Shown here piece after piece: positions 1 through 58,581 of a DNA stretch of 58,581 bases. The position numbers and the translations under genes were made by a program. The notes under the pieces are model-generated. The model saw only the letters and a program-made list of their open reading frames with translations. It was not told where the DNA came from and made no database searches. The DNA is from a virus (taxonomy: Duplodnaviria > Caudoviricetes), in IMG/VR virus record IMGVR_UViG_3300046170_000288, positions 1 to 58,581 of that record. One strand, given 5' to 3'. Every line of letters begins with the position of its first letter. Position 1 is the stretch's first letter.

Positions 1-3000
1 CCAGATAGTAATTCTTCTAAAGTAGAATTAGGAATACCCCTTTTTTCAAAAATATCTTCTAATTTATTTGGGTTAACTCCAAGAGTCATAGCGTTTTGAA
101 TATGATTTAACATTTCTTTTCTAACTTTAAACAATTGTTTATTAGCTACAAAGTATCTTTCAATAACATCTTTGGGTGTTTTAGGTTCTCCTGATAACAC
201 ACCAAACTTACCACCGGTAAATAATTTAGTAGCATCTGATTGACCTTGTCTTAAATCATATAAATAAAAACCTAAAGCTTTTTCAGGGTTAACTTTTTCT
301 AATCTAAATCCAAAAATACCTGCAAGTTCATAAGGTACTTCATACATTGTAGGTCCTTTACCTGGTATTCCTTTTATAGCTTTAAAAGTTCTTTCGAAAG
401 GAGCTGTTGTAGGTTTTAGTGTTTTAGTTAAATGTTTCATAGCAATTTCAATTGCTTCTCCTGGAGGAGTATTTTCATCGTAAAGTTCTTGACCTTCTCT
501 TGTTCTACCATTTCTAACAAATATATCAGCTAAGGCTTCTGTATAAATAGATTCAGATATAAATGGAGAAGCAGTTTCACCAGCAGCTTTTGCAATACCT
601 TCCATAAAACCTTTTAATAAAACTTCTTCATCTTCAATACCTTGTTGAATATTAGTTAGCACAGATTGAAAAGGTCTAGTTAATGTATCATACACATTAT
701 TTTTTGACCAATCAGTGTAGTATAATTCACCTGTTTCAGGATCTCTTGTAAATATTAATTGCGAATTTTTAGACCAAGGTGCTACGAAATCTCTACCTGC
801 ATCTGCTTCTTCATTAGATACACCAAATATTGCTTGTGCTCCTTTAACTAATCCATAGGGAATTAAACTTGTTGCTGCAGTTATACCTACAAGCCTTTGG
901 AACCCTTCACTTTTCATAGGATTAGTACTAGTAATAGGATTAATTTTACCTGTAATAGGATCTCTTAAATCTCTCATGATTTGTTTAAATATTCCTCCAC
1001 CAGTTCTATATACTTCTGATGGCCATGACATAAAATTACCAAAAGGTGAAACACGTGCTGCTCTTACAAACTCACCAACCTTAGCATAATTTGGTATTGT
1101 GTCTTGTACTATTTGTGCAACTTCTTTTTCTAATTCTTCTGTAGATTTTTTAACTCCAGCCTTAGCATATTTTTCTCCACGTTTAACCATTTGTACTTCA
1201 TAATTTAAAATTTTCCAAAAATCATCTTCCGCAACATATAAATCTTGCATAAACTTAGCACTTTTTTTGACAGCTCTAGATGTTTTTTTACCTAAAGTAT
1301 TAATCATAGGTTTTAAAATACTATCTGTTGCAATATTACCTTCACCAAATCTAACGTCTTTCATTAGATTTCTAATATCACCAAGTCTTACGTTTGTATT
1401 TACAATACCAAGTTCTAAATATTTTCTGTATTTTTCTTGTGATATTGGTGTTCTAGGACCACCTACTTGAACTGTTCCAAATGCTTCTTTGGCTGCTTTT
1501 GCAAATACTCTTGGATCTGAAAACACTACACCATTACCTAATGAAAATGCACCAGAACTTAAAAAGTTTCTTATATGTGTAGGTATAGATAAAATTGTTT
1601 TAGCATATTGTGCACCTGCCTTAGGTGTTAAAACTAAATTACGCCATGCCCAAGAAAATGTTTTACCTAATGCACCTCCAGATTCACCTCTCATAAAATC
1701 TTGCATCTTAGACACATTTGTAAAACCTTCAGGCTATTTCTCTTGTTGTGTATGTTCCTGATAATCTATTAACCAATACTCCTTCTTTAAAATAATCTTT
1801 TACATAATCATCCATTTTTACAATATCTGCTTCAGGACCAAAAGCTCTTTTAGCAGATAATGGACTGTCATGAAAAAATCCTCTTTGACCAAATGCAGTA
1901 TCTGTTTTTACATTTGCTTTTGCAATATCATCTGCATCTAGTATTTCATCAAACAATTGATTTTTTCTTGCAATAACAGATAGCTTATTCATTCCTTCAA
2001 ATATAGAATGTCTTGCATCTTCTATTTCACCAAATAATTCTCTAAATATTTTAGATCCTTTTCCAATAACTTGAATTTCTTTTTTACCACCAGGTAAATC
2101 TTTAGCTAATGTTTGTGAAAATGTTTTTAAACCATAAGCATCATCAGCAGCTTTAGATAAATTTTGATATGCAAAGGTAGGTAAAGTATCTTTTGAAGGA
2201 TCCATTTTTCTAACTTGCTTTATAATATCATTAACCATACCTTCTGCTTCTAAATCAGTAATTGGGTTTTTATTTTTTCTAGCGTATCTTTTAAATAATT
2301 CTTTTGTAGCTTTAATTGAATCTTGAGTAGGTTTATATTTAGAAAAAAATCCAGCTTCTGCATCTTCAAATATTTCAAATGTATTACCTATATAATTTTT
2401 AACTCTGTTACCCATTATTTTTCTTAAATCTTTTGTAACACCTACAGGTAAATCTACTTTTCCTCCCGGTCCAGCTGCAGTTATTTCTAATAAATCATTA
2501 AATTCTTTTCTAGTTTTAGTTAATATATCTACTATTTTATTGCCTGTTATAACCCCTTCTTCAGGTCCCATTCTTTTAGTTATTGTTTTTAAAACTTGTT
2601 TTTGTAAATTTTTATCTAAAGGTTTTGTTAAGTCTCCTTCAAAAAGTAAATCATCTAACCCTTTTAAAAATTGTTTTCTTTCTTCTACACTAGATGCATT
2701 AAAAAACTTTCTAAATTCAGGGAACACTTTATCAATTTCAGTATCTAATCTTGATACCATTTCTTCTGAAAAATTAGTATCTCTCATTTGTCGAGCATTC
2801 TGCATTTGTTTTGCTGTTGCAATTTCAGCGGGTTTAGTTCCTCTAAATCTAAATGCTGATGCTAATTTATCTAATGCTCTTTCTATTTGTGAATTACTAT
2901 AAGCTAATTCTTTTCCTCTAGTAGCTAAAGCTTTTATACTAGAACCCGCACCATATATAAAAGGTGCAAGCAACGCAGATTCTGTTCCAAATTTTAATCT

Positions 3001-3720
3001 ATTTAATAGTTTTCTTCCTGCATCTTCCGATGGATCATCAACTACATCTCTATCTAATTCTGTAGGACCTCCTTCAAACAAATCACCGAAAGTTCCTATC
3101 TTTTCATTATCAACAACTAGTGTTTCACCAGCAGCTCCTCCTACTGCAATTACACCATATCTTTTTGCACCAGTTAATTTGTTTAAACTTTCTGCTTTAT
3201 CGACTCCTTTTTTTAAATTTTTATTTTTAGGATTTACTAATTTATTTGCTTTTTTTGCATTAACTAATTTTTTAGCTATTGTTTCTACACCTTTTACAGC
3301 ACCCTTAGCTCCTAATGTTCCAAAACTTGCTATTTGTGTAAAGGCTTCTGATAACTTACCTACAGCTCTTTGTTCTGCTAATTCTTCAAAAGGATTTAAT
3401 TTGTCAAAAAATTTTTCTACTTCAACAGCATAACTAATATCTTTTTCTGAAAGGTCAGGTATTCCTAATAACTCTCCTCCACCTAGATCAAATAGTTCAG
3501 CTGTTACTGACGCAAATCCTTCTGGTATTTTTATAGCTCCTGATAATATCCCTGCAGTAATTGCAGTTAAACCCGATATTTCATTATCTTCTTCAGCTTC
3601 TGGTTTTTTACTTTCTTGATTATATAAAGATTCATCAACATCTATTTTATTAGATTGTTTCTTTTTTTCCTCTTCCGTCAGAGGTTTAAATCTCGGATCG
3701 TCTAGGCTTAAAGTAGCCAT
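1..3720 (-). CDS. Large internal virion/ejection protein; one frameshift near 1731; continues across the window junction
   Basis: 663-aa ORF 3720-1729. Removing one base near 1731 continues it as AEGFTNVSKMQDF...KTILSIPTHIRNF and it reads ...LEELLSG at base 1. Last and largest gene of the virion module, the usual position of the major ejected protein in podoviruses. Confidence 0.7.
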
Positions 3721-3723
3721 AGA

Positions 3724-4659
3724 TTATTCCTCTATTTCATACGTTAATGGATTTAGTCTGTAAGTTCCACCTGCATTATCAAATACTAAAAATTCTGAAG
3801 TGACTGGATCATAGATAATATCTCCAGGTTTATATTGATCTACAGGAAGTTCTAATATTTTACCTTTGTTGTCAAAAGTGTATGGTTTAAATCCTTTATA
3901 TTTTGCAACTATTTTTGGATCGGCTTCTCTTCTAAACTTAGTTACATTAAATGCAGTTTGATCAGGTGCCATTTTTACTGCAGGATTTTTACTATTTTGA
4001 TATGTTTCTGTTAAACCTGAAACAACATTTTCAAAAGCAGGTGTTACTTGTTCTGTTCTAAATTCAGATGCTCCAGGATTATCTCTTTTAAACTCAAGTT
4101 CTTTTATTTTATTTTCACCTTTTTTAATTTCAACTGCAATTTTATTTTGTCTATCAGCATCACCTTGAGCAGCATCATATTCTCTTTTTAATTGAGCAAG
4201 ATTATTTTTAGCTTCTATCTCTTGATTTAATAAATCTTGTTTAAATTTTTGTTCTTTTCCTATTAAAAGATCTTCTCTTGCAATAGCTTCTTTAGCTTTT
4301 TCATCTTCTATATCATAGCCTAATTTAGCAAGCTCCATGTCTCTTGCGCTTGTTCTTTGACCTTCTATGTCAGAAAATAATTGATTTAAGTTTTCACCAC
4401 CAAATGCTAAACCTAAATTACCTAAAGTACTTCCACCTCTGTTTTCAGAAAAACCTTGTAATGAACCTTGAATTAAATACTTACCAAGTGGATCAATAGT
4501 TGGTTGTGCATACTTATCGTATATTTCTTTGTATCTATCTCCAGCAGACGGGCTTTCTGTTCCAATAGAATAATTTTTTCTATCTTCAATACCAGACATA
4601 ATACCATTCATATTGGTAGATCCACCTCTGAACATTGGTCTTCTAAATACTTTACTCAT
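3724..4659 (-). CDS. Putative internal virion/ejection protein
   Basis: 311-aa ORF, N-terminal RRPMFRGG motif, coiled-coil middle, in the ejection-protein cluster. Confidence 0.55.
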   Translation of the reverse strand: MSKVFRRPMFRGGSTNMNGIMSGIEDRKNYSIGTESPSAGDRYKEIYDKYAQPTIDPLGKYLIQGSLQGFSENRGGSTLGNLGLAFGGENLNQLFSDIEGQRTSARDMELAKLGYDIEDEKAKEAIAREDLLIGKEQKFKQDLLNQEIEAKNNLAQLKREYDAAQGDADRQNKIAVEIKKGENKIKELEFKRDNPGASEFRTEQVTPAFENVVSGLTETYQNSKNPAVKMAPDQTAFNVTKFRREADPKIVAKYKGFKPYTFDNKGKILELPVDQYKPGDIIYDPVTSEFLVFDNAGGTYRLNPLTYEIEE

Positions 4660-5479
4660 TATGCTGTCTTTGTACTGGGTTTAGTGTTCTGTAAATTCCT
4701 GCTAATCCTGATCCCGCACTAATTAAAGATTGTAATCCACTTGGATTAGGAGTTTGTTCTGTAATTGATTTACCAGGATAACCTGCAATTAATTGTGTTA
4801 CCCCTGTACCATATTGCTGTGCAGCAGTTAATGGTTGATTTAAATTTTGTATATTTAGTTGTTGGTTAGCAGTTAATTCATTTTGTCTTTGTGCTTGTAA
4901 TGCTCCACCTAATGTAGTTAGACCTGCAACTTGTTGACCTTGTAATGCAGGAACTTGTTGAGCTAAATTCATTTGATTAGAAAATTGATTTTGAGCTAAC
5001 TGGTTAGCTTGTGTAAATCCTTGGCCTAATAATTGTGCTTGTAGTGCTGCTCTGTTTCTATCAGAGTTTGACATATATTCTGCTTGTGCAACACCTTCTC
5101 TTGATCCACCAAAAGCACCAGAAGCAATAGCATTTTGTGAAATAGTACCTAAACCTTTTTGTGCTTGAAGATCATATTCTCCTAAAGTTGCATTAATAAC
5201 ATCTTGTTGATAAGGAGACATAAACTGTTGATAGCCTGTAGGCCCAGTAGCTGCTCCTGCAGCTTGAATGTATGGTTCATATGCACCAATACCCGCTTGT
5301 AATTGTTTAACAGCTTCTTGTTGTAGTGGATCTAATCCAGCTACATTTTGAGCACCATATACTTTGGAAAGATCAGCACCTTTATAATCACCGACTGCAG
5401 AAGAAAGATCTTCTAAAAAAGTTTTACCCGCTGCTTCTATAAATTCCGGTGGCCTGACTCTAGTTTCACTAACTGCCAT
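4652..5479 (-). CDS. Putative DNA transfer/pilot ejection protein
   Basis: 275-aa Q/A/G-rich ORF with FMSPYQQDVI, GAFGGSR and a Gly-rich amphipathic C-terminus, typical of podovirus pilot proteins. Confidence 0.6.
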   Translation of the reverse strand: MAVSETRVRPPEFIEAAGKTFLEDLSSAVGDYKGADLSKVYGAQNVAGLDPLQQEAVKQLQAGIGAYEPYIQAAGAATGPTGYQQFMSPYQQDVINATLGEYDLQAQKGLGTISQNAIASGAFGGSREGVAQAEYMSNSDRNRAALQAQLLGQGFTQANQLAQNQFSNQMNLAQQVPALQGQQVAGLTTLGGALQAQRQNELTANQQLNIQNLNQPLTAAQQYGTGVTQLIAGYPGKSITEQTPNPSGLQSLISAGSGLAGIYRTLNPVQRQHNE

Positions 5480-6699
5480 TATACTGTTCCTCCGTTTTCT
5501 AATTTTTTCATAGTGTCATACATAATCTGAGCACCTTTATTTACACTACCACCACCTGCTGCTCTTACAGCATCAGCAGTAAATACGAATTCGTTGTTTG
5601 ATAACATTGCAGGAATGTCATCTGCCTTTTCTTTTACACCAACTGGAGGAATAAATCCACCTGTTTCTCTTAAATCTAGCTCTTTTACACCCTTAGGATT
5701 GATATTAATATCTAGTCCTTCAATCCCTGAAGCCTGTTCCACTAACTCATCAGATCCATAAGCACGGTTTATTCTACCACCATAAGCCATTTTAGGTTTT
5801 TCAAGTGATTCAGGTGCATCTATATACTTCATCATTTCTTCTCTAATCATTGTTAATACTTCACTCTCTTTCATACCATAGTTTTCAGCTATCTCTGTTA
5901 CTTTTTTAGGTAAATATTGTGTTCTAAAAAATTGATAACCTTTCATTGTACCATCTTCAGGTTCTCCGATTCCAGATCGACCTGGGCCAAGCATAATTTT
6001 TGCTACTTCTGATACTTCTTTTTGAGGAGCATCGTTAGGTATTGGATTAGAAGTTGTTGTATCTATTTGTAATCCTCTTGGAAGATCTTCCATATTATTA
6101 CCTGTGTATGTTGGATCAGGTGTTCCATCATCATAACCCATTCTACCACCACCAGCTTTCATGTTTCTATTTAAAAAATTTTCTTTTTTAGTATCATAAG
6201 CTGCCATTGCATTTGGATCATTTGTATCTACACTTGGTAAATTTAAATTATCATAATATTGTTCTAAGTATTGTCTTAAAGCTTCTGGGTCACCTTTTAA
6301 AGCTTGTATCTGTTGAGGTTCCATATCACCAAATAATTTTCCTGCTGTTGCTCCAGCTACAAGTTTACCTACATTACTTCCTAAAAAATTTTTAGCTCCA
6401 GATAATAAAGATCCAAATTGGCTTTGAGCAAAATCTCCTCCTACTTTTCTAAGTAAAGGATTAAAACTACCCTTACCAAAAAAAGAACCAAGTCCACTTC
6501 CACCACCTAAACCATATAAAGATCCAGCAGTTAATGCTAACTTACCAATATCAGATTTAAGAAAACTTCCTATTCCTTTAGTAATACCCTTAAAAGCTTT
6601 TTTAAGGCCACCTAAAAATGCTTTTTCTCTAGGTGCAACTTGCATAATTCCACCTCCCATTCTTAACTGTCTTGGCATTTGTGATCTTGATATTGTCAT
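5479..6699 (-). CDS. Putative internal virion protein with DDIPAMLSxxEFV domain
   Basis: 406-aa ORF with C-terminal ADDIPAMLSNNEFVFTADAV motif and repeated xxGGR motifs. Confidence 0.55.
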   Translation of the reverse strand: MTISRSQMPRQLRMGGGIMQVAPREKAFLGGLKKAFKGITKGIGSFLKSDIGKLALTAGSLYGLGGGSGLGSFFGKGSFNPLLRKVGGDFAQSQFGSLLSGAKNFLGSNVGKLVAGATAGKLFGDMEPQQIQALKGDPEALRQYLEQYYDNLNLPSVDTNDPNAMAAYDTKKENFLNRNMKAGGGRMGYDDGTPDPTYTGNNMEDLPRGLQIDTTTSNPIPNDAPQKEVSEVAKIMLGPGRSGIGEPEDGTMKGYQFFRTQYLPKKVTEIAENYGMKESEVLTMIREEMMKYIDAPESLEKPKMAYGGRINRAYGSDELVEQASGIEGLDININPKGVKELDLRETGGFIPPVGVKEKADDIPAMLSNNEFVFTADAVRAAGGGSVNKGAQIMYDTMKKLENGGTV

Positions 6700-6727
6700 A
6701 ATTTATTATATCCAATAATCCCTTGTT

Positions 6728-6973
6728 TTACAACTTAGAATCACCGCCTATCGGCAATGCTTCTACGGTTACTTTAACGTCTCTTTTAATATCATCAGCT
6801 ACAGTATCTGTACCTGGATCTTGTACATCATTCATAGCTTCTGCGTCTGAATTATATTCTTGACCTGTTTTAATGTTTGTTAGCGTAACCTCTGTTTTTG
6901 GTGTTATAATCTTAACCGGTTTACCATTTATTACTTCTACTCTATATGATGCTTCTGTTTCTACAAATGACAT
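6728..6973 (-). CDS. Hypothetical protein (virion module)
   Basis: 81-aa ORF tightly packed in the operon. Confidence 0.6.
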   Translation of the reverse strand: MSFVETEASYRVEVINGKPVKIITPKTEVTLTNIKTGQEYNSDAEAMNDVQDPGTDTVADDIKRDVKVTVEALPIGGDSKL

Positions 6974-6974
6974 A

Positions 6975-7304
6975 TTAATCCCTATTTATTTCTAATATTG
7001 ATGCTACTACATGCAATCTATTTGCATCTGCAGCGGTTACTTTAAATACTTCGTTTTCTTCTAATATAACAGGTTGAGTTAGCAATTGTTCTGTTGCATG
7101 ACCTGCTACAGCCTTTACGTCAAACAATACAAATACATTACTAGATGCATCTGTTATAGTTGCTGTAATCGTACTACCATTATTACTATCATCACAAACT
7201 AAAATACTTTTTATAATAGCTCTTGAATCAGATGGTGCAGTATATAAAGTAGTAGCACTCGTAGTTGTTAAATCTAATTTTGCATTTTTATAAATATTAG
7301 CCAT
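6975..7304 (-). CDS. Putative small structural beta-rich protein
   Basis: 109-aa ORF (MAN.YKN...LYTAP), similar in pattern to 18489-18821. Confidence 0.55.
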   Translation of the reverse strand: MANIYKNAKLDLTTTSATTLYTAPSDSRAIIKSILVCDDSNNGSTITATITDASSNVFVLFDVKAVAGHATEQLLTQPVILEENEVFKVTAADANRLHVVASILEINRD

Positions 7305-7462
7305 TAAACCACGCGAACCTTTCTTGATCTTGTTTTTGTTCGTTTAAAAAAGTAGAATTTAATTGCTCTACAATCTATAGCAATTGCTCTATTAATTTGT
7401 TTTTGGTTAGAGACATCATACTCTTCTTTAGGCTCAGGTAATCTAACTACTACTTTTGCCAT
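7297..7462 (-). CDS. Small hypothetical protein, frameshifted; not in ORF track
   Basis: Manual translation MAKVVVRLPEPKEEYDVSNQKQINRAIA..VEQLNSTFLNEQKQDQERFAWFNG, extra base near 7375; overlaps both neighbours. Confidence 0.55.
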
Positions 7463-9063
7463 GTTTTATTTTCTTGATATCCTAAAATAGGAGGCATTAC
7501 AGTTAATATAGATCCTATAATCATTGACATTGGATAAATACAAAAATCAGCAAACGTTGAACCTATAGTTCTTTTACCATAAATTTTATGATTATAAAAA
7601 TCTCTTACTCTATCAGATGACCATTTATATTTAGCAACAAGATTATCAGCCATAACTCTTCCCCAAACATCATATCCTCTTTGCCAAATTTTAGATTGTC
7701 TTCTATGCCAAACTCTAAGTTTTTTAACTTCTAGTAATGTCATGTCACCACGTTCATTAGCTGCTGTACAACAATGAGTTCCACCACTATTATTGTTTCC
7801 ATTATCATTACCACTACCTGTATCTACTCCAGCTTCATCATAAGTTGATCCTCCATCAAAAATATTTCCAGACGGAGAAGCTTTACTATTATCACCAGCC
7901 ATAAAATTATCATCACTATATGGATCTGGATTTCCAAAATTCTGTTCTACAAAATCATAAGAACCATCTTGACCTCCACCCTGATTATAAGTTAAACCTG
8001 AAGTGCTTGTACTACCCTCATTATTATTATCTGCATATACAGTTGAATCTATAGTATTAATTCCTGCTGGATCAACTGATCCAGTAGTTCCTGTTCCATC
8101 TCCTGAACCTGTTATAGTAGTTGGATAGTTATCTAAATATGTAGGAGCTGTTGCTGTGTAAATACTTGTAGGTTTTTTCATAGGATCTAATATATCATCT
8201 AATATATTATCTTCTTCATCTTCTGAATACGTTGATGTTTTTATTTCTTCATCATAAGTAGGAATTTGATCATTAATAAATCCATCATCTATATCTTTTT
8301 GTTTAAGTTTATCGTTGAAAACAGTTGTTGCTTTAGCTGATCCACCAAAAAATTTAGCTTCTGCTTCATCAAGAGCATCTAATCTTTCTTGTAGATTACC
8401 TTTATAACCAGGTTTGCTCATAGTTTCTTTTATTTTATTTCTTCTTTTTTCAAAAGTTTGTCTAGTTATTTGGTTAGCATTGTAACCAGACATTACATTT
8501 GCTGCTGTATCATAATCACCACCATCAGATACAATTTGTCCAATATCATTTAATTGAAAACCTTGACCTAATAATTCATTTTCTAAAATAGCTCTTTGAT
8601 TTACAGGCATCTTATCACCTAAATATTCTAAACCTTTTCCGATAAAACTATTTTTTAAATAATTTGCAGCTGCACCAGGTATACCTGTTAGTTGTTTACC
8701 TTCATAATAATCTGGATACATATCCATTAATTTTGCTACTTCAGTACTTGTGTTAGGAATATTTGTACCTGTAAGAGAACCTCCTGGAGTTCCAATTAAA
8801 TTTCTTTCAGCAGCTTGTCTGTAACTATATGGACTATAATTATCTTCGGTTCTTGTTCTATTAGGATCAGAATTGTAAACACTAAATCCATCTCCACCAC
8901 CACCTTGTACAGGTAATATTCTTTTTACTGGTGCATTAGGATCTTGCGGTGGAATAGTTATAGGTGGAGGGTTAGTTCCAGGTTGATTAGTTCTATCGTA
9001 TTTAAAAGTCTTAGGTAAAGACTGATTTAAATACTGCATTGCTAAATCATATAAACTTGCCAT
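7450..9063 (-). CDS. Putative internal virion protein with acidic low-complexity linker and C-terminal HCCT...GY domain
   Basis: ORF track gives 7450-9114; likely start is the ATG at 9063 (MASLYDL), coupled to the upstream stop (TAATG). Confidence 0.55.
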   Translation of the reverse strand: MASLYDLAMQYLNQSLPKTFKYDRTNQPGTNPPPITIPPQDPNAPVKRILPVQGGGGDGFSVYNSDPNRTRTEDNYSPYSYRQAAERNLIGTPGGSLTGTNIPNTSTEVAKLMDMYPDYYEGKQLTGIPGAAANYLKNSFIGKGLEYLGDKMPVNQRAILENELLGQGFQLNDIGQIVSDGGDYDTAANVMSGYNANQITRQTFEKRRNKIKETMSKPGYKGNLQERLDALDEAEAKFFGGSAKATTVFNDKLKQKDIDDGFINDQIPTYDEEIKTSTYSEDEEDNILDDILDPMKKPTSIYTATAPTYLDNYPTTITGSGDGTGTTGSVDPAGINTIDSTVYADNNNEGSTSTSGLTYNQGGGQDGSYDFVEQNFGNPDPYSDDNFMAGDNSKASPSGNIFDGGSTYDEAGVDTGSGNDNGNNNSGGTHCCTAANERGDMTLLEVKKLRVWHRRQSKIWQRGYDVWGRVMADNLVAKYKWSSDRVRDFYNHKIYGKRTIGSTFADFCIYPMSMIIGSILTVMPPILGYQENKTWQK

Positions 9064-11286
9064 TATCTTCTTCCATCCGGTTGTATGTCTATTCGTAAGG
9101 TGCCAAAACGCCAAGATTCACTAACATCTGTATTTTCTATCTTGATGTTAACAAACCTGCCTCTGGCTCTAGTATCCTTTTTATCAGTACTTGCAGTAAT
9201 TGTAAAGGGGCTTAAAGAGGTATTAGTATCTGATTGTTGAGGATAACGCTTAACAGCAAGAGTTACTTTTGCATTACCTTGTAAATCTTTAAAATCAGGT
9301 ACAAATCTTCTCATAGCTAAAAATATTTCTCCAGATATACCAGGACCACTTGATCTACCCTGTGCATCTTTTTGTTTTGATTGTATATCAAAATCATATG
9401 ATTTTACAAATGAAGTAATGGTTGTAGTAGAACCATCTTGATTAATTTGATCTGTACCTACTTCATGTTCAAACAATTGAGTTTGACCTAAACCATCTTG
9501 ACCTACAACTGCAGGAAAAGTTCCAGATGATGTTGAATTAAATTTAGTTGCAATAGGTTTTTGATACACATTGGCATCAATCCAAGAAGTTCTAGCTTCG
9601 GTTCCAATATACCAAACACCACCTTTCATAGGTTCTCCATAATTAAATACAACATACTGATCATTATACTCAGAACTAGTTGATGGATAATACCAAACAA
9701 CTTCTGTAAATAGGTTATTAATACCTGCTGCAACTTGTTGACCTTTAGTTGTATCTGCTTGATCATATACATAATCTTCAACACTACATGGTAGTGATTT
9801 AACTGTACCATCAAACATAAAGAAGCCATTGTTAGACATCCAAAACGCAGCCCCATCTATTTCAACAGCTGCATTCTTACCAATCAATCCACAGTTAGTA
9901 CCAACTTGCTCGAACCCAAATGTAAAAGGTGCACCAATAAATTTCATTGTGTATAATGCATTATCTGTCCAAACAAGAATTGTTTCTTTTGCTTTTAATG
10001 AACCCATAATTTTTGTTCCATCTTGTAGTCTTTGAGAACCTGCTGAATTAATAGATGTTGGTGTATATTCATTTATATTTTCTTGATCAGAAAATCTTAT
10101 AAACATATCATCTTGTGTAGTAGTATCACCGATAGTTGTTTCTGTTCCTAGATGAATTAAGTGACGTGTTGTAGGTGAAACTAACGTAACCCTGGTTGCA
10201 GTTGGATTAGCAGATGTTGAAAAACCAGATGTGCTTGTTGATGCTCTAACTGTTAAAGGTGATGCTGCTCCTGCATTCCATGTAAATGTTTTACCGTTAG
10301 CAATAGTTGCAACTAACACTTGACCAAAGTTACTTAAACTCCAGAGGCCTGGTTCCAGAGTCACGTTAGAAGCTTTTACAGCATTTCCAAAACCGGTAAA
10401 GTTTGATGCATCTGTAACGGTTGCACCTGTTGAGTGAGCTTGACCATTCGAAGTACCTGTAGTTGCAGTTCCAAAAGCTCCTCTAGTAATACCTGTTAAA
10501 GTGTTTGTACCTTTTCCAGTATATGTAATTAATTCATTACCAACTGCTATAGTTCCTGTAGCAGGAAACCCAGAATTTGATGTAACGTTAATGACAGTTC
10601 CTGATCCACCGGTACCATTAGTGTCTGCAAGTAAAGCACCATTTAAAGTTGTTGTAAATGGACTTTGAACAGTACCACCATATTGTCCAATACCAAAACC
10701 ATAACCATAAGATTGTGCAGCAGGACCAACTTGTTCATATGGAATTACACTACATGAACCACCGCCAGCAGCTCCTGTTGTAGTTTCTGTTCCAGTAACA
10801 ATTGCAACTAGAGATGATGTAACTCTAGTTACTTGAAATAATTTATCTTCGAATGCAGCATCAGTTAATCCTATACCACTTGGTACAGTCACACTATCTA
10901 ATAAAATAATATCACCAGCTTGTAAATTATGATTAGATGAAAATGTTAGTGAAACTTCTTTTGTTGCATCTACAGCAGACATAACAACACTTGCAATTGT
11001 AGATTTTATAGGTGTAATATCGTAAAGTTGTCCTTCAAAATATATAAGTAAAAATTTATCTGTTCCTATTGCAACTGTATCTATTACCTTCTAAATCAAC
11101 AAATGCAAACTCACGTCTTGCAACTCCAACAATAGTGTCTGAAATTAGTGAAGACCAACCACCAACTTTTTCAGGTAGGTTATATCTAAATCTAACATTA
11201 TCACAATCAACCCATCTGTTTTCTGCACCAGATTCGGTATCTTGCTTATCTATTCCCGGTAATACTTTAAAATCAATTAGAGCCAT
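9063..11286 (-). CDS. Tail nozzle/packaged-DNA stabilization protein (P22 gp10-like beta-propeller); frameshift near 11075
   Basis: ORFs 11056-11286 (PGIDK...WVDCDNVRFR..PEKVGGW) and 9063-10982 (IRFSDQE...WRFGTLRIDIQPDGRR) join into one ~740-aa protein. Confidence 0.7.
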
Positions 11287-11297
11287 TATTCTGCTCC

Positions 11298-12027
11298 TTA
11301 TGCCGTGTTAGTTTTGTAAGCCCAGCCTCTTGTTGACATCCACATACACTAATGTAAAAGCTTGACCGTTAGTGGTTAGTGTTAGGTTTGATGTACCTGT
11401 ATTTATTGGTTGACCATTTCTATTAACAATCAAGTTGTTAGAGTTAAACGTTCCTCTTGCATCTATAAATGTAATTTCATCTCCTGTAGCAGGTGATGTA
11501 GGAAGTGTAATTGTAATTGGGTTAGCTGTTGTATTTGCAAAAATTTGTTCACCAGCAGATGCTGTGTAAGCAGTTACAGTAGAAGAGTTTACTGTTATGT
11601 AACCTTTAGTTTTCATACCAAGATTAACATTAGTTCCATCTGAATAAACTAATACAGTTGCACCTGAAGGAATCAATACTCCTGATCCAGATACAGTTTT
11701 AACTGTCAAAGTTTTTATACTTCCAGAACTTTCTCTAGTAGTTGCATCTTGAAACACCATCACTCTTTCAGCAGAGTCTGGAATAGTGACTGTTCTGTTT
11801 GCTGTTAAAGTTCCTGTTAATTTAATATATATGTTTTTACCATTTGATGTTGCACCATTATCTAATGCTAATGCTACGTCTCCACCACCTACAGCTAATG
11901 ATAAATAACCTGTAGATAATTGTTCTAAAATTTGTAAGTTTGTATTAGTAATTGTACCCCAAAGACCTGCTTTTTCACCGGTAGTAATTAATTCTAATTT
12001 TGAGTTTGTTGAATAACTTGATGCCAT
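11298..12027 (-). CDS. Putative tail/fibre protein; C-terminal frameshift
   Basis: MASSYST...GLWGTITNTN N-terminus and ITLPTSPATGDEITFID repeat; true end ...TRGWAYKTNTA stop at 11298. Confidence 0.6.
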
Positions 12028-12034
12028 AATTCTC

Positions 12035-12479
12035 CTAATAAGGGTCTATATTAACCCATGTTTGTGTTGCTCCTGGATCTATAGGTTGCCATGTAATGAT
12101 ACCTGGATCATTGACAGTAAGAGTCATAGGCACACCTGTAGGACTTACATTCGCAGCTGCAGTGATTGTAACACTTCCTGTAGACAAGGTCAATTGGTTT
12201 CCTGTGACACTTGTATTAGCTGCCGCTGATACTGTAACTGTACCAACACCTAAAGTTAATGGTGTAGGAGTAGGTGTAACATTTGCTGCTGCAGCGATAG
12301 TTAAAGATCCAAAACCTAAAGTTAAAGGGACTACCAGTTGGTGTTACAAAAGCTCCTGCTAGTGCAGAAGAACTACCTATACTTAATGTTAAAGGACTTC
12401 CTGTTACATTAATTGTAACGTTAGGGTTAAAGAACGATGTCGATATTGGAGCACCGGATATGGAAGTCAGTCCGAGCAT
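12035..12479 (-). CDS. Putative Thr/Gly/Val-rich tail protein; frameshifted
   Basis: Starts MLGLTSISGAPIS and continues after a shift near 12330 to WQPIDPGATQTWVNIDPY stop. Confidence 0.55.
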
Positions 12480-12482
12480 GGT

Positions 12483-12779
12483 CTATGCTCCTGTCAGTGC
12501 TTTTATCTCAGCGTCGGTTAATCCTAAATCTTTAAGTTTTTGTTTGCCAGATGCTTTATTATTTTCGCGCGTTGCATCAGCGTCTTTAATTTCTTGTATT
12601 TTTGCATTAACATCAGCTTCGCTTGGCATAGTAGCACCATCTTTAACAATTTTAACGTATTGATATTGCATACGTTGATCGTTAGGAATTTTATTTCCAT
12701 CATTATCATGCGTTTTCCAAGCATACCAATTACCACCATTGAAAGTTTGTAAGGCTGCTTGTAAATAATCTTTAATCAT
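12483..12779 (-). CDS. Putative tail-fibre chaperone/accessory protein (paralog A)
   Basis: 98-aa ORF ending KASGKQKLKDLGLTDAEIKAL, directly after a fibre-like gene. Confidence 0.55.
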   Translation of the reverse strand: MIKDYLQAALQTFNGGNWYAWKTHDNDGNKIPNDQRMQYQYVKIVKDGATMPSEADVNAKIQEIKDADATRENNKASGKQKLKDLGLTDAEIKALTGA

Positions 12780-13357
12780 TATGCACTATCTCCTAATCTT
12801 TTAAAAACAAAGTAAGTGTAATTAACATTTGTGTTTCCTTGATAATCTCCACCCCCAGCACCTGATGCTTTAGCCTGAACTCTATAAGTTGAAGCATCTG
12901 ATACATTTAATAATGAAGTTGCACCGACTGCAATTGATTTACCACTTGCACTACCAGAATCCCAATTACCATTAAGATAACTAAAAGCTCCACCACTATT
13001 GGTTGAATACTCTATATAAAAACCATTATAATTATAACTACCATCTACACTTATATTTGTCCAAAATTCTATTTCCCATATTCCTGTAGCAGGAAAAGTA
13101 AAAACTCCAGAACTTTCTGTCATTCCTGTTCCTTGTTTTATATTTTGACTATTATTATCTTGTCTTTCCCAACTTCCATTAAGAACACCACCACTAGCAT
13201 TGTCAACACTTGCTGTCATTCTCCAACTATCAAAATCTGTTACTCCATTAGCAAATCCAGATGTTATAGCTGTACCACCATTAGCCACGGGCAATGTTCC
13301 TGTAACATTGTTTGCTAAATTTAATGATTGATTTGGTCCTAGTCTAGTTATCGCCAT
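12779..13357 (-). CDS. Putative tail-fibre/receptor-binding module
   Basis: 192-aa ORF with VTGTLPVANGGT stalk motif and a beta-sandwich head (SSGVFTFPATGIW). Confidence 0.55.
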   Translation of the reverse strand: MAITRLGPNQSLNLANNVTGTLPVANGGTAITSGFANGVTDFDSWRMTASVDNASGGVLNGSWERQDNNSQNIKQGTGMTESSGVFTFPATGIWEIEFWTNISVDGSYNYNGFYIEYSTNSGGAFSYLNGNWDSGSASGKSIAVGATSLLNVSDASTYRVQAKASGAGGGDYQGNTNVNYTYFVFKRLGDSA

Positions 13358-13358
13358 A

Positions 13359-13656
13359 TTATGCTCCTATCAACGCTTTAATTTCTGCGTCGTCCAATCC
13401 TAAATCTTTTAGCTTCTGTTTACCAGATGCTTTTTTGTCTATTGCTGCTTGTTCAGCATCTTTTAATTCTTGTATCTTTGCATTTACTTCTGCTTCAGTT
13501 GGCATAGTTAGCACCATCTTTAATAATTTTAATGTGTTGGTATTGCATTCTTTCAGAGTTAGGAATTTCATTTCCATTGTCATCATGAGTTTTCCAACCA
13601 TACCAATTACCACCATTAAATGTGTGTAATGCGTCTTGAAAATAATCTCTATCCAT
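13359..13656 (-). CDS. Putative tail-fibre chaperone/accessory protein (paralog B); frameshifted
   Basis: True start MDRDYFQDALHTFNGGNWYGW at 13656; extra base near 13510; closely similar to 12483-12779. Confidence 0.55.
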
Positions 13657-13657
13657 T

Positions 13658-14287
13658 TTATGTATCTCCTAATCTTATAAAAGTTGCACCAGTTCTTGTT
13701 TTAGCAGTTTCTCCTTCAGCTTGAACACCATTGTTTGCAGCAACAATTGCAAATCTAATTTTATGAGTTGAAGTATTGGTTACATCAAACATAAAATTTA
13801 AAGTACAATTAGTATATTGATTAGCTTGTGAACTATTAAATCCAATTGCAGCTTCACTATAATTAGAATTATCTGTAGTTGATGTTATTACACCACCTAT
13901 ATAACTATTAGCTTGGTTTCCACCAAAACTATTTAAAACAAATTCAATTAGCCAAATTCCAGTTGATGGAAAAGTAAATATACCAGAAGATTGTGTCATT
14001 ACATTTCCTATTCTTCCATATCCATCAGTATCTACTTCTTCCCAATTATTAGTTATATGATCTCCACTATCCATTGAAGTTTGACTTGCTGATATTCTCC
14101 ATTGTTGAGCATTTGTAATTCCATCAATACCAAAACCTGTTGCAGTTCCAGAATTTGCAATCGTTGCACCAGATGGAATACTGATTGTATCACCAGATGC
14201 ACCGATAGTAATAGTATCAGCACTCTCGTTGATAATGTTATTGCCTGATGTATCTTGTATCGTGTCTACTTTTAAAATTGCTGTCAT
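13658..14287 (-). CDS. Putative tail-fibre/receptor-binding module
   Basis: 209-aa ORF with LKVDTI...TIANSGTATGFG N-terminus; head paralogous to 12779-13357. Confidence 0.55.
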   Translation of the reverse strand: MTAILKVDTIQDTSGNNIINESADTITIGASGDTISIPSGATIANSGTATGFGIDGITNAQQWRISASQTSMDSGDHITNNWEEVDTDGYGRIGNVMTQSSGIFTFPSTGIWLIEFVLNSFGGNQANSYIGGVITSTTDNSNYSEAAIGFNSSQANQYTNCTLNFMFDVTNTSTHKIRFAIVAANNGVQAEGETAKTRTGATFIRLGDT

Positions 14288-14862
14288 TATACTCCTATTA
14301 ATCTATATGCACTAAAATTAGTTTTTGCGTCTACAGTTCCAACAACATAAATATTACCACTTGCTGTTTCTCCATATACATAAATCTCTATATAATCTGC
14401 TACAGCTAAATCTAAAATACTTACAACTGTATTTCTTATACGATAACCATTATTGTTTTGATGTGAGTGACTTCCTTCAACAATTTTTGAACCATTTTTA
14501 TAAATATATGTTTCAAAATTATTCATGTTAGAAGTTCCAGCAATAGATTGACCTTCTGCTTGTGCAGTTACTACATATTTTCCAGCACCTCCACTAGGCA
14601 CAGTAAATTTATTTGTAGAAGTATCATACACACTATCACTATCAAAAAATTCTGTATTAAAAGTAGCTTTAGTTGCAGAACTTGGAGATATAGTATTTAA
14701 CCCATTTGAATAAACAAAAAAAGCTGGAGTATTTTTCATGGTACTATTTAAAGTAATAGATCCATTAGCCATATCAACCGTCTCCCCAGACTGACCAAGA
14801 GTAATCGTCCCTGATCCAGAGCTCGTTGTTATTGTTCCTACTTTTAAAGTTCCGTCTGCCAT
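14287..14862 (-). CDS. Putative tail-fibre module with C1q-like head
   Basis: 191 aa; NTPAF...FNTEFFDSD...KFTVP.G.AGKY...L.L...DYIEIY pattern typical of C1q-like trimeric domains. Confidence 0.55.
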   Translation of the reverse strand: MADGTLKVGTITTSSGSGTITLGQSGETVDMANGSITLNSTMKNTPAFFVYSNGLNTISPSSATKATFNTEFFDSDSVYDTSTNKFTVPSGGAGKYVVTAQAEGQSIAGTSNMNNFETYIYKNGSKIVEGSHSHQNNNGYRIRNTVVSILDLAVADYIEIYVYGETASGNIYVVGTVDAKTNFSAYRLIGV

Positions 14863-14869
14863 GATTTTC

Positions 14870-15445
14870 CTATTCTATAATTTTGTATCCTTGAAAAACA
14901 TTGTTAACAGCATTTGCTTGATAAGTACCACCAGCAGTATTATATATATAAACATATGCTTCTAAATAATCTGATACAGATAAATTTAAAACTCCACTTA
15001 CAATAAATCCAACTGGACTTCCAGCGTCAAGTAAATTACTATTAAAAGCAAGTCTTGTTTGCATACTAGATAATGCAGAGCCATTTTTATATACATAACC
15101 CCTCATCACTCTTATGTCATTTGAACCTTCCATAAATGCTTGAAAAGTAATAGCATATTTTCCTGCCTTACCTGATGGAACTGTAAATTTATTTGATGCA
15201 AAAGCACTATCACTATCAAAAACTTCTGTATCAAATGTAAGTTTTGTAAGAGTTCCGTTTGATAAAGATTGATTACTAGTATTTGAAACTTTAAAATTTG
15301 GAGTGTTAGTTCCACCAAAACCTGTAGCTGTTCCAGAGTTTGCGATTGTAACTCCTGATGGAATTGCTATCGTATCTCCACTTGTACCTAGCGTTAGCGT
15401 AGTACCTGTAGATGGATCAACTTGATTTGTTTCTAATTTACTCAT
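14870..15445 (-). CDS. Putative tail-fibre module with C1q-like head
   Basis: 191 aa; N-terminus shared with 13658-14287, head shared with 14287-14862. Confidence 0.55.
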   Translation of the reverse strand: MSKLETNQVDPSTGTTLTLGTSGDTIAIPSGVTIANSGTATGFGGTNTPNFKVSNTSNQSLSNGTLTKLTFDTEVFDSDSAFASNKFTVPSGKAGKYAITFQAFMEGSNDIRVMRGYVYKNGSALSSMQTRLAFNSNLLDAGSPVGFIVSGVLNLSVSDYLEAYVYIYNTAGGTYQANAVNNVFQGYKIIE

Positions 15446-15900
15446 TATAAAATTACAAATGTACTCCCTGATGGTATTGTAATTGTGCCTGAAACTGTAA
15501 CGGGTCCAACCAAGGCTCCGTTTGTAGATCCAGCCATTGATATACTACTCCATGTTTGTGAATTTTTCACGAAAAAAGTTGTAGCTAAAGAACCTGCAGT
15601 CACCGTCGCGTCTGTCGGTGTTCCAATATCAAAAGTATTACCAAGAACAGTACCGAAAAAAGTATCTGACGACGCTGGGTTTGAACTGAAAGTTATTTGA
15701 GAACCAGAGATTGTGTATGCAGCTGGATCCTGAATAACACCTGAAATAGATATAATACAGCTTTGCTCGTTTCCTGGAAGCACAGCGGTCCCACCAACCG
15801 TTAAGTTAAACGGTCCTGCAGTTGATCCAGTGAATGACCCTGCTATGTCATCCAAAATTTGATACGCTCCTGTTTGGGGAGCTTTTCCAACGTAAGCCAT
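15445..15900 (-). CDS. Putative tail-fibre proximal protein
   Basis: 151 aa; MAYVGKAP...GVIQDP..Y...GS.ITF and C-terminal GPVTVSGTITIPSGS. Confidence 0.55.
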   Translation of the reverse strand: MAYVGKAPQTGAYQILDDIAGSFTGSTAGPFNLTVGGTAVLPGNEQSCIISISGVIQDPAAYTISGSQITFSSNPASSDTFFGTVLGNTFDIGTPTDATVTAGSLATTFFVKNSQTWSSISMAGSTNGALVGPVTVSGTITIPSGSTFVIL

Positions 15901-15913
15901 ATGTTTTTATCCT

Positions 15914-16264
15914 TTACTCTGTAGGGATCGGGTTTGCAGTCTTAACAGCTTCTACATGGTCTTTCCATGTAGTAGTACCGTCAACATTGTCGTGGTACTG
16001 CATGTCTAACTGTGAACCTAGATCACCGTAGGCGTTTTTTCTTGTAGCTCTTACCGCAGCTTGTCTTTCAGACAAGTCAGCAGCAGAATCTACAGCGTTC
16101 AGTTGCTCATCAGTTGGTTGCGCTACACCTGAAACATTCCATTCCTTGATGTAAGGGCCCGAACCGTTTGAGTCATCCTGAAGCAAAACGTCAGTTATAA
16201 AGTCAATATCTGCTACGCCGTTATTAGCGCAATATTGTTTGACCTTGCTTGATAGTGATGCCAT
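15914..16264 (-). CDS. XkdW-like tail-fibre accessory protein
   Basis: 116 aa; LQDDSNG.GPYIKEWN...PT.EQL and R..AY....QLDM.YHD...W...VK...P motifs. Confidence 0.55.
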   Translation of the reverse strand: MASLSSKVKQYCANNGVADIDFITDVLLQDDSNGSGPYIKEWNVSGVAQPTDEQLNAVDSAADLSERQAAVRATRKNAYGDLGSQLDMQYHDNVDGTTTWKDHVEAVKTANPIPTE

Positions 16265-16295
16265 AGTTTGTTCTCCTTATTTTATTGTTTATACA

Positions 16296-16475
16296 TTATT
16301 CCGGTGGATTATCAATAACTGTTCCACCATCTGCTATCCATTCTTGAATTGCTTGGTAATCTGTGTTTGCTTCGTCTAGTGGTACAAAAACTACTTTATT
16401 ATCTGTATAAGTTACTTTGTAATTTTCAAAATTATTTGAAAATATACTATATCTTTTTTCTACTGTATTAATCAT
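16296..16475 (-). CDS. Small tail-fibre assembly chaperone-like protein; not in ORF track
   Basis: Manual translation, 59 aa, ending VPLDEANTDYQAIQEWIADGGTVIDNPPE. Confidence 0.6.
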   Translation of the reverse strand: MINTVEKRYSIFSNNFENYKVTYTDNKVVFVPLDEANTDYQAIQEWIADGGTVIDNPPE

Positions 16476-16477
16476 AA

Positions 16478-17550
16478 TTATAACTCCGCATCAAATGAAA
16501 ATGGTGTATCTATTCCATTAAACCAAGTTTCATAAGAATTTCCTCCATCAACTCTTAATCCACAACCAGTTTTTGTTATATCAACTATTGCAAATGTAAC
16601 AGAAGTACTACCACCCTGATCATTGCCATGAGCATAAACTGTTGAAGAACCATAATCTTACAGTTGGATTTGCTCTCATTTCTTGTAATATAAAATCCAT
16701 ATAATTATGCTATTATATTCACTTGTAACAAAATTAATTGAGTTATGCTAATTCATATAATATCTTTGACATCTTGTAAATTCACATCAACAGGCAAGAA
16801 CTCAAAATCAGATGCAGTTGTTCCAGCTTCTAATTGTACTCCTGTAATATACCAATTCGTTTGATGTGCTATCTGCAAGATTGACTTGACCTACTGCTCT
16901 GTTTGCTGTTGTATTAGATCCAAGAAGTTTGTAAAGTACCAGATGTATAATTACTTCCAGCACCTAACCAAAAATATAATTTAAACTATCTGCATTATCA
17001 TTATCAAATGCACCAGTAGTATCTCCAGCAAAAGTAATAGTTTTCTTTTCCCAAGTATCAGCAGATGAAATTGTATAAGATTTGAAATTTGTCTTATTAT
17101 CATATCATATAATTCAACAATGTAAGTTCCAGTTTTTGTTGATTTAATCCAAAAAGATAAAGTTGTGCTTTCTGCACTTGAAGTACCTTTTTTTAAATAT
17201 TGTAACTGTTGACCTTCCATTTTATAATTTATTTGAAGAACATCATTAGAACCAGGAGAACCATCAGCAGTTGTGCAATCCATTTTTAAAGATTTAGCAA
17301 AACCTTGACCTGTTGGAACATCTGTGTCTTGTGATTGTGTCCAAGTTCCAAGAGTTGTAATACCTAAATTAAATCTATCGACTGTATAATACCCACTAGT
17401 AGTAATAGAAGCAGTTGAAGTTCCTCTTTGAGCAATGCTCATATCTCCATTGATGATGATGTTTCTAAACGGATTAGCATTAAAAGATAGCTTTGCGTCT
17501 GTTACCGAGCTGTCCGTTAATGCTGCTGTTGTTACTTTATCTATTGCCAT
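16478..17550 (-). CDS. Tail fibre protein with carbohydrate-binding-like domain; several frameshifts
   Basis: RNIIINGDMSIAQRG, ITGVQLEAG, CQRYY and terminal DAEL motifs, lying in different frames. Confidence 0.65.
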
Positions 17551-17561
17551 AATTTATATTC

Positions 17562-18480
17562 CTATTCTATAATTTTAAATCCTGAAAATCACTAAAAGTT
17601 GTACCACCTAGTAAAGTTCTTGATGATCCACTGTCTTGATAAGCTGAAACTTACTAACATCTGAAGCTGATAAATTTAAATTAGCATTTATTATAAAACA
17701 TGTGTCAGTACTTTATGTTGCATTTGCATACCAGCATAATCACTACCATTTACAACAAAATAACCAACTATTCTGCAAGTAAAACTACCTGAAAGTAAAT
17801 ATTTAAATGTACATATTATATTTGCCACCTTGACCTGATGGAACTGTAAAAGAGTAATCAGAAGTATTAAAAGCACCTGCAGTATCCCATCTTTCAGAAT
17901 TCATTGGTACTGTAAATGTAGTAGTATTAGCTAGACTTACATTACTACCAACATAAGCATGAAAGTTAGGAGTATTAGTTCCACCAACACCAGATACAAA
18001 GTTTGCTCTAGTCATTTTTTTCAATGCACCAGATGCTGATGTGTCTGATAATAAAATTAAATCATCTGTAGCGATAGAAGTTTCTGCTGTTTGTCCTGTA
18101 ATTACAGTTGGATCAAGTTGTTCATCACTAATTGCATCGTCAGCGATTTTAGCATTTGTAATTGCATCGGCAGCTAATTGTGCAGTGCCCACGGATCCTG
18201 CAGGAGCATTTACTGTTCCTACTGCTCTACCTAAAAATACACAATACATTTCGTCTGTACCATTAACCAACGCCGCTGACAGTGTTAAGGTCGTGCCCGA
18301 TGCAGTATAAGCTTTACCTGATCCTGGCTCTTGGACAATGTTGTTTACAACAAGTCTGATATCATTTTCGTTAGTTACGGAATGTGATAGCGTGTACGCA
18401 GTTTGAGAATTGACAATAGTAAATACTTGTCTTTCAAAGCTTATATATTTTTCCGCTGGTGCGTTTCCTAAATAGGCCAT
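17562..18480 (-). CDS. Putative tail-fibre protein with C1q-like head; frameshifted
   Basis: MAYLGNAP start, GGTNTPNF junction, true end GFKIIE stop at 17562. Confidence 0.55.
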
Positions 18481-18488
18481 GATTATTC

Positions 18489-18821
18489 CTAAGTACTTAT
18501 ATCATCTACTGCGCCTACTACTGTATCTAAAGATGACGCCGTATCTGATTTGACATACAGTTGATCTCCAGAAGCAAGAACAATTTTACTTCCTCCGTCT
18601 ATCAGTTCAAGTGATCCGCCACTTACAATCGGTGCATTTTTAATTAAATGGTAATTAGTACCACCTCTTTCGATATAAGCTTCTACTGTTATTGTTGTTG
18701 TTAAAATATTTGCCATTCTTACGCTAATTAAACAGTCAATACTGTTAGTAGCGCCACCTAAAGCATCTACTGCTGAAGTTCCTGTTGCAGATGTTATATA
18801 GTTTTTAAAATTTTGTGCCAT
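18489..18821 (-). CDS. Putative small structural protein
   Basis: 110-aa ORF (GGSLELIDGGSKIVL). Confidence 0.55.
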   Translation of the reverse strand: MAQNFKNYITSATGTSAVDALGGATNSIDCLISVRMANILTTTITVEAYIERGGTNYHLIKNAPIVSGGSLELIDGGSKIVLASGDQLYVKSDTASSLDTVVGAVDDIST

Positions 18822-18833
18822 AATTTCCTTATA

Positions 18834-19830
18834 CTAGAGTGCGATCGACATTGCAATCACAAATCCGTTAGTTGCTCCTCCTGATCCACTAGATGCTGCA
18901 GTAACTCTACCTTTTGCATCTACGGTGATTGATGAATTTGTATAGCTAGCTGCTGATACCCCAGAGTTAGCTAGTGTTAATGCTCCGCCAGATGCAATTG
19001 TTGCATCACCTGACATTGCAGATTCTTGATAACTTGTACCATCTCCTACAAGTATTTTACCTGATGTTACATCAGGCATTATTAATTGAGATCCTACAGT
19101 TAAATTTCCATTTACATAATTAGATATAGTATTTGCAAAGTTACCCATTAATGAGTGACTTGAACATTGATAATATAAAATATTTGGTGTGTTAGCATCT
19201 ACTGCTATTTGTGTATACGCACCAGATGATCCAGGCTGTACCATTAGTAGTTACTCCTGTAGTATAAGCCGTAGATTTATCTGCTTCTAAATAAAATCTT
19301 AAAGGGTGACCACTGTTTGTAGAATCTGATTGATCAAATCTATAGTAATATTTGTATGATGAATCTGCACCTGAAAATGTAATTGCAGGTGATTCTAATC
19401 CATCAAAGAAATATGCACTTGAAGATCCTTGACCTGAATATGGATGTGCTGTTGTTTTAGTACCAACTTTAACTGTAATTATTTTTGGCGCTGATGAAGA
19501 ACCATACTCTTCTGGTTTAGGTAAACTAATCTTTGCACCAGGCACTGTACAGAATACTTCTGTTGCACCTGCAAAGTTTACAAGAGCATCACTATTAGAA
19601 CTGGAGATAACATTAGTTCTAGCAAGTGTACTTGCTCCGCCATTTAAAGTTCCAAAACCAACTTCAAAGTTATTTGTTCCTGTTTCAAAGATACAGTAAT
19701 AAGTAGTGTTGCCTCCACCGATACCAGCAGAAAAAGATTCAAAACCTGAAACTGCTCCACCTAGTGTAAACGTTCCTGTTCCAGTAGTTGCACTGGATTC
19801 TTTTACCCTATCATTTAATTTAAACGCCAT
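18834..19830 (-). CDS. Putative tail fibre/baseplate-like protein; frameshift near 19235
   Basis: DRVKE.S.TTGTG N-terminus, FDQSDS.NSGHP...LYYQCSSH domain, AMSIAL C-terminus, split over two ORFs. Confidence 0.6.
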
Positions 19831-19838
19831 TTAAAATC

Positions 19839-20264
19839 CTACGATGTTAAACTGATAATTGCATTACTAGCAGTAGAAGGATCAGGAAACGAAATAGTGA
19901 AGTCACCATTCGTTGCTGTCTTACTTCCCTGAAAATCTAAAACTACACACAACTTATCACCTTGGTCGTCATTATATATCGCTGCAAAAGCTGCAGTGAA
20001 AGTTGCGCTTGACCACGTTACATCTGCAAAGTCTACAGATGTAGTAGCAGTTGTAGCTACAACAGCTTGACTACCTAAAGTTTTTCTAACATAGTTTGAA
20101 CTACCTGCTGAAGAAACTTCATTAGTAGTTAAAGCAACTGTGCTAGATGTTGTGTAAGGATTAGATGTGTACAATGCTATTTTAAAAGCGTCTCCGCCAT
20201 TCGCAAAATTATGCGTTCCTGACATCAATTCACCTTTAAAAGAAAACGGTACTACGTTTGCCAT
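19839..20264 (-). CDS. Putative structural protein
   Basis: 141 aa; SFK.EL..G.HNF...FKIALYT...DF.D.TW pattern. Confidence 0.55.
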   Translation of the reverse strand: MANVVPFSFKGELMSGTHNFANGGDAFKIALYTSNPYTTSSTVALTTNEVSSAGSSNYVRKTLGSQAVVATTATTSVDFADVTWSSATFTAAFAAIYNDDQGDKLCVVLDFQGSKTATNGDFTISFPDPSTASNAIISLTS

Positions 20265-20275
20265 ATTTTATCTCC

Positions 20276-20974
20276 TTAGTATTTTGATGGTGATTCAGAT
20301 TTTAAAGGAGTACGAATAGTACCATCTTGCCATTCGTCTCTACGTCTACGACCTTGTTGTTCGATCGCATACGATTGTAAAGCTCTTTTAAAAGATGCCT
20401 CGTAGTATTGTAACATATCTGCAGGACCTTTCAAGTATCCATATGCTTCTACCAGACAAGCGTATAAAAGTAAATCTTGATATTTATTACTTGTATAAGT
20501 TCCATTAGTAGCTGCTGGAGCTGCTGTAGGTTGTGTAGTATTAGTAATACTAATTGGTTGTTTAGTATAAGCTAAAGTAATTTCAAAAGTAGCATTTGGT
20601 GTAGGTGCTACTACCCAATATTCTGCGTCCCAATTACCATAATATTTTGGAATTCCAGAAGCAGTTCCTGGAGTATTATAATATTCAGCCATAAAACTAG
20701 TGTCTCTTTTATCTAAAAATACTTGATTTCCAGAACTATCTTTTAATTGAACATATCTAATAAATCTTAAATCAGATGGAATTGTTACATATCTATTTCC
20801 AGAAACTAAGTTAGATGTAGCATAAAATCTATTGTCATCAGAATCTGCATCTCTGTAAATTTTATTTTCTGCATTTTTAATTACAGTTGTTAGAATAGTA
20901 TTAGATAAAACAGAGTCATCTACTTCTGTATAATTTCTAATATCATCTTGTAAATTTGCTAATGTATATGCCAT
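20276..20974 (-). CDS. Putative head-tail adaptor/tail tubular protein
   Basis: 232 aa; I..AE.KI.R, G.PKYY, APTP, LLYACL.EA motifs. Confidence 0.6.
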   Translation of the reverse strand: MAYTLANLQDDIRNYTEVDDSVLSNTILTTVIKNAENKIYRDADSDDNRFYATSNLVSGNRYVTIPSDLRFIRYVQLKDSSGNQVFLDKRDTSFMAEYYNTPGTASGIPKYYGNWDAEYWVVAPTPNATFEITLAYTKQPISITNTTQPTAAPAATNGTYTSNKYQDLLLYACLVEAYGYLKGPADMLQYYEASFKRALQSYAIEQQGRRRRDEWQDGTIRTPLKSESPSKY

Positions 20975-21471
20975 TATGGTGTTAGAGTAACTGGTCCTGC
21001 AGTTACAAACATTCCTCCTGATTTTTCCGTTACAGTTGCATTACTTCCACAATCAAAGCTATAACTATTTGTATCAATAACTGTTATACTAAATCCTGAA
21101 CTATTTTCAAATAAAGAATAAACCAGGCCTCCGGGGCTTCCATTTACATTTCTAAATACAACAGTATCACTTGTTGATCTACCATGTGCAGGTTCTGTTA
21201 CAGTTACTGTAGAAGATCCTGAAGTTAAACTTAAAGGATTTCCAGGTAATAAATTTTCTGTAGCAGGTTCAGTTCTATCTGGTCTTGCATTTGATAATCC
21301 TTGAGGATCACCTGTAAATCTTGTTGGTTGAATCTGTGGTTGTTTAGCTTCAAATTCTGAATTATGTACAAAACTTCCATCCCATTCAGTTACCATTTCA
21401 TTATAAGGAAATGCCATACCTGATCTATCGGATATTGCTTGTGCATATTTTCCTCTAGATAATTTTGCCAT
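20974..21471 (-). CDS. Putative structural protein
   Basis: 165 aa; GK.A.AISDRSG..FPY and VTVT...HG repeat. Confidence 0.55.
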   Translation of the reverse strand: MAKLSRGKYAQAISDRSGMAFPYNEMVTEWDGSFVHNSEFEAKQPQIQPTRFTGDPQGLSNARPDRTEPATENLLPGNPLSLTSGSSTVTVTEPAHGRSTSDTVVFRNVNGSPGGLVYSLFENSSGFSITVIDTNSYSFDCGSNATVTEKSGGMFVTAGPVTLTP

Positions 21472-22200
21472 TATACGCTCGGGTAATAAGTTTTAGGTGT
21501 AATAAATGAACTTGATGAAGAACCGTCTTCTTGTAAAGCTCTTTGTAATTCATCTTCATATAACATTTTTAATGATTGAATTTTTTCTGGTGAATATTTA
21601 ACTGCTAAATAATATGCAAGTCCAGCTACCATACAAGGTACAAATCTATAAGGTACATCTGCATCATTAGTATAGTCTCCGGCATCTTGTATTCTTTTTA
21701 CATAATAGTAATTAAAAAACTTACCAGCTTGATCAGTTCCTGGAGTTAAATATAAAGTAACAGTTATTTTATCAATAAATCTTTGAACAAAATATTGAGT
21801 AGGTTGACCTGTAGAAGTTTTATTAGATAATGCTTGATAAGTTGATCTATTTATTTTTGTAAGAGGTGTATCTACATTAGAAGAATTTCTAAAACTTGCT
21901 TCTAAAATATCATCAACACCATAAACTGCTGTTGCACTAGATGTACCATCAGCTGTTGATCTAAACATTGTATATGTCTGCTTGATCATGAACTAATGTA
22001 ATTGAGTTGTTTGCAACTTCCCAATAATGCAAACCTCTATTAGACCATTCTTGAAACATTATATTTAAAGAACGTCTTGCGCCTTTTAATTGATATCCTG
22101 AAACACCTTGTATTCCAATTCTTTCATAAGCTTCTTCTACAATATCTGCAATAGAAAAACCTTTTTCAAAAACTGTAGTTCCAGAGGTTGTGTTAGCCAT
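21471..22200 (-). CDS. Putative head-tail adaptor; frameshift near 21978
   Basis: ORFs 21961-22200 and 21471-21989 join (EEAYER.G...ARRSLN...W.NRGL; VPYRF.P.MVAGLAY). Confidence 0.6.
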
Positions 22201-22208
22201 TTAGCCTC

Positions 22209-22499
22209 CTAGCCAGTATATCCGATAGTAACAGATCCTGTTCCAGTTACGTCTGCATAGATAGTATTTTGAAATCTAATACCATTTCCAGGCATATACA
22301 TATCTAATCCTTCGCTTCCAAAAGTAGATTCAAATACAATAGCTCCAGATGCAGTTGCTGCATCATAAAGTTTTATATTTGTAACTCCTGTAGCTTGAAT
22401 GTATGTAACTCTAGCAGGACCAATATTAGTAGATCCTCCTGAAGCAGTTTTTACCTGTCCGTCAGCTGTAAGTGTTGTAAATTTTTGGTCTGATGACAT
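22209..22499 (-). CDS. Putative small structural protein
   Basis: Likely start MSSDQKF at 22499 after an AGGAG Shine-Dalgarno. Confidence 0.55.
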   Translation of the reverse strand: MSSDQKFTTLTADGQVKTASGGSTNIGPARVTYIQATGVTNIKLYDAATASGAIVFESTFGSEGLDMYMPGNGIRFQNTIYADVTGTGSVTIGYTG

Positions 22500-22522
22500 A
22501 TTGTTTTCTCCTATTAAATTTA

Positions 22523-22542
22523 TGTGGACCCGAAGGTCCACA
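22523..22542 (-). terminator. 8-bp hairpin with UUCG tetraloop (terminator or processing signal)
   Basis: TGTGGACC-TTCG-GGTCCACA on the minus strand just after the 22555 stop; U-tract is weak. Confidence 0.55.
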
Positions 22543-22554
22543 CTAAATTAATTA

Positions 22555-22959
22555 TTATGCTATTGTTGCACCTTGAACTGAAGTTGCAATCCAACCAATA
22601 GTACTATTCCAAACTAAAGTAGCCGATTCAGCTACTGCATCGAACGTAATATTAGTTCCATTTGCAAAAGTAGTTGGAGTTAAAGTTCCATCTCCACCGT
22701 CAACAATCATATTAACGATTTTAATTTGACCTGAAGTTGTACCATCAGCTAAAGTTAATGCATTAGCTCCAGTAGTAGTTAACTCAGTTACTAAGTTAGT
22801 TAAATCAACTGCACCAGCACCAGATAAAGATTGAACTCCACCTGTAATAGATGCTCCGTAAGTGGCACTAACTGTAACAGCACCTGTAGTTGCGTTTTTT
22901 GTTATTTGTTCAAAACCGTTTTCCGATCGTACCGGTCCTGAAAATGTAGTATTTGCCAT
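22555..22959 (-). CDS. Putative capsid decoration/fibre protein
   Basis: 134 aa, MANTTFSGPVRSENGF start, strong AGGAGG. Confidence 0.55.
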   Translation of the reverse strand: MANTTFSGPVRSENGFEQITKNATTGAVTVSATYGASITGGVQSLSGAGAVDLTNLVTELTTTGANALTLADGTTSGQIKIVNMIVDGGDGTLTPTTFANGTNITFDAVAESATLVWNSTIGWIATSVQGATIA

Positions 22960-22967
22960 ATTATTAT

Positions 22968-23040
22968 CCTCCTAGTTTCCGAACATAGTCTCTAGGCCGT
23001 CGACTATACGCGTCTATGTTCTAATTATATTGTATAGTGA
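22968..23040 (-). ncRNA. Pseudoknotted cis-regulatory RNA; possibly the Mu-gpT-DE motif
   Basis: Three interleaved stems, the last overlapping the Shine-Dalgarno; lies downstream of a Mu gpT-like capsid gene. Confidence 0.55.
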
Positions 23041-23044
23041 GTTT

Positions 23045-23073
23045 TTTATATACTAGTTTTGAGTAGAGTGCAA
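23045..23073 (-). promoter_or_regulatory. Sigma70-type promoter
   Basis: TTGCAC-N17-TATAAA on the minus strand. Confidence 0.55.
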
Positions 23074-23121
23074 GAAATCCTACAGTGCGGAGTGGAATTT
23101 TTCCAACGATGTAGCTTTTGA

Positions 23122-23331
23122 TTAAGTAGCTACTGAAACTTCAGGAGCAGAACCTTCAATACTGTTCTTTAAGTGAGCAATTCTAGCTTCTTCAAGCTTG
23201 ATGTCTGTGATGATCTGTTTGACTTTGTCGTCAATTCTAACCATCTCAAGAGTGTATCTATCGTTAGACAGATGCTCCTGTTCCCACTTCAACTCCAAGG
23301 ACCTTTTTTGTTTGTATAGGTCTTGTATCAT
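23122..23331 (-). CDS. Hypothetical protein
   Basis: 69-aa helical ORF preceded by GAGG. Confidence 0.55.
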   Translation of the reverse strand: MIQDLYKQKRSLELKWEQEHLSNDRYTLEMVRIDDKVKQIITDIKLEEARIAHLKNSIEGSAPEVSVAT

Positions 23332-23524
23332 CTATAACCTCCTCATAGGTTATTCTGTATTTATCGGAAGCAAATACTTTAGCTCCGATATGTTCCCATT
23401 TTATAACATTTTCTCCTAGTTTGTCAACTATGGCTTGTTCAAGGGAAATAGCATTATCTTCTGATAACACTTCAAATTTTGCATAATGATCGTAGGCATT
23501 TATTGTAACTGTAAATTTTTTCAT
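23264..23524 (-). CDS. Hypothetical protein
   Basis: Likely start MKKFTVT at 23524 after an AAAGGA Shine-Dalgarno. Confidence 0.5.
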   Translation of the reverse strand: MKKFTVTINAYDHYAKFEVLSEDNAISLEQAIVDKLGENVIKWEHIGAKVFASDKYRITYEEVIDDTRPIQTKKVLGVEVGTGASV

Positions 23525-23547
23525 GAAATTCCTTTCTACTTTCATAA

Positions 23548-23571
23548 TGAGGCGGAACTGTGTCCGCCTCA
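23548..23571 (-). terminator. Hairpin after the major capsid gene
   Basis: TGAGGCGGA-N6-TCCGCCTCA perfect 9-bp stem, 13 nt after the stop codon. Confidence 0.6.
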
Positions 23572-23584
23572 AAATTTCTAATTA

Positions 23585-24487
23585 TTATGCACCTGGTGAT
23601 GCAAAAATACCTCTATAGTCAGATACACCAAATGAGTATCTTTCTCTAGCTTTGTATCTTACGTTACCAGTGTCAAAGTCACCTTCCATTGCAGTTTTGA
23701 TAGCTGCTCTGTCAAAGTACTTCATACCGTTAGGCACGTCAGTGATAATGTAGAATGCATCTGGATCAGTTAAGAAATTGTTCACTCTATAACCTTGAGG
23801 AACCATTCCCATAGAAACGATTGCATTGATGTCATTATCAGCAGTACCAACTCTACCTTGAGATTTCATTAATCTCTCAGCAGTGAACTGAAGTTCAGAA
23901 GGGATAATCATTTTAACACCTCTTGCAGCAATTTTTAGACCTCTTTCGTCTGTCATTGCAGCAATGTCAATTAATGATTGCTCTAGTGAAGTTTCGTTCA
24001 AGTCAGAAGCCGTTGCTAATGTGTTTGATACAGTTCCACTTACAGTTGGGTGGTTAGTTGCAAATAATGCAGAACCATCACCTGAAGTGAATGTACCGAA
24101 ACCATTAATTAAAGGGCTTACCGCTTTAACTTGTTTAGTGTTCGCCATAGATCTAGCTAACGCTTTTGTATATCTACTAGCAAGTCTGTCATACAAGTTA
24201 TCCTCAATAGCTTCTTCAGTAATTGCAAAAGCAAGAGCCACAGTTTCATGTGTGTATCTTGCAGTGAAAGTTTCTTGAGCATTGTCAAAAACAACTCCAC
24301 TTCCTTCTGCTTTAGTCTGAGCTTGAGCAAAACCTGATAACATAACTTCTTCTTCAAACGCTCTGTCTGAAGACTCAGTAGTGTATATTTCAGCATGCTG
24401 ATTCTCGTAACGTTTATATTCCAGTCCGAATAGTGCATTCAAACCTGGTTCTAGTTCTTTAACTAGTTGTCCTCTTGATATCGCCAT
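23585..24487 (-). CDS. Major capsid protein (Mu gpT-like, HK97 fold)
   Basis: 300 aa; MAISRGQLVKELEPGLNALFG, AFAITEEAIEDNLY, DFDTGNVRYKARERYSFG; follows scaffold, precedes a terminator. Confidence 0.85.
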   Translation of the reverse strand: MAISRGQLVKELEPGLNALFGLEYKRYENQHAEIYTTESSDRAFEEEVMLSGFAQAQTKAEGSGVVFDNAQETFTARYTHETVALAFAITEEAIEDNLYDRLASRYTKALARSMANTKQVKAVSPLINGFGTFTSGDGSALFATNHPTVSGTVSNTLATASDLNETSLEQSLIDIAAMTDERGLKIAARGVKMIIPSELQFTAERLMKSQGRVGTADNDINAIVSMGMVPQGYRVNNFLTDPDAFYIITDVPNGMKYFDRAAIKTAMEGDFDTGNVRYKARERYSFGVSDYRGIFASPGA

Positions 24488-24499
24488 GTTCTATACTCC

Positions 24500-25066
24500 T
24501 TACGTACCAGTTGTTACTTTAAGTTCATGTTCTGCAATCACAACAACCCAATTAACGTTAGCAGATGCTACCGTATTGTTTGATGGATCTTTAGATGCTC
24601 CCATGATCTTTAATTGTTGAGCAGTAGTGTTTAGAGTAGAATCATCTAGCTCTACACCTGAAATGTAGTCAGGTGAAGATCCTGCTGCGTAAGCAAGGTC
24701 TGCAGTTTTACCTACATCAGTTACTGCTGAAGCACCAGCATTGTTTGATTGAATCTCGAACCTTTCATAAGGGTCGTCAGAAACATAACCAACAATATCT
24801 GTTGCTGTGTTACTAGCTTCCAAGTGGTTAGCCCACGTTGGTTTGCTTGTTGATGCGTCAGTATAAAAAACACCATTTAGTGATCCTCTAAGATTGCCAC
24901 CTGCGCCAGCTACTAATAAGTAACCGCCTGAAGTTTTCACTGGATCCCATTGATAGATCGCAGCTGAACTTGCAGCAATGCTGTATTCAGATAAACCTTG
25001 GTTGTCTCTATTCTGACCAACTTTTCCTATTGCTTTCAAACCGAAAGCGGCGTCTTGATTTGCCAT
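24500..25066 (-). CDS. Putative capsid cement/decoration protein
   Basis: 188 aa MANQDAAFGL..., immediately upstream of the capsid gene. Confidence 0.55.
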   Translation of the reverse strand: MANQDAAFGLKAIGKVGQNRDNQGLSEYSIAASSAAIYQWDPVKTSGGYLLVAGAGGNLRGSLNGVFYTDASTSKPTWANHLEASNTATDIVGYVSDDPYERFEIQSNNAGASAVTDVGKTADLAYAAGSSPDYISGVELDDSTLNTTAQQLKIMGASKDPSNNTVASANVNWVVVIAEHELKVTTGT

Positions 25067-25132
25067 AGTTGTGTCCTCCTATTAGACATTAGTTTAGTTT
25101 ATCCTTGGATAGCTCTAGTAATCGTTAAAAAA

Positions 25133-25597
25133 TTAACTTTTCTTTGAACCACCGAAGGTTACACGAGTCTGTCGATCAATATTGATCGGCATACTTGGAT
25201 GCTGTTCCTTCATAAGATCGTTGTCTACTGCTTCAACGTTGTCCTGACCTTGTTTAACATAATAGTCAGTTCGTTGTTCTGCAATCTCTTCCGGTACCCT
25301 AGCCAGCACTAGGCCTCCTACTCCGATTACCCCTTTGTATTTTCCATCATCCACAATTGGAAATTCAGAATCTGGATATTCATCAGCTCTTACAAGCTCG
25401 TATCCGGATCTAAGTCTTCCTGCAACGTTTTTAGTGTCTTGGAATCCCATAGATTCTACTCTGATCCATCTGTGTTTAAAACCTGTTGGTGCAGGGGGTG
25501 CATCTAAAGATGAAGGTGGAGTCCAAACTTTTTTCTTTTGAGTTTTTTCTCTTGTTTGACTCGCACGGGATGCTCTTTTGTCATTATTATTTTCCAT
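25133..25597 (-). CDS. Conserved head-module protein
   Basis: 154 aa; WTPPSSLDAP..P.GF.HRWIR, GVIGVGGL.LAR. Confidence 0.6.
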   Translation of the reverse strand: MENNNDKRASRASQTREKTQKKKVWTPPSSLDAPPAPTGFKHRWIRVESMGFQDTKNVAGRLRSGYELVRADEYPDSEFPIVDDGKYKGVIGVGGLVLARVPEEIAEQRTDYYVKQGQDNVEAVDNDLMKEQHPSMPINIDRQTRVTFGGSKKS

Positions 25598-25601
25598 ATG
25601 C

Positions 25602-26609
25602 TTATGCCTCCTTCGTGATTTTTAATTGTTTCGCATATTCTTCTAGTGGCACACCTAATTTTTTAGCGATTGCTACCTGTGATGATGTGAGTCTCACAGT
25701 CTTGCGACCAGTGTTTGTACTTCGCTTCGCACTAGCTACTGTTTGTACGGGTTTGGTCGTTTCCCCTTTATCTGATGTATTTGTATCAAATTTGTGGGGG
25801 AATTCAAGTCTTATTCTTTTATCTATTTCAGAATAGTACTCATCAGACTGAGGATCATAACCTTCTTCCTCTGTAAGCTTCTTATGTAGATCAAAAGCGG
25901 TATAAGTCATAGCATTATCTTGACCAAACCAAGCATTTCTAGATGCCCATGTTTCAGCCTTAGGATCTGGTGTTCCCTGTGCCGCTTGCTGTCTATTTAA
26001 GTTTATATTAGAACTTTTAACTTCTTTAGCTCTATTAGCTTTATACTGTTCTTGAGCAACTATAGTTTCTTTAAGTTTAGCATTTTTATAACTTAACTCA
26101 GAGATTGCAGTTTGAGCTTCAACTTCAGCATTTATATCTCCAGCTTCTCTTGCTGCTGCAAGTTTTGCTTTTGCTGCTTGAAGACCATTAACAACACTTT
26201 CTTCAGCGTTTTTAAAAAACTCTGGTTCAAACTTTGATATTTTTGCTTCAGCTGCTTCTTTTGCTTTTATTTGAGATTGAGCATAACTTAAAGCTTCATC
26301 TTTTTGTCTCTCAGCTTCTCTCCATTTGTGAGTAAGTTTAGCTATTCTTCTTTGTACTCCATCAGAATACTTTTCTAATTCTTGTTCTTTATCATCTTTT
26401 TCAGAATCTTCTTTCTTATCTTCTAATTTAATTTCTCTTTCATTTTCAAAAGTTTTATCTTCACCTTCTTTTTCTTCTACAACAGGTCTTACTGTTGGTT
26501 CTTCTTTTACTTCTGGTTGTTCAATTTCTGTTGAATTATTTTCTTCAGGAATATCAACATCCATTTCTGGACCAGATGTATCTATATCTACTTTATTATC
26601 TATTGGCAT
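25602..26609 (-). CDS. Putative scaffolding protein
   Basis: 335 aa acidic coiled coil with basic C-terminal LT.SQVAIAKKLGVPLEEYAK helix. Confidence 0.7.
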   Translation of the reverse strand: MPIDNKVDIDTSGPEMDVDIPEENNSTEIEQPEVKEEPTVRPVVEEKEGEDKTFENEREIKLEDKKEDSEKDDKEQELEKYSDGVQRRIAKLTHKWREAERQKDEALSYAQSQIKAKEAAEAKISKFEPEFFKNAEESVVNGLQAAKAKLAAAREAGDINAEVEAQTAISELSYKNAKLKETIVAQEQYKANRAKEVKSSNINLNRQQAAQGTPDPKAETWASRNAWFGQDNAMTYTAFDLHKKLTEEEGYDPQSDEYYSEIDKRIRLEFPHKFDTNTSDKGETTKPVQTVASAKRSTNTGRKTVRLTSSQVAIAKKLGVPLEEYAKQLKITKEA

Positions 26610-26628
26610 AGTTTATCTCCTTCTATGA

Positions 26629-27087
26629 TTAATATTGATGAAGTATATCTTCAGGGTTATCAATGGTTGCTAAAACTTCATCATCATTTAGCATTCTTAT
26701 TTCCCCACCATCTATTTGGATTCTTGATCCTGCATATCTTGCAAAGATAACCCAATCACCTTTTTTACACCAAGGTCCTTCTGGAAATTTTTCTTTATCA
26801 TAACAGTGTGGACCCATTTCAAGAACTAAACCACAAGTAGATCCTACTTGTTGTTTTTCTAAAGTTTCTTGTCCAAGATATAATCCACCTTTAGTTTTCT
26901 CCTTCATTTTAAAAGGAAGAACAACTAATCTCCATCCAGTTGGTCTAGGTAATTTATTTGATTCTTTTGTTTTAAGACGTTCGTAACCGTCTATTTCTTT
27001 TTGATTGTCTTCTTCGTATTTATTTAATAGTGCCGATTTAACTTTCGGTTCTTCCGAAGTCGATGACGTTTTCTCTTTCAGTATCAT
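26629..27087 (-). CDS. groES: Co-chaperonin GroES (Cpn10) homolog
   Basis: PTGWRLVV...TKGGLYL mobile loop, G.V..MG, GDWVIFARYAG, LNDDEVLA. Confidence 0.85.
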   Translation of the reverse strand: MILKEKTSSTSEEPKVKSALLNKYEEDNQKEIDGYERLKTKESNKLPRPTGWRLVVLPFKMKEKTKGGLYLGQETLEKQQVGSTCGLVLEMGPHCYDKEKFPEGPWCKKGDWVIFARYAGSRIQIDGGEIRMLNDDEVLATIDNPEDILHQY

Positions 27088-27283
27088 TTTTTTGCTCCTT
27101 TGGTTCTAGCAGGTTAGAGATTTCCTGAGATATTTTTAAATAGGCATGTGCCTGTCCCATCATATACTTGTATTTTTCCATATTGTCAATAGCACCACCT
27201 ATCATGGCATCTGCTATATCTTGATAAGACTCTTTAAGATGTTTTTGTACTTTATGAATTACTACTGTTTCTTCGTTTAACAT
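27038..27283 (-). CDS. Hypothetical protein
   Basis: 81-aa helical ORF with AGGAG Shine-Dalgarno, upstream of groES. Confidence 0.6.
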   Translation of the reverse strand: MLNEETVVIHKVQKHLKESYQDIADAMIGGAIDNMEKYKYMMGQAHAYLKISQEISNLLEPKEQKNDTERENVIDFGRTES

Positions 27284-27419
27284 TTTTCTTTCTCCTTTTG
27301 TTTAGTAAATTTACTCTTGAATGCCAACACCATTCGGTCATTCTTATAGCACCTGTTTCAACAAATGCAACGGCATCATCTAAAAAACCAAAAAATCTAT
27401 ATACAAATCTATCTAGCAT
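27252..27419 (-). CDS. Small hypothetical protein; not in ORF track
   Basis: Manual translation, 55 aa, MLDRFVYRFFGFLDD... with a basic tail. Confidence 0.45.
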   Translation of the reverse strand: MLDRFVYRFFGFLDDAVAFVETGAIRMTEWCWHSRVNLLNKRRKKNVKRRNSSNS

Positions 27420-27712
27420 TTCCAACGTCTTCTAGCTTGTCTAATTCTAGAATTAGGATCGTTTCTAGTTTTAGCAGAAGATCGTTTAAGTTGTCCAAGT
27501 GATCTCGCACAATATGACTTTCTTCGTTTTGCAGCTGCTGAACCTTTCTTGACTTTACCGGTTCACGGCTGTTTTTAATTTTGATCCAGGATTCGCTGCT
27601 CTATAAGCAGCTACCCCTTTAGCAGTCATTCCAGGCACCTGATTTAGTTTGTCTATAATTTGCTCCCTGGTCCTGTAGTAGTTTTTCTAATAGGGTTTTC
27701 TTTTTTTCTCAT
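27413..27712 (-). CDS. Small basic protein; frameshifted
   Basis: Reconstructed ...GMTAKGVAAYRAANPGSKLKTAV...RRKSYCARS...ARRRWKC. Confidence 0.6.
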
Positions 27713-27867
27713 TAGATTTTTTGCATCTCTGGGTTTTTTGATAACATATTAGTTTCTGCTCTAGGTCTAGCATTAGAGTCTTTACTTCTTTTTCTAAGTT
27801 GAGCAATAGCAGATTCTTTTAATTGCTTTTGTCTTCTTAATTCTTTTAAATCTTTTTCTAAATTCAT
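27712..27867 (-). CDS. Small basic protein; not in ORF track
   Basis: 51 aa MNLEKDLKELRRQKQLKE..., TAATG-coupled on both sides. Confidence 0.55.
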   Translation of the reverse strand: MNLEKDLKELRRQKQLKESAIAQLRKRSKDSNARPRAETNMLSKNPEMQKI

Positions 27868-28121
27868 TATACAAATGTTTTTACGTTTTTTGGTTTGCCA
27901 CCAGGATTACCTGCAGCTCGTTTTCGTTTGACAGCACTCGCCTTTTGCGACTTTGTCATTCGTGTGGCTTTTGCAAGTGGGACGCATTTTGGATATTTCC
28001 TTTTGCTCCCTTTCTTCCTTCCACATGGTTGATACTTCCCGTCCTTCTTCGGTGCTCCAATGTCTACCCATTTTTCTGATACCCATTTTCTTAATCCACC
28101 TTCCGAATAATAAGAACGCAT
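27867..28121 (-). CDS. Small basic Cys-containing protein
   Basis: 84 aa; GLRKW..EKWVDI, CGR, YPKCVP. Confidence 0.6.
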   Translation of the reverse strand: MRSYYSEGGLRKWVSEKWVDIGAPKKDGKYQPCGRKKGSKRKYPKCVPLAKATRMTKSQKASAVKRKRAAGNPGGKPKNVKTFV

Positions 28122-28270
28122 TATTTTCTTTTTTTAGTTTTTTTCTTTTTACCACCTGGTTTTATTTTACCAGAACATACAGCTGAACCGTACATATTTG
28201 CGTACGCCGAAGGGTATACTTTGAATTTTCTCTTGGCAGCTGCTTTGCCTTTTGCACAAAGCTTTGCCAT
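28121..28270 (-). CDS. Small basic protein; not in ORF track
   Basis: 49 aa MAKLCAKGKAAAKRKFKVYPSAYANMY..., TAATG-coupled. Confidence 0.6.
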   Translation of the reverse strand: MAKLCAKGKAAAKRKFKVYPSAYANMYGSAVCSGKIKPGGKKKKTKKRK

Positions 28271-28422
28271 TATGCTTTCCTTACTAGTTTAGCCATAGGT
28301 GATTTTTCACCTGGCTTCTTTTTCTTTTTACCTTTAGCCATTAAAATTTTTTTCTTTAATGCTTCTGGTAAAGTTTTTTGTGCTTTAGTTAAAGTTGTTC
28401 CTTTGTTAAATTTTTTTCTCAT
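28270..28422 (-). CDS. Small basic protein; not in ORF track
   Basis: 50 aa MRKKFNKGTTLTKAQKTLPEALKKKI..., GAGG upstream. Confidence 0.55.
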   Translation of the reverse strand: MRKKFNKGTTLTKAQKTLPEALKKKILMAKGKKKKKPGEKSPMAKLVRKA

Positions 28423-28424
28423 AA

Positions 28425-28754
28425 TTAATCCTCTAGTTTTCTTGCTGGTTTTACTTCTGGTTTAAATTTAAAAACTGGTTTTTCAAATTTTCTCAAATTC
28501 TTTTTTTTATACAATTGAGATCTATCTGTATTTTCCATTCTTTTAGAAGAAAATTCTTTTTCTTCTTTTTTAAGATCTTTCTTCGTACCCATCATTGTAG
28601 GTGTTTTAGGATTTGGATTTCTAGAATCTTTATCTTTTTTATTTTTAATTACTTTTTTAGCAATGTTTGCAGCTGCACCACCTGGTGTAAGATTAGTTAC
28701 ACCTTTGATTATTGTTTCTAAATAACTTGTTCCATTATTATAAAATCTTCTCAT
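28425..28754 (-). CDS. Basic hypothetical protein
   Basis: 109-aa Lys-rich ORF. Confidence 0.5.
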   Translation of the reverse strand: MRRFYNNGTSYLETIIKGVTNLTPGGAAANIAKKVIKNKKDKDSRNPNPKTPTMMGTKKDLKKEEKEFSSKRMENTDRSQLYKKKNLRKFEKPVFKFKPEVKPARKLED

Positions 28755-29140
28755 TATTTTTTTCCTCCGTTTCTAAAAATTTGTGTACCCTTTATACCAT
28801 ATATCGACGCCACGACAAGGATCCAAAGATTTGTGAACCATGACGGGAGCTGCGAGAACATGTCAAAGAACAATTTTACTTTGTCCATCGCTGTTGGATC
28901 ATCTGATATGACCGCCCAAGCGAGCACCAACACGGGCAAACTGAGAATTATGAGAACCGCCTCGTCTTTCCAGTCCGATTGTCTAGCCTCAAGTAGTTTT
29001 CCTTGATAAGCTTCTTGACCTTCAGCCATTTTTGTAGCGTGCATGAGTTGAGCTTCACTCATTGCCATTTTAGTCTTTTGTTTATTAGCGTAAATCTTAC
29101 TTCCAGCAGATACGGCTAATTTAATTGCCGATAACCACAT
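28754..29140 (-). CDS. Putative holin-like membrane protein
   Basis: 128 aa; SDWKDE motif followed by two hydrophobic segments. Confidence 0.55.
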   Translation of the reverse strand: MWLSAIKLAVSAGSKIYANKQKTKMAMSEAQLMHATKMAEGQEAYQGKLLEARQSDWKDEAVLIILSLPVLVLAWAVISDDPTAMDKVKLFFDMFSQLPSWFTNLWILVVASIYGIKGTQIFRNGGKK

Positions 29141-29141
29141 G

Positions 29142-29336
29142 TTAGATCCACTTTGCTTTTCTAGACTTCTCTTTTAACATTCTTTTAGTTCCTCTTACTT
29201 CAACTTCTTCACCTGTAGCGATATAGTTGAAAGAACCATCAGCTGTTGTCTTTGATCTTGGGTCAATTTCTAGATTCATCTTGTCTTCAGATGGAATATC
29301 TACAATTTTACCGCAAATGTCATTGTATTTTTTCAT
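29142..29336 (-). CDS. Hypothetical protein
   Basis: 64-aa ORF with AGGAG Shine-Dalgarno. Confidence 0.55.
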   Translation of the reverse strand: MKKYNDICGKIVDIPSEDKMNLEIDPRSKTTADGSFNYIATGEEVEVRGTKRMLKEKSRKAKWI

Positions 29337-29383
29337 ATTGTCTCCTTATTTAAATATTTTAACTTGTTTTTTTGTTTTTGTCA

Positions 29384-31888
29384 CTAACCTTTACGCATAA
29401 TTGCAACGTTTGGCATCATTGAATCAGAATTAGGTAGTGTTTTTCCTAAAATTGTCTTTTCAATTGATGTATCAGCTCTTAATTTTGCTAATTCTTCGTT
29501 TTGTTGAAGCTTTTCAGTTTGATTAACTTGATTCATCATTGTTTTCATCTTATCAAGGTCCATTCTCTCGTTAGCTTCCTTCTCTTTTCTAGCATTTTCT
29601 TGTGCTCTAAGGTCTAATTCTCTTGCTCTTAGTTTTGCAATAGGGTCATTGTCAAATTGTGAAGTAATTTTTTGTTCTTCCTTCATAAATTCTTCCATCA
29701 TGTCTGCAACTAGTTGAGCTTTTCTTGCTTCAATCTTTTGTGTTTCCTGCATAACCTGCATTTGTATTTGTTGAGCCATAGCTGGGTTCTGTTGAGCCTG
29801 CATTTGCATCTGTTGTAGCTGTTGCATCTCATCTCTGAACTCTAATTCAACTTGTTCTTGCGCCATTAGACTAATATGTTCAAAAATATTTTTCTCTAAA
29901 CTTGCCATTACCATTGGATTGTTTCTGGCCATGTTAGTTGCCATAAAATTTAAGTGTGCAGTGATGTGTGATCTATGATCTTGACCAGGGAAAGCTTGAA
30001 ACTGTGCTCCACCTAATGCATCAATGTGTTCTAATGCAGGATCTTTAGGCATAGGTTGCATTGGTTTATTTAATACTTGATCAATATCTTTTACACCTAA
30101 TGCTTCATACATATTTCTATATGCATTATATAAATTGTGCATTTGTGGATTTGATTGTGCCAGTTGGAGTTCCGTCTGCGCGAGGGAAATACGCTGTGTT
30201 TGAGAAAAAATATTGGGGTCAGCAACTGGCAATATATCTACCCTATCATCAAAGTCTTGTTGTTTAATCATTCTTTGACCCCCAACTACATCATACGGAT
30301 ATTCTTGAGGTAGATATAACTTGAATACTCTAGCCATAATTCTAAATTCATTTTTTAAAGCTGAGTAAATTCTTTTGTGAATCGCAGACATTGTTCTACT
30401 TCCTCTTTCAAGTAGAGCAACTGTTGTTCCAACCGCGGCTTGTTGATTGCCATCACCAACTTGTAGATCTGCAATTGATGCAAATCTTTGACCAGCGTTT
30501 ACTACAACACCCATCAAACTTAATAAAGTCTGTGATGGTTCTTTAAATGGTAACATCATAAACGAATCTCTTAAATTTCCACCAGGTGCATCTACATCTC
30601 TAAACTCACCAGGTTGAATTGATTGTGCATCATCTCTAATTCTAATACCACGTTGCTTGAATCCAGCAGGTAGGTTAGATAAAGTTCCTGCATCTAATAG
30701 TTGTCTAAGTGCACTTGTTGCAGTACGAGATAATCCACCAATCATATGAATTAAACCAAAACCATAAAAACCTAGTCCTGGTAAAAATTTAAAATGTACA
30801 AAGTATTGTATTTTAGATTTTTTAGGATCACCTACTTCATAGTTTCTTTTAATAGATAGAATCTCACGTGATCCTTCTTCTAAAGTTACAATGTAAGGTA
30901 TTTTAATTCCTGAGGGCTCACCAGTCTCTGGATCAGAATCTTCAAAACCATCTAGGTCTAAATCCACATGACATTCTAATAATGTATAAACATCTTCTTC
31001 TTTTGATTTAGTTGTACCTTCCAACTCTCTTTCTTTTTTCTCAACATCAGATTCACCTGCAGTTGGTTTTCCTAAATCAACGTCTCTGTAAAAACCAGCG
31101 ACTTGTTGTTTTCTTAAATCATTTTCTGAAACTTTTATTCGATGAATAATTGCTTCCGCATCATCTAATGAGGTAGCTGTGTACGGAACAATTAAATCAT
31201 CTGCTGGAACAAACTTTGATACTGCTCTTTGTTCCATGTCATCATAGTAAACTTTTTTAAAAGCAGAACCTGCAAGAGGAAGATTAAATAACATTTGATC
31301 AAACTCGGGTTCATACTCTTTCATTTTTTCCATGATTTCATAATTCATAAAATCTTTAACACGTTGTGCTTGTTGTGTTTTCTCCGGAGTTGATAAACCC
31401 ATCACTTGAGTTCTAACCGGACCATTTGCAGGTAATAATTCTTTATAAGCTAATGCTTGAAACTGAGTAACAGCTTCTGCTAGTACTGGGTGAGTTGCAC
31501 CTGAAGCTCCTTGAAACGGTTCTGTTCTTTGACTGTATTTAAAACCTAAAAGATCTAAACCTTGGATATAAGCTTTTTCCCATTCTTTTCTTGATGAAGT
31601 ATAATCCATATACTTACCATTTAAATCTGAAGCTAAAGTTGCTAATACATCATCGGGTAAAAATTCTGCAAGGTTTGCGTAATGCTCGTCACCACCTTCA
31701 ATAGATGCTGCGGCCGGATCAAGATCAATATCAACAGACCCATCTTCATTTTCTTGAATGTCAATTGGTCCAGGATCTTGTGCCTGGTCTTCTGCTTGTT
31801 CTACTAATTGTTCTTGAACTTCATCTTCACTAGGAAGTTCGAATTCTTTTCTGACTTCGTTGGGAAGTGCTTTGTCTATATCCGCCAT
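29384..31888 (-). CDS. Portal protein
   Basis: 834 aa; EPF.GAS...HP.LAEA..QFQA, LPLAGSAFKKVYYD, FYGFGLIH, GTT.ALLE; long C-terminal coiled coil as in P22-like portals. Confidence 0.85.
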   Translation of the reverse strand: MADIDKALPNEVRKEFELPSEDEVQEQLVEQAEDQAQDPGPIDIQENEDGSVDIDLDPAAASIEGGDEHYANLAEFLPDDVLATLASDLNGKYMDYTSSRKEWEKAYIQGLDLLGFKYSQRTEPFQGASGATHPVLAEAVTQFQALAYKELLPANGPVRTQVMGLSTPEKTQQAQRVKDFMNYEIMEKMKEYEPEFDQMLFNLPLAGSAFKKVYYDDMEQRAVSKFVPADDLIVPYTATSLDDAEAIIHRIKVSENDLRKQQVAGFYRDVDLGKPTAGESDVEKKERELEGTTKSKEEDVYTLLECHVDLDLDGFEDSDPETGEPSGIKIPYIVTLEEGSREILSIKRNYEVGDPKKSKIQYFVHFKFLPGLGFYGFGLIHMIGGLSRTATSALRQLLDAGTLSNLPAGFKQRGIRIRDDAQSIQPGEFRDVDAPGGNLRDSFMMLPFKEPSQTLLSLMGVVVNAGQRFASIADLQVGDGNQQAAVGTTVALLERGSRTMSAIHKRIYSALKNEFRIMARVFKLYLPQEYPYDVVGGQRMIKQQDFDDRVDILPVADPNIFSQTQRISLAQTELQLAQSNPQMHNLYNAYRNMYEALGVKDIDQVLNKPMQPMPKDPALEHIDALGGAQFQAFPGQDHRSHITAHLNFMATNMARNNPMVMASLEKNIFEHISLMAQEQVELEFRDEMQQLQQMQMQAQQNPAMAQQIQMQVMQETQKIEARKAQLVADMMEEFMKEEQKITSQFDNDPIAKLRARELDLRAQENARKEKEANERMDLDKMKTMMNQVNQTEKLQQNEELAKLRADTSIEKTILGKTLPNSDSMMPNVAIMRKG

Positions 31889-32006
31889 TTATTTTTTCTC
31901 CAGATTGTTTGACTGTTTTAACAGTATTATAGTTAATATTCAAGCCCTGAGGCGTGGGTCCGGCTTCAGGGGGCAATAAGTGTTTCTTTGGGTATTTATT
32001 CGTCAT
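31830..32006 (-). CDS. Small hypothetical protein with PPxxGPxPQG motif; not in ORF track
   Basis: Manual translation, 58 aa, MTNKYPKKHLLPPEAGPTPQGLNINY... Confidence 0.4.
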   Translation of the reverse strand: MTNKYPKKHLLPPEAGPTPQGLNINYNTVKTVKQSGEKINGGYRQSTSQRSQKRIRTS

Positions 32007-34864
32007 AAGTATATTTTCTCATATTCTCTAAATCATCGTCTTCAATGTATTCTTCAACATCTTTAAGTTTGCCTTCTGCATCAGGTTTTGCGCTTGCCTC
32101 AGTGTAAGTCACGCCTCCGGTCTCAGGGTCCTACTTCTATCTCTATTTGATTTTCTTTGTAAAGCATATCCCCATCCTGATCTACTTCTCTAATGATTGT
32201 TTTATTACCTTGCTCTGTAACAACATAATTATCTGCTTGATAAACATCTGCAAATTCATCTGCTCTATTACCTGTAAAATATTTTGTTCCTTTTTCTGCA
32301 GCTTTTAATTTAACTTTAGCGATAAGGTCAGTTAAAAAAGCAGGAACACCCTCAGCAGTTCTTTTAACTACTTCAGCTACTTTTGGTGCTTGAGTTCCAA
32401 TATCAATAAATCTTCCAAGAATAGGTATAGATGCAAGTCCACCCATTATTTTCATAAACTTTCTTTTTTCAGGATCTTCTGGTCCATCTGCAAATCCTAC
32501 ACGGCCACCTATTGCATATTTTTCTTTTAACGATTCTATACCTTCTTTAAAAGTTTTATCTCTTGCTAGTTCTTTAAAAGCGTCTTCGTAAGAAATATCT
32601 TTTTCTTTAGATAATTTATAAGCCTGTTCATTCATATCTATCATTGTAGGCATTACAAAAGAAGCATCTTCTCTTTCAAATGTTTTTGGCTCACCTGTTT
32701 CTCTATCAATAAGAAGATTAGGTTCTGAATCTGTAATAACGTTTTTTACAATACCTCCTCCTGTAATAGCTGCTCCAACTGGACTAGTTACACGAGCCAG
32801 TTTATTTAAAGCATTAAAACCAAGGCCAGCTTTTTTAAATAATTCGGGATACAATAATTCTGCTCCAACTAAAGGTTCTGTTACAGCGTCTGCAAAAGTT
32901 TTTCCTTCATCCATTCCTTCTTTTGTAGTCATTCCTGCAAATGTTAAGGCAGTAGGAGCTGATCCAACGGTTTTTAAAGTGCCTTTTAATATTTGAGGTA
33001 AATATTTTCCAAATAAAGTAGCACCCCCTGCAGCAGCCGCAGATCCACCTTCGGTAGTTCCTTCTTTTGGTTTTTCTTTTCTTTCAATGGGAACTACATC
33101 AGACATCATAGACGCTGATGCATATTGATTTTGAATATCAGAAAAATCATATTCTAACTCAGCTCTAAGATCAGGATTCTTTTGCATTAGCTTTTCCATG
33201 GTACTTAAAAAACCAGGTATGTTTCCTTTTCTCATTTGACCTAGTCCTCTTAAAGTAAGACCTGAGTTTTGTAATACACTTTTAAATTTTGGATTTTTTA
33301 AAACGTCAATCATTTTATTATAAGTATTATCAATTGCAGAAGTTAGATTAGGATCTGTTTGAACAATTTCTTTAAGTTTAGGATTATCTTTATATTGTGA
33401 TTTTAAAACTTTTAATCCCTCTGGAGTTGAAGTTAATTCTGTAAAGTATTGTTTAAATCTTGTTTCAGGATCACTAATAAAATTAAAATCTTGTGTAGGT
33501 GTCAAAACACCATTCTTTAATGAATAGGCTTTTTTATTTTTAAGTTCTGATGGATAACTTTCTTGAGTTAGTTTATTTAACTTATCTAAATTTTTTTGTG
33601 GATTTATACCTTGATTAATTTTATCTGTAAGATCTCTTCTTTTTTGAGAATATCCTCCCCATCCTAAATTTAAATTTCTTTTTTTAGTCATACCAACTAA
33701 ATTTTTTAATCCTCTTATAATATCTTCTGGATTATCTAGTTTTGCTATTTCAGTCATTCCTTCAACATGGTCTGCGTTAAAAACTAATGATGGTGGTAAT
33801 TGACTTAAATCAAATATCTTTTTTAATTGATCTGTTTGACTAGTCATAAATTTTTTAATTGATGTATGTCCATCCAGTGCTTCTTTTAACTGTTTCTCTG
33901 TTAAAAAATTTTCAATAGAAGACACATTCTTTTTATATAATTCACCGGTTGAACCCCTCTTTGCAATAAAAGCATCAACTTTATCTGGAAAATATTTTCT
34001 TAAAATGTTTGCTCTAGTCTTTCCTGTTCCAATAGAATCATCTCCTAGTAAAAATAAAGTATCATCTAAATTATCTAAAGTATCAGCGTATTTTTTTTTT
34101 AAAGCTTGTCTGTCAATAGGAGCACCATCACCATAAAATTTTTTATCTACATTATAATATTCTAGATAATCATTTAATCTTTTTTTAAGAGTTGGATTAG
34201 TTTCTATTTTTCCAGAGTAAAATAATTTTTTAAAAAAAGTATCAGTAGGTTTACTTGTTCCTGAGGAACCTTTTGTTCTAAGCAAATCACCTACCCCATA
34301 TTTTTCAAATGGTACTTTAGAATCTATATTTCCTATATTGGGATAACCCTCTAATATCGCTTTTCTACCTGAACCACTTTTAATTCCAGATTCTTCAAAT
34401 GCAGTTAACATATCTTTTTTAAAAGAATCATAATCTCTTAAATCATACTTATTTATATTTTGATCATAGAAATCATTGACAAAATTATTTATTTCTTGTG
34501 CTTTATCCGTAACTGCTTTGTTTCTTCCAGATAATTTAAGTTCTGACATTTTCTTTTGTCTAGTATCAAAAGATTTTTGAGCTTCTTCTAAAGTCTCAAA
34601 AGGTCCTTGTTTTATAGTTGGTGATTGACCTTTTCCTGGTCCTTCATATTCTGGATTACGAATTGCATAAGTATATTTACCTTTATTCTCTCCAGTTTTA
34701 ATTAAGTTTGGTCCAGCAAAACCTTCTCTTGATCCAAGGTCTTCTCCTTCTATTACACCACCACCTATTGCAAAGTCTTCTCTGGTTTCTGTTTTTGGAA
34801 CTGATGGTCTTGTTAACCAAGACATCATTTGATTGTAGTTTGCTATCTTATTTACTTCAGACAT
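31996..34864 (-). CDS. Large hypothetical (putative internal virion) protein; frameshift near 32128
   Basis: 913-aa ORF extends to ...MRKYTYDE stop at 31996; YAIGGRVGFADGP motif; possible HNH-like motif. Confidence 0.6.
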
Positions 34865-36222
34865 TAAAGTCCCATCAAGTAGTTTAGGCCGCCTCGATTA
34901 TTATTTTTTCTTCTAGTTACTTTATCAAACTCACCTTGGAATTCTAAAGTATCTCCTTTTGTCTCTAATAATTTATCATAAGCTTCAGGATCTTGTCTTC
35001 TATTTTTAATCATCATAAGCACTCTACCTTGAGTATCTTTATCTAATTCCATAATTTGATCAGCCATGTCTTCATCTATCTCAGGAAAGTTTTCTAATAG
35101 TTTTTCTTTACTTAATTTAAAACCTTCTGGTACAGGTGGTACGTCTAAAATTTCTCTTGATTCTATTTTAATTGCATCTGGTTTGTTTCTAGCTTCAAAT
35201 TCAGAAATTAATTGTTGTGTAGTTTTTTCTGGTTGATCAACTTTGTCTGCAGTTGTAATTGCATCTTCACCAAATTTATTCATAATTTTACCAATAGCAC
35301 CTTTTAAAGATTCTACTCCAGATACTAATTTACCAACCTTTGGTATTTTTTTAACAAGTGATTTTTTCTTAGGATCATCTGGTCCATCAGCAAAACCCAT
35401 ACGACCACCATAAGCTTTTAAGTCTCTTGGTTTACCTACTTCAAAATATGTATTTTCGTAAAAGTCTACAGTGTCATCAATATTAATACCTTTATCTTTT
35501 GCATTACCTTTTATTTTTGCCATGGTAGTTGAAAAGTCATCTGCTTCTGTGTCTCTATACATAATATTTAATACAGTATCATCATCAAGACCTTGCTCTA
35601 ATAAATCATCATACATATGAGATTTGATTGAAGCACCTACATCATTACGTTGATAAACTCCTTGTTTAATATCATCGACAATATCTGCTACAAACATTTT
35701 TTGTTTATCTGTTTTAGCACCTAATTTTTTAATAATGCCTTCAGCTCTAAATAATTTTTTATCATTTAATGCTTTAGTATATGCTTCTATACTTTCTTCA
35801 CCCATGATATTTCTTAATTTATCACCTTGACCTTCAATTGTTACATCACCAAAATCATCAAACACATCTGTTCTAATTATACCAGATTTAAGATCAGGCC
35901 CTGTTGCCTGACTCGGTGATTCTTCGACTCTTTTACCTCTTTTATCTACACCCGGTTTAAATGATACATCTAATACTTCACCAGTTTTATTTCCTGGAGC
36001 CTGACTCATAATGCCTTGCTCTTTATAGTCATCTAAAATAGAAATGTTATCACCTTGAGCTTGAATTTTGTTTTTAGCTTCTTCTCTAATCATTTGATTT
36101 TCAACAGCATTAGGTTCTCTGTTTTTAATAGATCTAAAACCTTTTAGTAAAGCACCATAAGCTTCATCTATTGATTTATAAATTTTACCTATTTTTGGAA
36201 TTTTTTTGATGAACTCATCCAT
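34864..36222 (-). CDS. Hypothetical (putative internal virion) protein
   Basis: 452 aa; AYGGRMGFADGP and terminal GGLNYLMGL. Confidence 0.6.
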   Translation of the reverse strand: MDEFIKKIPKIGKIYKSIDEAYGALLKGFRSIKNREPNAVENQMIREEAKNKIQAQGDNISILDDYKEQGIMSQAPGNKTGEVLDVSFKPGVDKRGKRVEESPSQATGPDLKSGIIRTDVFDDFGDVTIEGQGDKLRNIMGEESIEAYTKALNDKKLFRAEGIIKKLGAKTDKQKMFVADIVDDIKQGVYQRNDVGASIKSHMYDDLLEQGLDDDTVLNIMYRDTEADDFSTTMAKIKGNAKDKGINIDDTVDFYENTYFEVGKPRDLKAYGGRMGFADGPDDPKKKSLVKKIPKVGKLVSGVESLKGAIGKIMNKFGEDAITTADKVDQPEKTTQQLISEFEARNKPDAIKIESREILDVPPVPEGFKLSKEKLLENFPEIDEDMADQIMELDKDTQGRVLMMIKNRRQDPEAYDKLLETKGDTLEFQGEFDKVTRRKNNNRGGLNYLMGL

Positions 36223-37695
36223 TAATAATATGTCCTTTGTTGTTGAGGTAGTTCTTCGTCCTCATAGTCTTCAGGATGCTCAATCAAACCACCCTGTCTA
36301 AATCTCATAACAGCTTGGGTCATGGAGTCCACTAAATCGTCATGATCTCCATATGGAAAGGCTGCACATTCTTCAATAACTTCTTGTGCAAAGTCCATAT
36401 CTTTGGGCGCCCATATTCTCCCTGACTCAAACAGCGGAGAGACACTGTTAACCCTCGTATGTTTATCGTTACCTTTAGAGGGTGTGAAGTTTATAACAGG
36501 TATCCCCATTTTCCGCAACTCATAAGTTAGTGGTAATCCAGATGCTTTAGACTCAATGATTACTGTCTCAGGCTTCCAATATCCATATTGATCCATGGCG
36601 ACCCTACGTAACTCAGGAAACTCAAAACGATCCTTAATTGCATCTAATAATATCAAACATTGTCCACTATCCTCACTTGGTGTAAACACACCCCAAGTAG
36701 TAATAGCAGAATAGTCGGCAGTTTGTTTTTTCATAAACGCTGTATCATAAGATTGAATAACATGTTCTAGCGGTGGTAAATCTTTTTCCCAATCTTGCCA
36801 CCATTCTCTTTTAATCATGGCACCTTCTTCACCGGTTGGGTTCTGCATGTATTGTGCATTCCATTTTGAAAGAGGGATAGATGCTTTGACCGCTTCTAAA
36901 TCCTTCAAGTTCCAGTATTCAGGCCACAGGGGTTTTTTGTTTGGTAGGATTGCAGGGAACTCAATTACTTCCCATTGATCTGCTTTAGGTTCTTTTTGTG
37001 CTTTAATCAAACGACCTGCTAAATCTTTTTCATTCCATCTAGTCATTACAATTACAATTGTTCCACCAGGTTGAAGACGTTGTCTTGGACCAGATGTATA
37101 CCACTCATAAGTTCTATCTAACGCTTGAGCGTTCATTGCATCTTGTTCAGTATGTGGGTCATCAATAATCAAGAGATCGGCACCCCTTCCAGTAATTGCA
37201 GAACCAACACCAGCAGCATAGTATTCACCACCTTGTTGGGTTTCCCATTTACCAGCAGCTTGAGAATCTTCTTTGAGTCTTGTTTGAAATACTTCTTTGT
37301 ATTCAGGAGAATCCATAAGTTGTTTTGCTTTACGACCAAACCTTACAGATAATTCAGTTGTGTTAGTTGATTGAATAATTTTTAGTTTAGGATTACGACC
37401 TACCATCCAAGCAGGTAACTAGATAAGATGCAAACTCAGACTTTGTATGTCTAGGTGCCATATTAATAATTACACGTTTAACTTTACCTTTTGCTATATC
37501 ATTAAATTTTTTAGCAACTTGTTTGTGATGTGATCCTTCAATAAAATCTGGCCAGACGTGTTTAACAAAAGCCATAAAGTCATCTTTAATATCAGCTTGT
37601 TTTTTCTTATCTTTCCATTTAGCCATATACAAAGCTAATTGTCTTTTTACATCAGGTGGTAATTTCTCAAACTTTTTTAACTTATCTATATCCAT
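36222..37695 (-). CDS. terL: Terminase large subunit; frameshift near 37420
   Basis: Walker A-like INMAPRHTKSE, Walker B LLIIDDP, IVMTRW, nuclease QSYDTA...DYSA and HDDLVDS. Confidence 0.9.
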
Positions 37696-37881
37696 AACTC
37701 ATTCGAAAAAATTTTCTAAAAAATTTTTACAGCTTTAATTTAAAAAGTCCAAAAGTATTTTAAGCCTTTAAGTGTATAAAACTCGCAATAAATGCATAAC
37801 TCTGGGACCCCTTTATATACATATCTATATATTAATAATAAAAAAAGTTCAAATTTTGGAAGAGGCTTGGTACCTCTATGG

Positions 37882-37906
37882 GCCACCGGCCGTTAGCGCC
37901 GGTGGC
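37882..37906. terminator. GC-rich 9-bp hairpin at the end of the early operon
   Basis: GCCACCGGC-N7-GCCGGTGGC, 14 nt after the 37921 stop; no canonical U-tract. Confidence 0.45.
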
Positions 37907-37920
37907 AAGAAAGGTTGGTT

Positions 37921-38154
37921 CTAGTCTAGTAGAACCATATATGCCTCCGCATTATTTTTGCGAAACCAATTTATATCCGCTCGGACTTTGTCCCATAACT
38001 TTGATGCACCGTCGAAACCTTTTTCTTTGTCTTCTAGTGTTGCGGCTAACTCGTTGATGAATAGTCTATCATGTTTGATAGCCTCTTCTTTTGTAAGCAT
38101 GATAGATTCTCCAGTAAATCTATTCATTCTTTTTTCTGTTCGTTCTAGTTCCAT
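37921..38154 (-). CDS. Early hypothetical protein
   Basis: 77 aa ending WF...NAEAYMVLLD; GGAGG Shine-Dalgarno. Confidence 0.6.
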   Translation of the reverse strand: MELERTEKRMNRFTGESIMLTKEEAIKHDRLFINELAATLEDKEKGFDGASKLWDKVRADINWFRKNNAEAYMVLLD

Positions 38155-38357
38155 GCTGCCTCCACAACGCCACCGTTAGTAGCTTTGTTAAGTGCCTCAA
38201 GATACTCAGTCTCAGTTAACTTTAATACTTCTAAACAAAACATATGTTTAGTCCCCTGGTCTGCGCCTGGCTTTAACAAGTACTCTGGAACCTGGTCCAA
38301 TAGTTCTTGTCGCTTTGCGCCACCTGGTAAGTATTCTGCTTTAATTGTTTTTGTCAT
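38145..38357 (-). CDS. Early hypothetical protein
   Basis: 70 aa, GAAAGG Shine-Dalgarno, own promoter. Confidence 0.6.
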   Translation of the reverse strand: MTKTIKAEYLPGGAKRQELLDQVPEYLLKPGADQGTKHMFCLEVLKLTETEYLEALNKATNGGVVEAAWN

Positions 38358-38379
38358 ATTATACCTTTCTATTTGTTAA

Positions 38380-38415
38380 TAGGATTATCCTAGTCTATTA
38401 ACTGTCCATTGTCAA
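38380..38415 (-). promoter_or_regulatory. Sigma70-type promoter with a palindrome over the -10 box
   Basis: TTGACA-N17-TAGGAT; palindrome TAGGAT-N-ATCCTA at 38380-38392. Confidence 0.7.
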
Positions 38416-38740
38416 CCCTTTGAATAGAATATTCTGGTCCCCACCTTGACTCATCATTCTTGACCTTGGCGTAACCTTGGCTCTCTCGTCTGTGTCTGAT
38501 AAACTCAATCGGTCGACCATGCTCAATGTTTTCCATATTATCACTTAACCAATCAAACTTACATGATTGACTACAGAAATAAACATCAGAACCATTTGGA
38601 GTCCAACCCCATTGATTAGGTGTTCTATCTCTTGTAGCATATGCATATCGTCCACGAATTACTCCACGCGATTTTAAAAATCTATCTGTTGTAACTTGTT
38701 CATGACATCTTGGTCCTTGGCAAAAATGTTTATTACTCAT
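38390..38740 (-). CDS. Early zinc-finger-like protein
   Basis: Likely start MSNKHFCQGPRC at 38740; FCSQSC motif. Confidence 0.55.
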   Translation of the reverse strand: MSNKHFCQGPRCHEQVTTDRFLKSRGVIRGRYAYATRDRTPNQWGWTPNGSDVYFCSQSCKFDWLSDNMENIEHGRPIEFIRHRRESQGYAKVKNDESRWGPEYSIQRVDNGQLID

Positions 38741-38808
38741 GCTACTACCACCATTCCCATTATCAAACCAAAAAATGTGACAATACAATAAAATTCAAAA
38801 CTAGTCAT
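38737..38808 (-). CDS. 23-aa hydrophobic peptide; not in ORF track
   Basis: MTSFEFYCIVTFFGLIMGMVVVA; AGGAG Shine-Dalgarno; ATGA overlap with the next gene. Confidence 0.5.
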   Translation of the reverse strand: MTSFEFYCIVTFFGLIMGMVVVA

Positions 38809-38977
38809 TCCAACTCCTTTTCATTCTTCTCATCTCAGAATATAATTCGCCCATATGCAATTTATCACAAGTCTTAACCCACTCGATTAATTCCTCACGC
38901 ATGGACTTTTGTTCTTCGTAGGCTTTCGCCTTGTTCTTGTCTATTGTTTCAAAATGTTCTTCGTTTTGTTGTGCCAT
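38801..38977 (-). CDS. Early hypothetical protein
   Basis: Likely start MAQQNEEHF at 38977 (TAATG-coupled, GAGG). Confidence 0.55.
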   Translation of the reverse strand: MAQQNEEHFETIDKNKAKAYEEQKSMREELIEWVKTCDKLHMGELYSEMRRMKRSWND

Positions 38978-39168
38978 TAGTACCTCACTTTCCAACTGTC
39001 TTTCGCAGTTCTATATGCTTGTTTATCTAAATCAAAATAAGTGATTAATGCAGTACCAACTTTGCTAGTCCAATATCTGCACTTGTCATCAAACTTACCA
39101 AATCTAGTTATGTGTTTTTTATCTTTGTTAGAATAATATGTTATTCTAAATGTTTTATCTTTTATCAT
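38977..39168 (-). CDS. Early hypothetical protein (SH3/WYL-like beta pattern)
   Basis: 63 aa; F.ITYY...R.G...YFDLDK..YR. Confidence 0.5.
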   Translation of the reverse strand: MIKDKTFRITYYSNKDKKHITRFGKFDDKCRYWTSKVGTALITYFDLDKQAYRTAKDSWKVRY

Positions 39169-39184
39169 ATATACCTTTCTGTTA

Positions 39185-39220
39185 TGGGACTATCTTATAG
39201 GATAGTCCCAAGATTGTCAA
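39185..39220 (-). promoter_or_regulatory. Sigma70-type promoter with a 10-bp inverted repeat
   Basis: TTGACA-N17-TAAGAT; TGGGACTATC-N6-GATAGTCCCA overlaps the -10 box. Confidence 0.7.
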
Positions 39221-39222
39221 AC

Positions 39223-40194
39223 TTAATTTAGACTTTCTTCGTATTTTTTTCTAGCCAATATCTTCGCCTCTCTTGATTGATTTTTATTCTTCATACCTTT
39301 AATCATACTAGCCAAGTTGCTTGGATTGTAGATAGTCAAACCTGTTGAGTTAGTTCTAATTAACTCTGCCTCATCAACTTGAATACCTAGTTCAGTTGCA
39401 AGTTCAATACCCTCACTCAAATAACGATATGCTTTCAATCCAATCTTTAATTGATCGCATTGTTTTTGAATTGTATCAATCCATGTTTGGTGTTTAGATA
39501 CAACATTACCTTTTGCAATTCGCCAATCATTAAAAGTTTCATACTCGTCTTTAGTACATGCGATTGCTCTTGATCTGCAATAAGATGTTCCAATGACATC
39601 AAGATAGTATTGGTCATTAAAAGTTTTAGTCATGCCTGTATTATTATCACTACTAGAATAACTATTACCACTATATCCAAGTGCTTTCATACAAGCCTCA
39701 ACATGTTTAGTCTTATGTGGGTTGTCCTTGTTCTCGGATTGTTGAGCATAGATATCTGGGTTGCAATCCATAGCTTTTAAATCTTCTCTAAAATATGCAA
39801 CTGCAAACTCTTTACCCTCGTCATCCACTATACTCACTACCATTTAGATTACCAAATAAACCAAAATCAAAATGTGATTTAGTTTCTTTTGCGTCGCCCT
39901 CATCATCTAAATCCTCATTGTGTGCAAAGTAAAAACATTTATCTTTTGCAACAACATCACAAGGGTTGACCATATTTCTTTTTGAAAGTGTCTTAAACAG
40001 AAACATCTTCTGGTGGATATGATCTTTCAACAACATCAACTTGCAAGTCTATGTGCTTGTTCATATTGTCTATCAACATCTTCTCTTGCTTGAAGAAATG
40101 CTTCTCGTTCTTGAGTGTCCTCGTTCTCAAAGACATTTTTTATTTTATTAAAGAGTTTGTTTCGCAACTCTGTATTCATTCTTATTTTTGTCAT
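39223..40194 (-). CDS. Early hypothetical protein (~320 aa); several frameshifts
   Basis: Starts MTKIRMNTELRNKLFNKIK at 40194 with GAAAGG; fragments appear as ORFs 39821-40039 and 39223-39843. Confidence 0.6.
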
Positions 40195-40228
40195 TTTGAC
40201 CTTTCTGTTAATTAATTTTTATTTTTTT

Positions 40229-40267
40229 GTTTTACTACTTGACAATAGGATTGTCAAGGATTATATA
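40229..40267. promoter_or_regulatory. Overlapping divergent sigma70-type promoters
   Basis: Palindrome TTGACAAT-AGG-ATTGTCAA (40239-40257); plus strand TTGACA-N17-TATATA; minus strand TTGACA-N17-TAAAAC. Confidence 0.7.
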
Positions 40268-40276
40268 TTAATTATG

Positions 40277-40795
40277 TTTTTTATTTGTTTATGTTCAGAT
40301 AAAAAATTAGATTTGGGGTGTATCATAACCATCACCCCAAGTTGACACTCTAAACAAGTGGGATGATTAGCACTCTGGAAGAGAGCCATTGAGTGCTACT
40401 GATCCCTGATCCAATGGTAGTAGCATCTAGACCATGCTTGACTGGAGATTGGATCTGGGATCAGTCATTATTGACTGTGGAGATAAACACTATAACACGG
40501 TGTGCGCTAGGATTCCCGTATGTCATGCAATGGGGCGTCATACCACCCGCGTAGCATAGTGACTGATCATTATTTGCTGGACCATTGCTATGCTTGTCTA
40601 GTCGACTTGCAAGCATTACTGGTACAGCCCACTGAAAGGTGATGGTCCTGCTAATAATAGTATCAGTAAGAGTACACCAGCGTCCAAATCTTGCCTCTGG
40701 CATTTCCCTGTACGTTAGCGATGATGGGCAACCTAGCAATGTGTGTAACACCATGGTGCGCCGAGTTCCCTGATCAGGATGGCGCGCTGGTATAT
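40277..40795 (+). ncRNA. Putative large structured non-coding RNA (tandem stem-loop array)
   Basis: About seven consecutive stems with G-U wobbles and U-U mismatches that favour the plus strand; GC-rich; no credible ORF; directly downstream of a promoter. Confidence 0.65.
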
Positions 40796-40806
40796 GATTG
40801 AAGGAT

Positions 40807-40832
40807 CAAGCGGCAAGCTCCAAGCAGCAAGC
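40807..40832 (+). repeat. CAAGCNN heptamer array 1 (4 copies)
   Basis: CAAGC at 40807, 40814, 40821, 40828. Confidence 0.9.
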
Positions 40833-40834
40833 GC

Positions 40835-40863
40835 TTGACAGCTGGGTCAGGATAGTATAGGAT
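40835..40863 (+). promoter_or_regulatory. Sigma70-type promoter
   Basis: TTGACA-N17-TAGGAT, followed by GAAAGGA and the ATG at 40883. Confidence 0.7.
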
Positions 40864-40882
40864 ACAATTGAAAGGAATAATT

Positions 40883-41014
40883 ATGAAAATAAAAATATAT
40901 GAAGCTGGTGAACAGCTAAACAGAGTTGCTAACGCCCTGGAAGAAATTATCCGGATGGTGAAGGAAGATCAAGAGAGATCTAGAAAGTACATGGAAGAGA
41001 GGAAGGATGACTGA
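40883..41014 (+). CDS. Small early protein; not in ORF track
   Basis: 43 aa MKIKIYEAGEQLNRVANALEEIIRMVKED... Confidence 0.55.
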   Translation: MKIKIYEAGEQLNRVANALEEIIRMVKEDQERSRKYMEERKDD

Positions 41015-41159
41015 TAAAGAAAAAAAACTTGCAGCTCACCTGGCAGCTATGTGCTGTCAGGCTGACGAAGACTGTCCAGCCGAATACAGGACTGAGCATT
41101 TTAGATCCACGATGGATGATGCCTATGACTACCTGAAAGAGATTGGATACTTGAAATGA
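41007..41159 (+). CDS. Small early protein; not in ORF track
   Basis: 50 aa with LAAMCCQADEDCPAEYRT; overlaps both neighbours. Confidence 0.55.
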   Translation: MTDKEKKLAAHLAAMCCQADEDCPAEYRTEHFRSTMDDAYDYLKEIGYLK

Positions 41160-41359
41160 GAATTAAAAATAATGATTTGTTGCCGTGGTTCACTGATGAC
41201 CACGGCACGCTGCCGCAAGGTTACCTGGACCATTGCCAAGAATTTTTTAATAGCCTGAAGCGCCAAGCCTCAAGCGGCAAGCTTCAAGCGTCAAGCCTCA
41301 AAAAACAATTGCATAAACCAGGGACCCGTGTTAAAAATAGATTCAACAGAAAGATATAA
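41156..41359 (+). CDS. Small early protein; C-terminus runs through the heptamer array
   Basis: 67-aa ORF; the QASS repeats come from CAAGCNN. Confidence 0.5.
   Translation: MRIKNNDLLPWFTDDHGTLPQGYLDHCQEFFNSLKRQASSGKLQASSLKKQLHKPGTRVKNRFNRKI
41257..41301 (+). repeat. CAAGCNN heptamer array 2 (5 perfect, 2 degenerate copies)
   Basis: CAAGC at 41264, 41271, 41278, 41285, 41292; followed by TTGCAT-N17-TAAAAA. Confidence 0.9.
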
Positions 41360-41361
41360 TT

Positions 41362-41965
41362 ATGAAAATAAAAGAAGCATTAAAAATAACAGACTCATTT
41401 ACAAGAACAAGCAAGATGCCTGGCCTGAGCTACAGCCTGCCAGCATGGGCATGTCAAACTGGTTCGAAGCTTAGACTAGTTAAAACTTCACCGTGTTACG
41501 GCTGTTACGCCTTGAAGGGTAACTATACCAGGTATCCAGCAATCAAAGCAGCTCAGTATAGAAGACTGGACGCAATCAATCACCCGCTATGGGTCGAGGC
41601 TATGTCTACAAAAATACGTGGCCAAAAATGGTTTAGATGGCATGACGCCGGCGATGTACAGAGCAGCGAGCATATGCAAAAAATTATAGAAGTGTGTAAG
41701 CTCACACCAAACACCAAACACTGGCTGCCAACGCAAGAGCGGCAATACCTGCCAGCACCTGAAGAGGTTCCGGAAAATTTAATTATAAGATTATCAAGAT
41801 CAAAAGTCGATGGACCAGCAGGGCAATGCCTGGACCCATGACTCAGGCGTCACGACTCAAGAAGGTGAGCGGACTTGTCCAGCCCCGGATCAGGGCGGCG
41901 CTTGTAAAGATTGTCGAGCATGCTGGAATAAAGATATTAAATCTGTTATATACGGTAAACATTAA
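41362..41965 (+). CDS. Gp88-like (radical-SAM-like) Fe-S protein; frameshift near 41822
   Basis: SKMP...SLPA..C...CYGCYA, FRWHDAGD; reconstructed C-terminus CPAPDQGGACKDCRACW...YGKH. Confidence 0.65.
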
Positions 41966-42132
41966 TGCACGTATTCAAACATCCTAAATATTACGAAGAG
42001 ATGCGCCAGCGCGCGAAAAAATTTCAGAGAGAAGAGAAGCTCAAGCTGCAAGCGTCAAGCACCAAGCCACAAGCTTCAAGCGACAAGCCTCAAGCACCAA
42101 GCGATTCAAAGATCTCGGAGCAGGATTCATAA
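41965..42132 (+). CDS. Small early protein; not in ORF track
   Basis: 55 aa MHVFKHPKYYEEMRQRAK..., TAATG-coupled; tail is translated repeat. Confidence 0.45.
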   Translation: MHVFKHPKYYEEMRQRAKKFQREEKLKLQASSTKPQASSDKPQAPSDSKISEQDS

Positions 42133-42174
42133 CCCGAGCACCAAGCCTCAAGCTTCAAGCCACAAGCAGCAAGC
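42042..42174 (+). repeat. CAAGCNN heptamer arrays 3 and 4 (9 and 5 perfect copies)
   Basis: CAAGC every 7 bp from 42042 to 42098 and from 42142 to 42170. Confidence 0.9.
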
Positions 42175-42458
42175 TCTCTTATATCTTTTCCCTCATAAAG
42201 TTTTGGAAGCATGGAACAGGCATCAAGAACTAAGATAAAAGTATTGCGTGGATGTTTCACGTGGAACGCAATTTGGTGTGGAGAAAATGTGATCTTGTTT
42301 GTTTTTGTATATTTCAGTTCAACAGTGAAAAAGACGCCGTTATTATTATAACCCAATAGATCGGGAGTACCAGGAACGCTAAGATTTTCAATCCTAATCC
42401 AGGATATTTGAGTAATATTTTTCTTAACATTTCCATAAAATTTAGTCTCCGGTTTCAC
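42090..42458 (-). CDS. PD-(D/E)xK nuclease (VRR-NUC/Holliday-junction resolvase-like)
   Basis: E..F...V, RIEN....GTPDL, VELK, S..QIAFH. Confidence 0.7.
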   Translation of the reverse strand: MKPETKFYGNVKKNITQISWIRIENLSVPGTPDLLGYNNNGVFFTVELKYTKTNKITFSPHQIAFHVKHPRNTFILVLDACSMLPKLYEGKDIRELAACGLKLEAWCSGYESCSEIFESLGA

Positions 42459-42482
42459 TGATTTTTTAGGTTAACAGGTGCG

Positions 42483-42707
42483 TTATACTTTTTTGATAAC
42501 GTCGCCCATTCTCCACGTTTCTGGCTTGATAGTCATAACAAGTCGGTGAGTTTCTCTGGCTCCCAATAGTTTATTTTCCATCAGTTGTAAAGAAGTAATA
42601 TCAAAATGTTGTCCATCAGGAAGACGAACTTGAACTCTAGCCTCTTGGGCTACCGGTGACTTTAACATTTTATCTAGTGTCTGTCTTAATGCTTTTCCAC
42701 TCAACAT
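42483..42707 (-). CDS. Hypothetical protein
   Basis: 74-aa ORF. Confidence 0.5.
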   Translation of the reverse strand: MLSGKALRQTLDKMLKSPVAQEARVQVRLPDGQHFDITSLQLMENKLLGARETHRLVMTIKPETWRMGDVIKKV

Positions 42708-42747
42708 AAGTTGCTTTTATATCATTGTTGTGTTAAAAAGCAATACT

Positions 42748-42933
42748 ATGAAAAAAGAAAAATGGGATGGTAGATCAAGACCTTCTGATGATTTGTATAG
42801 ACAAGAATGGAATAGAATATTTAATCCAGTAGCAAAAGAAGTAAGAACTCCACAATATAAATCACAAACAGTAAAACCCAAAAAGGGAAAAGGAAGTTTT
42901 AAGAGAGGACAATGGGATTACCAAAGAAATTAA
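42748..42933 (+). CDS. ArfA-like (alternative ribosome rescue factor A) peptide
   Basis: Likely start MKKEKWDGRSR at 42748; NPVAKEVRTPQYKSQTVKPKKGKGSFKR matches the ArfA signature. Confidence 0.6.
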   Translation: MKKEKWDGRSRPSDDLYRQEWNRIFNPVAKEVRTPQYKSQTVKPKKGKGSFKRGQWDYQRN

Positions 42934-43424
42934 CTGAACAACAAATTAAATTTGCCAATCTACTAATATCTGAACAAGGTAGAATGACAGCCACAGCTTG
43001 TGCTATTGAAGCAGGTTATGCAAAAGACTCAGCTAGACAGGCTGCAAGTAAATTACAGAATCCAAAATTATTTCCATTGGTGGTCCAGTATATTGGTGAG
43101 TTAAGAGAAGAGTGGCAAAAGCAATACGAAGTCACATTCGGCAATCACATATCAGAATTAGGTAAACTTAGAGATGAGGCTAGAGATAAGAAAGCTTGGT
43201 CAGCTGCAGTCAACGCTGAAGTAGCTAGAGGTAAAGCTGCAGGTTTATATATTGAACAGAAGATTATCCGTACTGGTAAATTAGAAGACTTATCGACAGA
43301 AGAATTAGAATCACGGATGAAACAAATAATTGACGACTATTCTCCGATTCTAGAGGGAGTTGAATTCGAAGAATTAAAAGAAAAAGTGAAAGAATCACCA
43401 AAGAAGCAAAAAGAATCAAACTAA
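42912..43424 (+). CDS. terS: Terminase small subunit
   Basis: LTEQQ.KF...ATACAIEAGYA..SA...ASKL HTH, A.V.AE..RGK..GLY, LS.EELE. Confidence 0.75.
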   Translation: MGLPKKLTEQQIKFANLLISEQGRMTATACAIEAGYAKDSARQAASKLQNPKLFPLVVQYIGELREEWQKQYEVTFGNHISELGKLRDEARDKKAWSAAVNAEVARGKAAGLYIEQKIIRTGKLEDLSTEELESRMKQIIDDYSPILEGVEFEELKEKVKESPKKQKESN

Positions 43425-43738
43425 TTTATTTTTTTTATAGACTCAATCACAGAAGTTGGAATCATAGTTGTATTTCCAATACTATCAAACGTAGGCTTAT
43501 CTTTAGATTTAATATAATCAGTAAATATTCTAGTTATTCCATTTTTTTGGCTAACAAGATATCCTTTAGAAACACACACCGGTAATTTTTCTTTGTTCAA
43601 ATCTTTTGTGGTGCTCCAGCCGGCATCACCTTCGATATCAAGCCATTCTATTTCTACAAATGGATAAGCTGATATGTCATTACCTAATGACTTTAGATTC
43701 AATGGAATAATTTTTTTATTTTTTCGTTTACGTCTCAT
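43421..43738 (-). CDS. Conserved phage hypothetical protein
   Basis: 105 aa; VEIEWLDI...GW, C.SKGYL, IP..VI. Confidence 0.6.
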   Translation of the reverse strand: MRRKRKNKKIIPLNLKSLGNDISAYPFVEIEWLDIEGDAGWSTTKDLNKEKLPVCVSKGYLVSQKNGITRIFTDYIKSKDKPTFDSIGNTTMIPTSVIESIKKIN

Positions 43739-43827
43739 ATTAATTTCTCCCTAAGAGCAAAAAATGAAATTATGTTATAACACATTTTACATAAAAAGTT
43801 TACCTTATTGGGATTTTGAACCATCTT

Positions 43828-43978
43828 GGTAGTAGCAGGTAGTAGCCAGGTAGTAGACGTTTTACTACCAAAATTGCTTAAATAAGCTATGTATACCAAC
43901 AAAAACTTGTTCAGGTAGTAAGGTAGTAGACATTTCTCATCTTTTTTCAAAAAAATTTTTTTCAAAAAAAGTTTAAAA
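43828..43978. repeat. GGTAGTAG iteron-like repeats plus A/T tracts (putative replication origin)
   Basis: Direct copies at 43828, 43838, 43849, 43914 (7 of 8) and 43922; inverted TACTACC at 43863; A/T tracts at about 43941-43978. Confidence 0.6.
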
Positions 43979-44017
43979 CCTATTAGGGGCAATCCCTGAT
44001 GCCTGATTCCTGCCACA

Positions 44018-44721
44018 TTATTCATGATTTTTGGCTAATTTACTACGTTTTTCGTAATATAGGTCAACACGCTTTAACCATTCCCACATAAACTTTTGAA
44101 ACTGGGTTCCGGATACAGTGAATTTCTGAAAGTAATTATCTTTAGTACACATTAGAATAGTTCCAGACTGTATCTTGGTACCATAGACCTGGTTATGAGC
44201 TGTAGCATATGCTGCAAGTTGTAAAAAATAGTCATCAATCCATTCTCTTCTTTTAGGCTTGTTAGATTGTTTAAAGTCCATTATACTTTCGCGTCCTTCA
44301 TACACACCAGCGAGATCACTAGCACCGGCGTACAGGCCTGGATAATGTAAACATATTTCCGTACCCCATATTTCCTCCATATAGCCCTTTAGACCCTCAT
44401 CTATTATAGTTTGTGCCATCTTATCAGCTTGTTGGCCTAAATCAGTCAAATCCATGTGTCTTTCGTCCAGCAAATAGCATTCAATTAGCTTATGCATGAT
44501 TGATCCACGGTTGGCTGCTTCATTCTTAATATTTTCAGCAGACTGGGCTCCGACTCTTTGTTTCCATTTATCTAAGCTTGCCTTTTTTTCGTCACTTTGT
44601 GTAGGCCTGCAGACACGGTCGTAACAGATGGTAATTTTTCATCACTAATCAAATAATGACGCTCACCTTCTATAGCCTCTCTTATAGTCTGAGGATACTT
44701 AAACTTTTTATTCCAAATCAA
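44018..44721 (-). CDS. PD-(D/E)xK exonuclease (MGME1/Cas4-like); frameshifted near 44610
   Basis: TTG start at 44721; LPSVTT, RGS.MH..IE, YAG.SD, IMDFK, YFLQLAAYA. Confidence 0.75.
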
Positions 44722-44882
44722 TTGACTGTCTCCTTTTCTTTTAGACCATGATATATTTCATACCAGGCCTTACAATGTTCGTTCATACATTCATACATAC
44801 TAACAATTAAATACTGTTCATCATCCTCTGTATCAAAGTCGTTGTTCCATCTTAGATCATCACCACAATGAAAACACTTCAT
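44718..44882 (-). CDS. Small zinc-ribbon protein; not in ORF track
   Basis: 54 aa MKCFHCGDDLRW...YECMNEHCKAWYEIY; coupled on both sides. Confidence 0.6.
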   Translation of the reverse strand: MKCFHCGDDLRWNNDFDTEDDEQYLIVSMYECMNEHCKAWYEIYHGLKEKETVN

Positions 44883-45712
44883 TTTTTTAACCACCTTTGT
44901 CTAAGGTCTTCATTTTTTTTAAAATTTATTTTACCAAAAGTCCATTTCATGTTTGCACAAAATTCACCATAATTTATAAGTCTATTCATTTTTTCAATCT
45001 TTCTTTTAACTTTAATTATGGGTTGATATATTTTAGAAAACAAATGTGTTTTAGCCATTTGACAACAAATCAAATCCCAACAAGGCGCTTCATTGTAAGG
45101 TCTATCTTTCCACATGGTTTTAGGAACTATTTTAAATGTATGTTTATTGTTGCCCCTGTTAAAAATACGATTCATTAACCTTTTAACGTATCGTAAAACT
45201 TTTAAGTTGGTGCTAGTAAAACTTATTCTAGATGAAAAATTATAATTTTTAGATTTTTTATTATATCTAGGAGAAAAAGTAATACATCCTTCAGCATCGA
45301 AGTATCCAGCCAACCAAGCTAATTGATTATTACTAACATTTAAAATAGCATATCTGTAATCGGGTTTTTTTATAATTTCTATATCCTGTTCTTTCATAAC
45401 CTTTTTTATAACATCTCTTTTTTCTATTAGAGAAGGATAAATTTTTTGTATAAAATGTTTATAATTTTTACCACAAACTGACACCACATATTTTTGTTTA
45501 TGTTTCTTTTTTCCTTTTTTACATTTACCAATTTTAACATCATATAAGTTAGCTAATTCTTTTATTATATTTTTGTCAATTAAACTTAGTTGATAGTAAG
45601 GATATTTACCTTTGTTAATTTTAAAAGAACCATCGCCATCAGCCATGCCTGCATGATAAGCCCAAAAACTTTCACTAACTTGATCATCTATTAAATCATA
45701 TTTGTTATTCAT
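44879..45712 (-). CDS. Free-standing double-motif LAGLIDADG endonuclease
   Basis: YHAGMADGDGSF and WLAGYFDAEGCI motifs in a 277-aa basic protein. Confidence 0.8.
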   Translation of the reverse strand: MNNKYDLIDDQVSESFWAYHAGMADGDGSFKINKGKYPYYQLSLIDKNIIKELANLYDVKIGKCKKGKKKHKQKYVVSVCGKNYKHFIQKIYPSLIEKRDVIKKVMKEQDIEIIKKPDYRYAILNVSNNQLAWLAGYFDAEGCITFSPRYNKKSKNYNFSSRISFTSTNLKVLRYVKRLMNRIFNRGNNKHTFKIVPKTMWKDRPYNEAPCWDLICCQMAKTHLFSKIYQPIIKVKRKIEKMNRLINYGEFCANMKWTFGKINFKKNEDLRQRWLKK

Positions 45713-45910
45713 AATTTAAAAGCCTGTAGTGCATTTTGTTTTTCTTCAGCTTCAACTATTTTAGGCGAGTTGTTTATCAATCTCTTCTAAATGTTGTGGG
45801 TGCTCACCAATACCTACAGAATTCTCTAGGTATATTTGTATAGTTGCATCAGCTTCAGCTATATCAGCCTCGTATTTCTTCTCGAGTGCTTCCAACATTG
45901 CTCTTCTCAT
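45709..45910 (-). CDS. Small conserved phage protein; frameshifted; not in ORF track
   Basis: MRRAMLEALEKKYEADIAEADATIQIYLENSVGIGEHPQH... Confidence 0.6.
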
Positions 45911-46157
45911 CTTTAACTCCTTCTTTTTCTTTTAGTTTACTTTCTAATACCTCAATCTCACCATTTAGTTTTTTAATAATTTGATTAAGTTCTTTAACAA
46001 GTTTAGTTTCAAGTATTAATCGTTCTGTACTCATTGTTATTTCCCCTTGTGAATTACAACTCGGACACTGCTGTATGATTTCCACTGGATTCTCGATTGA
46101 TTCCTTTACTTTGATATAACCGTTTCCATGGCATCTCTGGCATATTGTCTTTGTCAT
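45864..46157 (-). CDS. CxxCxGxG zinc-finger protein with coiled coil
   Basis: MTKTICQRCHGNG...CPSCNSQG. Confidence 0.55.
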   Translation of the reverse strand: MTKTICQRCHGNGYIKVKESIENPVEIIQQCPSCNSQGEITMSTERLILETKLVKELNQIIKKLNGEIEVLESKLKEKEGVKDEKSNVGSTREEIRG

Positions 46158-46437
46158 AGTTTTTCTCCATATCATCTAAAGTTTTAATTACTTTCTTTCT
46201 AACCAAATTGTGATCTAGCTCTGCATATTCACATACTTTAGCAAAATCACTATTAGGTAAAGTTACATAATCTAATTCATGAAATCTTCGTTTAGCATAA
46301 AACTCACTAAATTTAATTATATTAGACTTCACTTTAATTGCGTCAGATATTGCAACTATTAATACATTTCTCCATAAATTTCTAACAGGATCAAATGTAT
46401 CAAACTCTTTAAGCGTCCTTGTTCCGTAGTCTGCCAT
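46054..46437 (-). CDS. Hypothetical protein
   Basis: 127 aa; LWRNVL..AI.DA, DF..VC.YA.LD. Confidence 0.55.
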   Translation of the reverse strand: MADYGTRTLKEFDTFDPVRNLWRNVLIVAISDAIKVKSNIIKFSEFYAKRRFHELDYVTLPNSDFAKVCEYAELDHNLVRKKVIKTLDDMEKNYDKDNMPEMPWKRLYQSKGINRESSGNHTAVSEL

Positions 46438-46588
46438 TTAATTTTCTCACTTTCTCATTGATTAATATGTCTAAAGCTTTTGCTCTAGATACTTCTACTT
46501 CAGGTACTACTACGCGCCTGATCTTATCTAATTTGTCACAACTCGCATGTGAGAGTGCAACCGATTTATATTTACTTACGTCAGTCAT
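46409..46588 (-). CDS. Putative ribbon-helix-helix DNA-binding protein; not in ORF track
   Basis: 59 aa MTDVSKYKSVALSHASCDKLDKIRRVVVPEVEVSRAKALDILINEK...; GAAAGGA Shine-Dalgarno. Confidence 0.55.
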   Translation of the reverse strand: MTDVSKYKSVALSHASCDKLDKIRRVVVPEVEVSRAKALDILINEKVRKLNGRLRNKDA

Positions 46589-46655
46589 TATTATATCCTT
46601 TCATTATTTATAAAATAATAATATAGGATTCTTATATCTTTTTACAAGTAAGTCA

Positions 46656-46904
46656 ATGAAGTTTTTTTTAACAATATACATATGTTCAGTGGTCAATCAG
46701 AACTGCGCTGAAGTGCCGGTTAAAGACCATGACTATGATAGATTTTATAAAACACACTATGAGTGTGTACAAAAAGGATTGGGTGAGTCTTACTCTGTAT
46801 TATTTGATGGTGAACATTTTACTGCAGATGTAGTAAACACAGCTGAATTATATCCTAAATTTATGTGTGAGAAGACAGACAATCAAGAGAAGCCTGAGGC
46901 CTGA
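46656..46904 (+). CDS. Small Cys-containing protein with hydrophobic N-terminus
   Basis: 82-aa ORF with four Cys. Confidence 0.55.
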   Translation: MKFFLTIYICSVVNQNCAEVPVKDHDYDRFYKTHYECVQKGLGESYSVLFDGEHFTADVVNTAELYPKFMCEKTDNQEKPEA

Positions 46905-46909
46905 ACCCT

Positions 46910-47047
46910 TTAGCCTTTACCCTGGCCCTTGTAACGTCGAGTACGCTTCTGTCTTTTTTCGTTCTTGTTTAAAGATTTCTTATGTTGACGTGGCCCTCTT
47001 TTTTTAGGTTTATCCCTTACAACGAAGTCTTTAAATTTTCTAGCCAT
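46910..47047 (-). CDS. Small very basic protein ending YKGQGKG; not in ORF track
   Basis: 45 aa, TAATG-coupled. Confidence 0.55.
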   Translation of the reverse strand: MARKFKDFVVRDKPKKRGPRQHKKSLNKNEKRQKRTRRYKGQGKG

Positions 47048-47274
47048 TATTTAATGTAATTTTCTTTAATCCATTTTTTATCAGAGTCATCTAATTTTAA
47101 ATATCTAATTCTACCATTGATATGTTGTTTAGTGTCATGACCACAATTAGTACATCTGTAAAATTCAGAAACGATAGCTACTAAGATAGCTTCTTCCTGA
47201 CACTCTTCACAATGTCCATGTACTGTATCTATTTTTTGAAATAACTTTATTGATTTCTTATCTATTATACTCAT
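47047..47274 (-). CDS. Small zinc-ribbon protein
   Basis: 75 aa; CEEC...CTNC. Confidence 0.6.
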   Translation of the reverse strand: MSIIDKKSIKLFQKIDTVHGHCEECQEEAILVAIVSEFYRCTNCGHDTKQHINGRIRYLKLDDSDKKWIKENYIK

Positions 47275-47748
47275 ACTAGATCTTTCGCCTTTCCTATTAC
47301 TGGTTTATATTTAGTCTTACCTTCTGATTTATACGCCCACAAAAATTGTTTTCTAGGTTTGTCTGTAGTGTAACTACAGTGTATCCATCCCGAGTTAGGT
47401 TCGCCTGGCGTGTAGAACTCGAGTATCAATTGATCAAATTCTAGGTTTGCATAAATCCAGTCAGCTAATTCAGCATTGTCAGTTCCCATACATTCGAAGT
47501 CTGCCGCCTCAGCTTTTGCATGTTGGCTGTTGATCGAGCTACCTATTTTTAGGCACAGCTGCTCGCTACGGAACCCTGACGTTACCTTTACTCTGCCGAA
47601 GTGGATCACGTACCGGCTGTAAAATATTTTCACAAAGTGCTTTTAGTTTTTCTATCTGACCTGAGTTTGGATTGTTATTGATATCCAAACGCACAGCTGT
47701 ATCAGATTTGATAAGCTCCTGAAGAGAAAAATTTCTTGATAATTCCAT
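47271..47748 (-). CDS. Peptidase M15A endolysin; frameshift near 47605
   Basis: LSRNFSLQEL..S.TA, SGFR, SQH...AAD, DQLILEF, WIHCS. Confidence 0.85.
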
Positions 47749-47885
47749 TATTGACAGCTTAAACACTCATCGCTGTCATTGTCAAGATCAGCTAAAGCTT
47801 CTTCCTTACAGTCTTGGCTACAGAATAAATCTAATTCTTCTTTAGCTTCAAACTCTTTGTTACATTTATTACAATTTTTTTTCAT
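47748..47885 (-). CDS. 45-aa zinc-finger peptide with terminal CxxC; not in ORF track
   Basis: MKKNCNKCNKEFEAKEELDLFCSQDCKEEALADLDNDSDECLSCQ; TAATG-coupled on both sides. Confidence 0.6.
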   Translation of the reverse strand: MKKNCNKCNKEFEAKEELDLFCSQDCKEEALADLDNDSDECLSCQ

Positions 47886-48118
47886 TATTTTAATATAAGT
47901 TTTTTAATTGATTTTGAACCATCGACGTTCGACTCGAGCTCGGCCATCGATTTTATACATTGATAAACTATATTATCTTTTGTATTTGATCTCATTGCAA
48001 CTCTTTTTCCTTTCAAGCACATTGACATTGAAGGTTTATTTGTCTCAGGATCAATTTGAATTCTATGTTCTTTGATCTCTCCATTAACAATCATAAGTAA
48101 AGCTACAATCAACTCCAT
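47885..48118 (-). CDS. Small secreted/membrane protein
   Basis: 77 aa, hydrophobic N-terminus, two Cys. Confidence 0.55.
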   Translation of the reverse strand: MELIVALLMIVNGEIKEHRIQIDPETNKPSMSMCLKGKRVAMRSNTKDNIVYQCIKSMAELESNVDGSKSIKKLILK

Positions 48119-48492
48119 TAATGACCTCCGTTTTGTCTTACCTTATCTTTTAACACTTCGATATCAGCTAGAGCTTTATCTAATTGTTCTCTTAAAAATT
48201 CTATATTAACTTTGTTAGTCATGTTCATCTCTTGAGTCTCTTCCATCTTCTCGACGGACTTATAAAGATCCTCGATTAAAAAATGTTGCTCCTGGTCCGT
48301 AGGCACTTGTTCAGATTTTTTTAACAAATCATTTTCAAACAACTCACGTGATGTCTCTAACGATACTAATCTCGCAGTCAGCTCCGTATAAGCGAACACG
48401 CCCATTGCGACGAGCACGATCAGTGAGGCTACGGTTTTCATCGGCATCTGCACTCGTGCTTCTTCTCCAATATTTAAAGGTTTATTGCTCAT
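48118..48492 (-). CDS. Single-TM coiled-coil protein (possible spanin/lysis accessory)
   Basis: 124 aa, TM helix then coiled coil, near the endolysin. Confidence 0.5.
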   Translation of the reverse strand: MSNKPLNIGEEARVQMPMKTVASLIVLVAMGVFAYTELTARLVSLETSRELFENDLLKKSEQVPTDQEQHFLIEDLYKSVEKMEETQEMNMTNKVNIEFLREQLDKALADIEVLKDKVRQNGGH

Positions 48493-48572
48493 CTAGGTAT
48501 ATATCCTGGTTGTAAAAATAAGGCTATTAATACAAAAGCTACAATTAAAGCACCTGTAAAATAATAATTCAT
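48489..48572 (-). CDS. 27-aa membrane peptide; not in ORF track
   Basis: MNYYFTGALIVAFVLIALFLQPGYIPR; ATGA overlap. Confidence 0.45.
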   Translation of the reverse strand: MNYYFTGALIVAFVLIALFLQPGYIPR

Positions 48573-48592
48573 CCTACAATACTCCATTACTT

Positions 48593-48712
48593 TCAACCTA
48601 TTAAAAAATAAATTATTCTTTTCCACCAACTCATTTTAACTTTAGGTGGTTCAATAACACACTGACACTTTTTCTTTTCAAAGTTACAATCTAAACATAT
48701 ATTTAAACTCAT
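48593..48712 (-). CDS. 39-aa Cys-rich peptide; not in ORF track
   Basis: MSLNICLDCNFEKKKCQCVIEPPKVKMSWWKRIIIFLIG; GAGGA upstream, ATGA overlap. Confidence 0.45.
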   Translation of the reverse strand: MSLNICLDCNFEKKKCQCVIEPPKVKMSWWKRIIYFLIG

Positions 48713-49350
48713 TTTTTATCCTCTGTTTTATAAAACATTTTATTACTATCTTCAGTCAACCAATCTTTGTTTTCTACATTCCATCTTGTAGTTTGAACCC
48801 TATAGTCTGGTACTTCTCTATCAGTTGTATAATTTGGAGCATCCCACAATATTCTATTGTTTGGTTGTGCTGCATAATTGCCATTGTCTAAAGCAAGTAT
48901 GTGAGCACACTTATGTTCTGCAGGAATTTCAGAATGCTCAGTATCTAGTATATTACTATCTGGATGTCCCCAGTCAACAGTAAATAAATATTCAAATGGA
49001 TAGTTTATTTTGTCTTTACCAAAGTATTTTCCTCGTTTACCCCTTAAAAAACTAAAGCAATGAACACTAGGATAATAACTAAAGCAATTCCATAATTGAA
49101 GATTGTCGATTGCGATATCTGGTACGTCTTCTCTGTCAAATTTTTCTTGAAAAAACGCTGATATAGGTAAACGCCAAAAGCATGCACCATTTGGTAGCAT
49201 AATGTTAAATAAGAGAGCCCTATCTGTAATAGAGACCACACTAAAGATGCAGCAGTCAACAGACTCTCCTTGATGTTTTTCCAGATCATATAAATACTCC
49301 TTACGTATTTTACAGTAGATAGGTGGTATGTCCGCATTTAAATAAGCCAT
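48709..49350 (-). CDS. Conserved phage hypothetical protein
   Basis: 213 aa; RLPISAF, YLFTVDW, EHKCAH, AAQPNNRI. Confidence 0.65.
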   Translation of the reverse strand: MAYLNADIPPIYCKIRKEYLYDLEKHQGESVDCCIFSVVSITDRALLFNIMLPNGACFWRLPISAFFQEKFDREDVPDIAIDNLQLWNCFSYYPSVHCFSFLRGKRGKYFGKDKINYPFEYLFTVDWGHPDSNILDTEHSEIPAEHKCAHILALDNGNYAAQPNNRILWDAPNYTTDREVPDYRVQTTRWNVENKDWLTEDSNKMFYKTEDKK

Positions 49351-49353
49351 AGT

Positions 49354-51291
49354 TTATTTTATCTCTCCCCAGTTAGGTCCAGATTCATAATCAACTTTAT
49401 TCGGAACTTCCAAGTCTACTGCTTGTTCCATTATTTCTTTTATTTTATCAGCTTGAGCTTCTGATTCAATAGAAAAATCTAATTCATCATGGATCTGTAT
49501 ATGTGAAAGATATCCATTTTTATATAAATTAACCATTGCTTTTTTTGTCATATCTGCAGCTGATCCTTGTATTAATTTATTTAATGCTTTGTATGTAAAA
49601 GCTCTACGTGTTGGATTCTTATGCCAATAATTTTTCTTTGACTTTCCATCTTTGTCTTTGATAACTTTACCTTCAAAGTCTATCAACACTGGTCCCATCT
49701 CTTGTAGTTCTTTCATACGTTCTTCATCTTCCGGTGGTATATATTTACCCCAATCACTACCATTTAATATAGGTTCATACTTTGGAAACCTACAACGTCT
49801 ACCAAGTAAAGTTTTTATTTGGCCTTTGTTTAAAGCTGCGTTCATAACTTTATTCATTAATTGTTTTACAAAAGGTGCTCTACCATGATACTTTTTAAAT
49901 AGTTCATCAGCTTTCTCTTTTGTTAAATCTAATTCATTCATCAACTTACCCTTACCCATACCATAGAATAAACCTAAGTTAATTGTCTTTGCTTGTGATC
50001 TAGGTATCTCTGCCATCTCTGCAACAATTTTGTGAAAGTCTGTTGAAGGATCATTTTCATATGAATCTGCAATATCATTTACAGAAGGTAATTCAAATTT
50101 TAGTGAGTAGTGTGCAACTAATCTTGGTTCCTGTTGCGAGTAGTCAAACGTACCCCACTTGCAACCTTCCTCAGGTATAAATAATGATCTTATCAATGGT
50201 CCTGTATCTGGATCTCTTGCTGGAATCTGTTGTAGGTTAGGATTAGAATAACTAAATCTACCGGTAACGGTACCACCATCATCAGATCTAATTTGATTAA
50301 TGTCTGCATGTATTCTACCTTTATGTTCATGTTTAATAATAGAATCAATAAATGTAGTTCTGACCTTGTTTATTTTTCTAGCTTCTGCTATCATACGTAC
50401 TACAGGATGTTTATGTGTAACAAGAAAGTTTTTAGTAAATGATGGCTCATCAGATTTCTCAGTTCTTGAATAAGGTAAATTTAATTTATCGAAAAGTGGA
50501 GCAATACTTCTTGCTGCCATTAACTGAACTTCTACTCCTGTTTCTATTTTTATTTGTTGTATTAGGTTTTGTTCTTTTACTGCCAGTGCTGTTTTCAATT
50601 GATTGGCTTTCTCGACATCTACCCTCACCCCTAGGAAGCGCATATCGACCAGACAAGGAAACAGATCTGTCTCAAGATTAAATACATTCTGTAAATCATC
50701 TTCAATAATTATCTTTTTAAATTTTTGCCAAAGTTCTAAAGTAAGTTCAGCATCTTGTTCTGCATAAGATCCAACTTCCATTGCAGGTAATCTCCACATG
50801 TCAGCTTTTGCATCTAGTCCTCTTTCTTTTGCAGCTTCTATTAGTCTTGCTTCATTCTTACCTTTGTTAAGATAAGCCCAGGACATAGTATTTAAGGTAT
50901 AAGAGAATCTATTCTCATCAATTAATGATGCTGCAATCATAGTATCTACGATTAAACCATTGATTTTTATACCTAAATTACGTATCCAACATACGTCGTA
51001 CATTGCGTTATGAAATATTTTTGTAGCAGGTGATTCGCATACATCAGTAAACCAATCTAAAACTTTTTTACGATCTAGGTTTGGACCAATCTCATGGGCA
51101 ATAGGAAAGTAACCTTTCCAACCATCTACAGCAACAGCTATACCTACAACTTCACCATTACCTATGATGGCTCCTGAACCCAGTTTCTTTAAGTCTGGAT
51201 CACGTGTCTCTAAGTCAATTGCAATTTCATTTGCTGATCTTAGATCCGGATACTCTGTAGGTGCTAACCATTCTGTTTGTGGTATGATCAT
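49354..51291 (-). CDS. polA: DNA polymerase family A with 3'-5' exonuclease
   Basis: ExoI DLET, HNA.YD, YA..DA; TGRFS..PNLQQIP, motif A DYSQQEPR, motif B KTINLGLFYG, motif C IHDEL. Confidence 0.95.
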   Translation of the reverse strand: MIIPQTEWLAPTEYPDLRSANEIAIDLETRDPDLKKLGSGAIIGNGEVVGIAVAVDGWKGYFPIAHEIGPNLDRKKVLDWFTDVCESPATKIFHNAMYDVCWIRNLGIKINGLIVDTMIAASLIDENRFSYTLNTMSWAYLNKGKNEARLIEAAKERGLDAKADMWRLPAMEVGSYAEQDAELTLELWQKFKKIIIEDDLQNVFNLETDLFPCLVDMRFLGVRVDVEKANQLKTALAVKEQNLIQQIKIETGVEVQLMAARSIAPLFDKLNLPYSRTEKSDEPSFTKNFLVTHKHPVVRMIAEARKINKVRTTFIDSIIKHEHKGRIHADINQIRSDDGGTVTGRFSYSNPNLQQIPARDPDTGPLIRSLFIPEEGCKWGTFDYSQQEPRLVAHYSLKFELPSVNDIADSYENDPSTDFHKIVAEMAEIPRSQAKTINLGLFYGMGKGKLMNELDLTKEKADELFKKYHGRAPFVKQLMNKVMNAALNKGQIKTLLGRRCRFPKYEPILNGSDWGKYIPPEDEERMKELQEMGPVLIDFEGKVIKDKDGKSKKNYWHKNPTRRAFTYKALNKLIQGSAADMTKKAMVNLYKNGYLSHIQIHDELDFSIESEAQADKIKEIMEQAVDLEVPNKVDYESGPNWGEIK

Positions 51292-51533
51292 TTCTTTTTA
51301 AGATCTTTCATTGTTTTAATTTCTAATTCACAGTAATGAATTATTTTTTCTAAGTCTTGTATTCCCGCCTTGTTCTTGTAGCGACAAACATACTTTATAA
51401 CATTTCCCTGAAAAAAGGAAAGGTCATTCTTTGAGATAAACTCATAAGGTTGAATGTGAAAGTCTTTGTAGTGACTCCCACCTATCTGCTTATCTTGTGG
51501 AAATGAATCTTTAAATATATCTTTGTGTGTCAT
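51288..51533 (-). CDS. DUF3310 / T7 gp1.7-like protein
   Basis: QIGGSHY, GNVIKYVCR...K....DLEK..HY. Confidence 0.75.
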   Translation of the reverse strand: MTHKDIFKDSFPQDKQIGGSHYKDFHIQPYEFISKNDLSFFQGNVIKYVCRYKNKAGIQDLEKIIHYCELEIKTMKDLKKK

Positions 51534-51610
51534 TTTAATACCTCCATTATGTTGATGACAAAAAATGTTAATGTGATTGTTATAAATATATCTGATGTAA
51601 TTATTCTCAT
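51530..51610 (-). CDS. 26-aa hydrophobic peptide; not in ORF track
   Basis: MRIITSDIFITITLTFFVINIMEVLK; ATGA overlaps on both sides. Confidence 0.45.
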   Translation of the reverse strand: MRIITSDIFITITLTFFVINIMEVLK

Positions 51611-53041
51611 AGTTGATATCCTGTTCTTTGTATTTTTGCTTTTAGTTTGTATAGGTTATTTCTTGCTCTTGTGGTTCCTACGTACCAGACTCTATGTTCT
51701 TCATCATTTTTTCTCTTGACTACGTTTAATAGATTTAAGAATTTTCTTTCCCATATCTAAACATAAAATTACGTTATCTTCTTCTCCACCTTTTGCTGCG
51801 TGTATTGTGGATAGCCATATTCTAGCATCCGTATTTAAATTTTCTCCATTGTCCAACATATTTTTTATATACAATTTTTCTTTTTCATCAGCTTCAACAA
51901 ATGCATCAAACCAATCTTTGTTTCGATTCCATTCAACATCACCTGTGTATTCTTTTATATCTTTTATAATTCTATCTTCTAATTCCTGATGCCTGGTCCA
52001 AGACTCGTATTGCATTGCAGCTCGATACATAGTTACTGCAAAACTTTTACCTTTATTAGTTTCATAGAATAAATCTTTACGTTTCAATTCTTCAGCTATC
52101 TTTACTTGTCTAGATATAGTTCTACTTAAAATTAACCACTTACCTTTAGTCAAATCTACTTGACTCAGGTTACCTATGGTAAATGATTCTCCCTCATAAT
52201 CTCGGGGTAAATAGTGTTTTTCCTTCCTTATACCCATAATCTTCTCAATCGGCTTCTGAGACTCCTCCTGGACGGTTCTAGACACACGTTTAGAGTACTT
52301 TAGGACCCTTTCTTTAGCCGGTTCTTTGATAAATCTCTCTACATCTGCACCAGCCCATACGAATATAGCCTGGTCATCATCACCTGCTAAATAGATATCT
52401 TGTGATTTTTCTTTTAACACATCAAATAGTTTCCATTGTAATGGTGATAGATCCTGAGCTTCATCAATAAATACTGCTTTGAATGTAGGAAAGTTTTCTT
52501 TGTCTTTAGATTTAATTGTAAGATCTACCAGATCATTAAAGTCATATAGATTCTTAGCATCTTTATATTTAATTAAATTATCACTTATATATTTTAAAGT
52601 TGACCATACTATTTCTTTTGTATCATGTTCCCATAGTTCGTATTCTTCTCTAACAGTAATACATTTATTTACTGCTTTATGTATCAATTGAAAATAAGGA
52701 TTGTCACAAGTTAAATAACTTATTTCTTCTTTGTTATATTTGTCTGCGTATTTTACTTTTACATTTATTTCTTTACCAAACTTTTCATAATGGTATGGCT
52801 GCATGATATCTTCTTTCTTCATATCTAAAAAATTAAAACAAAAAGAATGTAGTGTTTGAAAGTATGGAAGATTCTTTTCATTAGCAGGCATTCTTTCTTT
52901 TGCAACACCTGCAGCTTTTTTACTAAATGCGAAGTAACCTATTTTGTGAAGTGGGGTTCCTAGTCTTGCGTATGCTTTTGATCTACTTATAAGTTTAAAT
53001 GTCTTACCGGTTCCTGGTGGACCATAGTATTTATAAATCAT
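51607..53041 (-). CDS. UvrD/Rep-like SF1 helicase; frameshift near 51708
   Basis: GPPGTGKT, IDEAQDLS, GDDDQAI, STIHAAKGGE; motif VI RVWYVGTTRAR in the shifted frame. Confidence 0.85.
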
Positions 53042-54657
53042 ACTATATCTTCTTCACTTTCAAACTGATGTTGTTCATTAACTTCTTCTTCACTTTCAAA
53101 ATACTTTAATGGTATTCGTAAAGTCTTTAGTGGTGGATACTGTTTGTTATCAGAATCTTTTCCAGGAAATTTTTTACTGTGATCAAACTTAGCTTGTTCT
53201 TCTGGTTTCTTACTAGGAAATAATGCTTTAATCATTAGTGATGTTTTAGCTGATGATTCTTTCCATTCATATGTTTTTAAATCATCATAGAATGCACTAT
53301 ATAAAAAGTATGCATACTCATCATCTAACAATGGTCTACCACTTTTGAAAGAATTATATTTTTTAGCTTGTGGATCGTTTATGTATCTATGTATATGTGC
53401 TTTTAATATATCAGATGGATTAGTTCCTTCTGCAGGTTCTAATACTTCTATCTTAGATTTCTCAAATAAATTTTTTAGTATTTCATAAAAGTCATTACCT
53501 TTTATTGTTGGTGGTACTATGTGTACTTGTTCCATTAATAATGCTCTCAATTCTTTTTGGCTTTCTATTCTATGCACATTCTTTGCATGCACTTGTTTTG
53601 TTTGTCCTTCTTCATTCTCAACAGTAAAATACCATTCAGGTGTAGGTTTTATATTTAGTTTTTGTAATGCTGATAATGCTGGCCATACCGGTTTATTATC
53701 TGATATAATCCCGAACTTTCTTTTAACACATACAGACTTTACACACACCGGTGCTAGTAATGGATCATTACAAGTATGACCTTTAGTATCTTTACTCCAA
53801 CTTTTAATCTTTTGATTCACATGTATATCTGTCCAGTTATTATCAAACTCAAAATATTTTCTTGCAGCTTCTATTACTTTGTCTTGCCATTTGTCTGGAT
53901 ACTTTTTCTTAGCAAACACCATATAGTTATATAAGAATCTATCTCTACCATCTTTCATTAGTTGTTTTGTTAGTATACCTAAACATGGTGGACCATCTAC
54001 AAACTCTTCTCCACCACCAGATAGTTCATCTTCTACAATTCTTTTTTGTATATCTTTTAGTTGATCTTCTGTTTGTGCATTTGCTGCAACAACTTTTAAG
54101 AACATATCAATTTGCATTTCTTCACCGCTTGGTAGTAATGCTTTTCTAGAAATACTATTGTAAGGTAAGTTTATAAAGTTACCATTAGTCTTTTCACCAT
54201 CAGCATTTTCACCTAGTGAAGTTTGTTTTGGAAATATTTCTGTATTGATTGGTAGTTTAAATAAAAATAAAACCTGTTCTAAAAAGTCTCTTATCGCTTT
54301 TGCTTTTACATACTCAGTGGTGAACACATATAAATGTAGTCCACCACTCTTCGATAGGACAGGTATTATCGGAAGCTTTTTTTCTTGTATGATGTCTAAA
54401 TAAAATTTTCTATCTATTGGATATTTATCAACATCAATTGCACCAAATCTAGCTTTACCTTCATCAGTACATGGTTGTATACCAATAGACTTAACACCAG
54501 ATAAGTGATCTAAATAATCTTGTTCAACAACAGGTATTGAAGACCATTCGTGTGGATACCTTTTCTTACCTGTTTCTCCATCTACAAAACCTTCAGTAGT
54601 CTTGCAGACTCCGTAGTTTCTTTTCAATCCTGAAAAGTATTTTATATATTCCTGCAT
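53038..54657 (-). CDS. Archaeo-eukaryotic primase-like (prim-pol) protein
   Basis: GAIDVD, SKSGGLH, EIFPKQ, GN.INLPY, GPPCL and a Cys-rich C-terminal primase domain. Confidence 0.7.
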   Translation of the reverse strand: MQEYIKYFSGLKRNYGVCKTTEGFVDGETGKKRYPHEWSSIPVVEQDYLDHLSGVKSIGIQPCTDEGKARFGAIDVDKYPIDRKFYLDIIQEKKLPIIPVLSKSGGLHLYVFTTEYVKAKAIRDFLEQVLFLFKLPINTEIFPKQTSLGENADGEKTNGNFINLPYNSISRKALLPSGEEMQIDMFLKVVAANAQTEDQLKDIQKRIVEDELSGGGEEFVDGPPCLGILTKQLMKDGRDRFLYNYMVFAKKKYPDKWQDKVIEAARKYFEFDNNWTDIHVNQKIKSWSKDTKGHTCNDPLLAPVCVKSVCVKRKFGIISDNKPVWPALSALQKLNIKPTPEWYFTVENEEGQTKQVHAKNVHRIESQKELRALLMEQVHIVPPTIKGNDFYEILKNLFEKSKIEVLEPAEGTNPSDILKAHIHRYINDPQAKKYNSFKSGRPLLDDEYAYFLYSAFYDDLKTYEWKESSAKTSLMIKALFPSKKPEEQAKFDHSKKFPGKDSDNKQYPPLKTLRIPLKYFESEEEVNEQHQFESEEDIV

Positions 54658-54682
54658 TTATTCCTGTCCTTTTAATAATTTC

Positions 54683-54710
54683 TAAAGGCGCCTCCAGTCT
54701 CCCTTCAGCG
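54683..54710 (-). terminator. Imperfect GC hairpin after the SSB-like gene
   Basis: AGGCGC...GCGCCT stem followed by UU on the minus strand. Confidence 0.4.
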
Positions 54711-54737
54711 CCTCTGTAGCTACATTCCCAAAGGGAA

Positions 54738-55520
54738 TTAGATAATGTCTTTAGTATTTTTGTTTTCAACTTTATCATACTTTGGTTTAGCAGAACCTTT
54801 AGAAACTTCTTTCTGTAGATTCTGTGCCATAGTATAAGCTTCAGCATCCATACCTTTGGATACATCTAACATTTTTACTAATGATGGCTTGTACACATGC
54901 CAGCTTTTATCACCCCAGTTTTTTCCAACTGTTTTTAAGTTGAACACTGCAGTGTATGCTGCCGGTTGAAATGTACCTTGTGAATCTGTCATTCTCAAGT
55001 TAGCAATCAAGTTGTTTAACTCTCTACCTGGAGTTAAATTAGATGATCTCATGGCAATAACAGCTTTTCTAAACTCATTGCCAACTATAGCGACTACATA
55101 AAAATACATAGTTTTCTCTACATAGTTTCCATTAGTCAATCTATATCTACCATTCTTTTCTTCAGTAGCATCTGCAGGTATCTCTAAATGAGTTCCTACT
55201 GGAGCAGCTGCGCTGTCTCCTCTTTCTTGCCACTCAGGAAACCTAGTTTGAGTATGAGCAACAACTATATCTAGTCCCTTCTCACCATCAATTAAATTTC
55301 CAAAACTACCAGAATAGATCATTCCAGGTTTTGCACCTTCAACGTACTTTGCGTTTCTTGAGTTACATTCAGGTGATAACTGATGAAGAATTTTTAAAAT
55401 CGGTGTTGATACATCATCCGATCTTAACTCCTCAGTTCCTTTACCTGAATCAGCTCTTAGGTTAATTGTAGATAATGCACCTGCATTATCTTTCTTTACG
55501 ATTGTACTTTCTGTACTCAT
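54738..55520 (-). CDS. Putative ssDNA-binding protein
   Basis: 260 aa; P.LKIL..LSPE, GAKPG, EW..RG; located in the replication operon. Confidence 0.55.
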   Translation of the reverse strand: MSTESTIVKKDNAGALSTINLRADSGKGTEELRSDDVSTPILKILHQLSPECNSRNAKYVEGAKPGMIYSGSFGNLIDGEKGLDIVVAHTQTRFPEWQERGDSAAAPVGTHLEIPADATEEKNGRYRLTNGNYVEKTMYFYVVAIVGNEFRKAVIAMRSSNLTPGRELNNLIANLRMTDSQGTFQPAAYTAVFNLKTVGKNWGDKSWHVYKPSLVKMLDVSKGMDAEAYTMAQNLQKEVSKGSAKPKYDKVENKNTKDII

Positions 55521-55546
55521 ATATAACTCCTATTAGTTAATCGTTA

Positions 55547-56093
55547 TTATTTATTTTTTAATTTAGTCTGACTTCCGTCAAACGTACTAAATAGATCTGA
55601 AGGGAATCTCATTACCTTTTTCTTTGTAATCCTTCATCACTACTGTGAGTGAAGCGTGGTGAACTTTCTCGTCTTGAGTTGGTTCATAGCCACGCTCCCT
55701 CGCAAGGCCAGCATACTCGACAGCCTTGTTATCTTCGCCTTGACCAAATGTTACTGTAATATTATTTTTTACAATATCACCTAAGCCATTGTCTCGAAGC
55801 CATTGTATCGCCTCAGCTTTTTTGTCAGCTCTCATTGAGGCACTGTAAATCTTTTTAATTGTAAGTTCAGAACCATCTTGTAGTTTTAAACTTTTTAAAT
55901 TCATATCTTCCATTAACTTTGGAATAATAACACAACTAAAATGTTTTTCATCTTCTTTTAAATCTTTCACTCTATCTTCTAGATTTTTTATTTCAGATTG
56001 TAAAGATTTTAATTTCTCTACTTCTTCTGATAATTTTTTAGGATCAATAATATCAGTTTGATCCGGTGCATCTTCTCTTAAATTTATATCCAT
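55547..56093 (-). CDS. Conserved replication-module protein; C-terminal frameshift
   Basis: IP.LM, WLR.NG.GDIVKN, VH..SL; true stop at 55547. Confidence 0.6.
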
Positions 56094-56114
56094 AATATTG
56101 CCTTTCGTAAAAGG

Positions 56115-56143
56115 TATATAGGATTATTATATTGAAATGTCAA
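56115..56143 (-). promoter_or_regulatory. Sigma70-type promoter of the replication operon
   Basis: TTGACA-N17-TATATA with the ATCCTAT motif overlapping the -10 box. Confidence 0.65.
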
Positions 56144-56145
56144 TA

Positions 56146-56484
56146 CTAGTTTTGAAAAATATTTATCTCTAGTGGATAATATGTTTTTTCCTGTCTGTCC
56201 CATTTTAACAACTTATATTTGCCGTTAGTCATATCAGAAACAACAGAACATGTCACTCCGATAATTGCAGGATCACCAGATAATAATAAGTAATCGTCGG
56301 TTGTAAAATTTTTTAATTTATCTTTTATTTGAAAAATTAATGGACCAGGAGAAAAAATCATTTGAGCTTTTGCAGGAAGCATAACCGTAATATCGCCATA
56401 CTTTTGTGCACCCATAACATTATATTTTGGTTGACCACTTTCTCTGTCGACAGGTATGTCTTGTACTAAATAAACTTTGCTCAT
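56146..56484 (-). CDS. Conserved hypothetical protein
   Basis: 112 aa; VY.VQ, A.KYG, DYLLL.GDP, LKWDR...Y.P. Confidence 0.6.
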   Translation of the reverse strand: MSKVYLVQDIPVDRESGQPKYNVMGAQKYGDITVMLPAKAQMIFSPGPLIFQIKDKLKNFTTDDYLLLSGDPAIIGVTCSVVSDMTNGKYKLLKWDRQEKTYYPLEINIFQN

Positions 56485-56512
56485 TGACTTTTATTCTTTT
56501 GTATACTATATA
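56484..56512 (+). promoter_or_regulatory. Sigma70-type promoter of the SNF2 helicase
   Basis: TTGACT-N17-TATATA. Confidence 0.55.
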
Positions 56513-56534
56513 ACAAATTAGAAAGAAAAAGCAA

Positions 56535-57971
56535 ATGAACTACAAATTTAAAACTAAGCCGTATGGCCATCAATTAGATGCATTAAACGCATCTTGGGAT
56601 AAAGAAAATTTTGCGTATTTTATGGAAATGGGTACAGGTAAATCTAAAGTATTGTTAGACAATGCAGCTGTGTTGTATGATAAAGGTTTAATAAATGGTC
56701 TGTTATTAATTGCTCCTAAAGGTGTGTATAAAAATTGGTATGATTCAGAAATACCTACACACCTACCAGACCATATAGAAAAAAATATAGTACTTTGGAA
56801 AACATCAGATAAATCAAAAAAACAACAGTTACTTTTAAATACTTTGTTTAAATCAGGTACACATCTAAACATTTTGATTATGAATGTAGAGTCTTTTTCA
56901 TCAGGTAATGGTGCAGAATTTGCATATAAATTCTTATCTGCACATCCTAAATCAATGGTTGCTATTGATGAATCTACTACTATTAAGACACCTACTTCTA
57001 ATAGAACTAAAAACATATTGAAACTAAGTGATCATTGTAAATATAGAAGAATACTTACAGGTTCTCCTGTAACAAAGTCTCCTTTAGATTTATATAGTCA
57101 ATGTCAATTCCTTGATCCCTGGCTACTAGATCATCAATCTTTCTATACTTTTCGTGCCAGATATTCTATATGTAAAAAAATTCAAGTCAATGGTCGTCAA
57201 GTAGAAATAGTTGTGGGTTATAGAAATCTTGGTGAGTTATCAGATAAGATAAAACCTTTTTCTAAAAGAATATTAAAAGATGATTGTTTAGATTTACCTG
57301 AAAAAAGTTATGTCAAGCATTATGTTGAGCTTACAAAAGAGCAAAAGAAAGTATATGAGCAAATGAAAAAAGAAGCAATAGCTTTTTTAGATGGCAAGAT
57401 GCAATCTTCAGCTACAGTTATGACACAATTAATGAGACTACATCAAATTACTTGTGGACATTTCACTGCGGATGATGGTACCATAAAAGATTTACCTTGT
57501 AGTAGGCTTGGTGAATTAATGAGCATACTTGAAAACGTAGAAGGTAAAACTATTATATGGTCCCACTACACACATGATGTAAGAAGAATAATTAAAGAAA
57601 TAAAAAGAGTATATGGTGATGACTCTGTTGTAGATTATTATGGTGCAACTGACACTGATGCAAGATCAGCTAATATTAAAAAATTTCAAAACGATGATAA
57701 GTGTAGATTCTTTGTAGGAACAACTCATACCGGCGGTTATGGTATTACTTTAACTGCCGGAAGCAATATGATTTATTTTTCAAATGGTTATGACCTAGAG
57801 AAGCGTCAACAATCAGAAGCACGTATTGATCGTATAGGTCAAACAAGAAAAATGACTTACATTGATATAATGACTCAAGATACTATTGATGAAAGAATTG
57901 TAAAAGCTTTGCGTAACAAAGTTAATATTGCAAATAAAATAATGGATGAAGATTTTAGAGAATGGATATAG
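56535..57971 (+). CDS. SNF2-family (SF2) helicase
   Basis: EMGTGKS, IDES, LTGSP, GYGITLT, QSEARIDRIGQ. Confidence 0.9.
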   Translation: MNYKFKTKPYGHQLDALNASWDKENFAYFMEMGTGKSKVLLDNAAVLYDKGLINGLLLIAPKGVYKNWYDSEIPTHLPDHIEKNIVLWKTSDKSKKQQLLLNTLFKSGTHLNILIMNVESFSSGNGAEFAYKFLSAHPKSMVAIDESTTIKTPTSNRTKNILKLSDHCKYRRILTGSPVTKSPLDLYSQCQFLDPWLLDHQSFYTFRARYSICKKIQVNGRQVEIVVGYRNLGELSDKIKPFSKRILKDDCLDLPEKSYVKHYVELTKEQKKVYEQMKKEAIAFLDGKMQSSATVMTQLMRLHQITCGHFTADDGTIKDLPCSRLGELMSILENVEGKTIIWSHYTHDVRRIIKEIKRVYGDDSVVDYYGATDTDARSANIKKFQNDDKCRFFVGTTHTGGYGITLTAGSNMIYFSNGYDLEKRQQSEARIDRIGQTRKMTYIDIMTQDTIDERIVKALRNKVNIANKIMDEDFREWI

Positions 57972-58030
57972 CGATTATAGTCCCCACTATAATCAATCCC
58001 GGCAGCTGAGTGCCTAACCTCCCAAAATAA

Positions 58031-58228
58031 CTACAGTTTTTCGAATAGTATTACTATAATAGTAAACATACCTGCTACTAAAGCAGTCATTGCATAACGC
58101 ATATGATTTTTAATTTCTTTAATATCGTTTTCTATTCCTGAAATTTTTTGATGAGTTTGTTTTTGCATAATACGGCAAAGTTTTTCGTGAGATTCTATTC
58201 TCTCCAGTGCTAAATCTTTTTTAGGCAT
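58031..58228 (-). CDS. Small coiled-coil protein with C-terminal TM helix
   Basis: 65 aa; HE..C motif and a hydrophobic tail. Confidence 0.55.
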   Translation of the reverse strand: MPKKDLALERIESHEKLCRIMQKQTHQKISGIENDIKEIKNHMRYAMTALVAGMFTIIVILFEKL

Positions 58229-58581
58229 TATGCCAGTCCTCTTGATCTTAGTTTAATTTGTTTCTCTTCTTCGGATAATAATGCATTTTCAGTTGGCGTC
58301 AATCCCTGATTCATGGCGCCTGCTGCTGGTATAGCCGCAGTCTGAACCACTTGTTGATTAGGCATTGGTGTAAGTGGTAATGCTGATTGGCCTTCAGGCT
58401 CTGTATCAGGTAAAAAGTTTTCAAGATCTAATTGAAAATCACCATATAAATTTTGTATTTCTAGTAGATTTTTTATAGCTTCAAGCGTTCCTTCGGCACC
58501 TAAAAATGGATTAGGTTGTCCAGTTTCTCTAGCAATATCTTCAAATCTTTCTTGAATTTTTTCTGATGGAAAAAAAGGATC
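58228..58581 (-). CDS. C-terminal part of the large internal virion protein that begins at 3720
   Basis: Open frame from the window end DPFFPSEKIQERF...GLTPTENALLSEEEKQIKLRSRGLA stop, with no start of its own. Confidence 0.7.
   Translation of the reverse strand, partial: DPFFPSEKIQERFEDIARETGQPNPFLGAEGTLEAIKNLLEIQNLYGDFQLDLENFLPDTEPEGQSALPLTPMPNQQVVQTAAIPAAGAMNQGLTPTENALLSEEEKQIKLRSRGLA

What the first reader, a model, noticed from the sequence alone, without database searches (positions are those of the whole stretch)
40277..40795. ~520-nt promoter-driven array of tandem RNA stem-loops with large loops
Seen: GC-rich non-coding DNA starting just after a TTGACA-N17-TATATA promoter folds into consecutive stems: 40277-40287/40296-40306; 40311-40320/40333-40342; 40368-40375/40391-40398; 40399-40415/40448-40464; 40459-40471/40556-40568; 40569-40585/40642-40658; 40676-40693/40775-40791. 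The imperfect pairs are G-U wobbles or U-U mismatches on the plus strand, which points to RNA rather than DNA cruciforms. The larger stems enclose 30-85 nt sub-structured loops, including a GAAA-tetraloop hairpin near 40630-40641; each of the four large loops contains CUAG (weak statistically). I do not recognise it as tRNA, tmRNA, CRISPR, an intron or a known ribozyme. Inference: an undescribed early phage ncRNA, or a polycistronic small-RNA array whose stems are scaffolds and whose loops are variable guides, antisense elements or decoys. Possible partners are the adjacent small early proteins or the Gp88-like protein.
Basis: partly seen in the sequence, partly recalled or inferred. Interest (0 to 1): 0.85.

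Follow-up and report, generated by a model that had tools for sequence, protein, structure and literature searches.

The report
Modular structured RNA of ocean phages
A roughly 520-base non-coding stretch of an abundant ocean phage encodes a folded RNA built from interchangeable hairpin modules, one of them an already catalogued RNA motif of unknown function, and its loops carry a sequence signature suggesting that copies of the RNA stick to one another.

Summary
Six of the seven stems pair exactly as written. They fold better than shuffles and recur in relatives of Pelagibacter phage HTVC027P.

The last 121 nt (40672-40792) are not new. They are Rfam RF02976, Flavobacterium-1 RNA, at 103.6 bits against a cut-off of 58.9. 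The rest matches no Rfam family.

Comparison of about 200 viral contigs shows a modular plus-strand RNA behind a conserved sigma-70-like promoter:
- Two sequence-conserved stems, D and F, carry conserved U.U mismatches. Their tips are hypervariable structured inserts, and the same insert types occur in both stems.
- E is a conserved pseudoknotted domain with covariation support.
- Fl-1 is optional.

Wobble asymmetry points to plus-strand RNA: G.U 53 against A.C 2. The region is not coding. No antisense targets were found in the phage genome.

New clue: at fixed loop positions the sequence varies but stays a perfect palindrome, including adjacent central bases. Cryo-EM work on OLE and GOLLD used the same signature for symmetric kissing loops between RNA copies. 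The best reading is a self-associating multi-domain phage RNA. Its function is unknown. The transcript's strand and ends have not been shown directly.

The parts
40238..40267 (+). Promoter P1. The -35 TTGACA is at 40239-44, the spacer is 17 nt, and the -10 TATATA is at 40262-67. The -35 lies in a 21-nt palindrome (40238-40258) that also places TTGACA on the minus strand.
   Evidence: Read from the sequence. Conserved in HTVC027P. A strict promoter pattern lies upstream of the first module in 73 of 101 complete arrays. Function as a promoter is inferred.
40277..40306 (+). Leader hairpin A, AU-rich.
   Evidence: 10 Watson-Crick pairs and 1 G.U. z = -4.2 on the plus strand and -2.0 on the minus strand.
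40311..40342 (+). Leader hairpin B.
   Evidence: 10 pairs, z = -3.6. HTVC027P has a different stem sequence at the same place that also pairs.
40366..40398 (+). Hairpin C. Its insert type is also found inside D scaffolds of other contigs.
   Evidence: 8 Watson-Crick pairs, z = -3.2. A like insert sits in D of L146 and L179.
40398..40465 (+). Module D. The scaffold arms are 40398-40412 and 40451-40465, with a conserved U.U mismatch. The 38-nt insert (40413-40450) has UCUAGA at its tip (40426).
   Evidence: 116 distinct instances. U.U at position 10 in 104 of 116; compensatory changes at positions 12, 13 and 15. The stem runs on into the insert by a mean of 4.4 bp, against 0.6 bp in shuffled inserts. 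z = -5.3.
40461..40569 (+). Domain E, with conserved flanks and a pseudoknotted core. Its closing helix (40461-70 with 40556-65) overlaps the foot of D. The self-complementary loop GGAUUCC lies at 40510-40516.
   Evidence: Alignment A3 (23 sequences): 98.2% of cells paired, 11 pairs with changes on both sides, 0 of 500 shuffles reach the covariation score, slid controls 24-51%. In loci found without using E, 19 of 20 positions of the 3' flank are invariant.
40562..40666 (+). Module F. The scaffold arms are 40569-40583 and 40644-40658, with two conserved U.U mismatches; in this phage the stem extends to 40562 and 40666. The 60-nt insert holds the palindromes AGUCGACU (40600) and CUUGCAAG (40606) and a GAAA hairpin.
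   Evidence: 62 distinct instances. U.U in 57 of 62 and 60 of 62. z = -4.2. Palindromes.
40672..40792 (+). Flavobacterium-1 RNA (Rfam RF02976). The tip of its 3' hairpin is the palindrome CCUGAUCAGG (40769-78).
   Evidence: 103.6 bits against a cut-off of 58.9, model positions 1-121 of 121. In 88 distinct instances the longest palindrome in the 3' part is CGUGCACG in 28, CCUGAUCAGG in 15 and CGUCGACG in 12.
40807..40863 (+). CAAGCNN heptad repeats (40807-40832), then promoter P2: TTGACA at 40835-40, a 17-nt spacer, TAGGAT at 40858-63. A ribosome-binding site and the ATG at 40883 follow. This marks the downstream limit of the RNA element.
   Evidence: Conserved in HTVC027P. No intrinsic terminator was found between 40792 and P2.

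Best explanation
The region encodes a plus-strand, multi-domain structured RNA of about 520 nt. Host RNA polymerase makes it from promoter P1, upstream of the GP88-like/ArfA/small-terminase gene group.

**Build.** It is a chain of self-contained modules:
- short leader hairpins;
- two long, sequence-conserved 'holder' stems (D and F) with fixed U.U mismatches, each presenting an exchangeable structured insert at its tip;
- a conserved pseudoknotted domain (E);
- in this phage, the Flavobacterium-1 motif.

**Proposed mechanism.** Loops at fixed positions are self-complementary: the E loop, the insert tips and the tip of the Fl-1 3' hairpin. They pair with the same loop of a second copy as symmetric kissing loops. 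The RNA would then act as a dimer or higher assembly, as shown for OLE, ROOL and GOLLD, not as an antisense guide.

**Status of each step.**
- Shown here: the structure, modularity, strand preference and palindrome covariation.
- Inferred: transcription from P1, pairing between copies, and any role of the assembly (a stable particle or a platform for the inserts).
For: **Structure and strand.**
- Modules fold well below shuffles.
- D and F stems show compensatory changes and continue into the variable insert.
- Under a rule blind to strand, the stem extensions hold 618 Watson-Crick pairs, 53 G.U and 2 A.C.
- The E pseudoknot has covariation support.
- Fl-1 matches its model on the plus strand.

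**Modularity.**
- Among 101 complete distinct arrays, P-D-E-F-G occurs 34 times, P-D-E-F 13, D-E 10 and P-D-E 6. There are also duplicated D, E or F modules, and Fl-1 followed by F.
- In a sister group of the same phage family, Fl-1 sits about 6 kb away, behind the last small gene of another operon.
- The same insert types occur in D, in F and in other stems.

**Palindrome signature.**
- In one insert family, the 8-mer at a fixed place takes 12 different forms in 64 distinct contexts, and all 12 are perfect palindromes. The search word did not include that 8-mer.
- In E subfamily 2 (28 sequences chosen by an outside anchor), pairs 1-8, 2-7, 3-6 and 4-5 are Watson-Crick in 27, 28, 27 and 28 of 28. 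The adjacent central pair switches between AU (16), UA (7) and GC (5). Slid controls give 0-19.
- Palindromes of 8 nt at the E loop: 37 of 94 against 5.6 expected.
- 8-nt palindromes in insert representatives: 52 against 18.8 +/- 4.4 in shuffles.
- Predicted tetraloops that are palindromic: 9 of 46 against 1 in 16 expected, p = 0.002.
- Kretsch et al. (bioRxiv 10.1101/2024.12.08.627333, section 6 read) used exactly this covariation at adjacent bases to support solved symmetric kissing loops in OLE and GOLLD.

**Weak support for expression.** Contigs from 4 RNA libraries of 3 studies cover 40170-40837 at summed depth 83-993, against 0.5-155 at 42675-43175.
Against: - No direct evidence gives the transcript's strand, ends or abundance. 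The runs were held as contigs only, and contigs of relatives add to the depth.
- In the window alone, palindromes are not enriched: 4 of 8 nt or more against 2.1 +/- 1.4, with 15% of shuffles as high.
- The window's own E loop is an odd palindrome, with a central U.U in a self-duplex.
- 29 of 94 E sequences lack an even palindrome of 6 nt or more at that place. By my own inspection of that list, several carry an ordinary short hairpin instead.
- Palindromes have no strand. They could reflect a DNA-level cause.
- No terminator separates the RNA from the downstream genes, and in some contigs an ORF follows E directly. The RNA may therefore be only a 5' leader.
- Folding energy is as low on the minus strand.
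- Oligomer formation was not and could not be tested here.
Confidence: 0.45

Rival explanations
1. A processed 5' leader. The array is the untranslated leader of the P1 transcript. The long D and F stems, about 20 bp or more, are cleavage or stability sites, for example for host RNase III. This would resemble the stems that flank rRNAs or the T7 early-RNA processing hairpins. The pieces would have no function of their own beyond mRNA stability or timing.
For: - No terminator lies between the array and the genes.
- In some contigs E is followed within about 14 nt by a ribosome-binding site and an ORF.
- Stems reach about 19-25 bp with internal mismatches.
- The genes downstream in HTVC027P form a temporal class of their own (PMC12753301, section 12 read).
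Against: - RNase III has little sequence specificity (recalled), yet the stems are nearly invariant in sequence.
- E and Fl-1 have many invariant unpaired bases and a pseudoknot, far more than stability needs.
- The insert families are themselves conserved and structured.
- A second promoter, P2, makes the genes independent of the leader in this phage.
- The phage encodes no RNase III. The host was not tested.
Confidence: 0.22
2. A decoy or sponge array. The modules bind and hold back host or phage proteins, or small molecules. The inserts vary fast because they track variable host targets.
For: - Hypervariable, swappable inserts on constant holders.
- Conserved U.U mismatches within CUG/CUG suggest a specific binder.
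- Strong consensus promoter.
Against: - No partner is known.
- The host group has few defence systems: only restriction-modification systems were found, in 19 SAR11 genomes (PMC11066056, passages read).
- No known aptamer or mimic was detected in the inserts.
Confidence: 0.12
3. A DNA-level element. The inverted repeats and palindromes would serve as a packaging or replication site, or as recombination hot spots, in the double-stranded or single-stranded phage DNA. The region lies between the large and small terminase genes.
For: - Position between TerL (36222-37406, minus strand) and TerS (42912-43424).
- Palindromes have no strand.
- The minus strand folds equally well.
- Module shuffling implies frequent recombination here.
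Against: - G.U 53 against A.C 2 in the stem extensions points to the plus-sense single strand.
- An RNA covariance model matches on the plus strand.
- The pseudoknot covaries.
- A sequence-specific DNA-binding protein would not tolerate 12-17 different palindromes at one place.
- GATC density here is matched elsewhere in the genome.
- The genome holds no integrase or reverse transcriptase.
Confidence: 0.06
4. A metabolite-sensing leader. Domain E, alone or with Fl-1, is a riboswitch-like aptamer. It would switch between a long-range closing helix and a local 5' hairpin to control the genes downstream.
For: - Two mutually exclusive pairings are built from invariant bases: 40461-70 with 40556-65, or the local hairpin 40462-67 with 40472-77.
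- In some contigs E ends a few bases before a ribosome-binding site.
Against: - In most arrays F, Fl-1 and P2 lie between E and the first gene.
- Fl-1 also occurs at the 3' end of an operon.
- No expression platform was identified.
- The alternative pairings never vary, so covariation cannot support either.
Confidence: 0.05
5. A guide or antisense array. The variable loops would base-pair with host or phage nucleic acids.
Against: - Matches to the phage's own genome are at chance level.
- The inserts are internally structured, not open.
- The same inserts recur across many contigs.
- No nuclease or Cas-like partner was seen. The host genome could not be searched.
Confidence: 0.04

Closest known systems
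Flavobacterium-1 RNA motif (Rfam RF02976; from Weinberg et al. 2017, PMC5737381)
   Same: 40672-40792 is a full-length member at 103.6 bits, as is the HTVC027P copy at 90.2 bits. Of 16 related contigs scanned, 12 hold a match above the cut-off.
   Different: - Here the motif is only the 3' fifth of a larger modular RNA, and it is optional.
- Every instance I found lies in viral contigs of the HTVC027P kind.
- None was found in 151 sampled genomes of the class that holds Lutibacter.
- The main text of the 2017 paper does not mention the motif.
GOLLD, ROOL and OLE: large ornate RNAs that form homo-oligomers (Kretsch et al., bioRxiv 10.1101/2024.12.08.627333)
   Same: - Large, multi-domain and phage-associated (GOLLD, ROOL).
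- Function unknown.
- Variable linker regions.
- Loop tetranucleotides that switch between palindromes, read there as symmetric kissing loops.
   Different: - No match to their Rfam models.
- Smaller, at about 520 nt.
- Built of separable modules that are gained, lost, duplicated and moved.
- No tRNA genes in the window.
- Multimerisation is not shown here.
phi29 packaging RNA (recalled, and named in Kretsch et al. section 6)
   Same: A structured phage RNA behind a promoter, encoded among packaging genes, that works as a ring through loop-loop pairing.
   Different: - pRNA loops pair left with right, not each with itself.
- No sequence or model similarity was tested, because I hold no model of it.
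- This phage has a small terminase. That phi29 lacks one is recalled.
RNase III processing stems of T7 early RNA and of rRNA operons (recalled)
   Same: Long stems with internal mismatches that enclose a functional RNA, or separate units of one long transcript.
   Different: Here the stems are conserved in sequence, not only in shape. Cleavage was not tested.
HIV-1 dimerisation initiation site (recalled, and named in Kretsch et al. section 6)
   Same: A variable 6-nt palindrome in a hairpin loop. GUGCAC, one of its two common forms, is also the core of the commonest 8-mer here.
   Different: Unrelated RNA. Here several different palindromic loops occur per molecule.

Membership tests
Rfam RF02976 Flavobacterium-1 | Covariance-model score above the curated gathering score | tested here: met
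   103.6 bits against 58.9, E = 2.9e-19.
Rfam RF02976 Flavobacterium-1 | Full-length match with the consensus helices | tested here: met
   Model positions 1-121 of 121, with 4 non-canonical pairs marked.
GOLLD / ROOL / OLE (Rfam models) | Match to the family's covariance model | tested here: not met
   No such hit in the whole window at the gathering score, nor at E up to 10 in 40100-41000, nor at E up to 0.5 in 19 related loci.
Homo-oligomeric RNAs with symmetric kissing loops (OLE L9.3 or GOLLD L21a type) | Loop sequence varies but stays palindromic, with covariation at adjacent central bases | tested here: met
   - E subfamily 2: the central pair is Watson-Crick in 28 of 28, with three pair types.
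- One insert family: 12 of 12 variant 8-mers are palindromic.
- The window's own E loop is an odd palindrome.
Homo-oligomeric RNAs with symmetric kissing loops | Physical dimer or multimer of the RNA | not testable with these tools
   Needs a native gel, mass photometry or cryo-EM of the transcript.
RNase III processing sites | Double-stranded stem of about two helical turns | tested here: met
   D has 15 bp plus a mean 4.4-bp extension. F has 15 bp plus 3.4 bp, and about 22-25 bp in the window.
RNase III processing sites | Cleavage by RNase III; the enzyme present in phage or host | tested here: inconclusive
   No RNase III domain in the phage genome. The host genome could not be reached. Cleavage is not testable here.
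CRISPR array or repeat-derived RNA | Direct repeats separated by unique spacers | tested here: not met
   The conserved words are inverted, not direct, repeats. The CRISPR-DR43 hit is 18.7 bits against a cut-off of 35.
Integron attC sites | A tyrosine recombinase (integrase) encoded in the same element | tested here: not met
   PF00589 is absent from the 93%-complete genome; the control search hit all 14 control genomes.
Retron non-coding RNA | An adjacent reverse transcriptase | tested here: not met
   PF00078 is absent from the genome.
tRNA / tmRNA | Detected by ARAGORN | tested here: not met
   0 genes in the window.
Protein-coding gene | A conserved open frame, with length changes in multiples of three | tested here: not met
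   Insert lengths modulo 3 are 52/48/53. The longest stop-free frame covers a median 68% of the D-to-E core; 15 of 109 reach 90%.

The most novel reading that the evidence does not exclude
The array is a natural RNA construction kit. It would be a multivalent RNA that assembles with itself, with several different self-complementary loops per chain. The product would be a defined oligomer or a network inside infected SAR11 cells. The constant D and F stems would display exchangeable structured inserts on its surface. This would be a third kind of phage RNA assembly beside ROOL and GOLLD, in one of the most abundant phage groups in the sea.
Probability: 0.3. Interest if true: 0.9.

Novelty: new variant of a known kind. 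Interest (0 to 1): 0.78.

Why it matters
- **Abundance.** HTVC027P-type phages are counted among the most abundant viruses in the ocean (PMC11066056, passages read). Their genome papers and their infection transcriptome do not mention this RNA.
- **A home for an orphan motif.** The finding places the Rfam motif Flavobacterium-1 in pelagiphage-like viral contigs and shows that it is one module of a larger RNA.
- **New motifs.** It adds at least three RNA motifs that match no Rfam family (D, E, F) and a large set of small structured inserts that move between holders.
- **A testable idea.** The palindrome covariation turns 'function unknown' into a concrete test: does the transcript form dimers or larger assemblies? 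If so, RNA-only assemblies extend to streamlined marine phage-host systems. A cultured model (HTVC027P on HTCC1062) and published RNA-seq already exist.

Tried and rejected
- **Genome-contig scan wasted.** The degenerate Fl-1 word had 14 specified bases. It returned 120 hits, all chance: none carries the Fl-1 core.
- **Fl-1 in cellular genomes.** RF02976 was not found in two genomes reached through those loci, nor in 151 sampled genomes of one bacterial class. In both searches the control genomes also gave nothing, so this shows little.
- **Relatives of a virus record** cannot be drawn, so no SAR11 genome was searched for targets, mimics or RNase III.
- **Antisense targets in the phage genome:** chance level.
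- **GATC clustering (P1 pac-like idea).** 9 GATC per 700 nt here, but another region has as many; GATC is not avoided genome-wide, at 230 against 180 expected.
- **CUAG as a signal.** Only 1.8-fold enriched in insert representatives (30 of 103 against 16.6). UCUAGA occurs 9 times against 1.3 expected. It is better seen as one of many palindromes.
- **The same palindrome twice in one array,** which would allow loop-loop pairing within a chain. The 39 of 121 cases are mostly AAGCTT from the heptad repeats.
- **RNA contig ends.** Contigs from three studies start at 40642-40645. I read this as an assembly break at the hypervariable insert, not an RNA end.
- **Neighbouring proteins.** Pfam, PHROGs, NCBIfam and PDB sequence searches found nothing for the small proteins nearby. 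The exceptions were GP88, a weak sub-threshold WYL_2 hit for 38977-39168, and PHROG hits for the nuclease-like ORF 42090-42458.
- **Fold search for the GP88-like protein.** Foldseek against the PDB gave no match at E <= 0.001.
- **Literature.** Searches for 'Flavobacterium-1', 'pelagiphage' with 'non-coding RNA', 'HTVC027P', and phage structured RNA with kissing loops found no description of this RNA. Paper supplements were closed.

Full report
**Where it is.** The window is a 58.6-kb viral record, estimated 93% complete. Its only cultured relative in 50,697 phage records that matches this region is Pelagibacter phage HTVC027P (79% of 671 nt covered, 73% identity).

The finding lies in a gap of about 690 nt without credible genes. 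To the left a leftward operon begins: small genes, then the large terminase at 36222-37406 and the portal at 29384-31888. To the right lies a short rightward gene group:
- three small ORFs;
- a GP88-family protein at 41362-41841;
- an ArfA-like ORF at 42730-42933;
- the small terminase at 42912-43424.

**The observation.** The only non-pairs are one U.U in stem 4 and two in stem 6. The GAAA hairpin, the four CUAG and the TTGACA-N17-TATATA promoter are all present. Each module folds far better than dinucleotide shuffles, with z from -3.2 to -5.3 for A, B, C, D and F and -2.4 for E. Stem 7 is not supported. That part is a full-length match to Rfam RF02976, Flavobacterium-1 RNA (103.6 bits against 58.9), which folds differently. 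Nothing else in the region matches any of 4,227 Rfam families, and the window holds no tRNA or tmRNA.

**Relatives.** One used an Fl-1 word, the other an E word. Together they gave 204 loci. The contigs belong to one phage kind with shared gene order.

Among 101 complete, distinct arrays the commonest order is promoter-D-E-F-Fl-1, as in the window (34). Next come promoter-D-E-F (13), D-E (10) and promoter-D-E (6). There are also duplicated D, E or F modules, and Fl-1 followed by F. About half the loci were fetched with the Fl-1 word, so the share of arrays with Fl-1 is biased upward.

In a sister group the D-E(-F) array keeps its place upstream of the GP88 gene. Fl-1, however, lies about 6 kb away, directly after the last small gene of the replication operon and before a hairpin. 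A more distant record, phage 023Pt_psg01, has a lone D module upstream of its GP88 gene. The modules are therefore separable units.

**Stems and strand.** D (116 distinct instances) and F (62) are nearly invariant in sequence.
- The U.U mismatch in D is kept in 104 of 116 instances. The two in F are kept in 57 and 60 of 62.
- Where the stems do vary, they vary on both sides. D position 12, for example, switches from A-U to G-C in 20 instances.
- Pairing continues into the otherwise unrelated insert by 4.4 bp (D) and 3.4 bp (F) on average, against 0.6 bp in shuffled inserts.
- These extensions were counted under a rule that treats G.U and A.C alike. They hold 618 Watson-Crick pairs, 53 G.U and 2 A.C. 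That asymmetry is expected for a plus-sense RNA and not for duplex DNA or a minus-sense transcript.

**Domain E.** The flanks of E are almost invariant, even in loci found without using E (19 of 20 positions of the 3' flank). Its core comes in subfamilies. In the window's subfamily (23 sequences) I tested a structure with a closing helix, an inner helix, a short hairpin and a pseudoknot.
- 98.2% of cells are paired.
- 11 pairs show changes on both sides.
- No shuffle of 500 reaches the covariation score.
- Slid controls pair at 24-51%.

The closing helix never varies, so it is neither supported nor refuted. It competes with a local hairpin and with the foot of D.

**Inserts.** The 153 distinct inserts of 100 nt or less fall into 103 clusters at 70% identity. 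Ten clusters occur in both D and F. One family was traced with a gapped word. It turned up in D, in F and in at least three other stems. Inserts are modestly more structured than shuffles (mean z -0.68, n = 90). Their lengths are spread evenly over the three frames, and no open frame is conserved, so the region is not coding. Matches to the rest of the phage genome are at chance level.

**The palindrome signature.** At fixed loop positions the sequence changes between relatives yet remains a perfect palindrome.
- In the traced insert family, the 8-mer between two constant words has 12 forms in 64 distinct contexts. All 12 are palindromic, with eight different central tetranucleotides.
- In E, 65 of 94 distinct sequences carry a palindrome of 6 nt or more at the same place, in 17 forms. 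Palindromes of 8 nt occur in 37, against 5.6 expected.
- In E subfamily 2, defined by an anchor outside the loop, all four mirror pairs are Watson-Crick in 27-28 of 28. The two adjacent central bases switch among AU, UA and GC.
- In the 3' part of Fl-1 the longest palindrome is CGUGCACG, CCUGAUCAGG or CGUCGACG (28, 15 and 12 of 88).
- Across insert representatives, 8-nt palindromes number 52 against 18.8 +/- 4.4. Predicted tetraloops are palindromic in 9 of 46.

Adjacent bases cannot pair within one chain. Kretsch et al. used exactly this kind of covariation to back the symmetric kissing loops seen by cryo-EM in OLE and GOLLD. In the window the candidate loops are:
- UCUAGA at 40426;
- GGAUUCC at 40510, which in a self-duplex has a central U.U;
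- AGUCGACU at 40600;
- CCUGAUCAGG at 40769.

All four differ from one another. By itself the window shows no significant excess of palindromes; the case rests on the family.

**Expression.** Contigs from four RNA libraries of three studies cover the array at summed depths of 83-993. A stretch 2 kb to the right reaches 0.5-155. These are contigs, so they give no strand, no ends and no level. Contigs of relatives add to the depth at conserved words. The published infection transcriptome of HTVC027P places the two genes just downstream in a temporal class of their own, peaking at 6-9 h. It says this phage has no RNA polymerase of its own and does not mention non-coding RNA. No terminator separates the array from P2 and the genes, and in some contigs an ORF follows E directly. 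The RNA may thus be the leader of an mRNA, a separate product, or both.

**Reading.**
- Firmly shown: a modular, plus-sense, structured RNA element made of known (Fl-1) and undescribed (D, E, F, inserts) parts.
- Most likely, but inferred: it pairs with copies of itself through palindromic loops.
- Unknown: what it does.

The rivals are a processed leader, a decoy, a DNA element, a riboswitch-like sensor and a guide array. They are weighed in their own sections.

**Limits.**
- Both main scans were capped.
- The host genome could not be searched.
- Supplements of the papers were closed.

Noticed in passing
40807-40832, 41252-41301, 42037-42104, 42137-42174: Tandem heptad repeats CAAGCNN (3.7 to 8.6 copies) lie just upstream of the -35 box of P2-type promoters here and in related contigs. 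They also run into the ends of small ORFs, giving 'QASS' peptide repeats. ORF 41156-41359 hits NCBIfam NF041631, 'KRQAASG repeat spurious translation', at 24.5 bits, below the cut-off of 30. They may be an upstream promoter or activator element.
   Followed up: partly
41362-41965: The GP88-family gene is split by a frameshift near 41810-41840. The pieces are 159 aa and 51 aa. The second piece matches residues 154-200 of 200-aa relatives at 94% identity. Whether this is real or an assembly error is open.
   Followed up: partly
41362-41965 (model built on relative P0001): The GP88-family protein is widespread, with 2,524 cluster representatives at E <= 0.001. It folds with pLDDT 96. Eight of its nine best fold matches are radical-SAM enzymes (spore photoproduct lyase, QueE, lipoyl synthase, viperin), at a middling Z of 5.0-6.0. 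Invariant or nearly invariant cysteines are C31, C45, C48, C172, C181, C184 and C187.
   Followed up: partly
42730-42933: An ORF with the ArfA (alternative ribosome-rescue factor) domain lies just before the small terminase gene (26.6 bits against a cut-off of 25.5). The same has been reported for HTVC027P gp30 (PMC12753301, section 12 read).
   Followed up: partly
40238-40258: The -35 box of P1 lies in a 21-nt palindrome that puts TTGACA on both strands. It could be a shared site for the two divergent promoters or an operator. It is conserved in HTVC027P.
   Followed up: no
39168-40169: The minus-strand genes next to the array have the highest summed depth in the RNA-library contigs, at 246-9,957 across the four runs. 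No family was found for them.
   Followed up: no
L026, L108, L073 and similar loci, about 130-170 nt after the Fl-1 start: In the sister group, Fl-1 follows the stop codon of a small gene. A conserved hairpin comes next, then a convergent small ORF. After that comes a P1-like promoter with the same palindromic -35.
   Followed up: partly
L020, L059, L091, L100, L015, L131 (just after P1): Other arrays start with a different leader. By eye its two stems interleave, so it may be a small pseudoknot. Not tested.
   Followed up: no
36222-37695: The large-terminase ORF of 394 aa matches only positions 332-708 of a 760-position profile. An adjacent 100-aa ORF (37393-37695) overlaps its start. The gene may be split like the GP88 gene. 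That ORF had no Pfam hit.
   Followed up: no
L328 onward (for example L343, L361, L375): The insert family with the constant word GGUAAACAAUU is common in viral contigs: 75 of 116 pattern hits have the expected upstream word. It looks like a small three-way junction with its own covariation. It would merit description as a motif in its own right.
   Followed up: partly
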